Assembly: GCA_019749895.1 (NCBI GenBank)
Contig: JAIEPG010000005.1
Coordinates: forward strand, 73,371-137,370
Source: Candidatus Babeliales bacterium
Lineage (GTDB): Bacteria > Babelota > Babeliae > Babelales > RVW-14
Reading direction: 5' to 3'
Length of the DNA: 64,000 nt
The translations under genes were made by a program, and so were the position numbers. The notes beneath the pieces were generated by a model that saw nothing but the letters and a program-made list of their open reading frames with translations, made no database searches and was not told where the DNA came from. This document shows positions 1-64,000 of this stretch, in pieces; within the stretch, counting starts at the first letter, position 1, and every line of letters begins with the position of its first letter.

Positions 1-1
1 G

Positions 2-1039
<1,038 letters not shown>

Positions 1040-1047
1040 GAATCATT

Positions 1048-1293
1048 ATGGCAGTTCTTGAATTAGAAATCATTGGCCCCACGTCGGCAAAAAAGCTCAC
1101 CATCAAATGGGTAGAGATCGAAAGCCCCACCGGTAGCTTTTTGGTTGGCCCCGGCCATATTCCGCTCGTTTCCATCATCAAAAAAAAGAGCATTTTGCTC
1201 TACCAGCCGCACGATGCTGAGGCTACAACGCTCGAAGTTGATGGGGGTATTTTTAGCGTTGCTGACAACAAGGCAATTGCTATTCTTGACTAA
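1048..1293 (+). CDS. atpC: F0F1 ATP synthase epsilon subunit, short form (81 aa, N-terminal beta-sandwich only)
   Basis: It lies 8 nt after atpD. The sequence ...SPTGSFLVGPGHIPLVS...LEVDGGIFSV... matches the epsilon N-domain pattern. No C-terminal helical hairpin is encoded before the stop. Confidence 0.8.
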   Translation: MAVLELEIIGPTSAKKLTIKWVEIESPTGSFLVGPGHIPLVSIIKKKSILLYQPHDAEATTLEVDGGIFSVADNKAIAILD

Positions 1294-1334
1294 TTACTTA
1301 AAACTTTCTTATTGAATTTAAAAAAAGACCGTAC

Positions 1335-1362
1335 TTGACTATAAATTTCAATCTGCTAAGAT
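1335..1362 (+). promoter_or_regulatory. Candidate sigma70-type promoter (TTGACT-N16-TAAGAT) upstream of the first NTT gene
   Basis: The hexamers were read directly from the sequence. It sits about 170 nt upstream of the ATG at 1536 in an AT-rich spacer. Confidence 0.3.
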
Positions 1363-1535
1363 GATTCTTTGGCTCATAAAGTCATTTTTCTAAAATATAA
1401 CCGACTTAAAAAAAAACAGGTTCGTTCGTTATTTAATACAACACATTACTGTACGTTTTAATTTACTTTTTAATGAAAAACAAGTACAACTAATGCTTTA
1501 AACGAATTAACCGCTAGAGAGGACGTAATAAAGCC

Positions 1536-2870
1536 ATGTTTCACAAGTTAATTAGGACATTCTGGGGAGACCTCAAGGGGCAAGAACTAACCAAGTTCCT
1601 CCTTCTCGCACTGGGCTTTTTCTTTTTAATAGGCTCATATTGGCCACTAAAAACACTTAAGGACAGCATTTTTGTTAACATTGTTGGTCCTGAGTACATT
1701 CCCATGGCAAAAATTTTGTCACTCACCATCTTCTTTCCGCTCGTTATGATTTATTCAAAGCTGGTGGACGTTTTTGTTAAAGAAAAGATGGTGTACTTAC
1801 TCGTGGGCGTTTACGGCTTTATTGGCCTTATTTTCGTTTACTTCTTTTTCCATCCAACAATCGGCTTACAAAACGCCGTTCCAAGCGCTTCACGCTTACT
1901 TGGTTGGCTCTTCTTTTTGTACGTTGAAAGTTATGTTTCATTAATGATTTCACTCTTCTGGTCATTTACGCACGACATTACCACACCAGAGTCGGCAAAA
2001 AAAGGTTATGGCCTCATTATTTTTGGCACTCAACTTGGCGGCTTTTTGCTCACACTTTTAGGCAACCGATTGTCGGCAGACCCAGAGCTTTACGCCTCTC
2101 GCGCACCACTAATTGCCTTAATCTCAATCTGTTTATTTTTCTTTATCGCTCTGGTAACGTTTATTTTGCATAAAATTGTTGCCAAAGAAATCTTGGAAGG
2201 ATACGAAGATAAAGTTGCACCTGCAACCCTAGAAGAACCAACATCGGTCGGTTTTCTGGATGGTTTAAAACTCTTGCTCACGCATCCGTACGTTGCCGGC
2301 ATCTTCTTTCTTATTTTCTTCCACGAGTTTGTTTCAACGGTCATGAACTTTCAAATGATTATGCAAGCAAAAACAACCTACGTTTCTGCTGGCTTAGTTA
2401 ACAAATTCCTCTTCGACTACGCACTGGCTGTACAAGGCACTGCGTGCTTGTTTGGCTTGCTGGGTACATCATTTTTTCAACGCCGCTTTGGCATACGCTT
2501 TTGTTTAATTGCTTACCCGCTGCTGTTGGGAATCTCAATTATTTACTACCTTGCCAACCCAACATTGCAAAGCATTTTTTATGTGATGATTATTGCAAAA
2601 GCAATCAATTACGCCTTCAACCAGCCGGCAAAAGAGGTTCTGTACATCCCAACCACCAAGAATATAAAATACAAGTCTAAGGCCTGGATCGACATGTTTG
2701 GCATGCGCTTTTCAAAGGCTGCCGGCTCTACCGCTAACACCATTATTGTTACCATGTCGTACCTAACCGGCCCTATTGTTTTGTCGCTTATTGCTATCTG
2801 GGCCATACTGGCAAGCATGATTGGCAAAACGTTTAATACTGCTATTTCAGAAAAAAAGATCATCGATTAA
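1536..2870 (+). CDS. ntt: ATP/ADP translocase family nucleotide transporter (TLC/NTT), paralog 1
   Basis: 444 aa and polytopic. The N-terminus LIRTFWGDLKGQELTKFLLLALGFFFLIGSYWPLKTLKDSIFV and ...AKEVLYIPTTKNIKYKSKAWIDMFG.R.SKA are typical of Rickettsia/Chlamydia Tlc/Npt carriers. Confidence 0.85.
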   Translation: MFHKLIRTFWGDLKGQELTKFLLLALGFFFLIGSYWPLKTLKDSIFVNIVGPEYIPMAKILSLTIFFPLVMIYSKLVDVFVKEKMVYLLVGVYGFIGLIFVYFFFHPTIGLQNAVPSASRLLGWLFFLYVESYVSLMISLFWSFTHDITTPESAKKGYGLIIFGTQLGGFLLTLLGNRLSADPELYASRAPLIALISICLFFFIALVTFILHKIVAKEILEGYEDKVAPATLEEPTSVGFLDGLKLLLTHPYVAGIFFLIFFHEFVSTVMNFQMIMQAKTTYVSAGLVNKFLFDYALAVQGTACLFGLLGTSFFQRRFGIRFCLIAYPLLLGISIIYYLANPTLQSIFYVMIIAKAINYAFNQPAKEVLYIPTTKNIKYKSKAWIDMFGMRFSKAAGSTANTIIVTMSYLTGPIVLSLIAIWAILASMIGKTFNTAISEKKIID

Positions 2871-3045
2871 TACCAATAAATGGTAGCTGAATCAACTATT
2901 TGCAAGAATAGTCGATATGAAATATACTGATTGCTTGTGAAAAACGAAAGGATATAGTGTCTATGAACAAAAGTGGGTAGGTACTTATTCGCAACAAAAT
3001 ACTGAGAGAACAACATTTTAGTAACCTTTTTTAGGAGCTTTTTTT

Positions 3046-4344
3046 ATGCTGAGTAGAATTAAACACGCCCTCTGGGGAGATTTGACCAAAGACGAAGTTA
3101 AAAAATTTGGTATGCTCTCATTCACGTTCTTGTTCATTATTGGTACCTACTGGCTCATGCGTCCACTCAAAGACGGTCTTTTCATGGACTTGGTTGGACC
3201 TGCATCATTGCCTTACGCCAAAATGCTTTCATTCGCGTTCATTGTTCCTTTAATTCTTTTCTATTCCAAGCTTGTTGACTTGGTAGAAAAACAAAAGCTG
3301 TTCTATGTTTTGTGTACTATTTATGGCATTTTATTTGCCGGCGTTGCATTTTTACTTGCACAACCAGCCTTTGCACTTAACGGCCCAAGCACCCCTGCAA
3401 AGCGTATGCTTGGCTGGTGCGTATATTTGGCTATTGAAAGCTTTGGTTCATTGTTGGTTACCCTTTTCTGGTCGTTCGTTGCAAGCTCAACCGACACGAC
3501 TTCAGCAAAAAGAGGCTACGCGCTCATTATTTCAGGCGCGCAAATTGGTTCCATCACCGGACCTTATTTGGCAACAAACGCAGAACACCTTGGTCTTTCA
3601 TTGTTGACCGGCATTGTTGCTGGCGGCATTTTGCTGGTACCTTTGTTGATCAAAATGTTCATCACCATATACCCAAGCTCAGCTGAAAAGAGTGTTTCAA
3701 CCAAGCCAAAAACCGGCGCGTTTGAAGGTTTTAAACTCTTGCTGACCAAGCCATACCTTCTTGGCATACTTGGCGTTGCAACATTGTACGAAGTAATTGG
3801 TACCGTTATCGACTACCAACTCAAATATTTGGCAAAAGAAACCTATGGCAGCGCAGAAAAAGTTACTCAATTCTTGGGCTACTTTGGTTTGACCACCAAC
3901 GCACTTGCTTTGGTATTCTCGTTGATTGGAACAACATTCTTCATCAACCGTTACGGCCTTACCTTCTGCTTGGTTATGTATCCAGTGAGCGTTGCCATTG
4001 TTTTGGTAAACATCTGGGCATTGCCTGGTCTTTGGGTAGTATTTGCGGGCATGGTTGCTATTAAAGGCTTCAGCTACGCATTGAACAACCCTTGCAAAGA
4101 AATTATGTACATCCCAACCAGCAAAGACGTTAAGTTTAAAGCTAAAGGTTGGATCGACATGTTCGGTTCCCGTTCTTCCAAAGCCACAGGTGCCGGTATT
4201 GGTTCTATGTTCTCAAGCATGACCAGCCTTGCGCTCTACGGACCACTCGTTTGTATGGGTATTGTAGGCATCTGGATCATGGTTGCTTTGTACGTTGGCA
4301 GAACCAACAAGAAACTTGTTGATAGCAAAACAATCATTGAGTAA
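3046..4344 (+). CDS. ntt: ATP/ADP translocase family nucleotide transporter (TLC/NTT), paralog 2
   Basis: 432 aa with the same motif set (WGDLTKDEVKKF..., CKEIMYIPTSKDVKFKAKGWIDMFGSRSSKA). A TAGGAG RBS precedes the ATG. Confidence 0.85.
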   Translation: MLSRIKHALWGDLTKDEVKKFGMLSFTFLFIIGTYWLMRPLKDGLFMDLVGPASLPYAKMLSFAFIVPLILFYSKLVDLVEKQKLFYVLCTIYGILFAGVAFLLAQPAFALNGPSTPAKRMLGWCVYLAIESFGSLLVTLFWSFVASSTDTTSAKRGYALIISGAQIGSITGPYLATNAEHLGLSLLTGIVAGGILLVPLLIKMFITIYPSSAEKSVSTKPKTGAFEGFKLLLTKPYLLGILGVATLYEVIGTVIDYQLKYLAKETYGSAEKVTQFLGYFGLTTNALALVFSLIGTTFFINRYGLTFCLVMYPVSVAIVLVNIWALPGLWVVFAGMVAIKGFSYALNNPCKEIMYIPTSKDVKFKAKGWIDMFGSRSSKATGAGIGSMFSSMTSLALYGPLVCMGIVGIWIMVALYVGRTNKKLVDSKTIIE

Positions 4345-4370
4345 TGATTGTTTTCTAAAAAACTACTAAA

Positions 4371-4401
4371 AGGCCGGAGCTTTTTGCTCTGGCCTTTTTT
4401 C
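4371..4401 (+). terminator. Rho-independent terminator after NTT paralog 2
   Basis: aggccggagc-ttttt-gctctggcct forms a 10-bp stem (one G:U pair) with a 5-nt loop, followed by T6. Confidence 0.8.
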
Positions 4402-4480
4402 TTGATATCTTTAAATAAGCGGGGGTAATAAGCTATCGTAAAAATAGTACGTGAAGATATTTAAAACAAAAGGAGACTTA

Positions 4481-5776
4481 ATGCTAAGTTCTATAAAACA
4501 AGCCCTCTGGGGCAAATTAACACGCGAAGAGTTTAAACGGTTTAGTATTTTATCGCTCACGCTCTTGCTCATTTTGGGCACCTACTGGCTCATGAAACCG
4601 CTTAAAGACGCGCTCTTTGCCAAAATGGTAGGCCCCGATTTTTATCCGTACGTAAAAATTCTTTCCTTCTGGTTTACCATCCCACTCATTTTGCTTTATT
4701 CCAAAGCGGTAGACCTATTTGAAAAGCAAAATTTGTTTTATATTTTTTCAGCTTTTTACGGCTCACTCTTTTTCATTATCGCACTCTTACTTGCCCACCC
4801 AACCATTGGCCTGGCCAACACCACGCCAAACAAGTACCGCATTTTAGGCTGGGCGCTGTATGTAACGATTGAAACTTTTGGCTCGCTCATGGTTGCTCTT
4901 TTTTGGGCTTTCGTTGCAAGTTCTACCAACACCGAGGCGGCAAAGCGTGGCTATGCATTAATTATTGCTGGCGCCCAAATTGGCACCATTGCTGGGCCCT
5001 ACATTGCCTTGAGTGCCCCAACCTTAGGTATCCCACTCCTTATGTTTTGCATTTGCGCTGGCGTAACTTTTATACCTGTTCTCATTAAAATTTTCACACA
5101 CTTCAACCCCCGCGCTGCCGAGCACCACGCACCGTCAGAAAAAACTGGGCCCATTGAAGGGCTTAAGTTACTGCTGACCAGGCCCTACCTGCTGGGCGTG
5201 ATGGGCGTTTCGGTTTTATACGACATTGTTGCCACCATTCTTGAATTTCAAATGGTATCGCTTGCCAACACTCAGTTTCATTCAACCGAACACTTGGCAC
5301 GTTTTCTCAGCTACTTTGGTTTAATGACCAACGGCTCAGCATTATTGATCTCACTGATCGGTACCAGCTTTTTAGTGCGCCGCTTTGGCCTGACTTTTTG
5401 TTTGGTTGTCTATCCGGTTATTACCGCGGTTGCTCTGCTGCACATTTTGTGGATACCTGTTTTATGGGTCGTGGTTGGCGCGCTCGTGGTAATAAAAAGT
5501 TTGAATTACGCACTCAATAATCCATGCAAAGAAATGCTCTACATTCCCACCAGCCGCGATATTAAGTTTAAAGCGAAGAGCTGGATTGATATGTTTGGTT
5601 GCCGCTCAGCCAAAGCTGGTGGCGGTTTTTTAAGCACCTTTTTTACACAAATGCATGAGCTGCTTTTTTATGGCCCACTGCTTTCGCTTGGTGTAGTCGG
5701 CGTTTGGATTATTATTGCGCTGTACACGGGCACAACACACCGTGCACTTGAAAAGAGTAATCGAACGATTGAATAA
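4481..5776 (+). CDS. ntt: ATP/ADP translocase family nucleotide transporter (TLC/NTT), paralog 3
   Basis: The ORF opens at GTG 4451. The ATG at 4481 is preceded by AAAGGAGA and aligns with the N-termini of paralogs 1 and 2 (MLSSIKQALWGKLTREEFKRF). Also present: CKEMLYIPTSRDIKFKAKSWIDMFGCRSAKA. Confidence 0.85.
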   Translation: MLSSIKQALWGKLTREEFKRFSILSLTLLLILGTYWLMKPLKDALFAKMVGPDFYPYVKILSFWFTIPLILLYSKAVDLFEKQNLFYIFSAFYGSLFFIIALLLAHPTIGLANTTPNKYRILGWALYVTIETFGSLMVALFWAFVASSTNTEAAKRGYALIIAGAQIGTIAGPYIALSAPTLGIPLLMFCICAGVTFIPVLIKIFTHFNPRAAEHHAPSEKTGPIEGLKLLLTRPYLLGVMGVSVLYDIVATILEFQMVSLANTQFHSTEHLARFLSYFGLMTNGSALLISLIGTSFLVRRFGLTFCLVVYPVITAVALLHILWIPVLWVVVGALVVIKSLNYALNNPCKEMLYIPTSRDIKFKAKSWIDMFGCRSAKAGGGFLSTFFTQMHELLFYGPLLSLGVVGVWIIIALYTGTTHRALEKSNRTIE

Positions 5777-5854
5777 ATCGAATAAAACTTTTCATTCTTA
5801 TTACCCATTTTTTTTGCTATCCTCTCGCACATTAATCACCTTTTTTTCAGGATA

Positions 5855-8419
5855 ATGTTGGTCACGATGGATTACAAAAAACAGTTTAATCATTTCATAA
5901 ACAAAGAGCTCAACAAACCACAGCAAGAGGCAGCAACGCAAAAGTCTGGCGCACTGCTGGTTATTGCTGGCGCAGGCTCAGGAAAAACGCGCGTAATTAC
6001 CGCACGCATTGCCAATTTAATTATTAACGAAAACGTAAGCCCAAAGGCCATTACTGCGCTCACCTTCACCAACAAAGCTGCCGAAGAAATGAAAGAGCGC
6101 TTGCACAAGTTTCTTGATGGCAACCACGAGCTACCGTTTGTTGGCACATTCCATTCATACTGCCTTCTGCTTTTGAGAACCAACCTGCATTATCTTTCAG
6201 CGCCCTACTTTTCAATTCTTGATGGTGACGACCAACTCAGCATCGTGAAACAAATTATAAAAAAAGGTGCTCTTGAAAAGCAGATCACGCCCTCGCAAAT
6301 TATGTACCAGCTATCGCAGTACAAAAATAAGTATTTCATGAATCCGCAAGAGGCTGAAAACACCGTAAGCCCGCTCATAAAAGAAATTTATCATGCGTAT
6401 GAGGCAGAAAAAACAGCCGCTCGCAGCTTTGACTTTGACGACTTGATTCTGGAAGTCTTAAAACTATTTAGAAAGAATAAAACGTTCAAACGCGAGTTCC
6501 AAGCAAAAATTAAGCATGTGCTCGTTGACGAATATCAAGATACCAGCCACACGCAGCACGAGCTGCTACGACAAATGGGCCTTGATGAGGATAAAAAATT
6601 TATTCTGGATTCACTGTGTGCCGTTGGCGATGAAGACCAGTCAATTTATTCATGGCGCGGGGCAACCGTTACCAACATGCTTAAAATTAAGCAGGAGTTT
6701 GCGCCGGTAACCACCGTTAAAATTGAACAAAACTATCGCTCCGTCACCCCGATTTTAGAAACTGCTAACCACGTGATTCAGCATAACACACAGCGAAACC
6801 CTAAAAAGTTGTGGTCGGACAAGCAGGGCAAAAATAGAATTTTATTGCTGACCTGCCGCTCGGGCGAGCAAGAAGCCGATGCCGTAGCGATCTTGTTAAA
6901 AAATTTGCCAGAAAATAAAAAGCTGAGCAACGTAGCCATTTTGTACCGCACACACTATCAATCGCGCTCGTTGGAAGAATCGCTCATTTATCACGCAATC
7001 CCCTACCGCATTATTGGCGGTATCCGCTTTTATGAACGCAAAGAAATTAAAGATGTTTTGGCGTACCTACGCTTGATGGTAAACCCCTTTGACCGCATCA
7101 GCCTGCTGCGCATTGTTAACTATCCGCTGCGCGGCCTTGGGCAAAAGTTTGAAGAACAGCTGATGGAAGCCTGGCAACAAAACCCACTGCTCGACTTTAA
7201 GCAACTAATTACGTATTTGATTTCAAGCGAAGGCGTTAGTTCGGCAAAGCAGCTGGCGCTCAAGCAATTTTTGGCAATCTATGCAACAGCACCACAAAAC
7301 GGCTCTCCGTCAGACTTAGTTGACCATGTGCTGACAAAAATTGATTACCTTAATTATTTGCGCACCACGCTGGACGCACAAGAAGCTGACACAAAAATTG
7401 AAAACGTACGCGAGTTGGTACAATCAATTGCCACGTTTGAAAAGAATTTTGACGGATCGCGCGAGTCGGTTAACCCTAACGACCCTTTTGCCAGTAGCTC
7501 AAACGCACCAACACTTGAAAACTTTTTGTACGAAGTTACGTTGATGCAAGAAAAGAGTGATAACGAAAACCGCGATGACCAGGTCTGTTTAATGACACTG
7601 CACGGATCTAAAGGCCTTGAGTTTGATATGGTTATTATTACCGGCCTTGAAGAAGAAATGCTGCCAAGCGGCAAAGCGCTCAACACCAACGAAGAACTTG
7701 AAGAAGAGCGACGCCTGTTTTATGTGGGCATTACGCGGGCAGAAGAACGCCTGGTACTTACGCACGCTGATTACCGCAACCGCTTTGGCACGATAGTGCA
7801 CCAAATTCCGTCACGCTTTTTGTCTGAACTTAAGCGGCCACTGGTTCAAGAGTTTAATGCGAGCAATGCCCACGCAACACAACTTAAAACACAGTTTAGA
7901 CGCTGGCTTGGTCTTTCTACTCAGTTTGACCAAAACATTCTTACGTTTACCAACTTTATACCACCAGACCGGTTGAGTGGAGAAAATACGGTTGAATCAT
8001 CTCCCCCTTCGAGACGCCTGTCTTCGCTAAAAGCTACGTCAGGCTCCTCAGGGCGAACGGGAAAAAGGATATTCTCCGAAAAACCAGAATACCTGATCCA
8101 TCAATCGACACAAAATAATAACAAGTACACAAGATCACAGGATCCAAATCGCTCGCTAAAGAACAAACAAGTTTCTTCCTCCGTTCGCCCTGAGGAGCAT
8201 GGCGTAGCTCGCAAGAGCTTAGACAGGCGTCTCGAAGGGTCTACAAACAAAACAGCCCCAACGAGCGAATGGTACAAAAACCAATTAGTTGAGCACAGCA
8301 AGTTTGGCAAAGGGATTGTAACGCACGTTGAAAAGGCCGATGGCGATGCGTACCACATTACCGCCATCTTTCAATCTGGGCCTAAAAAGATTCTTTCGAG
8401 TTTTTTGAAGAAGAGTTGA
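5855..8419 (+). CDS. uvrD: UvrD/PcrA/Rep-type superfamily 1 DNA helicase, with a repeat-derived insert in the C-terminal linker
   Basis: Motifs seen: AGAGSGKTRVIT (Walker A), VLVDEYQDTS, YRS, TLHGSKGLEFD, YVGITRAEERL. The C-terminal Tudor-like segment is VEHSKFGKGIVTHVEK. An alternative start is at 5867. Confidence 0.9.
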   Translation: MLVTMDYKKQFNHFINKELNKPQQEAATQKSGALLVIAGAGSGKTRVITARIANLIINENVSPKAITALTFTNKAAEEMKERLHKFLDGNHELPFVGTFHSYCLLLLRTNLHYLSAPYFSILDGDDQLSIVKQIIKKGALEKQITPSQIMYQLSQYKNKYFMNPQEAENTVSPLIKEIYHAYEAEKTAARSFDFDDLILEVLKLFRKNKTFKREFQAKIKHVLVDEYQDTSHTQHELLRQMGLDEDKKFILDSLCAVGDEDQSIYSWRGATVTNMLKIKQEFAPVTTVKIEQNYRSVTPILETANHVIQHNTQRNPKKLWSDKQGKNRILLLTCRSGEQEADAVAILLKNLPENKKLSNVAILYRTHYQSRSLEESLIYHAIPYRIIGGIRFYERKEIKDVLAYLRLMVNPFDRISLLRIVNYPLRGLGQKFEEQLMEAWQQNPLLDFKQLITYLISSEGVSSAKQLALKQFLAIYATAPQNGSPSDLVDHVLTKIDYLNYLRTTLDAQEADTKIENVRELVQSIATFEKNFDGSRESVNPNDPFASSSNAPTLENFLYEVTLMQEKSDNENRDDQVCLMTLHGSKGLEFDMVIITGLEEEMLPSGKALNTNEELEEERRLFYVGITRAEERLVLTHADYRNRFGTIVHQIPSRFLSELKRPLVQEFNASNAHATQLKTQFRRWLGLSTQFDQNILTFTNFIPPDRLSGENTVESSPPSRRLSSLKATSGSSGRTGKRIFSEKPEYLIHQSTQNNNKYTRSQDPNRSLKNKQVSSSVRPEEHGVARKSLDRRLEGSTNKTAPTSEWYKNQLVEHSKFGKGIVTHVEKADGDAYHITAIFQSGPKKILSSFLKKS
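8005..8239. repeat. GC-rich palindromic repeat element, copy A, inside the uvrD reading frame
   Basis: The left arm cccttcgagacgcctgtcttcgct..ctcctcagggcgaacgg (8005-8060) has its inverted copy ccgttcgccctgaggagc..agacaggcgtctcgaaggg at 8181-8239. The same motifs recur at 28107, 60302 and 63882. Confidence 0.8.
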
Positions 8420-8555
8420 GGAGAGCACGAAATTCCAAGTCCGCTTGCGCTTCAATCTCAGCAATCTCTTTTTTAGTAAGCCTCTTTTCAAGGTGTTCTT
8501 GAAAGCTCTTTGTTTTCATAGACATCTTCACTTTAGGCATGTTTCGATTTTTCAT
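8382..8555 (-). CDS. Small hypothetical ORF (57 aa from MKNRN...), possibly a remnant; overlaps the uvrD 3' end
   Basis: The ORF is 8382..8645. The internal ATG at 8555 follows an AGAGAAA purine run. KSFQEHLEKRLTKKEIAEIEAQADLEFRAL resembles the N-terminal leader of some XRE-type antitoxins, but no HTH domain follows. Confidence 0.25.
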   Translation of the reverse strand: MKNRNMPKVKMSMKTKSFQEHLEKRLTKKEIAEIEAQADLEFRALLNSSSKNSKESF

Positions 8556-8688
8556 TTTCTCTTTCAATTTAATTGTTTCTACCCCCAATTTTAGCACATA
8601 GCAAACTAAGAAAGAAGGGCTTGCAATTAATGGTAAAAACCCCAAAACAGAAGGCCATTAAATTTCCACTTGAAACGAATTAAAGCCT

Positions 8689-8717
8689 TTGCAAACCAGC
8701 CAAAAGTGCCTTACAAT
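8689..8717 (+). promoter_or_regulatory. Candidate sigma70-type promoter TTGCAA-N17-TACAAT for the ankyrin gene at 8765
   Basis: The hexamers and 17-nt spacer were read directly. It lies 48 nt upstream of the ATG at 8765, which argues against the ORF-track start at 8717. Confidence 0.45.
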
Positions 8718-8764
8718 TGAACAATTGGGAAAACTTTTTTGGGAACCATTTTGGGGGAATTTTC

Positions 8765-9691
8765 ATGAACCGCAAACTTATTCTATCGCTTGCCATAATG
8801 ACATTGTTTAGTATTTCTCTCGCAGCACAAGAGAGCAGAAAAACCATCCGCTCCTTTGATGCAAGCTGGAAGCTTATATTCCAAGAAGCCCTCAAAAAAC
8901 ATACACCTTCCTGGAAACTCGTAAAAGCAATACGAGCACATGATAATAAAAAACTATCAGAGATTCTTAAAAACCCAACCATCAACGTAAATCCAATCGT
9001 TATGAAGGGAAGTGAAGGTTTCAAAACACAATTGCATCCGCTCGACGAAGCAATTTCTTGCAACAATATTGAAGCAGTTAAACTTTTATTGGCCCACACC
9101 GTTACTTTAGGCACAACAAAAATAAACACTGATGGCTCTATGGCAGGTCACTATTTCGATATCAAAGATATCGACATTAATGCTCCCGGTCTTTGCGGCC
9201 TTACGCCGTTGCACACAGCGGTCTCTCTTGGCAGAACTGAATGCCTTAAGCTCTTACTTGCACACAAAAGAACGATTTGGTATGAAAAACTTCTACCGTT
9301 CGATCGTAAAGAAGCAGCAATCAACCTCAATGCGGCCGAAAAATACGGCAACACCGCCCTTCATTTGGCTGTTTCTCTTGATAAAGCCGACTTAGTAGAA
9401 CTTTTACTTGCACACCCTGGCATTGACGTCAACGCAAAAAACAACGAAGGATGGACACCGCTCCACACTGCTGTTTGGTATGAAACAACTGATTGTATAA
9501 AGCTTTTGCTTGCGCACAAAGAAATCAAACCGATTGATCCAAACCTTATCAACTGGATCAAACAAGAACTTGATACTAGAAAAGAACAAGCTGAACGAGC
9601 TTTCGAAATTTGGCTACTCTTGGAAAATCATGGGCAAATTTTAGATGGCCCTGGCGGCATGAGCCCAACTACGATTGGCGCGGAATTTTAA
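8765..9691 (+). CDS. Ankyrin-repeat protein with N-terminal signal peptide
   Basis: MNRKLILSLAIMTLFSISLAAQE resembles a signal peptide. Repeated TPLHTAV...CLKLLLAH / NTALHLAV..LVELLLAHPGIDVNAKN ankyrin motifs are present. Confidence 0.85.
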   Translation: MNRKLILSLAIMTLFSISLAAQESRKTIRSFDASWKLIFQEALKKHTPSWKLVKAIRAHDNKKLSEILKNPTINVNPIVMKGSEGFKTQLHPLDEAISCNNIEAVKLLLAHTVTLGTTKINTDGSMAGHYFDIKDIDINAPGLCGLTPLHTAVSLGRTECLKLLLAHKRTIWYEKLLPFDRKEAAINLNAAEKYGNTALHLAVSLDKADLVELLLAHPGIDVNAKNNEGWTPLHTAVWYETTDCIKLLLAHKEIKPIDPNLINWIKQELDTRKEQAERAFEIWLLLENHGQILDGPGGMSPTTIGAEF

Positions 9692-9766
9692 TTGGTCCTG
9701 ATACGCTACCTCATTGTCCCTGCGGCCCAATAATGGTTGCATAAATAATTTTGCTGCAAAAAGTTT

Positions 9767-9799
9767 GAGGGGCACCGTTTCTGGTGCCCCTCTTTTTTT
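9767..9799. terminator. Bidirectional rho-independent terminator between convergent ankyrin genes
   Basis: gaggggcacc-gttt-c-tggtgcccctc stem-loop followed by T7. The flank on the other side is A-rich. Confidence 0.75.
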
Positions 9800-9807
9800 A
9801 TAACGAT

Positions 9808-10986
9808 CTAAAGCGTTGCAAGCTGCTGGACCAACGTTACCAACTTTGCTTTCAGTACTTGCAGCGCAGCAGACAAATCATTTAACGATGCAGCAGAAGA
9901 TACTGGTAGAGTTGGTGCCGTTTGAACGCTTGGTCGTATTCTTTTTTTTACTTTTTCAAGCGCTTTTTTAAGCATATCTTTATCTTTATCATCTGCCTTC
10001 TCTAACGGCGTATTGCCCGCACTGTCCTTCACACCAGGATCAGCCCCTGCCGCAAGTAATAATTCAACTATCTCTTGATGCGAATTCAGCCATTCCTTAT
10101 GTCCTGCTCGATTCCTTGGAAACATTGAATGCGTCGCCCACAGATGCAATGGCGTTGATCCAGCATCTTCACTCTTAATATTCACATTGGCACCAGCCTG
10201 AATAAGCTCTTTTGCGCGATTTTGATCCTTGGCTTTCAGCGCAATCAGCAACTCTTTGCCCAGTAATTCCTTAATAAATGTGTATCTGATAGGTGCCTTG
10301 GATAGCGTCAACTTCCCATCGTTCACTGCAGGACTATATTCTTTGTGTAAAAGATCGGGAATCACACCTCCTCCAGCATCAACTAACTGCTTGGCTATAT
10401 CTTCTTCCAAGGCTAATTCCAAGGCAAAGGCGAGCGGCGTACAGTCTTTATACGTAGTAAATGCATAGGAAAACGTATATTTTTTAAACAAACTTTCTTT
10501 TGGTACTGTTTTAAGAAAATCTTGAAACGCCTGCAAATCACTCTCCACTTTTCTATCTAGATCATCCCTGAGCTTAACAAGTTTTTCGCACAATTCTCTA
10601 CCCTTTAACCAGACATCATTATTTGCATCTTGCAATGCATGCAAAACATCTCCACTTCCATCAGAAATGGCAAGTCGAGGATCTGCCCCTGCGGCCAACA
10701 ACAACCTTACAATATCAAGTCTATTCTTCTTCACTGCCACACCAAGAGGCGTATCTTTTTTGAGAAAAAAAGCTTTGGTCCACGAGTGCCATGAATATTC
10801 ATTATTCAAATCGGCAACTTGCTCAATAAGCGTTTTAACAACCTCCATGTCCGGAGAAAGAACACTATCGATCTCAGAACACAACGCACTCCCCAATTGA
10901 TCTTGATTTGACGCTGCACCAAAAACAATGCCCTGCGCGCCCAGCACCAGCAGCCCCACCACCAACCATAATTTTGCAATCTTCAT
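9808..10986 (-). CDS. Ankyrin-repeat protein with signal peptide
   Basis: MKIAKLWLVVGLLVLGAQGIVFGAAS resembles a signal peptide. Ankyrin motifs: TPLGVAVKKNRLDIVRLLLAAGADP, STPLHLWA, NTPLEKA... Confidence 0.85.
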   Translation of the reverse strand: MKIAKLWLVVGLLVLGAQGIVFGAASNQDQLGSALCSEIDSVLSPDMEVVKTLIEQVADLNNEYSWHSWTKAFFLKKDTPLGVAVKKNRLDIVRLLLAAGADPRLAISDGSGDVLHALQDANNDVWLKGRELCEKLVKLRDDLDRKVESDLQAFQDFLKTVPKESLFKKYTFSYAFTTYKDCTPLAFALELALEEDIAKQLVDAGGGVIPDLLHKEYSPAVNDGKLTLSKAPIRYTFIKELLGKELLIALKAKDQNRAKELIQAGANVNIKSEDAGSTPLHLWATHSMFPRNRAGHKEWLNSHQEIVELLLAAGADPGVKDSAGNTPLEKADDKDKDMLKKALEKVKKRIRPSVQTAPTLPVSSAASLNDLSAALQVLKAKLVTLVQQLATL

Positions 10987-11061
10987 AACACACTCCCTCG
11001 TTCTATTTTTTGACCAAAGCTACTTTTGCCAACAAGAGTAGCAAACTGAAAATAAAAAAGA

Positions 11062-11080
11062 GAAGAAGAAGAAGAAGAAG
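11062..11080. repeat. (GAA/AAG)6 trinucleotide microsatellite in a divergent intergenic region
   Basis: Six perfect AAG units were read at 11063-11080, about 76 nt upstream of the minus-strand start at 10986. Confidence 0.9.
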
Positions 11081-11149
11081 TGTTTCCCAAGCGTTTTTAC
11101 AGCACAAGCAACCACGCTTTTAGCCTCCCTGGCTACTTTTTTAAATTAT

Positions 11150-11178
11150 TTACAAGCTGAACAGGCACTGGCTATACT
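11150..11178 (+). promoter_or_regulatory. Candidate sigma70-type promoter TTACAA-N17-TATACT for the ankyrin-RING gene
   Basis: The hexamers and spacer were read directly. It lies 44 nt upstream of the ATG at 11222. Confidence 0.4.
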
Positions 11179-11221
11179 CATAATAAGATAAGATAATTAT
11201 TAAATCGCGAAAGGTTTCTTA

Positions 11222-12760
11222 ATGAAAAAAAGCGCTTTTTTTGCAATTTTATTCACTTTTTTGCTAACCCATAACCTGCATGGCGCCCCAGCAGACCAGC
11301 CAACGCTGACCGTTCCTGCAAGCATGTGGTACGCCGCCATGGGCTCAACCAACTCATTGGCTCAGCTGCCACCAGCAGCATTGGTAGAACCGGACGAAAA
11401 CGGCCAAACACCCCTGCACATTGCAGCTCAGAACGGGCACCCAAATACTATTTTGTTTTTGCTGCAACAAGGCGCACCGGTTAACGTAGCAGACAAACAA
11501 GGTCTAACCGCCTTGCACCTGGCTGCTCAATTTGGCCAAAAGCCATGCGTACAAACGCTGCTCAACCAAAAGGCTGCTATCAACAGTGCTGGTACCACGG
11601 GCATAACACCGCTGCATTTGGCCGCCTTTTACGGCCAACTTGATGTAGTAAAACAGCTTCTTGAATACAAAGAATGTAACATTGAAGCGGTTACCAAAGG
11701 CAAATCTACCCCACTCCATTTTGCGGCTCAAAGCGGACAGACCGTCTGCGTAGAAGCATTGTTGGCAAAAAATGCCAAAGTTGACGTACGAAATACGCTG
11801 GACGAAACACCACTTTTACAAGCAATAAAAAATAATCAGCTAGCTAGCGCACAGCTCTTGCTTAACAAAAATGCTACTGTCAGTATTAGAAACAAACTTG
11901 GCTCAACGCCCCTGCATTATGCCGCTTTAAATAACTTTAACGAAGGAATCACCGCGCTCTTAAAAAAAGGCGCAACGGTAAACGTTAAAGACAAAAACGG
12001 CATGAGCCCACTGCACTACACTGCCGGCAACAATAATCTGGATGGCACCAAACAACTTTTGGAAAAAGGGGCCAGCATTAACACGGCAAACAACAATAAA
12101 AGCACGCCGCTGCACATTGCTGCCACTAACAATGCACTCGACTGCATCCCGCTCTTGCTGGCAAAAGGCGCCGACGTTAACGCGACAGACGCCAACAAAT
12201 CAACACCACTGCACTTGGCAGCCACCAACGGCCACGAGCTGGGCGTACGCTTGCTGCTGAGCAGCAAAGGAACCAAGGCTATTGGCATTGACGCTGTTGA
12301 TGCTGCTGGCGCAACACCGCTGCACCGCGCCGCCCAAAACGGCCACGTGACTGTTTGTTTTATGTTGATCATGAGCGGTGCAAACTTATTAACCCCAACC
12401 ACCAATGCGGCTACTGCAAATGCTAACAAAACAGCACAAACGCTGGCTGCGCAAAACGGGCACTATGCCCTGGCTAATGCCCTGCAGTACACACAAACCA
12501 ATGGCCAGCTGCCAAGCATTGCGGCTGCAGAAAGCGCGTGCACGCTCTGTGCGCAACAGTTCAACATTGCCGAAGTTGGCATGCAACTGCCGTGCGGGCA
12601 CATGATGCACCCAAACTGCCTGCAAACGTTTATTGCCCAACCTACTCAACTTGCCTACCAATGCCCAACCTGCCAAGCAGCTGCACAGGCGCAAGCGCAA
12701 GCAATTGCAGTTTTAATGGTTGCGGCAAGTCCAACCAATGAAGCGGTAGGTAAAAAGTAA
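11222..12760 (+). CDS. Secreted ankyrin-repeat protein with a C-terminal RING-H2 zinc finger (candidate E3 ubiquitin-ligase-like effector)
   Basis: Signal peptide MKKSAFFAILFTFLLTHNLHGAP, then about 10 ankyrin repeats (TPLH.AA..G....V..LL..GA.VN). At aa 440-484 the pattern is C-x2-C-x14-C-x-H-x2-H-x2-C-x14-C-x2-C (CTLC...CGHMMHPNC...CPTC). Confidence 0.85.
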   Translation: MKKSAFFAILFTFLLTHNLHGAPADQPTLTVPASMWYAAMGSTNSLAQLPPAALVEPDENGQTPLHIAAQNGHPNTILFLLQQGAPVNVADKQGLTALHLAAQFGQKPCVQTLLNQKAAINSAGTTGITPLHLAAFYGQLDVVKQLLEYKECNIEAVTKGKSTPLHFAAQSGQTVCVEALLAKNAKVDVRNTLDETPLLQAIKNNQLASAQLLLNKNATVSIRNKLGSTPLHYAALNNFNEGITALLKKGATVNVKDKNGMSPLHYTAGNNNLDGTKQLLEKGASINTANNNKSTPLHIAATNNALDCIPLLLAKGADVNATDANKSTPLHLAATNGHELGVRLLLSSKGTKAIGIDAVDAAGATPLHRAAQNGHVTVCFMLIMSGANLLTPTTNAATANANKTAQTLAAQNGHYALANALQYTQTNGQLPSIAAAESACTLCAQQFNIAEVGMQLPCGHMMHPNCLQTFIAQPTQLAYQCPTCQAAAQAQAQAIAVLMVAASPTNEAVGKK

Positions 12761-12772
12761 GGAACACAAAGC

Positions 12773-13963
12773 TCACTCGCCGTAAATCTCGTTCAACAAA
12801 GCTTCGACTGAGTTCCAACAGAACCCGCGCCCTTCTTTGCGTTGAAGGTTTTCGTTACCGCCATAAACAACGTAAAGCGGCAATGTTTCTTGCTCGGTAA
12901 TCTCTCGCCAGGCAAAAAGCTCTTTAAAAAAGTTATCTGAAAAAGTCATACCTGCTTTAATTTCAACCGGCACAACGTGGTTGTACGATTTTTCAATAAC
13001 CACATCAATTTCATGGCCCTGCACATCGCGCCAGAAATAGATCTGCGGCGTCTTGTTGTGATTGTAATTGTGTTTAAACATTTCACTAATCACAAACGAT
13101 TCAAACAACGCGCCCTTGAGCGGATGCGTATGCAGCTCTTCTGCTGTTCTGATCCCTAGCAACGAACAAACCAATGACGTATCGTTAAAGTAGATTTTGG
13201 GGCTTTTAATTACGCGCTTGTTAAAATTTTTGTAGTACGGTGGAAGCAACTTGATAATGTAACTTGCTTCTAAAATTGCAATCCACGACTTGGCAGTATT
13301 CAAACTGATGCCAGCATCGCGTGCAATGTCGGCATAGTTAAGCAAGTTGCCAACACGCGCAGCACACAACTTTAAAAAGCCTTGAAACGCAATAACATCA
13401 GAGATATTCAGCACTTGCCGCACATCTTTTTCAACGTACGTACTGATATAATTTGAGCACCATGTTTGCACCGGAATTGGCTGAGAATAAAGCCGCGGAT
13501 AACAACCTTTAATGAACAACGAAGCAAAATCTTCAGGCAGCATATTGGCATCATGCAATTCTTGGACCGACAATGGCAACAGCGTAAGCAGGGCTATCCG
13601 ACCTGCCAGCGTTTGAGTTATTTTTTCGTACATAAGAAAATGCTGTGAGCCGGTAATAATAAAATAACCCGGCCGATACGCTTGGTCCACAATCCCTTGC
13701 ATGTACGAAAGCAACTCTGGCACTTCTTGAATTTCATCAATAATTAAACCGATGTGCTGAGCATACGTAGCAAAAAAGCCCCGCGGGTCTTGCTGTGCTG
13801 CACTCCGCTTGTCTAAGTCTTCCAACGTAACATAGGCATAGCCAGCAAAAGTCTCTTTTACCAAGGTGGTCTTGCCAGACTGCCGAGGGCCCATAACTGC
13901 CACCACGGGAAACTGCGTAGCTAATTCTTGCAAATGAGCGGTAATAGTACGCTTAATAATCAT
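12773..13963 (-). CDS. AAA-type ATPase of the AAA_14/DUF4143 kind
   Basis: Walker A VMGPRQSGKTTLV and Walker B LIIDEIQ are present. The C-terminal region resembles the usual DUF4143 architecture. The start was chosen at MIIKRT (the ORF opens at 14005). Confidence 0.7.
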   Translation of the reverse strand: MIIKRTITAHLQELATQFPVVAVMGPRQSGKTTLVKETFAGYAYVTLEDLDKRSAAQQDPRGFFATYAQHIGLIIDEIQEVPELLSYMQGIVDQAYRPGYFIITGSQHFLMYEKITQTLAGRIALLTLLPLSVQELHDANMLPEDFASLFIKGCYPRLYSQPIPVQTWCSNYISTYVEKDVRQVLNISDVIAFQGFLKLCAARVGNLLNYADIARDAGISLNTAKSWIAILEASYIIKLLPPYYKNFNKRVIKSPKIYFNDTSLVCSLLGIRTAEELHTHPLKGALFESFVISEMFKHNYNHNKTPQIYFWRDVQGHEIDVVIEKSYNHVVPVEIKAGMTFSDNFFKELFAWREITEQETLPLYVVYGGNENLQRKEGRGFCWNSVEALLNEIYGE

Positions 13964-14121
13964 CTTTTTTGCCCCTTTTTTAGACTTTTTACAAAACTCG
14001 TACAATCTGCAATCCTATTGCATATTTTACACGATTTGCCAAAAACATCAAACAGATCGTTATTTTCGAGCAGGACAAGTTTTTAAAACCAGGCCTTTCG
14101 AGCCCTCAACCACGCCCCTTT

Positions 14122-14150
14122 TTGACAAAAAAGTGCCCCTTCGGTATGCT
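14122..14150 (+). promoter_or_regulatory. Candidate promoter TTGACA-N17-TATGCT
   Basis: A consensus -35 and 17-nt spacer, with the same TATGCT -10 seen in the ankyrin cassette promoters at 56118-58510. Confidence 0.5.
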
Positions 14151-14209
14151 GGTTGCACGGAAAAACATGATAGATTAAGCAAAATTCTTACCGCTGGGTT
14201 GTGGGCACT

Positions 14210-15259
14210 ATGAAATTTAACACCGCGTTTCGTTCTCTTTCTCTGACACTTGTGTGCGCACTGAGCACCTCTTTTTATGCACACGCTGCCACTCCAGCAA
14301 CTGATTCGGCCCCAGTGGTTTCTGATGACGAAAAAATGGTCCCGGTTGGACCAGTACTCAAAGGCCTTGTTGCCCTTGCCTTCTTGCAACTGTACTATTT
14401 TACCGCCCCAAAGCACACGCAAGAGCGGCTCAAAGAACAGTTCTCGCCAAAAAACCTCGCATTCAACTTTGCCGGAGAATATTCTTCGTATTTCTTAATG
14501 ACGCTCATTCATGAGCTTGGTCACGCGGCCGTTGCCAACTATATCAACAACGACCCAATCAATATTCACATGGGCGGTAATGATAACAGCAAGTTGGACG
14601 ATCCTCTTTTTGCAACCGATCATTTCACGCTCGATGGCTTAAGCCCGCTTGAAGGACTCACTATCTATCGCCTTTCAACTCAAATGACCGATAAACTTTT
14701 GTTTGTTGAATATTTACAAGATTGCTTAAAAAACAACGAGACGCTTGAAACTATTTCTGCTGAAAAATTTGGCACCTTCAAAGAGGCTTTTGTTAACTCG
14801 CCAGCATACCAAGAGCTCTTACAAAAACTTGAAAATAACAAATCAAAAGAAAATCTTATTTTGGCAGCTGGTGGCATTGCTGCCCTTTCAGTCAACACAC
14901 TCTTTAAATTTATGCGCTCAATGGCAAAAAGTTATCAGGAAAATGCTGAAGCTCTTGATGCTCTTAAGGCATCGTTTGGCGCAGCTTTTTCTATCGACAA
15001 AATAGTACTCAATCAAGTGTTGAGTGCCTTCTTGCCATGCAGCAAAAACAGCGATGGCGCCAAATTGTGGCGCAACATTGCAGGCGTGCCCGAAGGCGTG
15101 CTTGAATTTTGCTACACGGCAGCACCATACGTAGACATGCTTGGCGAGTGCTACCTTGCCTACAAAGACCCACGAGCTGAATCAGCCAAACTCCCCGATA
15201 AACTTATGATTGGTTTGATTAACTATTTATTGCGCGGTTATTTGCGTTTTCACGCTTAA
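14210..15259 (+). CDS. Hypothetical secreted protein with an HExxH metalloprotease-like motif
   Basis: Signal-like N-terminus MKFNTAFRSLSLTLVCALSTSFYAHA and the motif LIHELGHAAV. I recognise no other family signature. Confidence 0.5.
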   Translation: MKFNTAFRSLSLTLVCALSTSFYAHAATPATDSAPVVSDDEKMVPVGPVLKGLVALAFLQLYYFTAPKHTQERLKEQFSPKNLAFNFAGEYSSYFLMTLIHELGHAAVANYINNDPINIHMGGNDNSKLDDPLFATDHFTLDGLSPLEGLTIYRLSTQMTDKLLFVEYLQDCLKNNETLETISAEKFGTFKEAFVNSPAYQELLQKLENNKSKENLILAAGGIAALSVNTLFKFMRSMAKSYQENAEALDALKASFGAAFSIDKIVLNQVLSAFLPCSKNSDGAKLWRNIAGVPEGVLEFCYTAAPYVDMLGECYLAYKDPRAESAKLPDKLMIGLINYLLRGYLRFHA

Positions 15260-16488
15260 CGACGCTTTTTCTTAGCTGCACTCAAATACAGCAACCAGCT
15301 GGAAAAGATCATAAACCCAGCAACGCCCACCGGCAATGCGGGGTTAAACATTGCCAAAAAACCACCAAAAAAAGTTCCCAAAACAGTAACCAGCGCCTGC
15401 ATTGCCCAGATCATAGCAATACCTTTTCCTTGCTTGTCATCATCAACTGAGTTGGAAATAATGGCCATCATGTTGGGCAAAATTGAGGCGATACAGCCAA
15501 TGTACAAAACAATAAAAATATAAAGCCCGATGGTTGTTGGCGGCATAAAAACTGCCAAGCTTAAAAAAGCAAGCAGCGGCAATGCCGACAGAACAATAGT
15601 GCGCGGTGCTGCAATGCGCGAAAGTGGACGCACCAGCAGGAGCTGAAGCAATAAATACATCACACCAGCATACACAAACATAGTACCAATTTGTGAAGCG
15701 CCGTAATTAAAAACTTTGAGCAAATAGGTTGAAAAAAATTGCGTACTAAACGTCCAACCAAAAATAAACAAGCTCGCTGCTGCAAAAATACTGCGCAATT
15801 GTGGATAATGAAACATTTGGCCAAGATGGCCAAACGTTATAAAAAATTTCTTTCTTTTAACCGTTTTTTTTGAACGATCACGAAATAGCTGGTAAGCAAC
15901 AAAAAGCAAGTTAAGTACTGTCAGGCCGCCCAAAATTAAGAATGGTATTGCCAAATCATGAGCAACACCCAGCAAGGCATTGGTATATTGACCACCTAAC
16001 AAGCCGCCACCAATAAAACCGCAGGCAACGGCAATTTCCACCATGCTCATGTTGCTCACTTTGTCAGCATTAGTATCATCACTCACATCAGCCATAAACG
16101 ACTGCGCAATAGCAACGTTTGCAGCAAAAAGACCGGCACAAAAACGGCTGGCAAAGAGCAACCAAACACTAGCATAATGTATTGCCAGTGCGGTTAGAAA
16201 CAAACTTACCGTAGCACCAGTAAGCGTTATTATCATCGTAAAACGCCGACCGTACGAATCTGAAATTTGCCCCCAAAGCGGTGACATAAAAAATTGGCCG
16301 GCATAATAAGCTGTCAGTACAAAACCAACAAAGAGCGTACCATAAGCCTGCGTTGTTTGTTCTGACAAAAGCTTATAGTGAGAGTCTGCTAACAAAACAG
16401 GAAACACCACCAGTGATACCACAATGTTAAGATAGTCGAGAAACGCGGCGGACAAAAATGGCGCATACTGCATTATTTTACGGTTCAT
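15256..16488 (-). CDS. MFS transporter
   Basis: About 12 predicted hydrophobic segments and the MFS loop motif GQISDSYGRRF. The start at 16488 (MNRKIMQ) is preceded by AAAGGGGA; the ORF opens at 16569. Confidence 0.8.
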   Translation of the reverse strand: MNRKIMQYAPFLSAAFLDYLNIVVSLVVFPVLLADSHYKLLSEQTTQAYGTLFVGFVLTAYYAGQFFMSPLWGQISDSYGRRFTMIITLTGATVSLFLTALAIHYASVWLLFASRFCAGLFAANVAIAQSFMADVSDDTNADKVSNMSMVEIAVACGFIGGGLLGGQYTNALLGVAHDLAIPFLILGGLTVLNLLFVAYQLFRDRSKKTVKRKKFFITFGHLGQMFHYPQLRSIFAAASLFIFGWTFSTQFFSTYLLKVFNYGASQIGTMFVYAGVMYLLLQLLLVRPLSRIAAPRTIVLSALPLLAFLSLAVFMPPTTIGLYIFIVLYIGCIASILPNMMAIISNSVDDDKQGKGIAMIWAMQALVTVLGTFFGGFLAMFNPALPVGVAGFMIFSSWLLYLSAAKKKRR

Positions 16489-16583
16489 GAAATCCCCTTT
16501 GAAAACCCCTAAAAATATTCCCTTCCTTTCACGCCAGAACGGTACAAAAGGAAGGGCCTGTTCGAACAAATTGTAAGCGTTTG

Positions 16584-17303
16584 TTATAAGCGCTCAATAT
16601 TATTTTTGGTGAAATATTTTGTTTCGTTTTTGGCAAACGGCATTGCATCGTTAAATTCTTTAAGATATTTGTTGGTGCGCTTGAGCGTTTGCTCATCAAT
16701 TTTAACCGGAGAATCCCAATCTCCAACTTTAAAGGTCAATGGGATAGCAAGCTTAATGCCTCGATAATTTAAATGACCATTAACCGCAAGCATTTTTTTC
16801 ATTGATGTTTTTGGCGTAATAGTAAAATCTTTACCAACCACCAAGCCATTAGGCAACTTAACACCATGACCAGGAACAACAAAGTAACCTTCCTGGGTTT
16901 TAATTACCTCAAAGAAACGACCGCTAATACTTGGATTGCGGCTTGCATAAGGCCCGCGCCATTTTTTTGGATACGCCAGATTAAGTCCACCAATAATTGA
17001 ACCTTCAAAACTTTTGGTCGTCAAAAAGTCAACAATCGCATGATCACCGTGAATACTCACAATATTGCAACGTTGGTCGATATCGTGCAATATCGATTCA
17101 ATGTTTTTAAGATTGCCGGTAATCACTGAAGAAACGAAATACGGCTGGTTATAGTACAATTTGCCTAAAAAAGTAAGTAACAAAATTGCCAAAATTGCCG
17201 TACTAAAATAAATGAAATAAGACCTAAAGAATCTAAAAAATGGTCCCATTTTTCGATCAACTCGACGATCGATTGTATCCATAAAATCATCAAGCTTTTT
17301 CAT
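16584..17303 (-). CDS. Hypothetical membrane-anchored protein
   Basis: The ATG at 17303 is preceded by AAAGGAG. There is one N-terminal TM segment (YFIYFSTAILAILLLTFLG). No family was recognised. Confidence 0.6.
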   Translation of the reverse strand: MKKLDDFMDTIDRRVDRKMGPFFRFFRSYFIYFSTAILAILLLTFLGKLYYNQPYFVSSVITGNLKNIESILHDIDQRCNIVSIHGDHAIVDFLTTKSFEGSIIGGLNLAYPKKWRGPYASRNPSISGRFFEVIKTQEGYFVVPGHGVKLPNGLVVGKDFTITPKTSMKKMLAVNGHLNYRGIKLAIPLTFKVGDWDSPVKIDEQTLKRTNKYLKEFNDAMPFAKNETKYFTKNNIERL

Positions 17304-17396
17304 AACACACTCCTTTTTGAGCATTTTTTTGCACTCCCTTAACCTTCCCCAGTGGTTTATTGTATAAAAAAATGCTGGCAAAAATAAATATATTGC

Positions 17397-19280
17397 TTAA
17401 ATGACCTGTGTTGTTTCGGGTTGCAGATGATCGGCCTTAAGAATTGTATATCCTCCTTTTTGGGTATCCCACACCACAAAAACTGTATTTTTTGTTAGCC
17501 ACTTTTTGTCAAAGACAAAGGAAATATCAGTAATAAAACGACCGTCAATGCGCTGATTAATCATAAAAGAGCCCATTGAACATTGGTACCACTCACCCTC
17601 CAGATATGGCTCACTCCGCCACTCATAACCAAAATCACGCGCATTCCACTGCAACGGATGGTTAGAAAACTGCATCCACCAGGCACAATGTTGCGGATCA
17701 TCAGAAATTAAACGAAAGCCACCAGGTATTGGCAACACGCGATATGAAACACCAACAATCTTATAATCACGATCGCAGCCAAAAACACCCTTTTCAGCCA
17801 AACTAGAAAAAAGCTCAAAGGCAACGTTAACAGTCAGATCATTTAAAAAATAATGTACAATGCTTTGAATGTCTGAGACAAACGGCGAACTAAAAAAAAT
17901 ATACTGAGCCTTGGGATCGAGCTTGTTGTTTAAAAAAAATGGTTCGTAGCGCTTTTTGAGTTGATAGGTCTGCTGCCCGGCAATGCGCAAATCGTGCATA
18001 TTTAATAACGCACCCCTACCAATTGAAACCAAGATAAAAAAACTTACCAACAATACGCCGTACTGCCCATACATAAACTTGCGAGCATTAAGCAGCGGAA
18101 TTCCCACCACCACCAATGTTACTACTAACGGGTAGGCCGTTTCTAAATAGCGGGCACAGGGGTAGGCCATAACACCCTGCCAGGCAAAACACCAAAAACC
18201 AACGATAAAAAATAACAAGAGCTTTTTATGATTTTTATAAGCAAGCGAACAAAACAGTATAAGCAAGAACCACAGCGAAATAAGCAAGAAGTGCTTGGTA
18301 TAATCAAACATAAAAATGCAGCTACTCCAGGCGAAAAATTTGGTAAAAAAATAATCAAGCTTTACCAAAAATGGTTCGTACCATGACGCTGCTAAAAAAA
18401 CTGGCTGCGTTGGTACTACTCCAACAGTTGCTGCTGCTGAGTTTGGCAAAATAGGTGCTACGGCAACAATTTTTTTTTGCACCAACGCGGCCAGAAAAGG
18501 GAGCCTGATTAAAAAATTATTCAACGTTCGCTCAAGGGTTGTAATGCCAAAAGCCCACAACCGCCAGACAACGTAAATCATGTGTACAACAAAAAAAATC
18601 CAGGTCATACGGACTGCATAAAGGACCGACTGCCAGCACGTTCGCTGCTCAAGAGCATACAAAAACATGCCAAAAAACAACCACAATGGAAAAAAGATCC
18701 CATTTTCGCGCGCCAGTAGCGAAAGCAAAAAACTAAAGCCTGAAAAAAAATAGTACCACCAACTGCCATGCCGTTGCCAAAAAAAACAAAATAAGAGTCC
18801 TGAAAGCAAAAGAAAAAAGGTTGCAAGCGAGTTATGAAATGTTGCAAGCCAAACAAGCCACGAAATGTCGGGATACAGCCCAAACATAAGCCCGCCCAAT
18901 AGCGAAAGCCACACCGAAAGCCATTGCGAAAAAAGATAAAATAACAAGACAGCATTCAGCGCATGAAAGATAACATGTAAAAGATAATACGCTTTTGCTT
19001 CAAGCCCACAGAGCGCATAGACCACGGTAAAAAAAAAATGCTTTAACGGACGCAAAAAACCTGAAATAAAGTTTGGCTTAGAGCGACGATAGTTCATGGG
19101 CACAATAAACTCACGCTCATCTGCTTTTATAACGCGCAACGCATCTTCTTTGGAAAATATGAGCCCATTAATAATTTGGCCCAAATCATCTTCGCGATAC
19201 CAAATTTTATCAACCGGCAAAGCGCCAATAGAAAAAACGATAATAAAAATTGCCAACGCATACCAATGTTTTGTATTCAT
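17397..19280 (-). CDS. GT-C-fold-like polytopic membrane protein (TMTC/PMT-like), divergent member of a 4-paralog family
   Basis: 627 aa and many TM segments. An EDD motif follows TM1 (IWYREDDLGQIING), and ...HALNAVLLFYLF is shared with the proteins at 49564, 60517 and 62178. It has an ATGA overlap with manC. Confidence 0.6.
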   Translation of the reverse strand: MNTKHWYALAIFIIVFSIGALPVDKIWYREDDLGQIINGLIFSKEDALRVIKADEREFIVPMNYRRSKPNFISGFLRPLKHFFFTVVYALCGLEAKAYYLLHVIFHALNAVLLFYLFSQWLSVWLSLLGGLMFGLYPDISWLVWLATFHNSLATFFLLLSGLLFCFFWQRHGSWWYYFFSGFSFLLSLLARENGIFFPLWLFFGMFLYALEQRTCWQSVLYAVRMTWIFFVVHMIYVVWRLWAFGITTLERTLNNFLIRLPFLAALVQKKIVAVAPILPNSAAATVGVVPTQPVFLAASWYEPFLVKLDYFFTKFFAWSSCIFMFDYTKHFLLISLWFLLILFCSLAYKNHKKLLLFFIVGFWCFAWQGVMAYPCARYLETAYPLVVTLVVVGIPLLNARKFMYGQYGVLLVSFFILVSIGRGALLNMHDLRIAGQQTYQLKKRYEPFFLNNKLDPKAQYIFFSSPFVSDIQSIVHYFLNDLTVNVAFELFSSLAEKGVFGCDRDYKIVGVSYRVLPIPGGFRLISDDPQHCAWWMQFSNHPLQWNARDFGYEWRSEPYLEGEWYQCSMGSFMINQRIDGRFITDISFVFDKKWLTKNTVFVVWDTQKGGYTILKADHLQPETTQVI

Positions 19281-20296
19281 AATGTCAGCTCATTTATTTT
19301 TACTGAAACTTGCTTGACCAACTCTGCTTTATCTTTTTTAACAATTAACAGAGCATCGTCGGTTTCAACAATGCATAAATCATCAACGCCGATACAGGCA
19401 ACAAATTTCTTTTTTGAAAAAGCCATATTGCCCGTTGCATCAACATTAATAACCGCTACATTGTCATGCGCATACGTTTCTTTAAGCTGCAAAAACGTGT
19501 ACACATTGCCAACGTCGTACCATTCTAAATCGGCGGCAAAAACAACCGTATTGTGGCTTTTTTCCATAACCGCATAATCAACTGAAATATTTTCAAGATC
19601 GGCATACGCGCACGCACCGCTCAAATAAGCTTGCATTGCCAAATCAAGCAAGGGCGCACATGTTGTAAATTCTTGTAAAAAAGTGGATACCTTGGCAACA
19701 AAAATGCCCATGTTCCACAACATACCATCACGGTGCGCATATTCTTGAGCAACATCAGGCGATGGTTTTTCGTGAAATTTAGCAACCGGAAAACAGACGT
19801 CATCGTGACGTTTTGGGTTTGTTTGAATGTACCCGTAGCCCGTTGCAGCGTTGCGCGGCTTAAGCCCAAACAGGGCAATTTTGTTGTGCGCAGCAACGTA
19901 GGCAACCGCTTGATTAACGATTGTGCTAAAAGATTGAACATCCGGAATAAAATGATCTGCTGGTAAAAAAACAATCACAGCATTTGGATCCTTTTGAAAC
20001 ACACGATAGCAACCCAGCAACAGCGCTGGTGCGGTATTGCGCCCTTCAGGTTCACTCACTATAAAGCCAATGTTGTTGCCCACAGCATTGTTAATCAATA
20101 GTTCTTGTTCGCAACTGGTAACAACAAAAATGGTTTCTGGCGTTGTAGCAATAGGCATAACACGCTCAATTGCTTGATCAAGCAATGATGAATTATGCAA
20201 AAAGGGAATGAGTTGCTTGGGCCTATTTTTATTGCTCAGCGGCCATAAGCGCGTGCCAATACCGCCTGCCATAATACCGGCGTAGACCGTTGTCAT
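19277..20296 (-). CDS. manC: Mannose-1-phosphate guanylyltransferase-type sugar nucleotidyltransferase
   Basis: GIMAGGIGTRLWPLSNKNRPKQLIPF is the N-terminal signature. The start at 20296 forms an ATGA overlap with the upstream gene's stop. Confidence 0.8.
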   Translation of the reverse strand: MTTVYAGIMAGGIGTRLWPLSNKNRPKQLIPFLHNSSLLDQAIERVMPIATTPETIFVVTSCEQELLINNAVGNNIGFIVSEPEGRNTAPALLLGCYRVFQKDPNAVIVFLPADHFIPDVQSFSTIVNQAVAYVAAHNKIALFGLKPRNAATGYGYIQTNPKRHDDVCFPVAKFHEKPSPDVAQEYAHRDGMLWNMGIFVAKVSTFLQEFTTCAPLLDLAMQAYLSGACAYADLENISVDYAVMEKSHNTVVFAADLEWYDVGNVYTFLQLKETYAHDNVAVINVDATGNMAFSKKKFVACIGVDDLCIVETDDALLIVKKDKAELVKQVSVKINELTL

Positions 20297-21630
20297 ACTT
20301 TTCTCCGCGCCGATTTTTGCACCGGCTTGCGCGTTGCATACATCCACACAATCATAAGCCCTGCCGCAGCAAGCATAATCAAGAGAAATTCAAACATCAT
20401 ACGAAAGCGCGCGCAGCCATCATGCCCGGTAATCAGAGAAAAATAAGCGAGGTAGGAACTGAAAAAATAAAAAAGCACATAGCGTTTTTGACCAAAAATA
20501 AACATAAGCGCAACAAGACACAAGAGATAACGCAGGGGTTGCCAAAGCGCTTCATAACAGGCTATAGCACGCAGCCACCAGCTGTTAGCACCCGCAACGA
20601 TATAGCTTTTTATTTTGTGCCACCACGAGCCCTTCATTTTGAAAAATGAAATGTCGCCACCACGCACTTTTTCGTTAAGAAGCACTTTTAAGTTGGTTGT
20701 ATACAGCCCACAAAAAGTCTTGGCTACGTTGGCAAGCCAGACATACACAAAAAGTTTAAAATTGTCTTTTGCGTCTTCAAAGAATTGGTTTTTAATTTCT
20801 TGCATGCCACCATCTTTTTGCGCATGTTTTTGCAACATCACACGTTCATAATCTGCGGTGGTACCATTTTGCTGCGCGCGGACGTTGGGATAAAACCAAA
20901 AATAAAGATTAATCTCGTTCAGCTCAGTCAAGCGAAAGTTACCAAAAGCATATTTGTTGTGAATCATATGCAACATTATTGGCGCACAAAAACACACAAT
21001 AAAGAGACTCATACAATGAATAGTTACTTGTGTTTTAGCACGTTTTTTAAACAAAACAAAAGCGATAAACGAAAGCGGTATTACAAAATATAACGCTGCT
21101 GCTGGCTTGATAAGCATTGAAAACCCAAGCGCAAGACCACTATGAATCAGGGGTCGCTGGTGCGCAGTTTGTAAAAAAAGCGTAAACCGCTCAAAAAAGA
21201 GCAATAAGAAAAAAGATAAACAAATTTCAGTCAAAATGAATTGCGAAAACGTTAGATAGCCAATATTGCACGCAAAAAGCGCGGCAGAAATTAAAGCAAT
21301 AGTTGGATTAAAAAATCGCCCTGCCACAACAAAAAGTAAGAAGCCAGAAAGTAATGAGAGTAAAATTTGTAACGCAATCAGGGGTAAGGTTGACTGCCCA
21401 AAAATCTTGTAGATAAAACCCATAATGAGCGGATAGCCTAGCGTATAGTACGGCGTATGGTTATTTTTTACTAAAATATTTTCTTGTGCAAAAAGCTGTG
21501 CATGGTGCACGTATGCTTTGGAATCAATGTCTTGATGGGCTTGCGGACCAGCCGGCACGTACTGATACAGCAGGTAGGAACAACCAACAAAAAAACTGGC
21601 AAAAAAAACTAACAGTAAACGCATTTTCAT
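20293..21630 (-). CDS. GT-C membrane glycosyltransferase, ArnT/PMT_2-like (family 39/83 type)
   Basis: Polytopic. DSKAYVHHAQLFAQENILV...YTLGYPLIMGFIYKIFGQS matches the first-loop pattern of the PMT_2 family. The start at 21630 has an ATGA overlap with asnB. Confidence 0.65.
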   Translation of the reverse strand: MKMRLLLVFFASFFVGCSYLLYQYVPAGPQAHQDIDSKAYVHHAQLFAQENILVKNNHTPYYTLGYPLIMGFIYKIFGQSTLPLIALQILLSLLSGFLLFVVAGRFFNPTIALISAALFACNIGYLTFSQFILTEICLSFFLLLFFERFTLFLQTAHQRPLIHSGLALGFSMLIKPAAALYFVIPLSFIAFVLFKKRAKTQVTIHCMSLFIVCFCAPIMLHMIHNKYAFGNFRLTELNEINLYFWFYPNVRAQQNGTTADYERVMLQKHAQKDGGMQEIKNQFFEDAKDNFKLFVYVWLANVAKTFCGLYTTNLKVLLNEKVRGGDISFFKMKGSWWHKIKSYIVAGANSWWLRAIACYEALWQPLRYLLCLVALMFIFGQKRYVLFYFFSSYLAYFSLITGHDGCARFRMMFEFLLIMLAAAGLMIVWMYATRKPVQKSARRKV

Positions 21631-23588
21631 TGGCTCTCCCCTTTTGTTAACGCTAACACATTTTGCACCACCCACAACTGCACGGCGCGCACTGAAGAAG
21701 CGTTATTAAATAATGAATTTATATTTTTTACGCTGTCTGAAAAAAATGGACGTGTTTGCGCATTCAAGCTGGCAAAATAGTTGGGAAAATACTGCCCTGC
21801 ACCAAACCAACGCACTGTTGGTGCAGCAAAGCCAACTTTTTTACGATACACAATTGATGGCGGTAAATACTCTTCAGCTATTTTTTTGAGCAGATATTTG
21901 GTAACACCATCTTTAAATTTCAGCGCTGCCGGAACATGCATCATAAACTCAACAAGCTTATAATCGAGGTACGGCTCGCGCGCTTCAACGCTGGTAGCCA
22001 TGGCCATTTTGTCGGCGCGCATGAGCAACAGCTCAGGCAGGCGCTGCTTAAGCTCGAGATACAGCATTTGTGCGGCAAAGTCGGCGCCACGAACGTTTTT
22101 AATCTTGTTGGCATGAAAGTTAACAATTGCGTAACTGTCAAACTCTTGGCGCGCACCTTTTAAAATTTGGCGCACTACCCAATCTTGGTGTAACGCAGGT
22201 ACATTGAACATGTTTTTTTGTAACATGGTACGCTTTTGATGCTCATTAAATGCAAGCGCACCACCCCAAAAAAGATCGCGGTTGCCAGCCCAGTTGGTCA
22301 TCAGCTCGGCATAGTGAGAATTTTTATCAAAAACAGCATGAGAAAATGTTTTTATACTTCTTTTCAAAAATGCTGGCAGCACTTTTTGTGATGGCCGCCA
22401 CAAACGGTCGTATAATTTTTTGTACTGCGCATACGTGCTATAGCCAAAAAAAAGCTCGTCTGCCCCCTCGCCCACCTGAACCACTTTAACACCATGATCG
22501 TGTGCCAACTTGGCAACATAATAAAAAGGTATGCACACACAATCACCCAGCGGCTCGTCGAGATGGTAGACCATTTTTTCGTAAAAATCGAACGCCTCTT
22601 TTTCCGTGATTACCACTTCGTGGTGCTGTGTACCAAATTGGTTGGCCACTTGGCGCGCCCAGGCAAGTTCGTTAGACTCTGGGCCGTCGGCAAAGGCAAC
22701 GGTAAAGGTTTTTACATTGGGCACAAACTGCGACATCAACGCAACGTTCAAACTTGAATCAAGCCCGCCCGACAAAAAAGCACCAAACGGCGCGTCGGAC
22801 ATCAAGCGCTTTTTTGTTGAATTAATTAATAATGTTTTAATAGTTTCTAAACAAAATTGTTCGTTATTAAACTCTTTGCGCTCTGCTTTGGTTATACTGG
22901 TGATGGGCGAGTACCACTCATGAAACGTTACGGCACGTTGTGCGTCAACTTTAAGATAATAAGCAGCTGGAAGCTTATAAATATCTTGATAAAACGTGTA
23001 AGGTGCTGGTGTAACCATGAACGTTAATGCGTGATAAAGCGCCTGATTGGAAACAACTTTTTTGTTCCAGGGCAACTGCCATAATGCTTTAATTTCTGAT
23101 GCAAAACTGATGATGCCGCCCTGCAACGAAAAATAGAGCGGCTTTATACCAATACGATCGCGCACGAGGTAGAGCTCGTTTTTTATGCGATCAAATAAAG
23201 CAAACGCAAACATACCGTCAATGCGTTGCAAAAAACTAATACCCCACGCTTGGTAGGCGTAGAGCAATGTTTCAGTATCTGAGTTTGAGCGGTAACGGTA
23301 GCCCAGCGCTTCAAGTTCTTTGCGCAGCTCTTGATGATTATAAATTTCGCCGTTAAAGGTAATGACCACGGTTTCTTGCGGGTCAAGCATGGGCTGATTG
23401 CCGGCACTTGAAAGATCAACAATGGCAAGCCGACGGTGAGCAAGCCCCATACCGCGGTCCTGATCTATCCAAACCCCAGCACCATCGGGCCCGCGATGCG
23501 CAATTGCCTCATGCATGCGCACAAGCAGTGATGGCTCAATTGTGTGGCTTTGTTCGCCAAGCTTTCCATAACCGGCAATACCGCACAT
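21627..23588 (-). CDS. asnB: Asparagine synthase (glutamine-hydrolysing)-like amidotransferase
   Basis: N-terminal MCGIAGY (catalytic Cys2), ...SDTE..., and the SGGLDSS PP-loop motif. The start is taken at MCG (23588). Confidence 0.85.
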   Translation of the reverse strand: MCGIAGYGKLGEQSHTIEPSLLVRMHEAIAHRGPDGAGVWIDQDRGMGLAHRRLAIVDLSSAGNQPMLDPQETVVITFNGEIYNHQELRKELEALGYRYRSNSDTETLLYAYQAWGISFLQRIDGMFAFALFDRIKNELYLVRDRIGIKPLYFSLQGGIISFASEIKALWQLPWNKKVVSNQALYHALTFMVTPAPYTFYQDIYKLPAAYYLKVDAQRAVTFHEWYSPITSITKAERKEFNNEQFCLETIKTLLINSTKKRLMSDAPFGAFLSGGLDSSLNVALMSQFVPNVKTFTVAFADGPESNELAWARQVANQFGTQHHEVVITEKEAFDFYEKMVYHLDEPLGDCVCIPFYYVAKLAHDHGVKVVQVGEGADELFFGYSTYAQYKKLYDRLWRPSQKVLPAFLKRSIKTFSHAVFDKNSHYAELMTNWAGNRDLFWGGALAFNEHQKRTMLQKNMFNVPALHQDWVVRQILKGARQEFDSYAIVNFHANKIKNVRGADFAAQMLYLELKQRLPELLLMRADKMAMATSVEAREPYLDYKLVEFMMHVPAALKFKDGVTKYLLKKIAEEYLPPSIVYRKKVGFAAPTVRWFGAGQYFPNYFASLNAQTRPFFSDSVKNINSLFNNASSVRAVQLWVVQNVLALTKGESQ

Positions 23589-23606
23589 ACGCACCTCTTA
23601 GCATTT

Positions 23607-25049
23607 TTACAGCGCGCTTGATCTGATTGTTGCATCAACAGGCCGCACAACAGTTTTTTCTTTTTCAAGTACTTTATCAACAGCAGAAATGGCCGAGAGC
23701 ATTGCAATGTCCATATTGTTATAACGATGCAGACCATTGCGCCCCATGAGCTCGAGATTAGAAAAAGTTCCTAAATAATTAAGAACAGTGGACAAATGTT
23801 CTTTATAATGCTCATCGTACAGGGGATATGCCTCGGCCGTCTTCATTACCATTCCGTCCAACACTTCATCTGCTTTTAGCAAGCCAATTTTTTCAAGTTC
23901 AAGTTTGGCAATGTTAACCAACTCCTGCTCAGTTTTTAACCAAAATGCTTCTCCAACAAAAGCAAAATATTCCAAGCTCAAGGCCGTATGGTTTGGATCG
24001 TCTACCATGGCCATAGAAAAATTGTTCATATTACCAATGCGACCCATTTTTACTTTTTTCTCATGAACATACAGCCAATGGTCCGGACAAATTGCTGTTT
24101 TATTTACAATCAAATTTACGGTAATCAAGCCACGATATTGCAGCGAATTTGCTGCGTTAATAATAATTTCTGGCGGTAATGGATCGAGCGATTTTATAAG
24201 CGTTCTGAGCGGCATAGTTGAAAAAAAATAATCGGCATCGTAACGCACTAATGTTTGCACACCACTAGTTGAACGCTTGTCTTGCGCGTGTACGGCAATA
24301 ATTTTTTTGCCGTCATGCTCAAGCGAAACTACATCTTGGTTAAGATGCACACTACCACCATCAAAGCTTTGTAACCACGTTGCGGCTTTTTCCCACAACG
24401 TGCCAGCACCTTTGGATGGATAATAAAAATCATCGCGAATAGTTCGTGGTTTATTTTTTTTGTAAAAGCGACCAAAGAAAGCAAAAAATATGGCTTTAGA
24501 AAGTGAAAAACCGCTAATTCGTTGAGCTGCCCAGTCTGAAGAAATTTCGGAACATTCAATGCCCCATACTTTTTCGGTGTACGTTTTAAAAAAAATACTG
24601 AAAAGATGATAGCCAAATTTATTAGTTACCCAGTCTTGAAATGACCTAACTTTTTTTATGGGAAAAAGACGATAGCGAATGTAACTGAGCATGCAACGTA
24701 AACATTCCCACAAACTTAAGCCCTCAAGAACGTTAAGCGGCTCAAGCGGGTAGTTAAAAAAATGATTGTTGTAATAAATGCGGGTAAAGCGCTTGTGTTC
24801 AAGAAAGTCACCCTGCATTAAATCTTTCCACCATTTTTCAATTTTTTCTGAGCTGGTTATAAAATGATGAGGCCCAATGTCATAGCGACAGCCACGATAT
24901 TCGGTGGTACGCGCAAGCCCACCAATCACATTGTCGCGCTCTAAAACGGTTGCTTCAAAATTACCGGTTTTAAGAAGTTCAATACCGGCAGTCAAGCCTG
25001 CCGGCCCAGCACCAATGATCAGTGCTTTATTTTTTTTACTACTCACCAT
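23607..25049 (-). CDS. FAD/NAD(P)-binding oxidoreductase (amine-oxidase / UDP-galactopyranose-mutase-like fold)
   Basis: ALIIGAGPAGLTAGIELLK...VLERDNVIGG is a Rossmann dinucleotide motif. Such genes commonly occur in polysaccharide clusters next to asnB-like genes. Confidence 0.7.
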   Translation of the reverse strand: MVSSKKNKALIIGAGPAGLTAGIELLKTGNFEATVLERDNVIGGLARTTEYRGCRYDIGPHHFITSSEKIEKWWKDLMQGDFLEHKRFTRIYYNNHFFNYPLEPLNVLEGLSLWECLRCMLSYIRYRLFPIKKVRSFQDWVTNKFGYHLFSIFFKTYTEKVWGIECSEISSDWAAQRISGFSLSKAIFFAFFGRFYKKNKPRTIRDDFYYPSKGAGTLWEKAATWLQSFDGGSVHLNQDVVSLEHDGKKIIAVHAQDKRSTSGVQTLVRYDADYFFSTMPLRTLIKSLDPLPPEIIINAANSLQYRGLITVNLIVNKTAICPDHWLYVHEKKVKMGRIGNMNNFSMAMVDDPNHTALSLEYFAFVGEAFWLKTEQELVNIAKLELEKIGLLKADEVLDGMVMKTAEAYPLYDEHYKEHLSTVLNYLGTFSNLELMGRNGLHRYNNMDIAMLSAISAVDKVLEKEKTVVRPVDATIRSSAL

Positions 25050-25107
25050 ACGTCCTTTTGTTTAGCAAATAATTGCAAACTCTCAAGATACGATAGTTTA
25101 AAAAGTT

Positions 25108-26085
25108 CTATTTTGCAACGGGCAATTTCATCCGCTCAACGTCGTAGACAAACTTTGGAATGTAGTGCATATGCGGCGAATTATTGTCAAATTTATACAG
25201 ATCGTCAATATCAATTTTAAAGCCAATGTTGAATTCTTCTAAAAGTTCAGTTGTTGAAAAAAATTGCATATTACGCATCTCTTTATTTTCTTGTACTAAG
25301 TTAAGAGGAATGTTAACCATTTTTGAATGTTCATAACAAAGCCCCTTAAAAGCAGGATTAACATGACGAGACCAAGCAGCGTCAAGATAGTTTGGTGTTA
25401 GATAATCAAGTGTTAAAAGCTCAGTAATTACATCGCTCTTTCTAAAAATAGTCATGTCCATGGAATTAGGATAATTCCAATCGTACTCACCTTGGCCAAA
25501 AGCCCATGAAAAAATCCCCTTTTCTACTTCTTGTAATGGCGGATTAGGAAAGTCTGTATGAATTGACAGGGTGTAGCACTGGGTAATATTTTTACCAAGT
25601 CGCAAGTAAAAGCTATAGGCACCATGCTCTTCCATGGCACGCACACAATCTTGTAGATCAACTTCTTCGGTTACCACAATGTCATCAACGCCAAACATGA
25701 GATAAGAATCTTGGGATTCTTCTAATATTTTTTGTAAATGGGGTTTAATACTTGGCACAGCCTCACGTTGCTCAATAAATTGTATCGCTGGATACAGTTG
25801 CTCGAGCTCATGATAGGCACTGGCAAACGCAGGGCTACTGGTGCGATAAATAACATGCGTTTGATGAAGCCCTTTAACACGCTTTTCAATTGATTCTAAA
25901 AAAGCACGCAATTGTAATGGACGATCGTAAGAAAAAGCAATCAAAACAACATCACTATTTTTTTGCACAGAAGCTGCTCGCATGAGCTGGCGAATTTTTT
26001 CAAACTGATGAGCACTTTCTGCAGAACACAAAGAAATACCAGCAAAGATAAACATTACAAAAAGCTTCAAACGTCGCACTACCAT
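25108..26085 (-). CDS. Hypothetical secreted or membrane-anchored protein, possible GT-A glycosyltransferase
   Basis: Hydrophobic N-terminus LKLFVMFIFAGISLCSA. VVLIAFSYDRPLQLRAFLESI and a DxD-like FGVDDIVV resemble GT-A enzymes. This is a weak call. Confidence 0.4.
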   Translation of the reverse strand: MVVRRLKLFVMFIFAGISLCSAESAHQFEKIRQLMRAASVQKNSDVVLIAFSYDRPLQLRAFLESIEKRVKGLHQTHVIYRTSSPAFASAYHELEQLYPAIQFIEQREAVPSIKPHLQKILEESQDSYLMFGVDDIVVTEEVDLQDCVRAMEEHGAYSFYLRLGKNITQCYTLSIHTDFPNPPLQEVEKGIFSWAFGQGEYDWNYPNSMDMTIFRKSDVITELLTLDYLTPNYLDAAWSRHVNPAFKGLCYEHSKMVNIPLNLVQENKEMRNMQFFSTTELLEEFNIGFKIDIDDLYKFDNNSPHMHYIPKFVYDVERMKLPVAK

Positions 26086-26182
26086 CGCCGTCCCTTCTCT
26101 TTTTAATTTTTTTTGATTTTTTAATAACACGTGACTATCATTATCTTGTCAAGAAACAAAGAGAAATCAAGGAGAGAAAATT

Positions 26183-27298
26183 ATGAAGAAACTACTAGCA
26201 CTTATTGTTGCCGTTATTCTGAATAGCTCATGTCACGCACTTTCGCTACCCGACAACGTTACCCTTTCCCTAGACATAATACCTCAAGAAACTCTGCAAA
26301 AATTTATTTCGTGCACTAATCACTATTTTGAACGAGAACGCGCTATGGAATTTCCGGACGATATTGTAAGAGAATTAGCACAAGAAGAGATTGCAGAAAG
26401 CGAATTGGAGCTATGGCAGCTCTATGCACTAGCACATCATTTGGACTATGGCGTTACCGCACATATTTGCGCACGACAACATTTGAATAAAACGGAACAC
26501 CTACCACTTGAACAGCGCTTACAAGCGCCCTTCAACCTACCATCAGATGTTTTGCGTAAGCATTATTTTTTAATGACCAAAGATGCTTCAGTCATGAAAT
26601 ATACGGACGAAAATGGAAAACCCGTCACCCTCAGCATGAATCTTTTTGAATACATTTATGGCCGCCGCCTTGAAATTAACAATTCAATTCTAGAACTTAA
26701 TGGCTTTTTTTTGGACGATATTTCCGGCATTGAAGTTTGTTTGGACGATCCGGCCGCATTAGTTTTTGATTTTAGTGATAACCTTTTAAAAAAAATACCC
26801 GAAGGTATTTCATGCGCACAGCAAGTAACCAGCATCAACTTGTCTAATAACCAACTCACCGGCCTGCCTGAAGGTCTGTGCCAATTAAAAAAACTTGAAA
26901 AACTTGATATCAGAAACAATCACATCACTCACCTACCAAAAAATATTGGTAACTTAACAAACTTGTGGCGTCTTGATGCCGACAACAATGAAATCATTAG
27001 CCTACCCGACAGCATATGCGACTTAGAAAACGCACACTGGCTTTCATTTAGAAATAACAAACTCACCCAACTCCCAAATGATTTGTACAAGCTGGACAAC
27101 CTTGAACGGCTGTGTGTAAGCGACAACAAGATTAGTCGCTTACCAGACAATATCAGCTGGACACAAAAGTTACGGGTTTTTGATGCACACAACAACCCAC
27201 TTGAACAATTACCTAAAGATTATAAGCGCTTAACCAGAGTGCCGATGCTTAATCTTGAACCAACACCAGCACCAGAAGTAACTGGCAACAATAATTAA
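26183..27298 (+). CDS. Leucine-rich-repeat (LRR) protein with signal peptide
   Basis: MKKLLALIVAVILNSSCHA resembles a signal peptide. About seven 23-residue repeats follow the pattern L..L.L..N.L..LP..I..L..L (for example LSNNQLTGLPEGLCQLKKLEKLDIRNNHITHLP). Confidence 0.85.
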   Translation: MKKLLALIVAVILNSSCHALSLPDNVTLSLDIIPQETLQKFISCTNHYFERERAMEFPDDIVRELAQEEIAESELELWQLYALAHHLDYGVTAHICARQHLNKTEHLPLEQRLQAPFNLPSDVLRKHYFLMTKDASVMKYTDENGKPVTLSMNLFEYIYGRRLEINNSILELNGFFLDDISGIEVCLDDPAALVFDFSDNLLKKIPEGISCAQQVTSINLSNNQLTGLPEGLCQLKKLEKLDIRNNHITHLPKNIGNLTNLWRLDADNNEIISLPDSICDLENAHWLSFRNNKLTQLPNDLYKLDNLERLCVSDNKISRLPDNISWTQKLRVFDAHNNPLEQLPKDYKRLTRVPMLNLEPTPAPEVTGNNN

Positions 27299-28687
27299 CA
27301 ACGGTTCTGCCGGCAAGCGCAGGCGCGCATAACCACAGGCAAGCGAGAGCCCCACAAAAAGACCGCCAAACCAGATAGTTATAAAAAATGGTTCGCGTGG
27401 CACACGACCAAGCAGGCACAATAAAGCGTAGCCAACAAAACCCAGCAGCATCAACGCAAACAAAAATATTTCGCTATAAATAACACCATAAATTTTTTTG
27501 TTATTAAGCTGCGGCTTAAGAAAACGCATAAGCAAGTCTGAAACGCTGCGCTTGTGCGAATAAGCTGGCAAAACGCCACCAGAATCTATCACCAGCAATT
27601 CTGAAGAATATAACGCAAAAGTTGTTTTGACCATATTGCGCACAGCATGGACAATGCTATGACATGGATTTTTGAGCATATAATTTTTCGCAATTTGTCC
27701 TGCCACAACAGATTCTTCAACATCCAACAACGGCCGACCGGCCTGAGCACGCTTGAGTTGCAAAGCGGCTGCATACTCGCTTTGAATAATCTCTTGCGCT
27801 TGCTGATAAGAACTATCGTGCTGCTCCATGCACAAGCGCGCGGCAACATGATTTAAAAAATGAACGCCCGAAAGCGTGTGAAAAAAAAGATACCCGGTAA
27901 GTGCGTAGTTACGCCAGAGCCAAGGCAACACAACAGCAAACCAGCTCAGAAATAAAACACACGCATCTCGCACTTTGTGTGCCAGCGGCGCACGTGACAA
28001 AAAGAAAAATAACACAATCGAAGCACATAACGTGAAATGACCAACAGGTCTAATCAGTGAGGCAAGGCCCAAAGCAAGGCCTGCACTCATCCCGAGTGCC
28101 CGGCGTCCTTCGACAAGCTCAGGATGACCGGGTTTTGGCGTCTTGTCGGTCGTAGCCCGTTCTCCCTGAGCCTGTCGAAGGGCGGGCGTAGACGGAAGAT
28201 GGGTGTATCGAGGGACAAAAAACAATAAAAAAAGCGTAAAGAAAATAGCAAATAACGTCTCAGTCATAACCAAGCCAGAAAAAATCAGGTAGCCGGGGTG
28301 TACCGCCCCAACCAACGCAACCACACGCGCAACTAACATATTGCCAGGAAACAGTGTGAGCGATAAAAAAAAGAACAGAATGGGAAGCAAACTTGCAAGA
28401 ACAATTTGCGCACGTAAAACAGCGTACAAGCTTTGACCAAAGAGTTTATAACATAAAGCTAAAAACAAAGAATACCCCGGCAAACGATAAAATTGCGGCG
28501 CACCATCAGCGTGCACAATACCCTGCCCATTGCTCAACGAAAGCGCTAACTCATGATAATGCCCAGCATCAAAAGCAAGCTGACAGGGGTTCTCTTGTAA
28601 AAATGTATTAAAAAAAATAAGACGAATAACTAAAGAAAGAATAAAAATAATCGTTAAAAAAAAACTATGTTGTTTAATGCTGTTCAT
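27230..28687 (-). CDS. GT-C membrane glycosyltransferase, ArnT/PMT_2-like, carrying an in-frame repeat insert
   Basis: FDAGHYHELALSLSNGQGIVHADGAPQFYRLPGYSLFLALCYKLFGQS matches the paralog at 28674. The C-terminus also aligns with that paralog, so the 69-nt convergent overlap with the LRR gene looks real. Confidence 0.7.
   Translation of the reverse strand: MNSIKQHSFFLTIIFILSLVIRLIFFNTFLQENPCQLAFDAGHYHELALSLSNGQGIVHADGAPQFYRLPGYSLFLALCYKLFGQSLYAVLRAQIVLASLLPILFFFLSLTLFPGNMLVARVVALVGAVHPGYLIFSGLVMTETLFAIFFTLFLLFFVPRYTHLPSTPALRQAQGERATTDKTPKPGHPELVEGRRALGMSAGLALGLASLIRPVGHFTLCASIVLFFFLSRAPLAHKVRDACVLFLSWFAVVLPWLWRNYALTGYLFFHTLSGVHFLNHVAARLCMEQHDSSYQQAQEIIQSEYAAALQLKRAQAGRPLLDVEESVVAGQIAKNYMLKNPCHSIVHAVRNMVKTTFALYSSELLVIDSGGVLPAYSHKRSVSDLLMRFLKPQLNNKKIYGVIYSEIFLFALMLLGFVGYALLCLLGRVPREPFFITIWFGGLFVGLSLACGYARLRLPAEPLLIIVASYFWCWCWFKIKHRHSG
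28107..28183. repeat. GC-rich palindromic repeat element, short copy B, in frame inside a GT-C gene
   Basis: ccttcgacaagctcaggatgaccggg and the inverted cccgttctccctgagcctgtcgaagg flank a 24-nt loop. On the minus strand it is translated as ...LRQAQGERATTDKTPKPGHPELVEGR... Confidence 0.75.
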
Positions 28688-30260
28688 GAGAAATGTGCGA
28701 CGTTATAACACCAAAAAAATACAACCAATAATGCCACGCAAAAAGTATGATAAATGGCTCAATAGGCAAGCGCATGCGCGCATAACCCCCAGCCAAGGCA
28801 ATTACTATAAAAAAGGCCATGAACGGCAGCACCCTGCCAGTGACACACACCATTGAAACGCGGCGCCGAAAAACTCCCGTGAGCACAAACAAAACAAAAC
28901 CCAGTAGCATAAACAACATAGTTAAAATTTCTGTAAAAATTACTACGCGCAACCATAATTTGTCAGTCGCTGGAAGTACATAGCGCTTGATCATAGAAAG
29001 CAACGAACGGTCTGGCGCAAAGTAATCAAACTCTGGCCGGCCCGACTCAAGATACAAAAGCTCTGCTGAATATAATGAAAATTTAGTGCGAAACATATCA
29101 GTAAGCCATAACTTGAGCGAAGTCAACGGATACTGCTTAAAGTAGCTTATCGCTAACTTTTCCTGCATTTGGCAATGCTCATATTCGTTTGGTTTTCGGT
29201 GATATTCCTTTTTAAAAGCATGCTCTTTCTTGCGCACTTTTTTATGTACCACTTCGCGCGCACGCTCATATGAAATATGTTGCTCATGCGCAACCACACG
29301 CGCCGCAGAAAAATATAAAAAATGGCCTCCGGGCAGTGAGTGTAAAAAAAGATGGCCCACCAACATATAATTGCGTAACAGCCAAAATGAAACAGGCACA
29401 ATCCAAGCAATCACAAACAAAAGACTCTTCGCACATTTTTCGCGCCAGTAATCATGCGATAAAAAAATCATGATTATAGAAAGAGGCAAAAGATAATGCC
29501 CCACCGGCCGCACCATTGAAGCAACACCTAAAAAAAAACCAGCCCATGCCAAGCGCTGAAACACGTGCTGGCGGCACTCAAAAAGTTTTTTGTCAGCACG
29601 CGTCATGGTGTACATATTTTCAACATCTTGGCCATACATCTTTTCGTAAAGCTCTAAAAAGGAGGCGCCGGTACACGCTGGACGCGGCAAAAACAATGAG
29701 CTCGCAATCTTGTTCATCCAATTTTTTTCAGGTGGCAACGAACCATTTTCAGGGCTCGAGCAAAAAAAGAGGTGATTGACTGGCAAAAAAAATAATACGA
29801 AAAGCAAAAAGAAAAAGAGAAATAATGTTTCGGTCATAAAAAAGCCGGCATACAAAACCAAGCCTAAATGCACCGCGCTATAAAGCGAAGCCACACGCGC
29901 TAGCAATAACATTTTGGGAAAAAGCGCAAGGCTGAGTAAAAAAATAAGCAGGGGCAAAAGACTCGCAATAAAAACCTGAAACCAAAGCGCCGTGGTTTTT
30001 TCTTGTCCAAAAAGAGCATAGTGCACTGCCAAAAAAACTGGGTAACCTGGAACGCGATAAAAAGCTGGCCTGCCATCTGCATTTGCAACACCCTTGCCCG
30101 CTACAATGCTGGTTGCCAACTGGTGGTACGTGGCAGAATCAGCTTGCCAAAAGCGATTCTCTTTGCTCAAATAACAACAAAAAACAAGAGCTCGTACAAT
30201 AAACGAAAACAAAAAAAGAATCGTCAGAAATTTTTTTTCTTTTTTTAATATTCCTATCAT
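28674..30260 (-). CDS. GT-C membrane glycosyltransferase, ArnT/PMT_2-like
   Basis: ADSATYHQLATSIVAGKGVANADGRPAFYRVPGYPVFLAVHYALFGQ. Polytopic. It overlaps the downstream paralog by 14 nt. Confidence 0.7.
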   Translation of the reverse strand: MIGILKKEKKFLTILFLFSFIVRALVFCCYLSKENRFWQADSATYHQLATSIVAGKGVANADGRPAFYRVPGYPVFLAVHYALFGQEKTTALWFQVFIASLLPLLIFLLSLALFPKMLLLARVASLYSAVHLGLVLYAGFFMTETLFLFFFLLFVLFFLPVNHLFFCSSPENGSLPPEKNWMNKIASSLFLPRPACTGASFLELYEKMYGQDVENMYTMTRADKKLFECRQHVFQRLAWAGFFLGVASMVRPVGHYLLPLSIIMIFLSHDYWREKCAKSLLFVIAWIVPVSFWLLRNYMLVGHLFLHSLPGGHFLYFSAARVVAHEQHISYERAREVVHKKVRKKEHAFKKEYHRKPNEYEHCQMQEKLAISYFKQYPLTSLKLWLTDMFRTKFSLYSAELLYLESGRPEFDYFAPDRSLLSMIKRYVLPATDKLWLRVVIFTEILTMLFMLLGFVLFVLTGVFRRRVSMVCVTGRVLPFMAFFIVIALAGGYARMRLPIEPFIILFAWHYWLYFFGVITSHISHEQH

Positions 30261-30281
30261 TGGTCCTCCGTTGTTTTGTTA

Positions 30282-31304
30282 TTACACTACCCCGCACTGT
30301 TCATGAACCTGCTGAGTTGTTGACGCACTCAATGTGCGCATTGTTTCCCACGCGAGAGCCGATGACAAAATAGTTAATAAATCTGAATAGTGCGGCTGCC
30401 AACCCAAAACATTTTTTATTTTTGTTGGATCAGCAAGTAAAACTTCAGCATCTCCCGGGCGGCGATCCAAAACCTGAATATTTGCTTTTTTATTACACAA
30501 AACTTCAGCGGCATCGATAACTTGCTTTACCGTGTAGCCAAGCCCGGTGCCCAGATTAAATACTTCTGATTGGGCGCCGCTCCTTAAATATTTTAGGGCC
30601 AGCACATGAGCTTGCGCAATGTCTGCCACGTGAATGTAGTCACGCAAGCAGGTACCGTCTGGTGTGTTGTAATCGTTACCAAAAACAGTAACTGGTTCAT
30701 TATTTTGAATTGCTTGCAACAAACGCGGAATCAAATGCGTTTCTGGTTGATGATGCTCACCCAAATGCACGTCTGGCAAAGCCCCTGCAGCATTGAAGTA
30801 GCGTAATGAAACGTAGCGTAAGTCGTAAGCGGCGGCATAATCTTGCAACGCCCACTCAACCATGAGCTTGTTACGACCATAAGGACTTACCGGCATGGTT
30901 GGATGCAATTCGTCCATGGGCATGCGCACGGGGTTGCCGTACACAGCACAACTTGAAGAAAAAACAATTTTTTTAATATCATGCTCGAGCATAAGCCTGA
31001 GCAGCTTGAAAACATTGCCAACATTATTTTCATAAAAATCGGCAGGTCGAGTGACCGATTCACCAACTTCAATAAACGCAGCAAAATGCATAACCGCTTC
31101 AATTGCGTACGTTTTAAAGATATTGACAAGAGTTTTTTGATCACTAAAATCAGCCCTCACCACCGTAGCCCAAGAAGGGTCAAAGGTTTGGTGCTGTACA
31201 TATGAATCTACAATAACAACGTGATAACCCTGTTGAGCCAAAAAATACGCTGTGTGAGAACCAATGTATCCCGCCCCACCAGTCAACAAAATTGACTTTT
31301 TCAT
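30282..31304 (-). CDS. galE: UDP-glucose 4-epimerase
   Basis: LLTGGAGYIGSH, the SSSCAVYG / YGRNK (YxxxK) motifs, and a 340-aa SDR-extended architecture. Confidence 0.9.
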   Translation of the reverse strand: MKKSILLTGGAGYIGSHTAYFLAQQGYHVVIVDSYVQHQTFDPSWATVVRADFSDQKTLVNIFKTYAIEAVMHFAAFIEVGESVTRPADFYENNVGNVFKLLRLMLEHDIKKIVFSSSCAVYGNPVRMPMDELHPTMPVSPYGRNKLMVEWALQDYAAAYDLRYVSLRYFNAAGALPDVHLGEHHQPETHLIPRLLQAIQNNEPVTVFGNDYNTPDGTCLRDYIHVADIAQAHVLALKYLRSGAQSEVFNLGTGLGYTVKQVIDAAEVLCNKKANIQVLDRRPGDAEVLLADPTKIKNVLGWQPHYSDLLTILSSALAWETMRTLSASTTQQVHEQCGVV

Positions 31305-31431
31305 TACGCACTCCTTAAACTCTTATCAGAATTAACAACAAAAAGAGCGTACTAGATTTTTTTATAAAGGCATAGGACCCATCATCGAAAAAAAAATATT
31401 CACCTTCTCCCTCCTCCTCTTTTTTACTTTT

Positions 31432-32088
31432 ATGTCTGAGATCGTACTGCCTGCAGCAAATCCAGAACCAAAGGTTAGCCACGTTGACAACCATGAACTA
31501 GCTATGACGTTTATTGAAAAGCTTCTTGAAAATCATGATAAACTTAACCAACTCTACGAAGAAACTTTTTATCTTCCCCCGTTGCATTATGCCACTATTC
31601 AAGGCAAGCAAGATCTGGTAATACAACTTCTTGAACAAGGCGCCAATGCAAACCTACCTGATTCTTACGGCCGAACTCCTTTAATGTGGGCCGCCATGTA
31701 CGCTGAGCATCATATCATCAATCTTCTTATTTTAGATTACCAAGCAGATATGTCGGCAGTTGATAAAATGGGTCTTAGTGCCTTACATTATGCAGCACAT
31801 ACCTTGTCCTTGATAAAGATTCATCAACGATGTGAAACTATTGGTTTATTGATATCATATGGAATTTTAGAAAAAATTTCGCAATCAACACCCCTCTTGC
31901 CCTTTTTAGAAAAAAATAGAGTTCCTCAAGAAATAATAGAGTTCATAAACAACCCTACGCTCCTCATACCCAAAAAGCCCCGCAAATCGAGCAGCTTTAA
32001 GAATCTCAAAAACCTCCTACCAAAGCCACCATTTGGTGGACATAAACGCTCTAAGAGTGGTGCTTTTATCGATGTCGAACCAAAATAG
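31432..32088 (+). CDS. Ankyrin-repeat protein with a basic C-terminal tail
   Basis: PPLHYATIQGKQDLVIQLLEQGANANL, RTPLMWAA and LSALHYAA motifs. There is no clear RBS, so the start is uncertain. Confidence 0.7.
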   Translation: MSEIVLPAANPEPKVSHVDNHELAMTFIEKLLENHDKLNQLYEETFYLPPLHYATIQGKQDLVIQLLEQGANANLPDSYGRTPLMWAAMYAEHHIINLLILDYQADMSAVDKMGLSALHYAAHTLSLIKIHQRCETIGLLISYGILEKISQSTPLLPFLEKNRVPQEIIEFINNPTLLIPKKPRKSSSFKNLKNLLPKPPFGGHKRSKSGAFIDVEPK

Positions 32089-32174
32089 CTAAAACTCCCT
32101 CTTTGAATTTTTTAACGATTTGTAGTACTTTTTATACAAAGTAGGCCCATTAATACGCTTGAACAAGGAATGCT

Positions 32175-33416
32175 ATGATTGCTCGTGTCCGTGGAACCGA
32201 AGATCTTTTAGATCTAACGCTGTACAACTTTATTGTCGGCAAAACACAGGAACATTTTGGTCGTCACAATTTTAACCAAATTAGCACGCCCATTCTTGAA
32301 AATACGCAGCTCTTTGTGCATTCGTTGGGAACAGGAACCGACGTCGTTTCAAAAGAAATGTATATTATTGACGGCGATCAAGACAACAGCATTTGCTTGC
32401 GACCAGAGGTAACGGCAGCCACTATTCGCGCCTGTTTTGAAAACCGCATTGACCGCTTTCCCTGGAAAGTGTTTAACATTGGGCCCATGTTCCGACGCGA
32501 GCGCCCACAAAAAGGTCGCCTGCGTCAATTCCATCAAATTAGCATTGAAGTTATTGGCACCAGCGCAATTGGCCAAGATGCGCAGTTTATAAAAATGCTC
32601 GATACCCTCTTTAGTAATGTTTTCAAATTAGAAAACTATGCGCTCAAGATTAACTTTCTTGGTTGCGCAAGTGACCGTGCAACGCACAAAGAAAAACTAA
32701 TCGTTTTTTTGAACAGCCTGATCGACCAGATTTGCCCAACCTGTATTGAGCGCAAAGATAAAAATACGCTGAGAGTTTTTGATTGCAAAAACGAAACATG
32801 CAAAAACTTGTACACAAAAGCGCCACGCTTAACCGATTGCTTATGCAGCACCTGCGATCAAGAATGGCAAACGCTACAAACATTGCTCCAATTTACCAGC
32901 GTTAATTATATTATCGACACCAATTTGGTACGCGGTTTAGATTATTATAACCGCACCGTCTTTGAATTCTTTTCTAAAGACCTGGGCGCGCAAGATACCT
33001 TTTGCGGTGGGGGGCGCTACAGCCTGGGCCGAGAAGTTGGCGCAAAAGAAGATTATGAATCAATTGGCGCTGCAATGGGCATTGAGCGCCTGCTCTTGCT
33101 TCTTGAGCCATTACAACACCAACTCGCACTTACTCAACCACCGGTTCTGCATGTTATTTTGCCGTTGGCAAATGAGCAAGATGCACTCGCACTGTTGCTC
33201 GCAAATACGCTCCAACAAAATAAATTGGCTACTGACATTATTTTTGAAAAAGCCTCAATGACCAACATGCTCAAAAAAGCAAATCGTACGGGCGCTAAAT
33301 ATGTATTGGTATTGGGAGAACAAGAACAACAAGATGGCACTGTCACCATAAAAAACATGATGACAGGCCAAACTGAAACCGTTAAACAAGCCGAAGCTGT
33401 CAATTTTTTAAAATAA
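32175..33416 (+). CDS. hisS: Histidine--tRNA ligase
   Basis: RGTEDLL, RPEVTAATIRA, FRRERPQKGRLRQFHQ (motif 2) and GGGRY (motif 3), plus a C-terminal anticodon-binding-like domain. Confidence 0.9.
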   Translation: MIARVRGTEDLLDLTLYNFIVGKTQEHFGRHNFNQISTPILENTQLFVHSLGTGTDVVSKEMYIIDGDQDNSICLRPEVTAATIRACFENRIDRFPWKVFNIGPMFRRERPQKGRLRQFHQISIEVIGTSAIGQDAQFIKMLDTLFSNVFKLENYALKINFLGCASDRATHKEKLIVFLNSLIDQICPTCIERKDKNTLRVFDCKNETCKNLYTKAPRLTDCLCSTCDQEWQTLQTLLQFTSVNYIIDTNLVRGLDYYNRTVFEFFSKDLGAQDTFCGGGRYSLGREVGAKEDYESIGAAMGIERLLLLLEPLQHQLALTQPPVLHVILPLANEQDALALLLANTLQQNKLATDIIFEKASMTNMLKKANRTGAKYVLVLGEQEQQDGTVTIKNMMTGQTETVKQAEAVNFLK

Positions 33417-33422
33417 AAAAAT

Positions 33423-34082
33423 TTATTTCTTACTTTGTTTGAGATAACTTTGAATGTAAAGAATCTTTTTGAGCTGGTTGTCAAAACCAAAGCAATAACG
33501 CGAGAAACTCACATTAAGATCACGCGTAATGTCTTTGACGTATTTTTTAACAAATTTTATCTTTTTTTCAATCAGCTCTAAAACGTTATCTGAATCTGAT
33601 TTTTCAACGATGACTTTTGAGTTGGCATCATCAGACAAGAAATACAAAAGTTGAGAAGCTTCGTGCTCAATCTCTTGAATCAACATATCAAGGCTTGCGG
33701 TATACTGCGCAATACTTTGCTCAGAACGTTCATACTCTTCTTGATCAACTTTAACCGTGCCAGCTTTAATGAGTTCGTTAACTTTAGTTTTGATCAATTC
33801 ACTTTTTTCTAAAGCTAGATTCTTTTTTTCAATCACTTCTTCATGCAAACCATGCAGCGCCGTAAGCGCTTCAATAATTTTTACACGAAGTGGCTCTGCA
33901 AGAGCACTTTCCATAGTCAAAAGCTTCTTGCCTTCTTGTTCTAAACGAGCCAAAAAAGCTTCGCGTTCTGCTTTTTTTTCTTCATCTGTTTTGGGGTTCT
34001 TATCATGGTCAGCATTCTGGTCCAGAAGATTAGTACCCTGCTCAAGATTCTTTTTTTCAGTATCAATCATGATATCGTCCAA
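33423..34082 (-). CDS. Hypothetical coiled-coil protein
   Basis: 219 aa and rich in E/K/L with heptad-like stretches. No family was recognised. Confidence 0.55.
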   Translation of the reverse strand: MDDIMIDTEKKNLEQGTNLLDQNADHDKNPKTDEEKKAEREAFLARLEQEGKKLLTMESALAEPLRVKIIEALTALHGLHEEVIEKKNLALEKSELIKTKVNELIKAGTVKVDQEEYERSEQSIAQYTASLDMLIQEIEHEASQLLYFLSDDANSKVIVEKSDSDNVLELIEKKIKFVKKYVKDITRDLNVSFSRYCFGFDNQLKKILYIQSYLKQSKK

Positions 34083-34657
34083 TTGTCCAAAAAATTAACA
34101 AAAAATATCTCCCAATTTGCAACACAAACTAGTCTAACTTTTCAATCAAAAAATAGCAAAGGCCATAACACATTAAATTAAGGCATTTTTAGCCAAAAAA
34201 TCGATTCCTTGATTTTATCAAAAGATTTCAGTCATACTAACTGTAAATTCAAAAAACAGGAGCAAATATGGTTAGTTTACTTGACTAGATCAACAAAATT
34301 ACTCAGAAAAAACCTTTACTTGAAACGTTTAACTAAAAAAAAAGATTTACTCCAAACTGTCACAAAAACAATTACATCAAAAGAGCCAAACAGCCTGTTA
34401 AACTAAGGTTTTTTAGACAATAACGCAACACTTACCCACAAAGGTGTTAGTAAGTACCCTCCACGCATGCTCATATGTTCGTACTGAACCCATTAAGAAC
34501 ACATTGTTCCAATTTAGGACAAGGCCAAAAAGAGCGTCTCAATGATCATTTAGCGCAAGTTAACATAATATACAAAGTTGCGACGCAAATTTTTGCGATC
34601 TTTAATTGTGCGAAAAGAGTCAAAAAAGCAACTTTCTAAAAGAAAAAAATGTTTTTC

Positions 34658-34686
34658 TTGGCAAGAAGAATTTATCTTCTTGCCAA
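34658..34686. other. Perfect 12-bp hairpin (ttggcaagaaga-attta-tcttcttgccaa) just upstream of a candidate promoter
   Basis: Read directly from the sequence. No T-run follows on either strand, so it is not a classical terminator. Confidence 0.6.
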
Positions 34687-34688
34687 CC

Positions 34689-34716
34689 TTGACGCACAGC
34701 CGCACCTTGCTACACT
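34689..34716 (+). promoter_or_regulatory. Candidate promoter TTGACG-N16-TACACT for the M16 peptidase gene
   Basis: The hexamers were read directly. It lies 67 nt upstream of the ATG at 34783. Confidence 0.35.
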
Positions 34717-34782
34717 TTTACTAGGGTCGTTCAGCATTTTCTTGCATTGCATAGCAATAAAAATTTGTTAGGGATAAAAACC

Positions 34783-37566
34783 ATGAATCTACGCTTTTTA
34801 CTATTTTCATTAGTTTTATTAGCACAAGTACCACTTTTTGCGGCGTTAACTACTGAATCTGAATCTCAACAATCAGTTGATGCGTGGCTAGAAAAAGCAA
34901 AAGCAAAGATTTCTAAACAAGTTTTGCCCAACGGCCTTACGGCAATCCACTACCCACTGCCCAACAGCAACAAGGTTTATGTCAGCGTTACCTACAATGC
35001 CGGCGCAAAAAATGAGTTACCAACCGAGCATGGCTTGGCACACATGGTTGAGCATATGATTTTTAAAGGCACTGAAAAAATGTCTGAACGAGACTTAGAT
35101 GCCATTGCCGAAAAATTTTGCATCGGTGGTGTTGGGACTGGCTTTAACGCTGGAACTTATTATGATATCACTAACTATTACTTTAAGACGGACAAAAACA
35201 ACTGGCCCGTTTTTGTTGACTTGCTTGCTGATTGCATGGCAAACGCTTGTTTTAAAGAACACCATTTTGCTTCAGAAGTAAAAGCTGTTGCCCAAGAAAT
35301 AAAAATGCGTAATGCTCGCCCTTCTACGTATGTTTTTGATATTTTGGGGCAAGAGCTTTTGCCGCCAAATCATCCGTACAACCACTCACTTGGCGGTGAT
35401 TTAAAAACATTACTTAATGCAAACGCACAGGACCTAACAAAGTTTTATCAACGCCACTACGCGCCAGCCAATGCCCTGGTTACTATTGTAGGCGATTGCA
35501 AGGCAGATGAAGCTTTTGCACACATTCAAGCCGCTTTTGGTGCAATTGAAAACCCACATTTCAAACAAGAGGCTCCTGCCATCAACCCTGTCCAAACCGA
35601 CTTTGTTCAAAAAAGCACAACTATCTATAAACCAATTCCCAACCCATTAGTCCGCTACTGTTGGATTATCCCGGGTGATTTATATAAAAACGAAATAGCA
35701 GCTCATGCACTCAGCTACGCCCTTTCACTGCGTTTTGAAAAAAAAATAAAAGATCAAAAAGATCTTGTTTATTCAATTGACACAAGCCCAATAACATTTA
35801 ATGAAGTTGGCTATTTTATGATCAGCTTCGAGCCCAAAGAAAATGCCAATGGCCTGCAAACTAAACGTTGCAAAGAGGCAATTGAACACGAGCTACACAA
35901 AATTATGACCAAAGGGATTACCCAAGAAGAACTTGCGTGCTTTAAAAAAATTTCGATAACATCGGCACTTAAAGCTTTTGATAGTGCTCAAAGTGTAGCA
36001 AACCTGTTTGAACACAATTTTTTTAAGTGCCGTAATGAGTTTGAAGTTTTTAATGACATTGCCGCTATCGAAAATTTGACACAAGACGCCATCAAAGAGT
36101 TTTGTACAAACCATTTGCAAACGTATCGTATGCATACCTTTAGCGTTATGCCACTTCTTGAGGAACAAAAAGAAACCTGGCAAGCTTTGCAAACTGCTTT
36201 GGATACGTATGAACAAGCTTCACTGGCGCACAAAATACGCGACAGCGAAGTTGAACAACCCCGCCTTTCAGACCAATTGCCAGAACCCAAACTGTTAACG
36301 TTAACGTACGAACATCCCGACAAAAAAATTACCCTTTCAAACGGCCTGGACGTTTATATAAAATATCGCGATACCAGCCCATTTGTTTATGCAAGCCTAA
36401 GTTTTAAAAATAGTGAGGAGCTTGCAATTGCACTGCAATACAACAATCAGATGAACGCTGCGCAATTTGCAGTAAATCTACTCAGTGAAGGAAGCCAAGG
36501 GTACTCAAAACAAGACCACCAAGCGTTCTTTGATTTGCTAGGAGCATCATGGAATATGAGTTATGGTCGCGGTTCTTTTTCATGCCTACCGGAAGATTTA
36601 ATAGCGGTAGCCAACCGTTTTGTGCATATTTTAACTCAGCCAACCTATCCAGAAAATATCTTTACTCAAGAGCAAGCAAGCGCCATTGACCGGATTAAAC
36701 AAGCACAAGAAAGCAGCTTTTATCTAGCACAAAGCACCTTGCAACAGCACTTGTTCCAAGAGTATCCATGGATAAAAACTGATGAGCAAACCATGCAAGA
36801 ACTGGCAGGTATTCAGCGTGATGATCTATTTGCTTTGCATAAACGCTTTGTAAACCCAACGCTTATGTTTTTAACCGTTGTTGGTAATTTTGACAACGCA
36901 ACAATTATTGAACAACTGGAACAAGCCTTTAGTTCTTGGCAACCAATTCAAACGATTGATGTAACAGCAGAAACCCCAAGCGTGCCAGATATCAACAACC
37001 CACCAGCAACGTCGCTTCATAAATTTTTACCAAAAGAACAAGTTGCCCTGGTTGCCGGACGCATTACCACTACATTTGATACCGACGACCGTTTTTGCCT
37101 AAAATTACTCGAACTTTATTTAAATAAATGTCTTTATGAAATTCGCGAAAGAACAGGGATTTTTTATTCTTGCAGTGGATCGTTAAGTTCAACTTCATAC
37201 CTAACCAAAGGTAACAGCTGCATTGGTACCCTTGTTTCAATCGATAATGTTGAATTAGCACAAGAAGCAATCAAAAATGTTTTACAAACAATTTCTACCA
37301 ACGGCATCGACGAAAAAAATCTTGCAGTTGCAAAACAAAATTATCAAGTTACTCTAGCTAAAGGCTTCTCTACTAACGTTTCGTTAGCCGAAAGCTATGC
37401 GTCGCTGATACAAATAAACATGCCGTGGACACATTATGACGATTGCATTGAACGCGTACACCGTCTTTCATGTGATGACGTTAATCGCGTTGCAAAGGAA
37501 TACTTAGATCCGGCAACTTGGAGTTTTATTACCGTAGGAAGGATTTACAACAATGCTCGTGCCTAA
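34783..37566 (+). CDS. M16 (pitrilysin/insulinase) family zinc peptidase, double-unit, secreted
   Basis: An inverted zincin HxxEH motif is present (HGLAHMVEHMIFKGT). Signal peptide MNLRFLLFSLVLLAQVPLFA. The length of about 927 aa fits two M16 halves. The ORF opens at 34747. Confidence 0.85.
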   Translation: MNLRFLLFSLVLLAQVPLFAALTTESESQQSVDAWLEKAKAKISKQVLPNGLTAIHYPLPNSNKVYVSVTYNAGAKNELPTEHGLAHMVEHMIFKGTEKMSERDLDAIAEKFCIGGVGTGFNAGTYYDITNYYFKTDKNNWPVFVDLLADCMANACFKEHHFASEVKAVAQEIKMRNARPSTYVFDILGQELLPPNHPYNHSLGGDLKTLLNANAQDLTKFYQRHYAPANALVTIVGDCKADEAFAHIQAAFGAIENPHFKQEAPAINPVQTDFVQKSTTIYKPIPNPLVRYCWIIPGDLYKNEIAAHALSYALSLRFEKKIKDQKDLVYSIDTSPITFNEVGYFMISFEPKENANGLQTKRCKEAIEHELHKIMTKGITQEELACFKKISITSALKAFDSAQSVANLFEHNFFKCRNEFEVFNDIAAIENLTQDAIKEFCTNHLQTYRMHTFSVMPLLEEQKETWQALQTALDTYEQASLAHKIRDSEVEQPRLSDQLPEPKLLTLTYEHPDKKITLSNGLDVYIKYRDTSPFVYASLSFKNSEELAIALQYNNQMNAAQFAVNLLSEGSQGYSKQDHQAFFDLLGASWNMSYGRGSFSCLPEDLIAVANRFVHILTQPTYPENIFTQEQASAIDRIKQAQESSFYLAQSTLQQHLFQEYPWIKTDEQTMQELAGIQRDDLFALHKRFVNPTLMFLTVVGNFDNATIIEQLEQAFSSWQPIQTIDVTAETPSVPDINNPPATSLHKFLPKEQVALVAGRITTTFDTDDRFCLKLLELYLNKCLYEIRERTGIFYSCSGSLSSTSYLTKGNSCIGTLVSIDNVELAQEAIKNVLQTISTNGIDEKNLAVAKQNYQVTLAKGFSTNVSLAESYASLIQINMPWTHYDDCIERVHRLSCDDVNRVAKEYLDPATWSFITVGRIYNNARA

Positions 37567-38947
37567 AAACTTTCCCGTAACGTGCCACACCAACAACGTA
37601 GGCCCTGGCTCAACCTTTGTTGCCATTAACGGCAAAACTACCAACGGTAATACTTTTATTGAGCAAGCGCTTGAGCAAGGTGCCACCGCCCTAGTGGTTG
37701 AACATCCATTTAAAGCCTGCGAATTTTTAACTAAGCATCACAATACAACTATTACCATTTCTATGGTTCCCAACGCGCGCAAAGCGCTGGCAACGATGAG
37801 CAGTAATGCGCTTGGCAACCCTGCTTCTCAGCTAAAAATTATTGGCGTTACTGGCACCAAAGGTAAAACAACAACAACGTATCTGATTGAACACATGCTG
37901 CGCACCAGCGGCTACAAAACCGCCATGCTTTCCGGCGTTGTTAACAAAATTTTAGATCGCGAAGAGCCAAGCACACTGACCACACCAGAAAGCGATTACC
38001 TGCATATGTTTTTTGCCGAATGCGTAAAACAAGGTGTTGACTATGTGGTTATGGAAGTTTCTTCTCACGCGCTCAGCCTGTTCCGCACACACGGCATTAC
38101 GTTTGAAGCAGCAGCATTTACCAACTTAGCAATTGAGCACATGGATTTTCACCAAACGCTTGAAGATTATTTTGCAGCAAAAATGATGCTCTTTGAGCAG
38201 ATAAAACCAAACGGCACTATTGTTATTAACGCCGATAATGAGTGGGGCATAAAAGCCCTTGAACAACTCGCTGGTAAAAATCCTGTTACAAGCTCACTAC
38301 AAAACGTCACTATTGCGAACAACAACCTTGATGGGCTTGCAGTTACGCTTGATGGAATCACGCTGGCAACAACCATGCTTTTTGGCACGTTTAACGCACA
38401 AAATATTTGCCAAGCGTACACGCTGTGCAAACAGTTGGGCGTCAACACGCAAACCATGCAACGAGCACTAGCAAGCTTTCCTGGCGTACCAGGCAGACTG
38501 CAAGGACATAAACTTGCCAACGGCGCTTACGCGTTTGTTGATTATGCACATAACGGTTCGTCATTTGAAGCAGTGCTGAGCACGCTACGCCCACTCACCA
38601 AGCATTTGATTGTGGTGTTTGGCTGTGGCGGCAACCGCGACAAAACGCGCCGCACACTGCTGGGCCAACGCGCAGCTGAGTATGCCGACAGCATAATTTT
38701 GACTGACGATAACCCTCGCTTTGAAAAAAGCGAAGCAATTATTAACGATATTGTACAAGCAATTCCTGTTGAAAAACGTGATCGCGTTGTGTGTGAGCCA
38801 AACAGACACTTAGCACTGGCCCGTGCAGCCGCTCAAGCAACACCAGAAAGCATTATTGCTATTTTGGGCAAGGGGCATGAAACTTCATATATCGTTGAAG
38901 GAACAAATTATTCCTTCAACGATTTTAAAGAAATCCAGCAATTCTAA
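37553..38947 (+). CDS. murE: UDP-N-acetylmuramoyl-L-alanyl-D-glutamate--2,6-diaminopimelate ligase
   Basis: GVTGTKGKTTT P-loop, the DNPR motif (LTDDNPRFE), and a Mur ligase three-domain length. It overlaps the preceding gene by 14 nt. Confidence 0.85.
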   Translation: MLVPKNFPVTCHTNNVGPGSTFVAINGKTTNGNTFIEQALEQGATALVVEHPFKACEFLTKHHNTTITISMVPNARKALATMSSNALGNPASQLKIIGVTGTKGKTTTTYLIEHMLRTSGYKTAMLSGVVNKILDREEPSTLTTPESDYLHMFFAECVKQGVDYVVMEVSSHALSLFRTHGITFEAAAFTNLAIEHMDFHQTLEDYFAAKMMLFEQIKPNGTIVINADNEWGIKALEQLAGKNPVTSSLQNVTIANNNLDGLAVTLDGITLATTMLFGTFNAQNICQAYTLCKQLGVNTQTMQRALASFPGVPGRLQGHKLANGAYAFVDYAHNGSSFEAVLSTLRPLTKHLIVVFGCGGNRDKTRRTLLGQRAAEYADSIILTDDNPRFEKSEAIINDIVQAIPVEKRDRVVCEPNRHLALARAAAQATPESIIAILGKGHETSYIVEGTNYSFNDFKEIQQF

Positions 38948-38952
38948 AAATG

Positions 38953-40989
38953 CTAACTTGTTGAATCGTAAAAAAGCTGGCCAGCCAAGTTAACGGTAGC
39001 ACCGCTCAAAACGTAGGCATCCAAATCGAAACTTGAACCAAGAGATGAATTACCAAGCGTAAGACCATTGGTCAGTGCTTGACTAGCTGATTCTGTGGTA
39101 TAAGCAACATCAAAAACTAATATTTCATTTGGTGAAGATGCTACTCCTGCCAAAAGTTTTTTACCGTCAGCAGAAAAACGAAGATCTGTTACGTTCACAA
39201 GACCAACATTGTACGTGTAAACCGACGTCAGTGATGTACCATTAAATTCAAAAATTCTGATATTGTTGACACCTCCACCTTGAGCCCCTCCAACAGCAAC
39301 ATAACGACCATCTGGAGACCAATCTACCGCGTAGTAAAGGGTGGTATTAAACGAATTAGATGCACTAGCAATCAAATTTTGTGTAAAACCGTTAAAAGAA
39401 TACACCATTAATGCAGGATCTGAACCAGCCGAGCTATTATAGGTTGTTATAGCAAAAAATAACCCATCAGAACGCCAAGCAACCTGACTAGATATTGCAA
39501 ATGCAGCAGAAAAAGTTACGGAATGACTACTTTGCTGCGTAAGAGATGTCCCATCAAACAAGTAAGTCTTGCTTGTTGTTGTTGGCGAAAAGCTACCGTA
39601 ATAAAGAGCTAAATATCTACCATTTGGACTCCACATAAGGGCTCTTCCTGCACTAAAGTTCCCTGCTCCTGGGGCCACTGTTGCAATTGCTGTAAGACTA
39701 TAACCACTAAACGAATAAACCGTCAAAGAACCAGTATTCATACCAGCAAGATAGTTACCACAAGGACTCCACGCTACTATGAATTGTCCACCAACCGAAG
39801 CAATTGGAGTCAAGCTTGCACCATCAAACCTGAAAACAGTTATGCCCGTGGCCCCAATAACACCAACAGCAATAAACCGACCAGTTGGATCCCAGTCAAC
39901 TGAGTAAACACCGGTACCACCCAGAACATAAGAAGCAACTAATTCTAATCCAGTAGCAGTAACTTTCAAAACACGAAAATTTGCATTAAGATAAGAAATA
40001 GTTGCAACATAACGAGCATTTGGGCTAAAAACACATTCAGCAAAACTTGATCCACTCGTAAGCAAAGAACTTGTCTCTGTTAAACTCAAAAATTTCGTTG
40101 TAGGTTTTGTCTCGATATCAATTTTATTGTCTAACCACAAGCGACCCTTGGTCAACCGCATGCCGGTAAATGTTGTTTGCAATGTGGTTCCGGAACCTTT
40201 GAGATAGATCCCCGAAGATTTGTCGTTCAGTTGCAATAAATCTTTATCGGTGGTGCTTGGATAGTAGTACAACGTAGTGCCAGGGTCGAAAGTCAACAGT
40301 GATTTTGGCGCAACATAACTTTGCATAACTGATTGATAAATAAATTGTGAAGTTCCGGTAAAGCGCACGTCATTAAAACAGAACATGCGCCCCGTTCTAA
40401 AAGCAAAATCATCTGCCAACGCCAGCTCAACATTATCAAGTGTCACATGCCCCTTTTGGTCAAAACAACGAATGATGGGAATATTGGAGCTGTTGCGCGT
40501 TGTTTGAATAGTCATATTTTTGAGCGTCAACGAAACATCTGAAGCAAGCAACAATTGTGCGTGCGCACCCAGCGTTAACGTATGGCCATGACCATCAATA
40601 ATTGTGTTGTCAATAAATTCTACAATCGTATCAGTTGGCAGACTCAATGAACCCCCAAGATGTATTGTGTTGCCACGCCCGTAAATTTTACCACTGCTTG
40701 ACCAGGTCAATTTTGAATCAAGATACAAATCTCCACGCAGATCTAACGAGCCTGTGGTACGCAAATCTATTGAACCAGAAACGGTATAAAACGTGTCTAG
40801 CGCTGCCGACTGGCCGGCTAAAATAGTAAAACCGTTATTTAACCGCACATAACCTTTTGCCGTGTTAAAGTTACGAAATACATAATGCTTGTCTTGATAC
40901 ACAATGCTTGCAGTACCATTCAAACTTGTTGCTTGCGCGAGCTCTGGACACAACGCAAGTAACACTAATAATTTTACAACTTGCTTCAT
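38953..40989 (-). CDS. Secreted modular protein, array paralog 1 of 5 (signal peptide, conserved N-module, 7-bladed propeller, conserved C-module)
   Basis: MKQVVKLLVLLALCPELAQA|TSLNGT. The N-module is shared with the other four copies. There are seven WSPxGxY-type blades. The C-terminus is ...ALTNGLTLGNSSLGSSFDLDAYVLSGATVNLAGQLFYDSTS. Confidence 0.85.
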   Translation of the reverse strand: MKQVVKLLVLLALCPELAQATSLNGTASIVYQDKHYVFRNFNTAKGYVRLNNGFTILAGQSAALDTFYTVSGSIDLRTTGSLDLRGDLYLDSKLTWSSSGKIYGRGNTIHLGGSLSLPTDTIVEFIDNTIIDGHGHTLTLGAHAQLLLASDVSLTLKNMTIQTTRNSSNIPIIRCFDQKGHVTLDNVELALADDFAFRTGRMFCFNDVRFTGTSQFIYQSVMQSYVAPKSLLTFDPGTTLYYYPSTTDKDLLQLNDKSSGIYLKGSGTTLQTTFTGMRLTKGRLWLDNKIDIETKPTTKFLSLTETSSLLTSGSSFAECVFSPNARYVATISYLNANFRVLKVTATGLELVASYVLGGTGVYSVDWDPTGRFIAVGVIGATGITVFRFDGASLTPIASVGGQFIVAWSPCGNYLAGMNTGSLTVYSFSGYSLTAIATVAPGAGNFSAGRALMWSPNGRYLALYYGSFSPTTTSKTYLFDGTSLTQQSSHSVTFSAAFAISSQVAWRSDGLFFAITTYNSSAGSDPALMVYSFNGFTQNLIASASNSFNTTLYYAVDWSPDGRYVAVGGAQGGGVNNIRIFEFNGTSLTSVYTYNVGLVNVTDLRFSADGKKLLAGVASSPNEILVFDVAYTTESASQALTNGLTLGNSSLGSSFDLDAYVLSGATVNLAGQLFYDSTS

Positions 40990-41041
40990 TACTACTCCCT
41001 TCTTTTACTTCTCACTCTTTTTTATAAATTTTTTTTATTTC

Positions 41042-43132
41042 CTAGCTTGTTGAATCGTAAAACAACTGGCCCGCCAAGTTAACGGTGGCACCGCTCAAAA
41101 CGTAGGCATCCAAATCGAATGAAGAGCCGGAAGCTGAGTTACCCAACGTAAGCCCGTTAGTAAGAGCTTGTGTTGTCGTGTCAAAGCGATAAGACACTGA
41201 ATAAACTTCAATTTGTGCATGGCCACCGGCAGGACCTTGACCACAAAGCGCTAGATATTTGCCATCTTTTGACCAACTTGTGTCTGCATGTCCATTGGAA
41301 TTACTACCATAATTGGAACTCGTTACCAGCGTTAAAGAAGAACCATTAAACTGAAAAATTTGAAACTCATTACTATTAGTCGGTGCTCTACCGCTCAGAG
41401 AGATGTATCTGCCGGTTGAATCCCACTGCACACTGTTAGGTCCAATTTGTAATCCATAATCTTTACTATCAACAAGCGTGCACGTTGTTCCATTAAAACT
41501 ATAAACTTGCAGTTCATTGCCATTAGTTGGAGAATTGCCCCCGACTGCCAAAAAATTACCATCCGGACTAAATTTCACTGCTAGAACAGAACTTGACCCA
41601 TACGTAACACTGGTAACTAATGTTAATGATGATCCATTGAATGAATAAACTTTAAATGTGCCATCACCTACACCAACAGCAACAAGGGCACTATTAATTG
41701 GATGCCATGAGAAACTAAACGGTGGACTCGATGGTCCAGCTATATTAAGACCGGTAACAAACGTAAGACTTGCAGCGAGAGGAGTCCCACTAAAACGATA
41801 CACTTGCAATCCATCACCAGTCGGCACCGGTGTTGGATTATAGGTACCAACAATAATATATTGCTGATCAAAAGACCATGCTAACCCAAACGCATTACCA
41901 ATATCAACCACCGAGCTTAATGAAACAGCAGCAAGTAACGTCAAACTTGTCCCATTAAAACTATAAACCTTAACGTTATTAGGATAACCACCAACTACCG
42001 CAAGATACTGACCGTCGATGCTCCATCGCGTGCAAAAAGCTTTGTTTTCAGTACCTCCAAAATTAGCGGTTGCTACCGAAGTAAGAGCTGCCCCGTCAAA
42101 GCGATAAACCTGTACCGAAGTAGCTCCGCCCCCTTCTCCAACTACCGCCACAAAGCGACCATTCGGAGAAAAATCGATTGAATAGGCACCAGTTGCCCCG
42201 TAACTTGCTGTGTCCACTTGGGTAATACTCGTTAATGTTGTTGCCGCGCGGGTACTCACCGTAACTTTATTGTCAAACCACAACCGACCTTTGCTCAAAC
42301 GCATACCGGTATGCGTTGTTTGGAGCGTTGTTGCAGCACCTTTAAAATAAACTCCTGCTGACTTGTCTTGCAGCTGTAATAAACTTTTTGCTGTTGTGCT
42401 TGGATAATAATACAATGTAGTACCAGGATCGAAGGTCAAAAGTGACTGTGAAGCAACATAGCTTTGCATCACCGATTGATATATAAAACACGAAGTGCCA
42501 GTCACAATAACATCGTTATTAAAGAACATGCGACCATTACGAAATGGAAAGTCATCTGCCAATGCCAACTCAACATCGTCCAACGTCACATGACCTTTTT
42601 GATCAAAACAGCGAATGATAGGAATGTTTGAACTATTGCGCGTTGTTTGAATGGTCATATTTTTGAGCGTCAACGAAACGTCTGAAGCAAGCAACAACTG
42701 CGCATGCGCCCCAAGCGTTAACGTGTGCCCATCACCATCAACAATGGTATCATCAATAAATTGTAAAACCGTGTCCGTTGGCAAACTCAATGAACCCCCA
42801 AGATGTATTGTATTGCCACGTCCATAAATTTTGCCGCTGCTTGACCACGTCACATGTGCATCTAAAAATAGATCGCTGCGCAAATCAAGCGAACCGGTGG
42901 TGCGCAAATCAATAGCACCAGAAACTGTTACAAAGGTATCTAAACCTGCCGACTGGCCAGCCAAAATGGTAAAGCCGTTGTTTAAACGTACATAGCCAGT
43001 TGCCGTATTAAAATTACGAAAAACATAATGCTTGTCTTGATACACAATGCTTGCGGTACCATTCAAACTTGTTGCACGCGCCAGCACTGGGCAGAACGCA
43101 AGCACCAATAATAATTTTAGAACGCGCTTCAT
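41042..43132 (-). CDS. Secreted modular protein, array paralog 2 of 5
   Basis: Same N- and C-modules. The propeller sequence is unrelated in detail to the other copies but again has seven blades (FSPNGRF, WSIDGQY, WSFDQQY, WHPINSA, FSPDGNF, WDSTGRY, WSKDGKY). Confidence 0.85.
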   Translation of the reverse strand: MKRVLKLLLVLAFCPVLARATSLNGTASIVYQDKHYVFRNFNTATGYVRLNNGFTILAGQSAGLDTFVTVSGAIDLRTTGSLDLRSDLFLDAHVTWSSSGKIYGRGNTIHLGGSLSLPTDTVLQFIDDTIVDGDGHTLTLGAHAQLLLASDVSLTLKNMTIQTTRNSSNIPIIRCFDQKGHVTLDDVELALADDFPFRNGRMFFNNDVIVTGTSCFIYQSVMQSYVASQSLLTFDPGTTLYYYPSTTAKSLLQLQDKSAGVYFKGAATTLQTTHTGMRLSKGRLWFDNKVTVSTRAATTLTSITQVDTASYGATGAYSIDFSPNGRFVAVVGEGGGATSVQVYRFDGAALTSVATANFGGTENKAFCTRWSIDGQYLAVVGGYPNNVKVYSFNGTSLTLLAAVSLSSVVDIGNAFGLAWSFDQQYIIVGTYNPTPVPTGDGLQVYRFSGTPLAASLTFVTGLNIAGPSSPPFSFSWHPINSALVAVGVGDGTFKVYSFNGSSLTLVTSVTYGSSSVLAVKFSPDGNFLAVGGNSPTNGNELQVYSFNGTTCTLVDSKDYGLQIGPNSVQWDSTGRYISLSGRAPTNSNEFQIFQFNGSSLTLVTSSNYGSNSNGHADTSWSKDGKYLALCGQGPAGGHAQIEVYSVSYRFDTTTQALTNGLTLGNSASGSSFDLDAYVLSGATVNLAGQLFYDSTS

Positions 43133-43187
43133 TACTACTCCCTTTTTCTGCTTTCTACTTCTCTTTTTTTATTCTCTAAATTTTTTT

Positions 43188-45248
43188 CTAACTTGTTGAG
43201 TCGTACATCAGCTGTCCTGCCAAATTAATGGTGGCATCACTCAGAACGTAGGTATCCAAATCAAACGAAGAACCAGCAGTTGAATTGCCAAGCACAAGAC
43301 CGTTTGTCAATGCTTGTGTAGTTGTGTCAAAACGATACGAAACGGTCCAGACTTCTATCTCGTCGTGGCCACCGTCAGGGCCCTCACCGCCAATAGCTAT
43401 ATACTTTCCATCAGAGCTCCATGCAACACCGTTGATTGACGTTCCAAAATTATAACTGGCAAGTTCAGTTAAAGTTCCTGGCCGCGTAAACTGATAAAGT
43501 TTAAGCTCACTACCATTGGTCGGAGTTGTTCCTCCACCAACCAAATATTGCCCATCAGGGCTCCAACGGGCCTCAAGAAAACTATCATTATTGCCGCTAT
43601 AAATAATGCTTGCAACGAGAGAAAAGGAACCCCCAGGATTAACAGAAAGTATGTTCAATCGTGAATCACCACCACCAATTTGATTGATCGTTTCAGAAAC
43701 ATACAAACCATCTTGAGTAAATTCTGCAGAACGACCAGATTGTCCAGCGTTAGTCGCTTGAATCAATGTTAATATTGATCCGTTAAAACTATAAGTACGC
43801 GTTTCAGTACTTGGCCCAGCACTCCCGCTAGAACAAAAAAAACGCGCACTTGGATGCCACGAAAGACCTCTAACATTACCTTGCCCAATTCCATTCCCAT
43901 CAATAAATGTTAATTTTTGACCATCAAATCTATAGATTTGCAACTGTTCAATTGTTGCGTCATCAGTAGATCCAAACAAAACATATTCTCCTGAAGGGCT
44001 CCACGCAATTCCTTTAACATTATCCGTTGCAGTAAGATCAGTTGCAGCAATGGTAGTAAGCGTTGTACCATTAAAACTGTAAATTCTCACATCGTTAGTT
44101 GCATCACCAACTGCACCTACAAATCTTCCACTTGGATGCCAGCGCACACGCCACACTTCAGCACCACCGCCAGTCCAATTATCACCGGTAACGTACGTCA
44201 GCGTTGAGCCGTTGAAACGGTAAACTTGAAATTCCATACCATTTGTTGGTCCAAAACCACCCACCGCTAAATACCTACCATCGGGGCTCCAATCTACCGA
44301 TTGTACCCGCGTACCATAACTTGCCGTGGTGAGTTGCACAAGGCCATTGGCAACCGTATTTGCCCGTGTAGTCAATGTTACTTTGTTATCCAACCAGAAG
44401 CGGCCCTTGCTCAAACGCATCCCGGTATGCGTTGTTTGCAACGTTGTTGCAGAACCGTTCAAATAAATACCTGCCGATTTGTCTTGCAGCTGAATCAAGT
44501 CTTTATCTGTTGAACTTGGGTAGTAATAAAGCGTAGTACCAGGATCGAACGTTAACAGCGATTGTGGCATCACATAACTTTGCATCCACGATTGATAAAT
44601 AAAACATGAAGTACCGGTCATTACAACATCATTACCAAAAAACATACGACCAGTTCGAAACGGAAAGTCATCTGCCAAAGCCAACTCAACATTGTCCAAC
44701 GTCACATGCCCTGTTTGGTCAAAGCAGCGAATAATAGGGATGTGTGCACTGTTGCGCGTTGTTTGAATGGTCATATTTTTGAGCGTCAACGAAACATCTG
44801 AAGCAAGCAACAATTGTGCATGCGCACCCAGCGTTAAGGTGTTGCCATGACCGTCAATAACGGTATCGTCAATAAATTGTACAATCGTATCAGTTGGCAA
44901 GCTCAAAGAACCGCCAAGGTGTATTGCATTGCCACGCCCATAAATTTTGCCGCTACTGGACCACGTTGCATGAGCGTCTAAAAATAAATCACCACGCAAA
45001 TCGAGCGAACCGGTGGTGCGCAAATCAATGGCACCCGAAACGGTTACAAAGGTATCTAAACCGGCAGACTGACCCGCCAAAATAGTAAAACCGTTATTTA
45101 AACGCACATAGCCTTTTGCCGTATTAAAATTACGAAAGACATAATGTTTGTCTTGGTACACAATGCTTGCCGTGCCGTTTAAACTTGTTGCCTGAATGAA
45201 TGTTGGGCACAGCACTAGCACCGCTAATAATTTTATAAGTCGCTTCAT
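43188..45248 (-). CDS. Secreted modular protein, array paralog 3 of 5
   Basis: Same architecture. Blades 1-2 and 6-7 are nearly shared with paralogs 4 and 5. Confidence 0.85.
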   Translation of the reverse strand: MKRLIKLLAVLVLCPTFIQATSLNGTASIVYQDKHYVFRNFNTAKGYVRLNNGFTILAGQSAGLDTFVTVSGAIDLRTTGSLDLRGDLFLDAHATWSSSGKIYGRGNAIHLGGSLSLPTDTIVQFIDDTVIDGHGNTLTLGAHAQLLLASDVSLTLKNMTIQTTRNSAHIPIIRCFDQTGHVTLDNVELALADDFPFRTGRMFFGNDVVMTGTSCFIYQSWMQSYVMPQSLLTFDPGTTLYYYPSSTDKDLIQLQDKSAGIYLNGSATTLQTTHTGMRLSKGRFWLDNKVTLTTRANTVANGLVQLTTASYGTRVQSVDWSPDGRYLAVGGFGPTNGMEFQVYRFNGSTLTYVTGDNWTGGGAEVWRVRWHPSGRFVGAVGDATNDVRIYSFNGTTLTTIAATDLTATDNVKGIAWSPSGEYVLFGSTDDATIEQLQIYRFDGQKLTFIDGNGIGQGNVRGLSWHPSARFFCSSGSAGPSTETRTYSFNGSILTLIQATNAGQSGRSAEFTQDGLYVSETINQIGGGDSRLNILSVNPGGSFSLVASIIYSGNNDSFLEARWSPDGQYLVGGGTTPTNGSELKLYQFTRPGTLTELASYNFGTSINGVAWSSDGKYIAIGGEGPDGGHDEIEVWTVSYRFDTTTQALTNGLVLGNSTAGSSFDLDTYVLSDATINLAGQLMYDSTS

Positions 45249-45304
45249 TACTACTCCCTTTTTCTACCTTCTACTTTCTCTTTTTTTATTCTCTAAATTT
45301 TTTT

Positions 45305-47368
45305 CTAACTTGTTGAGTCGTAAAACAACTGCCCAGCCAAGTTGACGGTTGCATCACTCAGCACATACGTATCTAAATCAAACGAAGAGCCAGCAGTTGA
45401 ACTGCCAAGCACAAGACCGTTTGTCAATGCTTGTGTAGTTGTGTCAAAACGATACGAAATGGTCCATACTTCAATTTCGTCATGCCCTCCGTCAGGCCCT
45501 TCACCGCCAATAGCTACATATTTTCCATCAGAGCTCCATGCAACACCATTAATTGCGGTTCCATAGTTGTAACTCGCAACTTCTGTTAATGTTGCTGGCC
45601 GCGTAAACTGATAAAGTTTAAGCTCGCTGCCATTACTTGGCGAGTTTCCACCACCAACCAAATACTGTCCATCAGGACTCCAACGAACTTCAAGAAAATT
45701 ATCATTGCCACCGCTGTAAACAATATGCTCCACAACACTAAATGAGGCTCCAGTAAATGAACACATAGTCAACCTTGAATCTCCACCACCTATTGTGTTC
45801 ATTGCTATCGCAAAATAAAGCCCATCCTGACTAAATTCAGCAGAACGACCTGATTGCCCGGCATTTGAAGCTTGAACAACAGAAATAGACGTTCCATTAA
45901 AACTATACACACGCGTTTCAATACTCAGCGCTCCCGCATTGCCCGCAACACAAAAAAACTTGCCACTGGGATGCCACGAAAGACCGCGAGCTGAAGCTGA
46001 AGTCACATTCATATCCGCACTATCAACAAATGTTAACGAGTTACCATCAAATCGATAAACTCGAATTTCGTCAGACGCATTCTCGTTATCAATACCAAAC
46101 AAAATAAATTCTCCTGATGGGCTCCAAGCAAGACCACGAACATCGCCAGTTGTAATATTTATTGCATCAAGCGTTATTAACGTTGAGCCATCAAAGCTAT
46201 AAATTCTCACGTCATTGGTTGCATCACCAACAGCAGCCACAAAACGACCATTTGGGTGCCAACGAACACGCCACACTTCAGCACCCCCACCAGTCCAATT
46301 ATCACCAGTAACGTACGTCAGCGTTGAACCGTTAAAGCGATAGACCTGAAATTCGAAAGTATTGGTTGGCCCAGTACCACCAACGGCCAAATATCTACCA
46401 TCTGGACTCCAATCTACCGAACGCACACGCGTGCCATAACTTGCCGTAGTGAGTTGCACAAATCCATTAGCAACCGTATTTGCCCGTGTAGTCAATGTTA
46501 CTTTGTTATCCAACCACAATCTACCTTTACTCAAACGCATGCCAGTATGCGTTGTTTGAAGCGTTGTTGCAGCACCTTTAAAATAAACTCCTGCTGACTT
46601 GTCTTGCAGCTGAACCAAATCTTTGTCCGTCGAGCTTGGGTAGTAATACAGCGTAGTGCCTGGATCGAACGTTAAAAGCGAATGTGGCACAACATAACTT
46701 TGCATAACCGATTGATAAACAAAACATGAAGTGCCGGTCACCACCACATCGTTTTCAAAAAACATACGGCCAGTTCGAAACGGAAAGTCATCTGCCAAAG
46801 CCAACTCAACATTGTCCAACGTTACATGCCCTGTTTGGTCAAAGCAGCGAATAATAGGAATATGTACGCTGTTGCGCGTTGTTTTGAGCGTCATATTTTT
46901 GAGCGTCAACGAAACATCTGAAGCAAGCAACAATTGTGCATGCGCACCAAGCGTTAACGTATGGCCATGGCCGTCAATAACGGTATCATCAATAAATTGT
47001 ACAATCGTATCGGTTGGCAAACTCAAAGAGCCACTAAGATGTATGGCATTGCCACGGCCATAAATTTTGCCGCTACTGGACCACGTTACATGAGCGTCTA
47101 AAAATAAATCACCACGCAAATCGAGCGAACCAGTGGTGCGCAAATCTATAGCACCAGAAACGGTTACAAACGTGTCCAGCCCTGCAGACTGGCCAGCCAA
47201 AATAGTAAAACCATTGTTCAAACGCACATAGCCTTTTGCCGTGTCAAAATTACGAAAAACATAATGCTTGTCTTGGTACACAATGCTTGCCGTACCATTC
47301 AAACTTGTTGCACCTGCGAGCGTTGGGCACAGCGCAAGCACCGCTAATAATTTTACAAAACGGTTCAT
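45305..47368 (-). CDS. Secreted modular protein, array paralog 4 of 5
   Basis: Same architecture. By my count the N-module is aa 1-295 (nt about 46484-47368), the propeller is aa about 305-638, and the C-module is aa 639-687. Confidence 0.85.
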   Translation of the reverse strand: MNRFVKLLAVLALCPTLAGATSLNGTASIVYQDKHYVFRNFDTAKGYVRLNNGFTILAGQSAGLDTFVTVSGAIDLRTTGSLDLRGDLFLDAHVTWSSSGKIYGRGNAIHLSGSLSLPTDTIVQFIDDTVIDGHGHTLTLGAHAQLLLASDVSLTLKNMTLKTTRNSVHIPIIRCFDQTGHVTLDNVELALADDFPFRTGRMFFENDVVVTGTSCFVYQSVMQSYVVPHSLLTFDPGTTLYYYPSSTDKDLVQLQDKSAGVYFKGAATTLQTTHTGMRLSKGRLWLDNKVTLTTRANTVANGFVQLTTASYGTRVRSVDWSPDGRYLAVGGTGPTNTFEFQVYRFNGSTLTYVTGDNWTGGGAEVWRVRWHPNGRFVAAVGDATNDVRIYSFDGSTLITLDAINITTGDVRGLAWSPSGEFILFGIDNENASDEIRVYRFDGNSLTFVDSADMNVTSASARGLSWHPSGKFFCVAGNAGALSIETRVYSFNGTSISVVQASNAGQSGRSAEFSQDGLYFAIAMNTIGGGDSRLTMCSFTGASFSVVEHIVYSGGNDNFLEVRWSPDGQYLVGGGNSPSNGSELKLYQFTRPATLTEVASYNYGTAINGVAWSSDGKYVAIGGEGPDGGHDEIEVWTISYRFDTTTQALTNGLVLGSSTAGSSFDLDTYVLSDATVNLAGQLFYDSTS

Positions 47369-47423
47369 TACTACTCCTTTTTTCTACTTTCTACTTTCTC
47401 TTTTTTTATTTTCTAAATTTTTT

Positions 47424-49505
47424 TTAACTTGTTGAGTCGTAAAACAACTGCCCAGCCAAGTTGAGGGTTGCACCACTCAAAACGTAGGTATCCAAATCAA
47501 ACGAAGCGCCAGCAGTTGAGTTGCCAAGCGTAAGACCGTTGGTGAGTGCTTGGGTTGATGTGTCGAAGCGATACGAGACCGTCCACACTTCAAGCTCATC
47601 GTGCCCACCACCAGCACCGTTACCACCAATCGCTATATACTTGCCATCACGGCTCCACGCAACACCGTTGATTGCAGTCCCATAGTTGTAGCTTGCAACT
47701 TGGGCAATGGTGCTTGGCCGAACAAACTGGTAAAGCTTCAGCTCATTACCATCATCGGGACCCGTCCCTCCACCAACCAAATAGTTGCCATCGGGACTCC
47801 ATCGTATTTCAAAAGTCGATTGGTCTGCAGAAGAGTTATACGTCGTTGTGTCAACATCCTGAAAACTCCCACCAGGGTTAATTTCTTGTATTTTAAAGCG
47901 ACTCGTCGTATGCCCCGCGTTACTTAAGGCAGTAGCAAAAAACAATCCATCCGGAGTAAATTCTAACGAACGACCATCTGCACCAAGCCCACTATCTTGA
48001 ATAAGCGTAAGCGTACTGCCATCAAAAAGATACGTCCTCGTTTCTTGTAAATTATTTGCCGTACCACACAAGCCAAGGTACATACCATCAGGATGCCACC
48101 CCAAACCAGTCCCTCGTGCAAACGAAGCACCTAAATCAATACCATAAATAAAAGTCAGGCTTGCACCATCAAAATGGTAGAGTTGTAGCTCTGTCGATGG
48201 CAAATCATCATCAATCCCACATACCAGATAATGACCCGTTGGATGCCAAGCAAGCCCCTTCACTTCACCGGCTGACGTGAGATCAGTCACATCAAGCGTT
48301 ATTAAGGTTGTTCCATCAAAACTGTAAACCCTGACATCGTTGGTTGCATCACCAACAGCTGCCACAAAGCGACCGCTTGGGTGCCAACGCACGCGCCACA
48401 CTTCTGCACCACCACCAGTCCAATTATCACCGGTAACATACGTCAGCGTCGAGCCATTGAAACGGTAAATTTGAAATTCCATACCATTTGTTGGGCCTGT
48501 ACCACCAACGGCCAAATACCTACCATCTGGGCTCCAATCTACCGAACGCACACGCGTGCCATAACTTGCCGTAGTGAGTTGCACAAATCCATTCGCAACG
48601 GTGCTTGCTCGTGTACTGACCGTTACTTTGTTATCCAACCAGAAGCGACCCTTACTCAAGCGCATGCCGGTATGCGTTGTTTGCAACGTCGTTGAACTGC
48701 CGTTCAAATAAATTCCTGCCGATTTGTCTTGCTGCTGAATCAAACTTTTTGTTGTTGAACTTGGGTAGTAATACAGCGTAGTGCCTGGATCGAAGGTCAA
48801 AAGCGAATGTGGCAGAACATAACTTTGCATGACCGATTGATATACAAAACATGAAGTGCCGGTCACCACCACATCGTTTTCAAAAAACATACGACCAGTT
48901 CGAAACGGAAAGTCATCTGCCAAAGCCAACTCAACATTGTCCAACGTCACATGACCTTTTTGATCAAAGCAGCGAATAATAGGAATATGAGAACTGTTGC
49001 GCGTTGTTTTGAGCGTCATATTTTTAAGCGTTAATGAAACGTCTGAAGCAAGCAAGAGCTGCGCATGCGCCCCAAGCGTTAACGTGTGCCCATGGCCGTT
49101 AATAACGGTATCGTCAATAAATTGTACAATCGTATCGGTTGGCAAACTCAAAGAGCCACTAAGATGTATGGCATTGCCACGGCCATAAATTTTGCCGCTA
49201 CTGGACCACGTTGCATGAGCGTCTAAAAATAAATCACCACGCAAATCCAACGAACCAGTAGTACGCAAATCGATAGCGCCAGAAACGGTTACAAACGTAT
49301 CAAGCCCTGCAGACTGGCCAGCCAAAATAGTAAAGCCATTGTTCAAACGTACAAATCCTTTTGCCGTATCAAAATTACGAAAAACGTAATGCTTGTCTTG
49401 ATAAACAGGAGTCACCGTACCGTTTAAACTTGTTGCTTGAACAAGCCAGGAACAGCTTAATAAAACCAACAAAAAAAAGATAAAAAGCAGTACTTTCTTA
49501 CTCAT
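47424..49505 (-). CDS. Secreted modular protein, array paralog 5 of 5 (first in transcription order)
   Basis: MSKKVLLFIFFLLVLLSCSWLVQA|TSLNGT and the same architecture. An AAAGGAGAGAG RBS precedes the ATG. Confidence 0.85.
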   Translation of the reverse strand: MSKKVLLFIFFLLVLLSCSWLVQATSLNGTVTPVYQDKHYVFRNFDTAKGFVRLNNGFTILAGQSAGLDTFVTVSGAIDLRTTGSLDLRGDLFLDAHATWSSSGKIYGRGNAIHLSGSLSLPTDTIVQFIDDTVINGHGHTLTLGAHAQLLLASDVSLTLKNMTLKTTRNSSHIPIIRCFDQKGHVTLDNVELALADDFPFRTGRMFFENDVVVTGTSCFVYQSVMQSYVLPHSLLTFDPGTTLYYYPSSTTKSLIQQQDKSAGIYLNGSSTTLQTTHTGMRLSKGRFWLDNKVTVSTRASTVANGFVQLTTASYGTRVRSVDWSPDGRYLAVGGTGPTNGMEFQIYRFNGSTLTYVTGDNWTGGGAEVWRVRWHPSGRFVAAVGDATNDVRVYSFDGTTLITLDVTDLTSAGEVKGLAWHPTGHYLVCGIDDDLPSTELQLYHFDGASLTFIYGIDLGASFARGTGLGWHPDGMYLGLCGTANNLQETRTYLFDGSTLTLIQDSGLGADGRSLEFTPDGLFFATALSNAGHTTSRFKIQEINPGGSFQDVDTTTYNSSADQSTFEIRWSPDGNYLVGGGTGPDDGNELKLYQFVRPSTIAQVASYNYGTAINGVAWSRDGKYIAIGGNGAGGGHDELEVWTVSYRFDTSTQALTNGLTLGNSTAGASFDLDTYVLSGATLNLAGQLFYDSTS

Positions 49506-49563
49506 CTCTCTCCTTTATTTTTAAAAAACTTAGCAAAAGTATGCTTGTAGCTTGTATAAAAAA

Positions 49564-51216
49564 TCAAACAATCAGAAATTTTTGTAGCTGATAGTCCCAC
49601 GAAACCAAAACGGGATTATCTTTTTTCAACAATGCTTCAATAACAATCGAAATAGCCGTTGGTTCTCCTCTACTATTTTTTTCAAGAACAGTTAAAGAGC
49701 TCACTGAATTTTGTGTTGAAATATTTTTCGGAAAATAAAGATGTTCTGGATCGCAAGAACGCAGCTCAACCATCCCATTTTTTAGCTCAACCGTCATATG
49801 ATGCGGCTTTATCTCATAAAACGGCTCTGATTTAAAAGCAAAGGTATTAATGGTATAAAACACGGACATGCGCTTGGCACTACCACCCAACAGCCACAAG
49901 GCTTGGGCATTGCTACTACCAAACCAGTGCATGGGCAAGCCAACAAACCAAACCGCTCGATCATGAATTTTTTGATCAGCAACCAAGCCTTTAAAGGCTG
50001 TGATGATCGTGTTCAAAACACGCTCTTTGGTGCGCTGTCGGTAAAAAAAACTGGTAGCATTTACTGCTAAAAGAATAAATAAAAAAGGGTACAAGCCCCA
50101 CGCGGGTACAGAAAAACGAGATGTGTAATAAGAAACTGCATACAAAATAATACCAAACAAAAACGGCAAACCAACGTACAAATAGCGCGGTTGATAGTAC
50201 AAAAGCAAAGCCGGCCAAGTAAAAAGAATTATACTGCCAACAAGAAAGCACAGCTCTTTGTACTGCCTGCGCGCAAAAAACGGCCACACTAAACAACTGA
50301 GTAGTAACACAACCAAACTACCCTTGAGCAAACGATTGCCACTGGGAATAAGACCAACGTACAGATAATCGCAGACATAGCTGATCCAATCTCCTAAACG
50401 CTCTTTTTGACGTGCAACAAACACATCAAACGTTTGCTTAAAATTCCCACCCAAAACCTTTATCTGCAACGGAAACAGCCACAAGCGCACTACCAAATAA
50501 AAAAAAGCACCTGCCCAATAACCAAGCGACACACGTAGTGCCCGGCCAGCATACTGCCACAGAGCCCCACCCTGCGTAAACGAACAGTAAAACATGGTCG
50601 CCGCAAAGGCCCAGACGGGAAAAACAATTAATGTTTCTTTTGCAAAAATGCTCAGTGTCATAATGCTGCACGAGAGCAAATACCACAGACATTTTTTGCT
50701 GTCTAAATAGCGTTTTAAACAATACGCAGCGCCCAACAAATACAACACATCAACAATATAAATTTGACAGGTAAAAACGCCAATCCAATGCTCAAGGCTG
50801 GGGTGCAGCGCAAAAAACATGGCACCAAAAAAGGCCAGTGGTAAGCCAAAAAAAGTAAAAAATATGTTAAATAGCACAACCGAAATTAATGCGTGAAGCG
50901 TAATAACACAGATCAGCAAAGCGTACGGATTGATACCAAAAAACCAGCTTTCTAAACCAAAGAGCACAAATTGCATGGGCCGGTACAAAACCGAAGCAAA
51001 CGTTAACGGTATTGCCGGATAATTTGAAGGATTAAAAGCATGACCAATATCGTGTGGCGCAAAAAATGAAAAGAGATCAGAAAGTTTGTGTAGTTGAGCA
51101 TGCAACAAAAAACCACAATCGTCATTAATAAACCCCCAATTAAAAAATGGTAAGGCAAGAATTGCCAAAATGCTCACAAAAATAAACACCGAAAAAAAGA
51201 GTCTTTTTTTCTCCAT
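49564..51216 (-). CDS. GT-C-fold-like polytopic membrane protein (TMTC/PMT-like), paralog family member, immediately upstream of the array
   Basis: WGFINDDCGFLLHA follows TM1. LYRPMQFVLFGLE and LHALISVVLFNIFF are shared with the proteins at 60517 and 62178. The start at 51216 lies 8 nt after GAAAGG. Confidence 0.65.
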   Translation of the reverse strand: MEKKRLFFSVFIFVSILAILALPFFNWGFINDDCGFLLHAQLHKLSDLFSFFAPHDIGHAFNPSNYPAIPLTFASVLYRPMQFVLFGLESWFFGINPYALLICVITLHALISVVLFNIFFTFFGLPLAFFGAMFFALHPSLEHWIGVFTCQIYIVDVLYLLGAAYCLKRYLDSKKCLWYLLSCSIMTLSIFAKETLIVFPVWAFAATMFYCSFTQGGALWQYAGRALRVSLGYWAGAFFYLVVRLWLFPLQIKVLGGNFKQTFDVFVARQKERLGDWISYVCDYLYVGLIPSGNRLLKGSLVVLLLSCLVWPFFARRQYKELCFLVGSIILFTWPALLLYYQPRYLYVGLPFLFGIILYAVSYYTSRFSVPAWGLYPFLFILLAVNATSFFYRQRTKERVLNTIITAFKGLVADQKIHDRAVWFVGLPMHWFGSSNAQALWLLGGSAKRMSVFYTINTFAFKSEPFYEIKPHHMTVELKNGMVELRSCDPEHLYFPKNISTQNSVSSLTVLEKNSRGEPTAISIVIEALLKKDNPVLVSWDYQLQKFLIV

Positions 51217-51296
51217 ACCCATCACCTTTCTCTCGATTGGATCTTTACTCCTTTGGTTAATGCTATAGTATTTAGGCAGAGAAAGAAAGGAGTAGC

Positions 51297-53360
51297 GTGC
51301 TGAAAAATTTTCATAAATTTAAGATCCAATACCTCTTAATAATTGGAATTTTTACTCTTAAAATTATTGCGCTCATTCTCTTTTCTTCAGACTACATGGA
51401 GCAACTTTTTGTCCCATTTATTGAGCACTTTGTACAAAGCTTTGGTAACCCCTGGCAATATTTTTTTGACTGTCAGTCGGCCGTAGAGTTTCCTTACCAC
51501 CCGCTCATGCTTTATCTTTTATCGCTGTGCTACCTACCACTCAAACTTTTGGGTATTAACAGGCAAGCACTTGCAACCATTGCGCTCAAACTACCAACGC
51601 TGTGTGCTGACGTAAGCATTACCTACCTGCTACTTAAAACGTTTCCAACGCGAACTCAAGAAGTAGCTCTTTTTTATTACGCATCGCCCATAATTTTTTA
51701 CGCAGCCTACCTGCATTCACAACTCGACCTGATACCAACTGCTATCCTGTTTTTGAGTATTTACTTGCTCAAACAAGACAAAGTTTTTTTTGCATCGCTC
51801 ATACTGGGCTGCGCCCTGAGCACGAAGCTACACGTTATTGCAGCGGCACCAATCATGGCTATTTATGTACTCAAAAATTATTCGTTTAAAAAAATGATTA
51901 CGTTTAGCGCTACTGTGCTGACCGTTTATTGTTTTTTTGTAGCTCCATTTATTTTGAGCACCGGCTACTATCATTTGGTGCTCACCCACCCCAAACAAAT
52001 GCTGCTGTTTGATGTCTTTGCACAATTTGGGACCCTCAAGCTCTACCTGCCGGTGTGCGCCCTGCTTACGCTGTATGGCCGATTTTTTACGTACGAAAAA
52101 ATTAACAACGATCTCATGGACGCATTTTTAGGCATCGTCTTTTCGTTTTTTGTGCTACTCATTATACCCGCGCCAGCGTGGTATATGTGGATGCTGCCAT
52201 TTTTAAGCACGGTTTTAATTAAACAATCAGACAACAACCACAACATGCTCTGGACCTATGCAGGCTTGAACAGCTTGTATTTCATATTTTTTATCTTTTT
52301 TTATCAATCCACCTGTAACGATTTATTGTTTTTAGGCACCCCCGTCAACTTTAAAATATCGCATCAAACGTTATGCAACATCACCTTTACGCTGCTTGAG
52401 GCAACGCTGCTCTTGCTGATTTATTGCATGTACAAATTTGGCGTGCGCAGCAATGCCATTTATAAAAAAACACACAGCCTGATTATTGGGATTGGTGGCG
52501 ACAGCGGTGCGGGCAAAAGTACGTTTATGCACGACTTACACGTTATTTTGGGCGCCAAAGCAACCATGCTTGAAGGCGATGGCGACCACCGCTGGGAGCG
52601 AAACGACCAGCACTGGCAAGAATTTACACACTTGGACCCAAAAGCCAACTACCTACACCGGCAAGCCGAAAACCTTTTAAGTTTAAAAATGGGTCAGGCA
52701 ATTAAACGTACTGATTACAACCACACCAGCGGCACCTTTGACCCAGCACGCTTAATTAAACCAACTGATTTTATTTGCTTGAGCGGCCTGCATCCACTCT
52801 ACCTGCCCAAAATGCGTAAACTAATCGACGTCAAAATTTATTTAGACCCGGCCCCAGATATTCGCGCGCATTGGAAAATTGTACGTGATATGCACAAGCG
52901 CGGATACTCAAAAGAAAAAGTAATCGAACAACTCAACAAACGCGCCATTGACGGCCAAAAATATATTGAACCGCAAAAAAATTTTAGCGATTTAATTGTT
53001 CATTATTTCACCGACCAACCATTTGAAATTGGCAACCCACACGAACATCCACACATCAAACTCAAAATCACGCTCGATTCAAGCGTACGCCTTGATCAAT
53101 TAATTCAAGAACTTACCAAAGCAAACATCAACTTTGTGTGGGATTACGCAGCAGATTTAAGATCGCAATACCTAATATTATCACAACCAATTGCGCACAC
53201 AGTGTTACCAACAATCGCTCAAAACATTTTAGTAAATATTGAAGAGTTAACCGTACAAAACAACTTGTGGGCGCAGGGTTATCGCGGTTTTTTGCAATTG
53301 ATAACTCTGCTCATTATGAGCGAAAAAATGAGAGAAAAGGATATTTATGAACGAGCTTAA
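51297..53360 (+). CDS. Fusion protein: N-terminal polytopic membrane domain (about 380 aa) plus a C-terminal PRK/uridine-kinase-family P-loop kinase domain
   Basis: The GTG start is preceded by GAAAGGAG. Hydrophobic segments run through about aa 380. Then come IIGIGGDSGAGKSTF (P-loop at about nt 52488-52523), ...GDGDHRWERND..., ...LSGLHPLY..., ...DVKIYLDP....IRAHWKIVRDM.KRGYS, typical of the phosphoribulokinase/uridine kinase family. Confidence 0.7.
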   Translation: MLKNFHKFKIQYLLIIGIFTLKIIALILFSSDYMEQLFVPFIEHFVQSFGNPWQYFFDCQSAVEFPYHPLMLYLLSLCYLPLKLLGINRQALATIALKLPTLCADVSITYLLLKTFPTRTQEVALFYYASPIIFYAAYLHSQLDLIPTAILFLSIYLLKQDKVFFASLILGCALSTKLHVIAAAPIMAIYVLKNYSFKKMITFSATVLTVYCFFVAPFILSTGYYHLVLTHPKQMLLFDVFAQFGTLKLYLPVCALLTLYGRFFTYEKINNDLMDAFLGIVFSFFVLLIIPAPAWYMWMLPFLSTVLIKQSDNNHNMLWTYAGLNSLYFIFFIFFYQSTCNDLLFLGTPVNFKISHQTLCNITFTLLEATLLLLIYCMYKFGVRSNAIYKKTHSLIIGIGGDSGAGKSTFMHDLHVILGAKATMLEGDGDHRWERNDQHWQEFTHLDPKANYLHRQAENLLSLKMGQAIKRTDYNHTSGTFDPARLIKPTDFICLSGLHPLYLPKMRKLIDVKIYLDPAPDIRAHWKIVRDMHKRGYSKEKVIEQLNKRAIDGQKYIEPQKNFSDLIVHYFTDQPFEIGNPHEHPHIKLKITLDSSVRLDQLIQELTKANINFVWDYAADLRSQYLILSQPIAHTVLPTIAQNILVNIEELTVQNNLWAQGYRGFLQLITLLIMSEKMREKDIYERA

Positions 53361-54423
53361 CAATTTTGTACATTTATCCAAATATGCCGGCCAACGCTTC
53401 GATCTGGTGCAAGCGGGCGGAGGCAACAGCTCCGTCAAACTAAAAGACGGCTCGTTGCTCATAAAAGCTTCAGGCTTTTCACTTTCTGAAGTTGAAACAA
53501 CAACCGGGTATGCTATTGTTGATAACCAAAAACTTGTAGCAACGGCCTTTGATCCAAAAATTTTTACTATTGCCGACAAATATGAACGCGAGCAAGCAGC
53601 AAAAAAAAGAGTCGATCAAGCACTTATTCAAGCAACCCACCGTCCATCAATTGAAACATTATTACACTCGCTACTCGACAAATACACGCTACACACCCAC
53701 CCCATCGCGTTAAACAGCCTTGCCTGCAAAGCAAACTGGAAAGAGTTATTTTTTTCATTACTGCCCGATGCTTTACTGGTTGATTATCACACACCCGGCA
53801 TTGATTTGGCCCTGGCACTCAAGCAGGGAATTATCGATCTGGGAATCTCGCCAAATATTATTATCTTACAAAATCATGGCTTAATTGTTACAGCAGCAAC
53901 AGCCGAAGAAGTGATTTTTTTAACCGAACAAACGTTGGCAATTGTTGAAGAGTTTTTGGATATTAGCTTCGAGCCCTACAAGTTTACCACGCAGATATCT
54001 AAGCTCTGCAACACACTAGCCAATAACGTTAGTACGGTTGCTTACCTTTCGCGAGATCGCGAACTTACCAGCCTAGCACTTAACAACAAAGAGATTCTTT
54101 TCTTGCCACCTTTTTGTCCCGACGCATTAGTTTATTGCGGGGCCAGCGCTCTGGAACTGGCAAACCTCAACGATACACAACCAGTATCTGATTATTTTTT
54201 GCAATATCATGAACTACCCAAAGTTATCGTGTATCAAAACCATCTGTTTTTTATTGCTCATAACATAAAAAAAGCAAAAGAAATTGAAGAAGTCTATAAG
54301 TTTCATATACTCGCACTTCACGCAGCCTACCAAATTCCTGGCCCGGTTAATTATCTTTCACCACAAGAGCTGAGTTATTTGAATAACTGGGAAGCCGAAA
54401 AATATCGACAAAAAAGGGCATAA
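53347..54423 (+). CDS. Class II aldolase/adducin-domain protein (rhamnulose-1-phosphate-aldolase-like N-domain type)
   Basis: GGGNSSVK near the N-terminus and LHTHP metal-binding-like histidines. It overlaps the kinase fusion gene by 14 nt. Confidence 0.6.
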   Translation: MNELNNFVHLSKYAGQRFDLVQAGGGNSSVKLKDGSLLIKASGFSLSEVETTTGYAIVDNQKLVATAFDPKIFTIADKYEREQAAKKRVDQALIQATHRPSIETLLHSLLDKYTLHTHPIALNSLACKANWKELFFSLLPDALLVDYHTPGIDLALALKQGIIDLGISPNIIILQNHGLIVTAATAEEVIFLTEQTLAIVEEFLDISFEPYKFTTQISKLCNTLANNVSTVAYLSRDRELTSLALNNKEILFLPPFCPDALVYCGASALELANLNDTQPVSDYFLQYHELPKVIVYQNHLFFIAHNIKKAKEIEEVYKFHILALHAAYQIPGPVNYLSPQELSYLNNWEAEKYRQKRA

Positions 54424-54427
54424 AAAA

Positions 54428-54461
54428 AGCGCCGCATTGTTTTAAATTCGGCGCTTTTTTT
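54428..54461. terminator. Bidirectional rho-independent terminator between convergent genes
   Basis: An A7 run, then the stem agcgccg / cggcgct with a 14-nt loop, then T7. Confidence 0.65.
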
Positions 54462-54478
54462 ATACATTTAAAAAATTA

Positions 54479-55891
54479 TTAATTGGCTGTTTGATCAGCA
54501 ACACCTGTTTTTGCTTGTTTACGAGCAGCTTGACGTTTATACCTGCGAGCCTGACGTTGCTGCTTACGAGCAGCTTGACGTTTTTGCTTACGAACTTGGC
54601 GTTTAGTAACTTTCTGATCTGATACAGCAGAGGCTTGTGTTTCAGCTGCTGCTGGCATTACTGTGGTTGTTACGGTTGCTGCTGCAGGAACTGAAACAAC
54701 AGTTGCTGGCACAGCAGCCGGTTCGGCTGGCGCCATTGTTAGATCAGTATCCACCAAACCAGCTATTGTTGTAACGGTTGGCGTTGTTGAAGTAGTTACA
54801 ACTACTGGCGTTGCTGTAGCAGGTGTTGTAACCGTTGTAGTTGTAGCTGGTGTAGCAGCCGGTTTTGTAGCACGGGCTGGTAATGCTTGGCTATAACGGC
54901 CTCTAAAACCAGGCCTATCCAGAAACAAACGACTACGACTACCAAATTTCTGCAATAAATCATCGATATATTGATCAATTTTCGTTTTATTCTCAACGCT
55001 CACTAAATTATTATTCGAAAGATTAATCAAAAGAGCTTGAAAAATCATACTTTCTGAACGAGAACTATTGGCTTCTTCACGTATCTTTTCTTTATCAATC
55101 AAGATCATTAACTGAAGTTGATCTGGATCTGATAAAACTTTACCTTGAGCATTTTTTATTAATGCTGCAATAGTAACCAAGTTTTCTACTCCATCACGAC
55201 TTTGAAGCTTTTTCTGAATATCGTCAATGCTCATATTACCCAAGAAATTACGCGCAGCTGATTGCATTCTTGCTTGATTCCAAGTTTCAATAGCAGCCTG
55301 AAGTTTTGCTTGTTTCTCTTGAGTAAGAAGTTTTTTGCTAAAAATATACCCAAAAACTGGAAGCGCGCCTCGAACATGCGTACCGGCTTTAAGTACCGTT
55401 ACTTTAGCATTCATCACTTGTGTCAAAAGATCTACAACCTTATCTTGGTCTGCAGCCGCTAAAGCTTTATCACCAGCCGCTTCAAGAATAGCTAAAACTT
55501 GACTCAAAGAATCACCCTGCGACTTAGTTTCATCAAGCCATTTACTTATACCATCTTTAATTTGTGCCACGGTAAAATTTTGACTCAATAATGCTTGCAT
55601 GGCACCAGGCCCCGCAACACCCCAACGGCCAGCTCGAACACCCTTAAATGCACGATGATAGGGAGATTGAGGGCTCATAGAGTCACGTGATGATCGACTT
55701 TGACCCCAACGGCCAGCTTGGCGCTTGTAACCACCGCGTGAACCACCTCGGCGCTTTGAAGCCTGTGCTGACGGCTCAGCAATCTTCTCAGCTGATGCAG
55801 TATCGGCAGCTTCTGCCGCATGCATAAAATTGGCGAAAAGCACAAAACTGGCAAGCAGTGCCAACAAGAACATTTGTCTCGAAATCTTCAT
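54479..55891 (-). CDS. Secreted protein with a Thr/Pro/Ala/Val-rich mucin-like region and a basic KRQ-repeat tail
   Basis: Signal peptide MKISRQMFLLALLASFVLFANFMHAAEA. A low-complexity stretch reads ATKPAATPATTTTVTTPATATPVVVTTSTTPTVTT. The C-terminus is KRQVRKQKRQAARKQQRQARRYKRQAARKQ. Confidence 0.75.
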   Translation of the reverse strand: MKISRQMFLLALLASFVLFANFMHAAEAADTASAEKIAEPSAQASKRRGGSRGGYKRQAGRWGQSRSSRDSMSPQSPYHRAFKGVRAGRWGVAGPGAMQALLSQNFTVAQIKDGISKWLDETKSQGDSLSQVLAILEAAGDKALAAADQDKVVDLLTQVMNAKVTVLKAGTHVRGALPVFGYIFSKKLLTQEKQAKLQAAIETWNQARMQSAARNFLGNMSIDDIQKKLQSRDGVENLVTIAALIKNAQGKVLSDPDQLQLMILIDKEKIREEANSSRSESMIFQALLINLSNNNLVSVENKTKIDQYIDDLLQKFGSRSRLFLDRPGFRGRYSQALPARATKPAATPATTTTVTTPATATPVVVTTSTTPTVTTIAGLVDTDLTMAPAEPAAVPATVVSVPAAATVTTTVMPAAAETQASAVSDQKVTKRQVRKQKRQAARKQQRQARRYKRQAARKQAKTGVADQTAN

Positions 55892-56117
55892 AAAACTCCC
55901 TTTTTGATTACTTTTAGGCTTTTAATACACTCTACAACCTAATTTGAGAATAGCCATTTTGATTTCTATTTGTCAATTTAATTACTAAGATTTTTAAATT
56001 ATGAAGCTCTGTCGTTATTTTTAGCAAAACATTCGCAAATCAACAACCTTTCAAACATAAAGAAAATTTGTAAACTGCATTTTTATACGCAGCCCTTTTT
56101 CTAAACGCCATCCATTC

Positions 56118-56145
56118 TTGACCAATCCTTCCCACAAGTTATGCT
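56118..56145 (+). promoter_or_regulatory. Conserved promoter cassette P1 (TTGACC-N16-TATGCT)
   Basis: One of four near-identical copies of the pattern TTGA(C/T)C-N16(..CCCAC/TCACC..AG.)-TATGCT(G/A)C, each upstream of a gene in the 56.1-58.6 kb block. Confidence 0.6.
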
Positions 56146-56208
56146 GCTTGCAACTGCAAAACCAGGGTAAAAATAGTTCATTTTAAATCAAATAGAGAAA
56201 GTTTTATT

Positions 56209-56679
56209 ATGACCATAAAAAGTATAATTTTTCTCATGATTACTCTCACACTCACAACAAAGACTATGCCAGCGGCACTACGGACTGATATTAATGCCGT
56301 TGATAGTAGCGGCTGGACACGATTACACCTTGCTGCCAGCAATGGCAATGAGAGAGAAGTAGAATTACTCATTGCAGCTGGCGCATATGTTGATGCTCAA
56401 AACTATGCCGGCTGTACACCTCTTCTTTTTGCTGCCATGCATGGCTATGACAAAATTGTAGCATTACTTCTTACCAAAGCAGATCTCAGCACGTATGTCG
56501 GCTGGACACCACTGCATACTGCTGCTCTCAATGGCCACCTTGCCTGCGTACAATTGCTTGTTGGCGCTGGCGCAGACATTCATGCTAAAGACAGACATGA
56601 TCGAACACCACTTGATTGCGCTCGTGAAAATGGTCATACCAAAATTGTAGAATTACTTGAAGCTGCAAGAGTTTCTTGA
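56209..56679 (+). CDS. Ankyrin-repeat protein with signal peptide
   Basis: MTIKSIIFLMITLTLTTKTMPAA, then WTRLHLAASNGNEREVELLIAAGAYVDAQN and similar repeats. Confidence 0.85.
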   Translation: MTIKSIIFLMITLTLTTKTMPAALRTDINAVDSSGWTRLHLAASNGNEREVELLIAAGAYVDAQNYAGCTPLLFAAMHGYDKIVALLLTKADLSTYVGWTPLHTAALNGHLACVQLLVGAGADIHAKDRHDRTPLDCARENGHTKIVELLEAARVS

Positions 56680-56703
56680 TCTATTTTTTTCACCAGCTAT
56701 GCT
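56676..56703 (+). promoter_or_regulatory. Conserved promoter cassette P2 (TTGATC-N16-TATGCT), overlapping the upstream stop codon
   Basis: See P1. The TTGATC contains the TGA stop of the gene ending at 56679. Confidence 0.55.
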
Positions 56704-56742
56704 GCTTGCAATTAAAAAACCAGCACGGATAAGAAAGTTTTT

Positions 56743-57564
56743 ATGACAAATATACCCACCACACTCACGCTTCATGAAGCTGCCAAGATTGGCGATATCA
56801 AAGCTCTCCAAGAACTTATTGCCACAGGCGCTGATGTTAACAGTCCTGATGAAGAAGACTGGACACCCCTGCATTTTGCTGCCCTGGAAGGTCATGCCGC
56901 ATGCGTAGCATTGCTCATTGCTGCCGGCGCGCAGGTGAATGCCCGCAATGAAAATAGCGAAACACCACTTAATTTTGCTTGCCAAGAAGGCCATGCAGAA
57001 ATTGTAACATTACTTATTGCTGCCAATGCGGATGTTAATATCACTGACAACACCAGCTGGATGCCACTTCATGATGCTGTTTACAATGGCTACCCTGCAT
57101 GCGTACAATTACTTATTGCTGCTGGCGCACATGTTAACACAGCAGACAACCAACAAAGCCAAACCCTACTTCATGGAGCTGCACAATTCGGCCATGCCGG
57201 AGTAGTAGAATTACTTCTTGGCGCTGGCGCAGATGTTGATGCTCGTAACGGTGACCATGCCACACCTCTTCATCTGGCCGCTGACCAAGGTCACACAACT
57301 TGCGTGGAATTACTTATTGGCGCTGGAGCAACTCTTGATGCTTGTGATAATGATGGCGCCACGCCACTTCATTTCGCAGCCACCAATGGCCACATCAGCG
57401 TTGTAACAGTACTTGTTGACGCACTCTCCAACGCAGGGAAAAGTGTTAATACACGCACTAAAACAGGCAATACACCACTTGCTTTGGCAATTCAAAACCG
57501 CAATTCAAAAACCGTAAAATTACTGCTCACATTGTCTGAAACTACATCAGAACTCATACACTGA
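56743..57564 (+). CDS. Ankyrin-repeat protein (273 aa)
   Basis: MTNIPTTLTLHEAAKIGDIKALQELIATGADVN, followed by about seven repeats. Confidence 0.85.
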   Translation: MTNIPTTLTLHEAAKIGDIKALQELIATGADVNSPDEEDWTPLHFAALEGHAACVALLIAAGAQVNARNENSETPLNFACQEGHAEIVTLLIAANADVNITDNTSWMPLHDAVYNGYPACVQLLIAAGAHVNTADNQQSQTLLHGAAQFGHAGVVELLLGAGADVDARNGDHATPLHLAADQGHTTCVELLIGAGATLDACDNDGATPLHFAATNGHISVVTVLVDALSNAGKSVNTRTKTGNTPLALAIQNRNSKTVKLLLTLSETTSELIH

Positions 57565-57583
57565 GTACTAAAAAGAGAATTTT

Positions 57584-57976
57584 ATGGCCAACATGCCCAC
57601 CACACTAATGCTGCATGAAGCTGCCAAGATTGGCGATATCAAAGCTCTCCAAGAACTCATTGCCGCAGGCGCCAATGTTAATGCTCATGACAAACGAGGC
57701 TGGACACCGTTGCACGAAGCTACTGTCTATGATTTTAAAGAATGTGTACAATTGCTTCTGGCCGCTGGTGCAAACGTTAACGCTGGTAACAATTTTGACG
57801 TCACGGCACTTCATTGGGCCGCCGTCCACGGCTACGCCGAACTGGTACAACTACTCATTGCTGCCGGAGCAAAAGTTGATGCTGTCACTAAAACAGACGA
57901 AACTCCACTGAGCTTGGCTGCTTCTCATAACTACACCGCCGTTGTAGAAATACTCAAAGCCGCTGGAGCTTCTTGA
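57584..57976 (+). CDS. Ankyrin-repeat protein (130 aa)
   Basis: MANMPTTLMLHEAAKIGDIKALQELIAAGANVN. The N-terminus is nearly identical to that of the gene at 56743. Confidence 0.85.
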   Translation: MANMPTTLMLHEAAKIGDIKALQELIAAGANVNAHDKRGWTPLHEATVYDFKECVQLLLAAGANVNAGNNFDVTALHWAAVHGYAELVQLLIAAGAKVDAVTKTDETPLSLAASHNYTAVVEILKAAGAS

Positions 57977-58000
57977 TCTATTTTTCCCACTAGTTATGCT
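57973..58000 (+). promoter_or_regulatory. Conserved promoter cassette P3 (TTGATC-N16-TATGCT), overlapping the upstream stop codon
   Basis: See P1. The context gcttcttgatctattttt is shared with P2 and P4. Confidence 0.55.
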
Positions 58001-58055
58001 ACGCAGGCAACATAAAACTAGGACATCAACAACACAAACAGGAAATTTTTTTATC

Positions 58056-58448
58056 ATGAACATAAAATTTCTCACTTCACTCATGCTTGCTTTTACGCTA
58101 ACAACAAGCGCCATGCCTGCTGCATCAAGCACAACTTTTGGCAAAAAAGAAAGAGCTCTAGGCCATGCTGCCAAAACTGGTAATAGCAAAAGGCTAAAAA
58201 GGCTTATTGCTCAGAAAGCACCTATTAATGCTTATGACAATTTGGGCAGGACAGCTCTTCATCATGCTGCCGACTGCGGTCATATCGAAATCGTAAAATT
58301 ACTTATTAAAGCCAAAGCAGATGTTGATGCTCGCGATAACTACGGCTTGGCACCAATTAATTTGGCCGCCTTTCATCGCCACAAAGCAATCGTAAAATTA
58401 CTTAAAACTGCAATGTCACAGTCTATCTCCTATAATCTCACCGACTAG
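58056..58448 (+). CDS. Ankyrin-repeat protein with signal peptide
   Basis: The ATG at 58056 gives MNIKFLTSLMLAFTLTTSAMPAA, parallel to the N-terminus of the gene at 56209. The ORF opens at 57996. Confidence 0.8.
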   Translation: MNIKFLTSLMLAFTLTTSAMPAASSTTFGKKERALGHAAKTGNSKRLKRLIAQKAPINAYDNLGRTALHHAADCGHIEIVKLLIKAKADVDARDNYGLAPINLAAFHRHKAIVKLLKTAMSQSISYNLTD

Positions 58449-58482
58449 ATTCCAAAGCCCTGACAATCACCGCCAGGGCTTC

Positions 58483-58510
58483 TTGACCAAATTTGCCCAC
58501 GAGCTATGCT
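58483..58510 (+). promoter_or_regulatory. Conserved promoter cassette P4 (TTGACC-N16-TATGCT) upstream of the nucleotidyltransferase gene
   Basis: See P1. AAAAGGAGAG and the ATG at 58550 follow. Confidence 0.55.
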
Positions 58511-58549
58511 ACGCCTGGAACATAAAACCAGAGCAAAAAAGGAGAGACT

Positions 58550-60238
58550 ATGCTCATAATAATCCCCATGTCTGGGGTTGGAAATCGGTTTATGCAAGCA
58601 GGCTATAGCGACCCAAAGCCACTCATCAACGTTGACGGCAAGCCAATTATTGAGCACGTGGTCAACCTCTTTCCCGGCGAACACAATTTTATTTTTATCT
58701 GCAACCAAGAACATTTACAAACAACAGAAATGTACAATGTACTGCGGCGCATAGCCCCTTCCGGCACTATTGTGAGTATTCCCAAGCACAAAAACGGACC
58801 AGTTTACGCCGTCTCAAAAGTTTTTAATCTGATCGACAATGATGAAGAAGTAATCGTTAATTATTGCGATTTTTCAATGTACTGGGACTATAACAACTTT
58901 TTGCACCACACGCGCACGCGCAATGCCGATGGTGCCATTCCTGCCTACAAAGGTTTTCATCCGCACATGTTGCACGATCCAAATTATGCATTTATAAAAG
59001 ACCAAAACCAGTGGCTGCTGGAAATAAAAGAAAAGGCTCCATTTACCACCAATAAAACGAATGAGTATGCGTCGACTGGCGCGTACTATTTTAAGCGCGG
59101 TTCTTTACTAAAAAAATATTTTCCAGAACTAATTGAACGTGATATTAACGTTAACGGCGAGTACTACGTAAGTTTAATTTACAACCTGCTCAAACGCGAT
59201 GGGCTCAATGTTTCGGTATACGAAGTACAGCATATGCTGCAGTGGGGAACTCCTGAAGATCTTGAAGAATATGTTGGCTGGTCAGCGTATTTCAAACGTG
59301 CTGCAGAGCAAGTAGAACAAAAAAAAATAACACACGACCTCATGCTCATACCTTTGGCGGGGCGCGGACAACGCTTTGTACAAGACGGCTACGCCGACCC
59401 CAAGCCACTTATTCCTGTCAGCGGCAAACCAATGATTGTGCAGGCGGCAGCAAGCTTGCCAGCAACAACCGAACAGATTTTTGTTTGTTTGAACGAACAT
59501 TGCCAACGCTACCCGCTCGAGCACGCCATTAAAGAAACGTATCCACATGCTGAGATAAAAAAACTGGATCACGTGACTGAAGGCCAGGCATGCACCTGCG
59601 AATTTGGTTTACAAAACATTGATCCAGAAAAATCACTGGTTATTGGCGCATGCGATAACGGCATGCTGTGGAACCAGCAGAAATATCAAGACCTGGTCGA
59701 CGACAAAAGTGTTGATGTTATTGCCTGGAGCTTTAGAAATCATCCATCAAGCAACAAAAACCCACAGATGTACGGCTGGCTGGCCGTTGACCACAATAAC
59801 GTTGTTACCAACGTTTCGGTAAAGGTCCCACTCTCAGCAAACCCATCACACGACCATGCAATTGTGGGCACGTTCACGTTCAAAAAAGCGGCCTACTTTT
59901 TGCAAGCGGCGCAAAACTTGCGCGCCAAAAATATTCGCGTGAACAATGAATTTTATGTGGACAGCTGTATTAACCAAGCTCTGGCAATGGGCCTCACGGT
60001 AAAAGTTTTTGAGGTGGATCACTATGTCTGCTGGGGCACACCCAACGACTTGCGCACCTTTGAATATTGGCAAAGTTTCTTTCACAAATGCACGTGGCAC
60101 CCGTACCGCTTAGAAAAAGACGCAACGGTAGCACCGGAAAAGATTGCAGAGCTTGATATGAAATATCGTATGTTTACACAACCAAACCGCGAACCATTGG
60201 TAACAGGCAAACAGCAGCAGGTTAGCCAAGCATTGTAA
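58550..60238 (+). CDS. Tandem double-domain sugar-nucleotidyltransferase-like (GT-A/NTP_transferase fold) protein
   Basis: There are two homologous halves. Half 1: IIIPMSGVGNRFMQAGYSDPKPLINVDGKPIIEHV ... QWGTPEDLEEY. Half 2: LMLIPLAGRGQRFVQDGYADPKPLIPVSGKPMIVQ ... CWGTPNDLRTFEYW. Confidence 0.65.
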   Translation: MLIIIPMSGVGNRFMQAGYSDPKPLINVDGKPIIEHVVNLFPGEHNFIFICNQEHLQTTEMYNVLRRIAPSGTIVSIPKHKNGPVYAVSKVFNLIDNDEEVIVNYCDFSMYWDYNNFLHHTRTRNADGAIPAYKGFHPHMLHDPNYAFIKDQNQWLLEIKEKAPFTTNKTNEYASTGAYYFKRGSLLKKYFPELIERDINVNGEYYVSLIYNLLKRDGLNVSVYEVQHMLQWGTPEDLEEYVGWSAYFKRAAEQVEQKKITHDLMLIPLAGRGQRFVQDGYADPKPLIPVSGKPMIVQAAASLPATTEQIFVCLNEHCQRYPLEHAIKETYPHAEIKKLDHVTEGQACTCEFGLQNIDPEKSLVIGACDNGMLWNQQKYQDLVDDKSVDVIAWSFRNHPSSNKNPQMYGWLAVDHNNVVTNVSVKVPLSANPSHDHAIVGTFTFKKAAYFLQAAQNLRAKNIRVNNEFYVDSCINQALAMGLTVKVFEVDHYVCWGTPNDLRTFEYWQSFFHKCTWHPYRLEKDATVAPEKIAELDMKYRMFTQPNREPLVTGKQQQVSQAL

Positions 60239-60301
60239 AGACACAAATTCGATAATTTGAAGAACACCTATCAACTTGTATAATGGTCGATTTGTTTAGT
60301 A

Positions 60302-60468
60302 CCCGTTCGTCCTGACTCTTCGGCAGGCTCAGAGCTAAAGGCCCTTCCCGCCTGCCCTGAGGAAGAACTCGCAGAGTTCTGTCTCGAAGGGTCGAAGGGT
60401 CGGGTACGAAAATGGCAACCAACAACACCCGCTTCGCCCTATCCTTCGACAAGCTCAGGACGAACGGG
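60302..60468. repeat. GC-rich palindromic repeat element, composite copy C, between convergent genes
   Basis: cccgttcgtcctga at 60302 pairs with tcaggacgaacggg at 60455-60468. Internal modules are ccctgaggaag..gtctcgaagggtcgaaggg and ccttcgacaagctcagga. Confidence 0.75.
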
Positions 60469-60516
60469 CTACGCGGGCTCATCACACCCTCGCCAAAATT
60501 ACGAGAAGAAGTTTGA

Positions 60517-62181
60517 TTAAGTTAATACCTTGAACCTAAACTGTTGATAATCCCACGTTACAAAAACAATATCGTTGGCCAGCCATTGTTGATCAAGTAC
60601 AAACGTAATAGCGCACGGCAAACCATCTGCATTCGTTTGATTTACTATGCGCCGGCCTAACGATACGTTTTCGGTTTCCATTTTTTCAAAAAATAACTGT
60701 TCTGGCTGGTGTGAAACAATATGCACGCCACCATCAACACGCTCAACACTCACATTGTACGAATCTTGATAATAACCGTGCCACGGCAAAGAACCTTCAT
60801 ACTCCCTCACCAAAAAAGTTTTGATATCATAATAAACTTTGTTCTTTTGACCACGAGACAGTAACCACACGGCCTGAGCGGTACCAGCAGCAAACCAGCG
60901 CAGCGGCAAGCCAGCAAAGATGATCGTTTTATTCTCACAACGCGTATCGTTAACCAGATTTGCAAACGCTGTTGTGGTCATGTGAAATACTGCTTCTTTT
61001 TTCTTTTGATGCACAGCAAACATTGTCCCACTGACAGCTATTGCTAAGAAAAAAGCCATGCTCATTGGCACACGCAGCCAACAGTATTTTTGCACGTAAA
61101 AATCTGTTGCATACGCAACTATAAACATCAAGAATGGCAAACCAATGTACAGATACCGAAACTGATGAAAGAGCAACACCGACGGCCAGGTAAAGAGGAG
61201 CATGCTCAAAACCAAAAAGACAAAAAATATAATTTTTTTTCGCGCAACAAACGGCCACAGCAACAAGCTTATCAACACAACAAGCAAGCCCGTTTTTAAA
61301 ACTTTGCCATGCGCAACCACAAACGAAATGCCAAAACTATCACAGGCGTATGTTACCCACACAAAAAAGCGTTCTTTTTGTCCAACCAAAAAAGCTATAA
61401 ATTTGGTGCTTAAACTTTCTGCCGGCTGGGCAGTCACCATGCTTGAAAATACCCACCAACGAAAGGCAAAGTAGGTTACCAACGCACACCAGTAGCCACA
61501 TGAAAGTAGTAAAGCATGCTTGAACTTGTCAGCGATGCTGGTTCTGTTGCGCTCACACACTTGCCACACAAAGCTCACCATAACTACCCAGAGCGGCAAG
61601 ACCACGAGCGTCTCTTTTGCAAACAGCTGCATAAAAAAAATAGAACACGAAAGCACATAGCACCACCAACTTCCCAAGCGCATAAACCGCCAGAGCAGGA
61701 GCCCGCACAGCAACAAATACAATAGATCGATCAAATAAATTTGATTAAACAAAATGCCCATATCTTTAAAAATCGTTGGATGAAAAGCAAAGAGCAGCGT
61801 TGCGCCATAAGCAGCGGAGCAGCTGACAACTGATGCAAAAACGTTAAAAATAATAACACTGTTGAGCGCATGCAACCCCACCATGAACAGTAAAAAACAA
61901 TAGGGCTGAATACCAAATATCATTTCTTCAAATGCAAAGTAAACAAACTGCATGGGCCGATACAATGCTGCCAGCCAGGAGGGGCAGCTAACAGAAAAAT
62001 TTGGTGGAAAAAAGGTTTGTGCAATATCGTGCGCCATAAAAAGATTAGTAATGTCCGTAGTTTTTGCATGATATAAAAAACCAAAGTCATCTAAAATAAA
62101 GCCCCATGAAGTAAACGGCAGCGCCAAAAAGCACATAACTAAAACAACAATACTTACCGAACACCAAAATTTTTTATTCAT
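60517..62181 (-). CDS. GT-C-fold-like polytopic membrane protein (TMTC/PMT-like), paralog
   Basis: WGFILDDFGFLYHA, LYRPMQFVYFAFE and LHALNSVIIFNVF. It has an ATGA overlap with the upstream paralog. Confidence 0.65.
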   Translation of the reverse strand: MNKKFWCSVSIVVLVMCFLALPFTSWGFILDDFGFLYHAKTTDITNLFMAHDIAQTFFPPNFSVSCPSWLAALYRPMQFVYFAFEEMIFGIQPYCFLLFMVGLHALNSVIIFNVFASVVSCSAAYGATLLFAFHPTIFKDMGILFNQIYLIDLLYLLLCGLLLWRFMRLGSWWCYVLSCSIFFMQLFAKETLVVLPLWVVMVSFVWQVCERNRTSIADKFKHALLLSCGYWCALVTYFAFRWWVFSSMVTAQPAESLSTKFIAFLVGQKERFFVWVTYACDSFGISFVVAHGKVLKTGLLVVLISLLLWPFVARKKIIFFVFLVLSMLLFTWPSVLLFHQFRYLYIGLPFLMFIVAYATDFYVQKYCWLRVPMSMAFFLAIAVSGTMFAVHQKKKEAVFHMTTTAFANLVNDTRCENKTIIFAGLPLRWFAAGTAQAVWLLSRGQKNKVYYDIKTFLVREYEGSLPWHGYYQDSYNVSVERVDGGVHIVSHQPEQLFFEKMETENVSLGRRIVNQTNADGLPCAITFVLDQQWLANDIVFVTWDYQQFRFKVLT

Positions 62182-63842
62182 GAGTTAAGCATTCTCAGTT
62201 GATTTTTTTGATAATCCCACGTTATAAACAATGGGTTTTGAGCAAGCAGCTCTTGATCAAGCGTAATTGAAACTTCGACAGGAAAGCCGTCGCTATTCAC
62301 GGCGTGCACCGTAAACGTACCAAAACAACCACACGCTCCTAATTCTTTAAAAAAATAGGGGCCATCTAAAACTTTGATACTAATCATGCCCTGTTCCAAC
62401 ACAACCTCAACATTGCCCAGCACCGGAGAAAACTCAACAAGACGATTCGCATCATACGCCATTAAAAAATCACGCGCATCGTAACACACGTCAATCGGCT
62501 GACCGGCATAAAGCTCAAGCGCCTGAGCGGTACCTGAACAAAAGCGCTGCAAAGGCAGGCCAACAAAACAAACCTTGCGATTTTTTATTGATGCGTGCGT
62601 ACTTAACACCTGCAACTGCCTAGTAATTGAAGCAAGTCCTTCACGCTTTGCTTTGTGGTAACGAGTAAACCGAACGGCACACAACACAACAACAACCGTC
62701 AAAACACAATTAATAAAAAAACGAACTCGTGGCCTGCGTTCAAAAAAATCAAGTGAATACGCAATCAAGCAGCAAAAAAACGGCAAGCCGGCATACAGAT
62801 AACAAAACTGATGAAAAACAATAAGAGACGGCCAGGTAAAAAGAAGCGTACTGAAAACCAAAAACAAACCAAACATTTTTTGTTTGCGCATCCAAAACGG
62901 GTAGAACAACAAGAAACTTATCCCTGCCAAAAGTATGCCCTTGAGGACACGATTATTGCCGGGAACCAGGGAGATTGCCGTCACATCACACAAGTACGTT
63001 ACGTACATAAAAACACGTTCTTTTACAACCACAAGCAAGCGACCAACATCAACCGATGCCGGGGAAAAAGCAGGCGCTGGCAAAACATAAAAACGTATGA
63101 GCATGTACATTATCGCGCACAAGCCATAACCCAACGCGTTTAAAAAAGCTTTTTTAAACGCTTCGTAATCCCAATACTTTTTTTTCTCATACGCAGCATA
63201 AAAATAAACAGCAACAAAAGCCCACGCAGGAAACACAATTAATGTCTCTTTTACCAGCAGTTGCACCAAAAAGAGCAGACACGAAAAAAAATAATAGATA
63301 ACACGTTGCGACCGCAAAAATTGCCACAACAGCAAACTAATCACGAGCAAGAAAAAAAGATCAATCACATAAATTTGGTTAAAAAAAATACCAAACCAGC
63401 GAGCAAGGCTGTAGTGAAAGGCAAAAAATAACGAAGCCCACCAAGCCGCCCACACAGCCAGAAACGAACATAAAATATTAAAAATGAGCACGGCATTGAG
63501 CGCATGCAGTGCAACGGTAAACTGATAATACCACAGAGGCTCTAAACCAAACGCCCATCGCTGCAAACCAAAAAAAATATACTGCATGGGCCGATACAAT
63601 GCCGACAGCGCATCACTGGGGCCAATTTCAAGATTGGGTGGGTAGTAGGTCAGCTTGATATCACGAATCAGAAAAATGCGCTTCAGATCAACAAAACTTT
63701 CAAGTTTGCTGTGCAAAATAAAGCCAAAGTCGTCAAAATAAAAACCCCAGCTTGTCTGCGACAATCCAAAGAAACCAATGATCAGCCCAAACAAGATGCC
63801 GGAAAAGATAAAACGTTTGAAGGCACCAACTTGATAATTCAC
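62178..63842 (-). CDS. GT-C-fold-like polytopic membrane protein (TMTC/PMT-like), paralog
   Basis: WGFYFDDFGFILHS, LYRPMQYIFFGLQ and LHALNAVLIFNIL. Its length (554 aa) equals that of its neighbour. Confidence 0.65.
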   Translation of the reverse strand: MNYQVGAFKRFIFSGILFGLIIGFFGLSQTSWGFYFDDFGFILHSKLESFVDLKRIFLIRDIKLTYYPPNLEIGPSDALSALYRPMQYIFFGLQRWAFGLEPLWYYQFTVALHALNAVLIFNILCSFLAVWAAWWASLFFAFHYSLARWFGIFFNQIYVIDLFFLLVISLLLWQFLRSQRVIYYFFSCLLFLVQLLVKETLIVFPAWAFVAVYFYAAYEKKKYWDYEAFKKAFLNALGYGLCAIMYMLIRFYVLPAPAFSPASVDVGRLLVVVKERVFMYVTYLCDVTAISLVPGNNRVLKGILLAGISFLLFYPFWMRKQKMFGLFLVFSTLLFTWPSLIVFHQFCYLYAGLPFFCCLIAYSLDFFERRPRVRFFINCVLTVVVVLCAVRFTRYHKAKREGLASITRQLQVLSTHASIKNRKVCFVGLPLQRFCSGTAQALELYAGQPIDVCYDARDFLMAYDANRLVEFSPVLGNVEVVLEQGMISIKVLDGPYFFKELGACGCFGTFTVHAVNSDGFPVEVSITLDQELLAQNPLFITWDYQKNQLRMLNS

Positions 63843-63881
63843 ATTGCCCTTTGAATTTGAATGTTTTGCTTTTCTCTTACT

Positions 63882-63993
63882 CCGTTCTCCCTGAGGAGCC
63901 CGTAGGGCGTCTCGAAGGGCTAGAGATTTATTTTGTTTTTCATGCCCGACCCTTCGAGACGCCCGTCTTTGCCGGGCTCCTCAGGGAGAACGG
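63882..63993. repeat. GC-rich palindromic repeat element, copy D, 40 nt upstream of a GT-C gene start
   Basis: ccgttctccctgaggagcccgtagggcgtctcgaaggg (63882-63919) has the inverted copy cccttcgagacgcccgtctttgccgggctcctcagggagaacgg at 63950-63993, with an AT-rich loop of about 30 nt between them. Confidence 0.8.
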
Positions 63994-64000
63994 GTATTTT

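Follow-up and report, generated by a model that had tools for sequence, protein, structure and literature searches.

The region at 38953-49505 on the reverse strand of the window (the whole 64,000-nt stretch of Candidatus Babeliales DNA that was analyzed) contains a tandem array of five paralogs, which belong to a large multigene family of the Dependentiae (TM6). We propose, with a probability of about 0.6, that this probably co-transcribed array encodes exported proteins in which varied binding propellers are displayed on a common beta-helix scaffold, probably in contact with the host. Each protein would begin with a Sec-type signal peptide, and its mature part would be a single, interrupted right-handed beta-helix: the chain is predicted to exit the helix after ~277 residues, to form a whole seven-bladed WD40 propeller whose first and last strands share one blade, and then to return, with the last 46 residues completing the helix. 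The propeller would be an inserted, exchangeable head. The family is large and undescribed, and it may include proteins that bind the protist hosts of these intracellular parasites.

Layout, transcription, and export

The ORF list and a five-way alignment delineate five same-strand ORFs of 678-696 aa whose stops lie 2089/2146/2117/2119 nt apart, as an earlier reading made from the DNA letters (the sequence-only reading) had described, the order of transcription being g5, g4, g3, g2, g1. Its claim of conserved ends around a varying center is confirmed by the module-wise identities in the alignment. Within the window, HMMs of the N-terminal module (N-module) and of the C-terminal tail match these five ORFs only, each copy being scored by the N-module HMM at E = 1e-122 to 1e-126, and the likeness among the five copies is far above chance. 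The genes and the associated noncoding features are as follows.

38953..40989, reverse strand: g1, 678 aa, the most divergent of the five paralogs
41042..43132, reverse strand: g2, 696 aa, a paralog with a distinct propeller type
43188..45248, reverse strand: g3, a 686-aa paralog
45305..47368, reverse strand: g4, 687 aa, the copy used for the structure model
47424..49505, reverse strand: g5, 693 aa, predicted signal peptide, beta-helix N-module, seven-bladed propeller, and tail
47369..47423, reverse strand: g5-g4 spacer, conserved, with RBS
45249-45304, 43133-43187, and 40990-41041, reverse strand: the other, equivalent spacers, conserved, with RBS
38891..38923, reverse strand: strong hairpin lying 30 nt past the g1 stop, within the 3' end of the convergent murE

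The spacers (52, 55, 56, and 55 nt) are A-rich and conserved among the array genes, and every one ends in (G)GGAGTAGTA directly 5' of the ATG; no terminator-like hairpin was found in any of the four. The spacer sequences and the terminator scan agree with the earlier description of conserved 52-56-nt spacers with an RBS and no hairpin, and they support its suggestion that the five genes are probably co-transcribed. The hairpin at the end of murE, with 16-nt arms that are 94% complementary and an RNA fold of -26.2 kcal/mol (z = -5.1), is not followed by a clean U-run and is a candidate for the end of the transcription unit.

All five N termini have K/R at positions 2-6 followed by a hydrophobic core (maximum 10-residue Kyte-Doolittle mean, 2.6-3.7), and AQA, ARA, IQA, AGA, or VQA directly precedes TSLNGT. 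By such simple features (charge, hydropathy, and a cleavage-type motif), which define our signal-peptide calls, the signal-peptide-like N termini described earlier for the five copies recur in 135 of the 145 family members whose N-module follows the N terminus; in g4, AF2 models this segment as a low-confidence helix (residues 2-17). No anchoring motif (lipobox, TM segment, SLH, or sorting signal) is present. Secreted WD40/beta-propeller proteins are known from Babela massiliensis, in which type II is the sole secretion system detected (PMC4378268), and signal peptides are present on 44% of the CDS of Chromulinavorax (PMC6561590). Within the window, no type II secretion system was seen, such systems being known here only from other Dependentiae. 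We postulate that the array proteins are exported by Sec and afterwards possibly by a type II system, which would place them outside the cytoplasm.

A beta-helix with a propeller insert

The domain limits on g4 are as follows.

47309..47368, reverse strand: aa 1-20 (MNRFVKLLAVLALCPTLAGA), signal-peptide-like segment with n-region, h-region, and AxA features
46478..47308, reverse strand: aa 21-297, N-module, main body of the predicted right-handed beta-helix
45446..46477, reverse strand: aa 298-641, propeller insert, seven-bladed WD40, with strand 298-309 closing blade 7
45308..45445, reverse strand: aa 642-687, tail, putative closing element of the beta-helix domain

The N-module is 83-93% identical between the array copies, with a dN/dS of 0.08-0.15. 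Modeled alone by AF2, it reached a pLDDT of 93.6, and its Foldseek neighbors are beta-helices only (TibA, Ag43, RbmB, PL6 lyases, and PfbA), in keeping with the beta-solenoid that had been surmised; since these matches are weak (best E = 2.9e-3; TM <= 0.37), the fold class alone is assigned. The sequence-only reading could name no family for either end of the protein, and our searches agree: no Pfam or NCBIfam model covers the N-module or the tail above threshold, and the N-module has no PDB sequence match. PF20585, the only family model to touch the N-module, did so below threshold in 12 of 28 members (best E = 3e-4).

In a Pfam profile search, the WD40 propeller (PF00400) exceeds the gathering threshold in all five copies. 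A full-length AlphaFold2 model of g4 (pLDDT 89.4, pTM 0.86) has 28 propeller strands, i.e., seven blades of four strands, and its PDB Foldseek matches are the seven-bladed WD40 proteins WDR61, G-beta, WDR5, and Ciao1 (E ~1e-13), which upholds the seven-bladed WD40/PD40-type center proposed earlier. Seven W/F-S-P-D-G-type strands are seen in every copy in the five-way alignment; a loose motif scan retrieves seven in each copy except g2, where it finds five, the remaining two g2 motifs (WSFDQ and WSKDG) being degenerate. Each such strand had been described as followed by a Y-x-F-N-G-S-x-L-T continuation; the seven strands stand, but the continuation is absent from blade 7. The outer strand of that blade (strand D) comes from residues 298-309, the strand exiting the N-module, which adjoins strand 632-641 in a velcro closure and so brings both termini of the propeller together. 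Propeller identity between the array copies is 28-74%, with the g1 propeller 28-32% identical to the other four. Identity is 0.29 in the top-face loops versus 0.54 in the bottom loops (p = 8e-6), and variability peaks in blades 3-5; the variation sits on the usual binding face, and the propeller is indeed the variable part, as had been claimed.

The shared C-terminal block is present in all five copies as a conserved 46-aa tail (74-94% identity over the last ~46-49 aa). In the g4 model it forms three short strands (pLDDT ~88-93), which, together with its pattern IVFGNS..GS.YDL.V.VL.GA.V.L.G, look like beta-helix rungs. Among 247 retrieved family proteins, seven relatives of ~320-347 aa lack the propeller and have the N-module joined straight to the tail (P0163, P0182, P0184, P0217, P0220, P0230, and P0234), and a short gene of this kind is also found in the complete genome CP064957 (L002, 5060-6091). 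P0167 has a single blade between N-module and tail, P0024, P0054, and P0065 have double-length propellers within the same flanks, and P0121 and P0122 contain three complete units per polypeptide, so that the tail is internal there, as it also is in the multi-unit protein P0020 and in P0132 and P0136. These natural fusions and variants show an insertion architecture: the tail appears to form the final stretch of the beta-helix domain, with the propeller as an insert in the same domain. The N-module-tail fusions, the high tail pLDDT, and a weak tail-beta-helix covariation signal (Neff ~128), which is not independent evidence, suggest that the tail packs on the beta-helix. As the chain would leave the helix for the propeller and return to finish it, the N-module and the "C-module" of the sequence-only reading would constitute one scaffold.

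Family size and mosaic evolution

A profile search with the N-module returned 2,596 clusters at E <= 1e-3, and the stricter cutoff of E <= 1e-30 leaves 1,109; by this measure, the beta-helix module, which has no Pfam or NCBIfam model, defines at least 2,596 protein clusters. The taxon-specific names of the relatives are all Candidatus Babeliales or TM6, a few others being just "bacterium," and close relatives are publicly annotated as "WD40 repeat domain-containing protein." Other Dependentiae genomes carry tandem arrays of 9, 4, 3, and 2 copies, array content differs between related genomes, and giant proteins contain as many as ~20 repeats of the module.

The genes are mosaics. The g5 propeller is 84% identical to that of P0005 from a related MAG and the g4 propeller 88% identical to that of P0002; the g3 tail is 100% identical to the P0002 tail, but the g3 propeller just 73% to its propeller. 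No close match to the g1 propeller was found in two related MAGs. The g2 propeller is orthologous to that of copy c1 of L001 (92% aa and 80-95% nt identity), whereas their N-modules are not orthologous, and the dS between the two genes depends on the module (propeller 0.56, N-module 1.28, tail 1.5). Comparisons inside one genome show the reverse, with dS for N-module versus propeller being 0.36 versus 1.25 in g4-g5 and 0.06 versus 2.3 in c3-c4. L001 paralogs share identical stretches of 595 nt and 197 nt, and conversion tracts lie in the flanks and leave out the variable center. The flanks are swapped among paralogs by gene conversion, and each propeller type forms its own lineage, kept under purifying selection (dN/dS 0.09 for g2/L001 c1). 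The propeller gave no signal of positive selection, which lessens the case for an arms race. Purifying selection and gene conversion through the conserved DNA keep the scaffold near-identical among paralogs, and most of the difference between propeller types falls in blades 3-5 and the top face.

Predicted function and known systems

Outside the cytoplasm, these proteins may act as a set of binding specificities on a common stalk, and a surface or secreted ligand-binding repertoire is our best functional guess; the likeliest role would be contact with host structures, as adhesins or secreted effectors. The strong conservation of the whole beta-helix could also fit an enzymatic or envelope-assembly role, not a passive stalk.

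It is possible, if unlikely, that the conserved beta-helix acts on polysaccharides as a secreted lyase or hydrolase (with a fold of the pectate-lyase, PL6, or GH28 kind), with the propeller as a variable substrate-targeting module. Pectate lyases are classical substrates of type II secretion. Polygalacturonases, pectate lyases, and phage depolymerase-like proteins accompany the RbmB lyase and the PL6 alginate lyases among the Foldseek neighbors, several Asp residues are nearly invariant across the family (D65, D75, D132, D185, D194, D207, and D287), and a dN/dS as low as 0.08 marks very strong constraint. However, neither Pfam nor NCBIfam yielded a glycosidase or lyase family even at E <= 1, and PDB sequences likewise gave nothing; among the weak structural matches, adhesins rank level with enzymes (TibA first, also Ag43 and PfbA); the conserved Asp/Asn positions come back once per rung (IDG, LDNV, NDV, and DNK), which resembles a structural ladder and not one active site; and the number of module repeats in the giant proteins is typical of stalks, not enzymes.

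We also consider it doubtful that the proteins serve the bacterium's own envelope as structural components (in the periplasm or as an S-layer-like surface coat) and not as host-directed binders, the paralogs providing coat diversity or redundancy. Seven-bladed propellers are paired with beta-helix domains in exported archaeal S-layer proteins (Jing et al. 2002, cited in PMC2447325), Chromulinavorax is without LPS genes, making its outer surface atypical (PMC6561590), the module has expanded enormously and makes up giant proteins of many modules, and orthologous propellers are under purifying selection. In CP064957, the nine-gene array is followed directly downstream by a Tol-Pal-like cluster (genes of the MotA_ExbB and ExbD families, one of 260 aa with no Pfam match, and a PD40/TolB-like gene), but this neighborhood is not conserved, being absent from the window, L001, L003, and L004. 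The lack of anchoring motifs also speaks against a coat, and variation on the ligand-binding face is more in line with diversified recognition than with a lattice.

Cassette-type antigenic or phase variation, with one copy expressed and the others serving as silent donors (Anaplasma msp2, Neisseria pilE/pilS, and Borrelia vls), is very improbable: it would account for the variable center between conserved flanks, the conversion tracts through those flanks, and the differing array content, but each of the five genes has a complete ORF with a start codon, signal peptide, and RBS of its own, the tracts spare the center, orthologous propellers are conserved between genomes, and protist hosts lack adaptive immunity. 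Hardly any weight can be given to the earlier suggestion that the ~48-aa tail is an independent sorting or anchoring signal marking a cargo family, for although it is strongly conserved, and 186 of the 247 retrieved proteins with such a tail end in it, the tail lies internally in P0020, P0121, P0122, P0132, and P0136, joins the N-module directly where the propeller is absent, always lies downstream of the N-module among the retrieved family proteins, matches no NCBIfam or known sorting-signal model, has no hydrophobic anchor (maximum 19-residue hydropathy < 0.9), and resembles beta-helix rungs.

The preferred reading, of varied propellers on a common scaffold, can be set beside several known systems. 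Autotransporter-type adhesins and Pmp proteins make up families of many genes, partly in tandem, in obligate intracellular bacteria and function in host attachment. TibA/Ag43-type autotransporters and chlamydial Pmp share a right-handed beta-helix and, as predicted here, Sec export with the array proteins, TibA (4q1q) being the best structural neighbor of the N-module and Ag43 also among the matches (at TM <= 0.37). They have a C-terminal beta-barrel translocator, whereas the array proteins end 46 aa after the propeller, match no autotransporter Pfam family, and contain no GGA[ILV] motifs; the WD40 propeller inserted into a beta-helix is a feature of the array proteins and is not known from those families. 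PF20585, a "putative pectate lyase-like adhesive domain," has the fold class of the N-module in common; it scores 15 bits for the window copy against a gathering cutoff of 24.3 and covers ~80 of 277 residues, and since all its matches fall below the gathering score, the N-module is no member by the Pfam criterion.

Archaeal S-layer proteins have their domains in series rather than nested. As proposed for the array proteins, they are exported prokaryotic cell-surface proteins of multi-member families in which a seven-bladed propeller and a beta-helix occur together, as reported by Jing et al. (2002, Structure 10:1453) and cited in PMC2447325. Their propeller is of the YVTN type, unlike the WD40 type of the array, they possess PKD domains, which the array proteins lack, they are archaeal, and no sequence relationship to them was detected in Pfam/NCBIfam searches. 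In Anaplasma msp2/p44 and Neisseria pilS, as in the array, recombination in conserved flanks leaves the center diverse; unlike in those systems, all array copies are complete genes, with no single expression site and silent cassettes, and what varies is an entire folded domain that is conserved between strains. Finally, "eukaryote-like" secreted WD40/beta-propeller proteins have been reported from Dependentiae genomes (Pagnier 2015, PMC4378268; Yeoh 2016, PMC4776705), which have in common with the array proteins the phylum, WD40 repeats, signal peptides, and a proposed action on the host. Those two papers give the repeat class only; the beta-helix scaffold, the insertion, the tail, the arrays, and the mosaic evolution are absent from them.

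Organization of the array and architecture of its proteins

The five same-strand ORFs described in the sequence-only reading are present as claimed, with stop-to-stop distances of 2089, 2146, 2117 and 2119 nt. They are complete, co-oriented and closely spaced genes, and HMMs for the N-module (residues 21-297 of g4) and the tail (the last ~46 residues) match these ORFs and no others in the window.

The five tandem paralogs (g1-g5) and the hairpin next to them
38953-40989, minus: g1, ORF of 678 aa
41042-43132, minus: g2, ORF of 696 aa
43188-45248, minus: g3, ORF of 686 aa
45305-47368, minus: g4, ORF of 687 aa
47424-49505, minus: g5, ORF of 693 aa
38891-38923: near-perfect 16-nt inverted repeat (RNA fold z = -5.1), 30 nt past the g1 stop and within the last codons of the convergent murE

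As had been noted, the four internal spacers are conserved: they are 52-56 nt long, alignable and A-rich, all close with the ribosome-binding motif (G)GGAGTAGTA ahead of the ATG, and none contains a terminator-like hairpin. The inverted repeat past g1 may terminate transcription in both directions, at the ends of the two convergent units. The encoded proteins can be aligned end to end, with 83-93% identity over residues 21-297, 28-74% in the center and 74-94% over the last ~46-49 residues.

The proposal that the center is a seven-bladed PD40/WD40-type propeller is borne out by both profile and structural comparisons. All five copies pass the gathering cut-off of the Pfam WD40 family (PF00400, clan Beta_propeller), with whole-protein scores of 36.7-62.3 bits vs 27, and the AlphaFold2 (AF2) model of full-length g4, built from a 72-sequence family alignment (pLDDT 89.4, pTM 0.86), predicts 28 propeller strands, i.e., seven blades of four strands with velcro closure. 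In a Foldseek search of the PDB, the best matches of this model are the seven-bladed WD40 proteins WDR61, G-beta, WDR5 and Ciao1 (E ~1e-13), with a target TM of up to 0.84 in the comparison with WDR61, WDR5 and G-beta. The first strand past the N-module in the g4 model (298-309) forms the outer strand of blade 7 beside the last propeller strand (632-641), and hence the two ends of the propeller are predicted to be adjacent.

The N-module modeled alone (pLDDT 93.6, pTM 0.90) consists of short strands only, and its structural neighbors, namely TibA, Ag43, RbmB, PL6 lyases, PfbA, polygalacturonases and phage tail fibers and depolymerases, are all right-handed beta-helices. All are weak matches (best E = 2.9e-3, TM <= 0.37), as are those in a viral structure library, which are generic to the beta-helix. 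The beta-solenoid suspected from the sequence thus finds backing in a confident short-strand model and in a uniform, albeit weakly matched, set of neighbors, which supports the right-handed parallel beta-helix as the predicted fold class but points to no specific family. Indeed, the N-module profile recovered nothing significant among PDB sequences, and no NCBIfam model matched it. The window copies score 14-15 bits against Pectate_lyase_5 (PF20585; gathering threshold 24.3), a "pectate lyase-like adhesive domain" that is likewise sub-threshold in 12 of 28 members (best E = 3e-4); being below Pfam's own threshold, the array proteins were not assigned to it. Beta_helix (PF13229) was detected in one of the 28 (E = 0.069), short of its gathering threshold. 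The earlier failure to name a family for either conserved module therefore stands, since the N-module has no Pfam or NCBIfam model and the tail matches no known sorting-signal model.

The relationship between the N-module and the tail, whose family-wide consensus is Q.LSN.I.FGNS..GS.YDL.V.VL.GA.V.L.G.L..D, emerges from natural variants among 247 retrieved proteins scored with the HMMs of both modules. About 120 of these combine an N-module, four to eight recognizable blades and a tail. Seven proteins of 321-347 aa comprise a signal peptide, the N-module and the tail with nothing between; P0223 (338 aa) is an eighth such short form, with a divergent tail missed by the tail HMM. One retrieved protein, P0167 (398 aa), has a single WD40-like blade between the two modules. 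A single blade is insufficient to form a propeller alone, and this one may have arisen by decay or as an artefact of assembly, or it may complete a propeller in trans. At the other extreme, P0024, P0054, P0065, P0237 and P0239 have a propeller region of double or triple length between the same flanks. Further, three complete units share one polypeptide in P0121 and in P0122, and P0020 has a second beta-helix downstream of the tail; hence, the tail is not obligatorily C-terminal.

The sequence-only reading had entertained the C-terminal ~48 aa as a sorting or anchoring signal. This is most improbable: the segment directly follows the N-module in the short forms and is internal in the multi-unit proteins, it lacks a hydrophobic segment, and no NCBIfam sorting-signal model (T9SS CTD, PEP-CTERM, LPXTG, GlyGly-CTERM and similar) matches it at E <= 1. 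The g4 model instead gives the tail three short strands with high confidence. In a cleaned direct-coupling run, tail couplings are weakly enriched for partners in the final third of the N-module, which is suggestive of tail-to-helix contact, the pairs being non-independent. Taken together, the natural variants, the absence of a sorting-signal match and of a hydrophobic segment, and the modeled tail strands argue that N-module and tail form one domain, and we consider it very probable that the propeller is nested within this single beta-helix domain. As a case of a whole domain inserted into a beta-helix, the locus is both natural and clean, the intermediates having 0, 1, 7 or ~14 blades.

The family and the mosaic evolution of its arrays

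An exhaustive N-module profile search recovered 2,596 clusters (50% identity) at E <= 1e-3, which is a lower bound on the family, and 1,109 at E <= 1e-30. Where taxon-specific, the names of the close relatives are all Candidatus Babeliales or candidate division TM6, with a few labeled just "bacterium," and their usual product name, where given, is "WD40 repeat domain-containing protein." The family is probably restricted to the phylum Dependentiae. We also observed about 20 relatives of ~900 aa (e.g., P0010, P0021, P0022 and P0030) with an additional ~240-aa region ahead of the N-module, which in P0010 is made up of NSNAI-type short repeats and is absent in the window copies. The giant proteins P0125 (4562 aa), P0141 (4278 aa), P0124 and P0138 display up to ~20 N-module matches, and a distinct class of ~1650 aa (P0156, P0172 and others) has four to six N-modules spaced by ~150-aa stretches that are neither propeller nor recognizable tail.

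A locus search with the five-paralog alignment yielded one locus. A related MAG (L001) has four family copies, c1-c4, at the syntenic site, and two further Dependentiae loci, L003 and L004, have arrays of three and two copies. The complete genome CP064957 (L002; CP064957.1, 1-19778) has a nine-gene array of mixed architectures, one gene of which is the propeller-less short form. The genes flanking the arrays differ among these loci. Between the window and L001 the arrays differ in copy number (five vs four) and order, and one L001 propeller type is missing from the window.

The D-A and B-C loops constitute the conventional top, ligand-binding face of a propeller. The differences among the paralogous propellers concentrate in these top-face loops, with an identity of 0.29 vs 0.54 for the bottom loops (p = 8e-6), and in blades 3-5, the per-blade identities among g3, g4 and g5 being 0.93, 0.86, 0.48, 0.43, 0.49, 0.70 and 0.85 for blades 1-7.

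Purifying selection on the N-module is strong (dN/dS 0.08-0.15). Such selection alone was ruled out as the cause of its conservation by dS contrasts and exact-match tracts, which call for gene conversion too. The propeller of g2 is clearly orthologous to that of c1 from L001, the two being 92% identical in amino acids and 80-95% in nucleotides vs ~45% nucleotide identity to the other copies, whereas the c1 N-module is no nearer to that of g2 than to those of the other four window genes. Correspondingly, dS between g2 and c1 is 0.56 in the propeller, 1.28 in the N-module and 1.5 in the tail. Among paralogs the relation is reversed, with dS in the N-module vs the propeller of 0.45 vs 0.95 for g3-g4, 0.36 vs 1.25 for g4-g5 and 0.06 vs 2.3 for c3-c4. 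In L001, c3 and c4 (7788-12049) share a 595-nt exact-match tract covering most of the N-module, and c2 and c3 (5693-9893) share one of 197 nt covering the spacer, the signal peptide and the start of the N-module. The propellers of these paralogs are only 40-75% identical in nucleotides, and the two tracts are very recent gene conversions; the longest exact tract within the window array is 99 nt. The dS contrasts and the exact tracts hence indicate that gene conversion or unequal recombination has swapped the flanks between paralogs, whereas the propeller types persist as distinct lineages.

The orthologous g2/c1 propeller has a dN/dS of 0.09 overall, 0.16 in the top loops and 0.03 in the bottom loops. 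Positive selection on the propeller was thus rejected, the paralogous top loops reaching at most ~0.5 at saturated dS; as purifying selection acts on the orthologous propeller, each propeller type is maintained rather than racing.

Predicted export, genomic setting and possible functions

The signal-peptide-like N termini noted previously recur in all five copies, with K/R close to the first residue, then a hydrophobic core and, directly ahead of TSLNGT, AxA-type residues; in the g4 model this segment is a low-confidence helix. By a heuristic check for a positive n-region, a hydrophobic h-region and small residues at -3 and -1, 135 of 145 family members have Sec signal-peptide features ahead of the N-module, and the array proteins are accordingly predicted to be exported. 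Lipoprotein anchoring via Cys14 was considered and rejected: this residue is invariant in the five copies but not across the family, only 10 of 145 members have lipobox-like motifs, and, among the five copies, the lipobox [LVI][ASTVI][GAS]C finds a loose fit at the cleavage site in g5 (LLSC) only.

Other genes in the window
1536-2870, 3046-4344 and 4451-5776, plus: three tandem TLC ATP/ADP translocase paralogs (E = 1e-24 to 1e-27)
8717-9691 (plus), 9808-10986 (minus), 11222-12760 (plus), 31432-32088 (plus) and 26183-27298 (plus): four ankyrin-repeat proteins and one leucine-rich-repeat protein
19277-25049 and 30282-31304, minus: glycan-related cluster of mannose-1-phosphate guanylyltransferase-like NTP_transferase, GT-C PMT_2 membrane glycosyltransferase (E = 4.5e-12), asparagine synthase, flavin amine oxidoreductase and NAD-dependent epimerase/dehydratase
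49564-51225, minus: polytopic membrane protein of 553 aa, 58 nt upstream of the array, with a weak PMT_2 match (E = 0.009)
51297-53360, plus: fusion of an N-terminal polytopic membrane region of ~380 aa without a family match to a phosphoribulokinase/uridine kinase domain (E = 3e-40)

The ATP/ADP translocases, a hallmark of energy parasitism, constitute a second tandem paralog array in the window. The ankyrin-repeat proteins, one of which (11222-12760) also has a C-terminal RING finger (PF13639, E = 6e-7), and the leucine-rich-repeat protein are candidate eukaryote-like effectors, and together with the translocases they fit an obligate intracellular Dependentiae genome. The glycan-related cluster may serve protein or envelope glycosylation. 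The membrane protein upstream of the array is syntenic in L001, but none lies beside the arrays in L002 and L003, and it was discarded as a conserved glycosyltransferase partner.

We propose that Sec would export the array proteins and that a type II system may release them or expose them at the surface. The paralogs would share one stalk but differ in what they bind, and contact with host structures would be their most plausible role. The probability of this explanation as a whole is roughly 0.6, because a strongly favored architecture is joined to a function, that of an exported binding repertoire, for which the odds are about even. One alternative, which is unlikely, is that an enzymatic beta-helix is targeted by the propeller; the N-module has weak fold matches to lyases and hydrolases, it matches no polysaccharide lyase or GH28 sequence family in Pfam, and its conserved Asp residues recur once per rung. 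Similarly improbable is an envelope or S-layer-like structural role, in favor of which the array in CP064957 directly adjoins a Tol-Pal-like cluster (19899-22718) of MotA_ExbB, ExbD, a 260-aa gene without a Pfam match and a PD40/TolB-like gene, and archaeal S-layer proteins (Jing 2002, via PMC2447325) likewise combine a propeller with a beta-helix. Were the array proteins ordinary envelope components, the value of the locus would lie mainly in better annotation of a poorly known phylum.

Relation to known systems

Antigenic variation by silent cassettes relies on one expression site and promoterless or truncated donors, but here all five copies are complete ORFs, each with an RBS and a signal peptide, and a system of that kind is very hard to credit. 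Type Va autotransporters and chlamydial Pmps have a C-terminal beta-barrel translocator, whereas here the chain stops 46 aa past the propeller and matches no autotransporter family; of the Pmp passenger motifs, GGA[ILV] is found in none of the copies and FxxN 1-5 times, which is at chance level. Given the lack of a barrel and of GGA[ILV] motifs, the array proteins are neither autotransporters nor Pmps.

An analogue might be the exchangeable receptor-binding proteins of phages. By this rather doubtful extension, the beta-helix would be a phylum-wide "display frame" in which recombination in the conserved flanks swaps entire binding domains between copies, be they single or paired propellers or inserts of another kind; the propeller repertoire of a strain would determine to which protist hosts or host organelles that strain can attach, and the arrays would be Dependentiae host-range determinants.

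The Dependentiae (TM6), which are widespread, live as obligate parasites of protists, and their host specificity has been called "an open question" (Yeoh 2016, PMC4776705). The locus exposes a putatively exported family of at least 2,596 clusters that is masked in public annotation as "WD40 repeat protein," and its nested architecture and mosaic evolution provide testable host-binding candidates and show clearly where constructs for structural and binding studies should begin and end. For work on host interaction in this poorly known phylum, the locus offers a solid and well-defined starting point. In the literature searched for the scaffold, nesting, tail, arrays and their evolution, we found only generic mentions of secreted WD40/beta-propeller proteins in TM6 genomes (PMC4378268, PMC4776705). 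The domain types are ordinary and the mechanism is not unprecedented; what sets these proteins apart from known systems is their membership in an undescribed, very large family with an unusual nested architecture.

Follow-up and report, generated by a model that had tools for sequence, protein, structure and literature searches.

Concerted ends and old propeller cores in a tandem array of putative secreted solenoid-WD40 proteins in Babeliales

How do neighbouring genes come to be nearly identical at both ends and strongly divergent in between? The question is raised by five genes in a 64-kb stretch of DNA (64,000 nucleotides, referred to below as the window) from an uncultured, amoeba-associated Candidatus Babeliales bacterium. 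Babeliales (Dependentiae/TM6) are obligate associates of protists. The nearest proteins are those of Candidatus Babeliales MAGs; the family is, as far as databases show, confined to Babeliales and is uncharacterised there. The initial annotation ascribed the mosaic to flanks that convert one another or evolve in concert, combined with diversifying selection or cassette exchange in the middle of the propeller.

The array spans 10.5 kb and consists of five intact ORFs of 678-696 aa, arranged head to tail on the minus strand. It opens with P5 (47424-49505, 693 aa), continues through P4 (45305-47368, 687 aa; ORF, alignment and AlphaFold2 model), P3 (43188-45248, 686 aa; ORF and alignment) and P2 (41042-43132, 696 aa), and ends with P1 (38953-40989, 678 aa); the copies appear as W1-W5 in trees. 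An ATG, a spacer bearing a ribosome-binding site (RBS) and a signal peptide are present in 5/5 ORFs; the signal peptide of P5 diverges from those of the other copies, and its upstream region is also its own. The upstream boundary is a gene for a 553-aa multi-pass membrane protein (49564-51225, minus strand), for which no linkage to arrays elsewhere was found, and the downstream boundary is murE (37553-38947, plus strand), convergent with the array. Synteny at both boundaries is kept in a related genome, C, where the same flanking genes enclose a syntenic four-copy array (C1-C4; contig JAIERW010000001.1). Orthologs from a sister genome, B, were compared as proteins, and P2-C1 is the sole ortholog pair with DNA. 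All three genomes are metagenome-assembled, probably from one study.

Each protein starts with a Sec-type signal peptide, followed by an N-module of ~275 aa that is conserved, all-beta, and solenoid-like; next come a WD40-type propeller of seven blades and a conserved C-module of 47 aa. Both sequence score and structural similarity identify the propeller as a WD40-type seven-bladed beta-propeller: PF00400 (WD40) is found in all five paralogs at 36.7-62.3 bits (Pfam cut-off 27), and the best Foldseek matches are the 7-blade WD40 proteins WDR61, TLE1, Sec12, and WDR5 (E ~1e-13, target TM up to 0.84). In the AlphaFold2 model of full-length P4 (pLDDT 89.4, pTM 0.87), 28 strands form seven four-stranded blades plus an N-terminal closing strand; blades 1 to 7 occupy aa 312-356, 365-403, 409-451, 459-501, 506-552, 558-600, and 606-640. 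The N-module modelled alone by AlphaFold2 reaches a pLDDT of 93.3. It matches PF20585, a pectate-lyase-like right-handed beta-helix adhesin domain, weakly (E = 0.029, 15 bits, cut-off 24.3), and all of its top Foldseek matches are beta-helix proteins, but weak ones (E >= 0.023, TM 0.27-0.37). A PDB profile search with the N-module found nothing; neither the N- nor the C-module matched a curated family, and no solved structure matched either convincingly.

On the minus strand, P4 divides into signal peptide (47303-47368), N-module (46475-47302), blades 1-2 (46154-46474), blades 3-5 (45704-46153), blades 6-7 (45449-45703), and C-module (45308-45448). From N-module to C-module, the corresponding segments are 48600-49427, 48279-48599, 47826-48278, 47568-47825, and 47427-47567 in P5, and 44355-45182, 44034-44354, 43587-44033, 43332-43586, and 43191-43331 in P3. 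Sliding-window amino-acid identity among P3, P4, and P5 is 83-100% in alignment columns 1-390 (76-99% for nucleotides), 25-71% in columns 391-585, and 55-93% in columns 586-717. The described pattern is thus borne out: P3-P5 are 85-100% identical in protein through the N-module and blades 1-2, diverge strongly in blades 3-5 (about 30-65% protein identity), and regain similarity in blades 6-7 and the C-module (about 73-93%); the motif strings quoted for these copies are found in the alignment. The span given for blades 3-5 (aa 395-555, nt 45704-46186 in P4) proves essentially correct on the AlphaFold2 blade positions and is re-placed here at aa 406-555, nt 45704-46153.

Variable columns among P3, P4, and P5 make up 9, 32, 72, 68, 67, 35, and 20% of blades 1 to 7, and within blades 3-5 they account for 85-88% of the top loops versus 66% of the strands and 53-58% of the bottom loops. 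As had been noted, P1 and P2 carry other propellers between the conserved ends: they have the N- and C-modules alone in common with the other copies (82-96% and 68-84% identical, respectively), and their propellers, different throughout, just 23-46%. Blades 3-5 of P3-P5 are 41-58% identical to each other versus 23-35% to any other propeller, and they have therefore diverged in place rather than been imported.

Ends of this kind could be alike purely because purifying selection is stronger on them than on the propeller, the copies being ancient duplicates that never exchanged sequence. The low dN/dS of the N-module, C-module, and blades 1-2 (0.03-0.15) is what such a history predicts, and so is a nucleotide identity (82-92%) well below the amino-acid identity (93-100%) in the conserved parts. 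Selection is so strong that part of the amino-acid similarity requires no conversion, and the conserved amino acids mostly reflect it. Protein constraint cannot, however, lower divergence at 4-fold sites, which is 0.19-0.40 in the N- and C-modules versus 0.54-0.74 in blades 3-5. Nor is the N-module constrained at silent sites, since it can saturate (0.56 between P2 and C1).

The contrast is clear between P4 and P5, whose 4-fold divergence is 0.22 in the N-module, 0.29 in blades 1-2, 0.72 in blades 3-5, 0.64 in blades 6-7, and 0.19 in the C-module. Counted as sites, 26/118 differ in the N-module versus 21/29 in blades 3-5 (Fisher p = 6e-7); against the same blades, the test gives 2e-4 for blades 1-2 and 4e-4 for the C-module, and is not significant for blades 6-7. 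Divergence along the genes is therefore non-uniform far beyond chance, and the silent divergence of blades 6-7, matching that of blades 3-5, speaks for constraint in that one segment. In a two-breakpoint scan of silent sites, the block of high divergence covers aa 332-649, 367-641, and 312-634 in the three pairs (permutation p 0.005-0.04). The old block is thus roughly the whole propeller, from aa about 312/367 to about 640, and it follows that blades 6-7, and partly blade 2, are conserved via constraint and not conversion; blades 6-7 of P5, for example, are old and merely constrained. In the P3-P5 subfamily, these data show blades 1, 2, 6, and 7 to be similar by constraint and blades 3-5 to hold paralog-specific sequence.

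Recombination tests divide the genes in the same way. The PHI test is significant in the N-module (p = 0.013 with window copies only, <= 0.001 with genome C) and not in blades 3-5 (p = 0.46 and 0.098, respectively). In a GENECONV-like permutation test of the N-module alone, p is about 0.0005 for each of P2-P4 and P3-P5, and 0.009 for P4-P5; with blades 1-2 added, P4-P5 likewise reaches 0.0005. Significance in both tests is limited to the flanks. Concerted evolution predicts lower silent divergence and a recombination signal confined to the similar segments, and both are found.

It also predicts that paralogs group within a genome. This holds against genome C and not against genome B. In the neighbour-joining tree of the N-module, C1-C4 group at 96% bootstrap, apart from the window copies, and P3-P5 at 98%; in every propeller segment tree, P2 and its ortholog C1 are joined at 100%. 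The P2 and C1 propellers are 91-95% identical in amino acids (dN/dS 0.05-0.16), with dS of 0.48-0.61 versus 1.05-1.7 at the ends, so that the N- and C-modules of P2 are not orthologous to those of C1, though the propellers are. Within genome C, the C3 and C4 N-modules have a dS of 0.02-0.06; the two genes have nearly the same DNA for about 800 nt, with an identical run of 595 nt. Against genome B, the N-modules show no clustering by genome: orthologs, paralogs, and non-orthologs are equally different (5-12%). On a short time scale, N-module variants look reshuffled rather than fully homogenised. The genome-sorted tree, the significant recombination tests, and the C3-C4 near-identity all run against a history of constraint only, which the data on the N- and C-modules already contradict and which is very unlikely to explain the array.

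The conversion that had been proposed for the flanks is therefore upheld by silent sites, trees, and the PHI and GENECONV-like tests in both conserved modules (N and C) and in part of blades 1-2, and is not upheld for blades 6-7. In the window, homogenisation is old and patchy (dS 0.35-0.8), and purifying selection explains much of the amino-acid identity. The longest run identical between any two copies is 99 nt (P4 46989-47087 = P5 49114-49212, minus strand); lying in a stretch where P4-P5 pS is 0.04, it identifies the youngest conversion tract of the window.

The head-to-tail order brings the C-module of one gene, the spacer, and the N-module of the next gene together into homology blocks of ~1.1-1.3 kb, which take turns with the divergent propeller cores along the array. 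For example, the block at 46475-47567 (minus strand) comprises the C-module of P5, a 55-nt spacer with a ribosome-binding site, and the beginning of P4 (signal peptide plus N-module). Corresponding minus-strand blocks lie at the P4>P3 (44355-45448), P3>P2 (42239-43331), and P2>P1 (40096-41185) junctions. Spacers are 52-56 nt, and nucleotide identity of 68-98% runs unbroken over C-module, spacer, and N-module. Taken together, the data show concerted evolution of the blocks by homologous recombination among the copies, in addition to strong purifying selection, and that conversion tracts reach variably far into blades 1-2, ending where sequence identity collapses. The junction blocks are proposed to be the substrates for conversion and unequal crossing-over.

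The propeller cores have a different history. P3 and MBY0352883 of genome B are orthologs in the same 90% cluster whose blades 3-5 differ at 4/149 positions; MBY0352885 and MBY0352884 of that genome are the blades 3-5 orthologs of P4 (14/150 differences) and P5 (38/151). The ortholog of the P2 propeller is C1, and the P1 propeller comes closest to that of a 917-aa family protein encoded elsewhere in genome B. Among quartet sites, 52 in blades 3-5 favour orthology and 0 favour either alternative; in the second half of the N-module, 0 favour orthology and 10 the alternatives. Orthologs differ there by 2.7-25% (average 12.4%), paralogs by 52-53%. We show from these comparisons that the cores are old paralog lineages, inherited vertically under purifying selection.

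It could be held instead that blades 3-5 form a hypervariable ligand- or antigen-facing cassette of the msp2/p44, vlsE, or pilE/pilS kind, under ongoing diversifying selection or programmed variation. Divergence is indeed centred on these blades and peaks in the top-face loops, paralog dN/dS there is 3-5 times higher than in the flanks (0.31-0.39 vs 0.06-0.15), and the number and order of cores vary among the three related arrays. All dN/dS values are nevertheless well below 1, the paralog estimates being made at saturated dS and the P2-C1 estimate being 0.114; each P3-P5 core is kept in the sister genome; and the absence of a PHI signal within the blades, together with their divergence in place, points the same way. 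The postulated diversifying selection on blades 3-5 is therefore not sustained, and hypervariability is unlikely. An early adaptive burst after duplication may have occurred, a possibility left by the saturation of paralog dS. The cassette exchange proposed as its counterpart fares better in one respect: ends and cores differ in history, and core order and number vary, but no exchange is seen within blades 3-5. Antigenic variation from an expression site and silent cassettes was rejected on two counts. One expressed copy with truncated, promoterless donors does not fit five complete genes, all of which have their own start codon, RBS, and signal peptide, and tblastn across the 64-kb window found no family fragments, truncated or silent cassettes, or variable-region copies (such as the template repeat that a diversity-generating retroelement would need near its reverse transcriptase) beyond the array. 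Rapid turnover of the variable segment does not fit ortholog differences so far below the roughly 53% between paralogs, or the P2-C1 dN/dS.

Since the genomes are metagenome-assembled, the mosaic, or the recombination between genomes, might also arise if near-identical repeats were joined into chimeras, or collapsed, when metagenomes were co-assembled. The relative's genome is apparently a co-assembly binned with MetaBAT, C3 and C4 have a 595-nt identical run in common, and window positions 32090-34700 (2.6 kb) are 100% identical to genome C between flanks of 76-93%, a sign that lineages exchange sequence or that assemblies are chimeric. Some of the mosaics seen between genomes may be artefacts. 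Repeat collapse, however, presupposes near-identical true copies, whereas the window copies share <= 99 identical nt and their five intact ORFs differ throughout; the silent-site mosaic is seen within one contig, independently of other assemblies. The same architecture recurs on 11 independent metagenome contigs: in 13 arrays, counting also L001 and L002 of genome C, identity between adjacent copies is mostly 68-100% for the N-module and 17-62% for the propeller. An assembly artefact is accordingly a most improbable source of the pattern.

We put the probability at roughly three in four that the whole explanation is correct, namely that selection and inter-copy recombination homogenise the ends around old, stable propeller cores in putative secreted solenoid plus WD40 proteins. 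The proteins may be secreted or surface binders that are exported to where bacterium and host meet, and the constant modules would then serve in export, anchoring, or scaffolding. Ring topology, rather than inspected coordinates, would place blades 3-5 across the ring from the N/C junction, and the loops on their top face may determine ligand specificity. Core number and order differ among the three genomes as unequal crossing-over in the blocks would make them differ. It is conceivable, if doubtful, that the array is a recombination-driven repertoire system with the blocks as built-in crossover sites, and the N-module a beta-solenoid fold without a solved relative. If so, Babeliales populations could duplicate, delete, and reorder propeller "specificity cores", and re-pair them with export and anchor modules for tuned binding of protist surface or intracellular targets.

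Set beside known systems, the array is a clean new case of an established pattern, classic segmental concerted evolution, and not a hypervariable system. The Hop-family adhesin paralogs babA/babB/babC of Helicobacter pylori have near-identical 5' and 3' ends that serve gene conversion between copies, and binding specificity resides in their divergent middle; their products are host-interface proteins. The array paralogs likewise have similar ends and a divergent middle. The bab loci, however, are dispersed, encode outer-membrane beta-barrel adhesins, and have their middle replaced by conversion within strains and during infection, whereas the array is head to tail, encodes solenoid-plus-propeller proteins, and keeps its cores stable between genomes. 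In msp2/p44-type systems of Anaplasma, conserved ends also surround a central variable region and mediate recombination, as in the array; those systems pair one expression site with numerous silent donors, which are truncated, and change in the course of an infection, unlike five complete genes whose centres are conserved between genomes.

Chlamydial polymorphic membrane proteins (Pmps) and the autotransporter adhesins TibA and Ag43 belong to multi-copy, partly tandem families of exported beta-solenoids in bacteria that live inside cells or in association with a host. Passengers of this kind give the N-module its best structural matches, which are weak and not significant (E >= 0.02, TM about 0.3). 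Unlike them, the array proteins have a WD40 propeller after the solenoid and lack a C-terminal beta-barrel translocator, because merely 47 aa lie beyond the propeller; membership of this group was rejected on that length and on the absence of autotransporter domain matches in Pfam and NCBIfam.

The last comparison is with the tandem lipoprotein-like (lpl) cluster of Staphylococcus aureus. According to Tsuru & Kobayashi (2008, PMC2568036), its putative host-interaction paralogs recombine at a conserved segment, which shuffles variable segments and changes copy number, and the evolutionary unit joins the 3' end of each gene, via the spacer, to the 5' end of its neighbour. In spanning the gene junction, the lpl unit corresponds exactly to the C-module/spacer/N-module block, although the array differs in protein fold and phylum and the geometry is inverted: lpl genes have a conserved centre and variable ends, and the array is conserved across the junction and variable at the centre.

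The array consists of five intact open reading frames of 678–696 aa, P5 (the first gene) to P1, arranged head-to-tail on the minus strand between murE (37553–38947) and a gene for a 553-aa membrane protein (49564–51225, minus strand). The genes are separated by spacers of 52–56 nt that are conserved among the copies, rich in A, and terminate in a GGGAG ribosome-binding site. The region upstream of P5 is unlike these spacers, and a scan of the array for promoters and terminators gave site counts no higher than those of shuffled sequence.

Each protein combines a signal peptide with an N-module of ~275 aa, a propeller, and a C-module of 47 aa. Pfam finds only WD40-type propeller models in them. 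In the AlphaFold2 model of P4, which is based on 63 homologs and confident (pLDDT 89.4, pTM 0.87), the N-module is all-beta with short strands, the propeller has seven four-stranded blades, and the C-terminal module is small. By Foldseek, the propeller matches canonical seven-blade WD40 proteins (E about 1e-13). The N-module modelled alone (pLDDT 93.3) has weak matches to beta-helix proteins only (TibA, polygalacturonases, RbmB, and Ag43; E at least 0.02, TM about 0.3); PF20585 scores below threshold on it, and a PDB sequence profile search with it found nothing. The C-module had no match in family searches, and for both modules the searches against Pfam, NCBIfam, PADLOC, and the PDB sequence profile gave nothing usable.

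A distinctive characteristic of P3–P5 is that similar ends enclose a divergent middle. In sliding windows, their identity is 83–100% up to ~aa 390, 25–71% from there to ~aa 555, and 55–93% thereafter. On the P4 model the low-identity stretch maps to blades 3–5, here called the core, which confirms the mosaic described in the initial annotation and places its blade coordinates correctly within a few codons. The variable columns amount to 9, 32, 72, 68, 67, 35, and 20% in blades 1–7, respectively. Within the core, differences peak in the loops that make up the top face of WD40 propellers, where 85–88% of columns vary as against 53–66% elsewhere. P1 and P2 have only the N- and C-modules in common with the other copies and thus carry different propellers between shared ends, as had been noticed from the sequence.

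Amino-acid identity by itself cannot settle gene conversion. In the conserved parts of P3–P5, nucleotide identity is 76–99%, mostly 82–92%, and Nei-Gojobori dS is 0.35–0.59 in the N-module and 0.64–0.82 in blades 1–2, with dN/dS of 0.03–0.15; strong purifying selection certainly acts on these parts. Silent divergence was also counted at 4-fold degenerate sites in codons sharing their first two bases, a measure unaffected by protein divergence. Through the N-module, blades 1–2, blades 3–5, blades 6–7, and the C-module, it is 0.22, 0.29, 0.72, 0.64, and 0.19 for P4–P5, 0.40, 0.42, 0.74, 0.64, and 0.29 for P3–P5, and 0.30, 0.45, 0.54, 0.33, and 0.24 for P3–P4. The N-module differs from blades 3–5 in all three pairs (Fisher p = 6e-7, 0.001, and 0.01, respectively). 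An unsupervised two-breakpoint scan of silent third positions placed the high-divergence block at aa 332–649, 367–641, and 312–634 in the three pairs (permutation p 0.005–0.04), that is, over approximately the entire propeller and beyond blades 3–5. This silent-site mosaic lies within the contig and is independent of other assemblies. These two results and the two given below, the comparison with genome C and the formal tests, all show a younger and different history for the ends than for the propeller.

The closest proteins to P1–P5 all belong to Candidatus Babeliales (Dependentiae/TM6) MAGs. The array flanks are syntenic with JAIERW010000001.1 of a relative, genome C, at 83–89% DNA identity, and genome C has four copies (C1–C4) with the same flanking genes. 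In the N-module tree, all C copies stand apart from the window copies (96% bootstrap), and every propeller segment tree joins P2 and C1 at 100%. For these two orthologs dS is 0.48–0.61 in the propeller but 1.05–1.7 in the ends, and 4-fold divergence is 0.24–0.35 against 0.56 (p = 0.005). Flanking single-copy genes of the window and genome C differ at 0.32–0.43 of 4-fold sites; therefore, it is the propeller, not the ends, that follows the species split. The C3 and C4 N-modules, with dS of 0.02–0.06 and an identical run of 595 nt, lie beside saturated propellers.

Formal recombination tests, run as our own implementations rather than as published programs, agree for the N-module: PHI gives p = 0.013 among the window copies and p <= 0.001 with genome C included, and in blades 3–5 it is not significant (p = 0.46 and 0.098, respectively). 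A GENECONV-like permutation gives p of about 0.0005 for P2–P4 and P3–P5 and 0.009 for P4–P5 in the N-module alone, and 0.0005 for P4–P5 when blades 1–2 are added. The earlier proposal of gene conversion or concerted evolution of the flanks is thus upheld for the ends by silent sites, trees, and PHI, but homogenization in the window did not happen recently. No two window copies share an identical run of more than 99 nt (P4 46989–47087 and P5 49114–49212).

Genome B, the closest relative, has five copies (MBY0352882–886), which were compared at the protein level only because DNA for MBY0352883–886 is not on record. In blades 3–5, P3 differs from its ortholog MBY0352883 at 4/149 positions, P4 from MBY0352885 at 14/150, and P5 (core at 47826–48278) from MBY0352884 at 38/151, whereas paralogs differ at 52–53% of positions. 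Over the same species split, the P5 and P3 cores (38/151 and 4/149) thus show a roughly ten-fold rate difference. Quartet sites in blades 3–5 are 52:0:0, all for orthology, whereas those in the second half of the N-module are 0:3:7, against it. In the N-module, copies differ by 5–12% alike whether they are orthologs, paralogs, or non-orthologs, and positional orthology of the N-modules between the window and genome B was rejected after the gene order of genome B had been worked out. For example, in MBY0352885 a P4-type core follows a part of the N-module that is identical to its counterpart in P5. Dividing paralog distance by ortholog distance gives ~0.8–1.0 for the N- and C-modules, 1.3 for blades 1–2, 1.7 for blades 6–7, and at least 5.7 for blades 3–5.

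The initial annotation had suggested diversifying selection or cassette exchange in the middle blades. Neither present-day diversifying selection nor cassette replacement is supported, because the cores are orthologous and stable between genomes, dN/dS in blades 3–5 is low (0.114 for P2–C1, and 0.31–0.39 between paralogs, where dS is saturated in these NG86 estimates), and no truncated cassettes were found outside the array within the 64-kb window. An early adaptive burst following duplication may still have occurred. Import of blades 3–5 from another propeller lineage was rejected as well: the cores of P3–P5 share 41–58% identity with one another and 23–35% with any other propeller, and being nearer one another, they diverged in place. 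Conversion likely stops at the core because nucleotide identity there (about 45–65%) would be too low for homologous recombination, and erasing core differences would presumably be selected against too.

Variation among arrays lies in which ends are joined to which cores, and in the order and number of cores. The core order is 5-4-3-2-1 in the window, X-3-5-4-Y in genome B, and 2-Z-Y-V in genome C, with X, Y, Z, and V denoting core types that the window lacks. The P1 propeller has its nearest counterpart in a 917-aa family member encoded elsewhere in genome B (54% identical along the aligned length), and despite this P1 has the local N-module. Further family members occur at other loci, including a class of ~900 aa with an N-terminal extension, and the genome of the closest relative has at least 11. 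For one of these, P0017, at another genome B locus, a DNA look-up returned two short Logan contigs only. A genome-collection scan yielded genome C and unrelated WD40 proteins, nothing else; a metagenome scan with the N-module alignment as query yielded tandem arrays on many contigs. Among 13 arrays, 11 on metagenome contigs and two in genome C (L001 and L002), adjacent copies are mostly 68–100% identical in the N-module (a few divergent pairs, 42–54%) and 17–62% in the propeller, and several have lowered silent divergence in the N-module. Conserved ends with a variable propeller are therefore a general design in the family. The second genome C array (L002 7225–19516, JAIERW010000022.1) has three long members of 905–919 aa, in which an N-terminal extension of ~230 aa precedes the N-module; the three members after them are shorter or fragmented (495, 233, and 593 aa) and may be decaying copies.

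All genomes compared are MAGs, probably from one study. A stretch of ~2.6 kb (32090–34700) matches JAIERW010000001.1 at 100% DNA identity, with only 76–93% identity on both sides. It comprises hisS (32175–33416), a 219-aa ORF (33423–34082), and the intergenic sequence past that ORF; hisS has 0/171 4-fold differences from that of genome C. Either the two lineages recombined very recently, or the stretch is a chimera produced by co-assembly or binning, and therefore some between-genome mosaics might be artefactual.

The surroundings of the array contain three minus-strand paralogs of ~553 aa (49564–51225, 60517–62181, and 62178–63842), multi-pass membrane proteins with a weak match to PMT_2 (glycosyltransferase-like) and with the common motifs WGF.DD.GF..HA and LYRPMQF; the two adjacent genes overlap by 4 nt, and their products are 37% identical. 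A functional link between the array and its PMT_2-like neighbour was rejected, since among the loci compared the pairing occurs in the window and genome C only. A 687-aa protein (51297–53360) has a phosphoribulokinase/uridine-kinase domain (PF00485, aa 396–571) in its C-terminal half, and its N-terminal half of ~390 aa had no match. Three ankyrin-repeat proteins (31432–32088, 56209–56679, and 56743–57564), a type typical of intracellular bacteria associated with protists, are also present. Over the whole 64 kb, ARAGORN found no tRNA or tmRNA genes, and Rfam gave no match at the gathering threshold.

Dependentiae/Babeliales are widespread bacteria that live with protists as parasites or symbionts; they are almost uncultured and, as obligate protist associates, have reduced genomes. 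Based on the signal peptides, the solenoid-plus-propeller build, the large family in reduced genomes, and the design of a constant frame around a variable core, we give roughly even odds that P1–P5 are exported binders at the host interface. The signal peptides and this design make the family obvious candidates for determinants of host range or host interaction. In published papers on Dependentiae genomes, WD40 and other beta-propeller proteins receive only brief, generic mention as domains with a putative role in host interaction (PMC4776705, PMC4378268). The interest of the locus is moderate, chiefly as a lead to Dependentiae host-interaction proteins.

One gene thus has three separable histories, a tidy, textbook-style case. 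In the N-module (variably into blades 1–2), C-module, and spacer, strong constraint is joined by repeated exchange among the copies; blades (1–)2 and 6–7 of P3–P5 are old at silent sites and conserved in protein; and blades 3–5 are old, paralog-specific, and stable per lineage. The case also warns that conserved ends with a divergent middle do not, by themselves, indicate diversifying selection. The family is new and uncharacterised, but the evolutionary pattern is well known. From the C-module through the spacer to the next N-module runs a single unbroken block, 68–98% identical in nucleotides between junctions; therefore, the natural exchange unit spans two neighbouring genes, as has been reported for the lpl cluster of S. 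aureus (PMC2568036).
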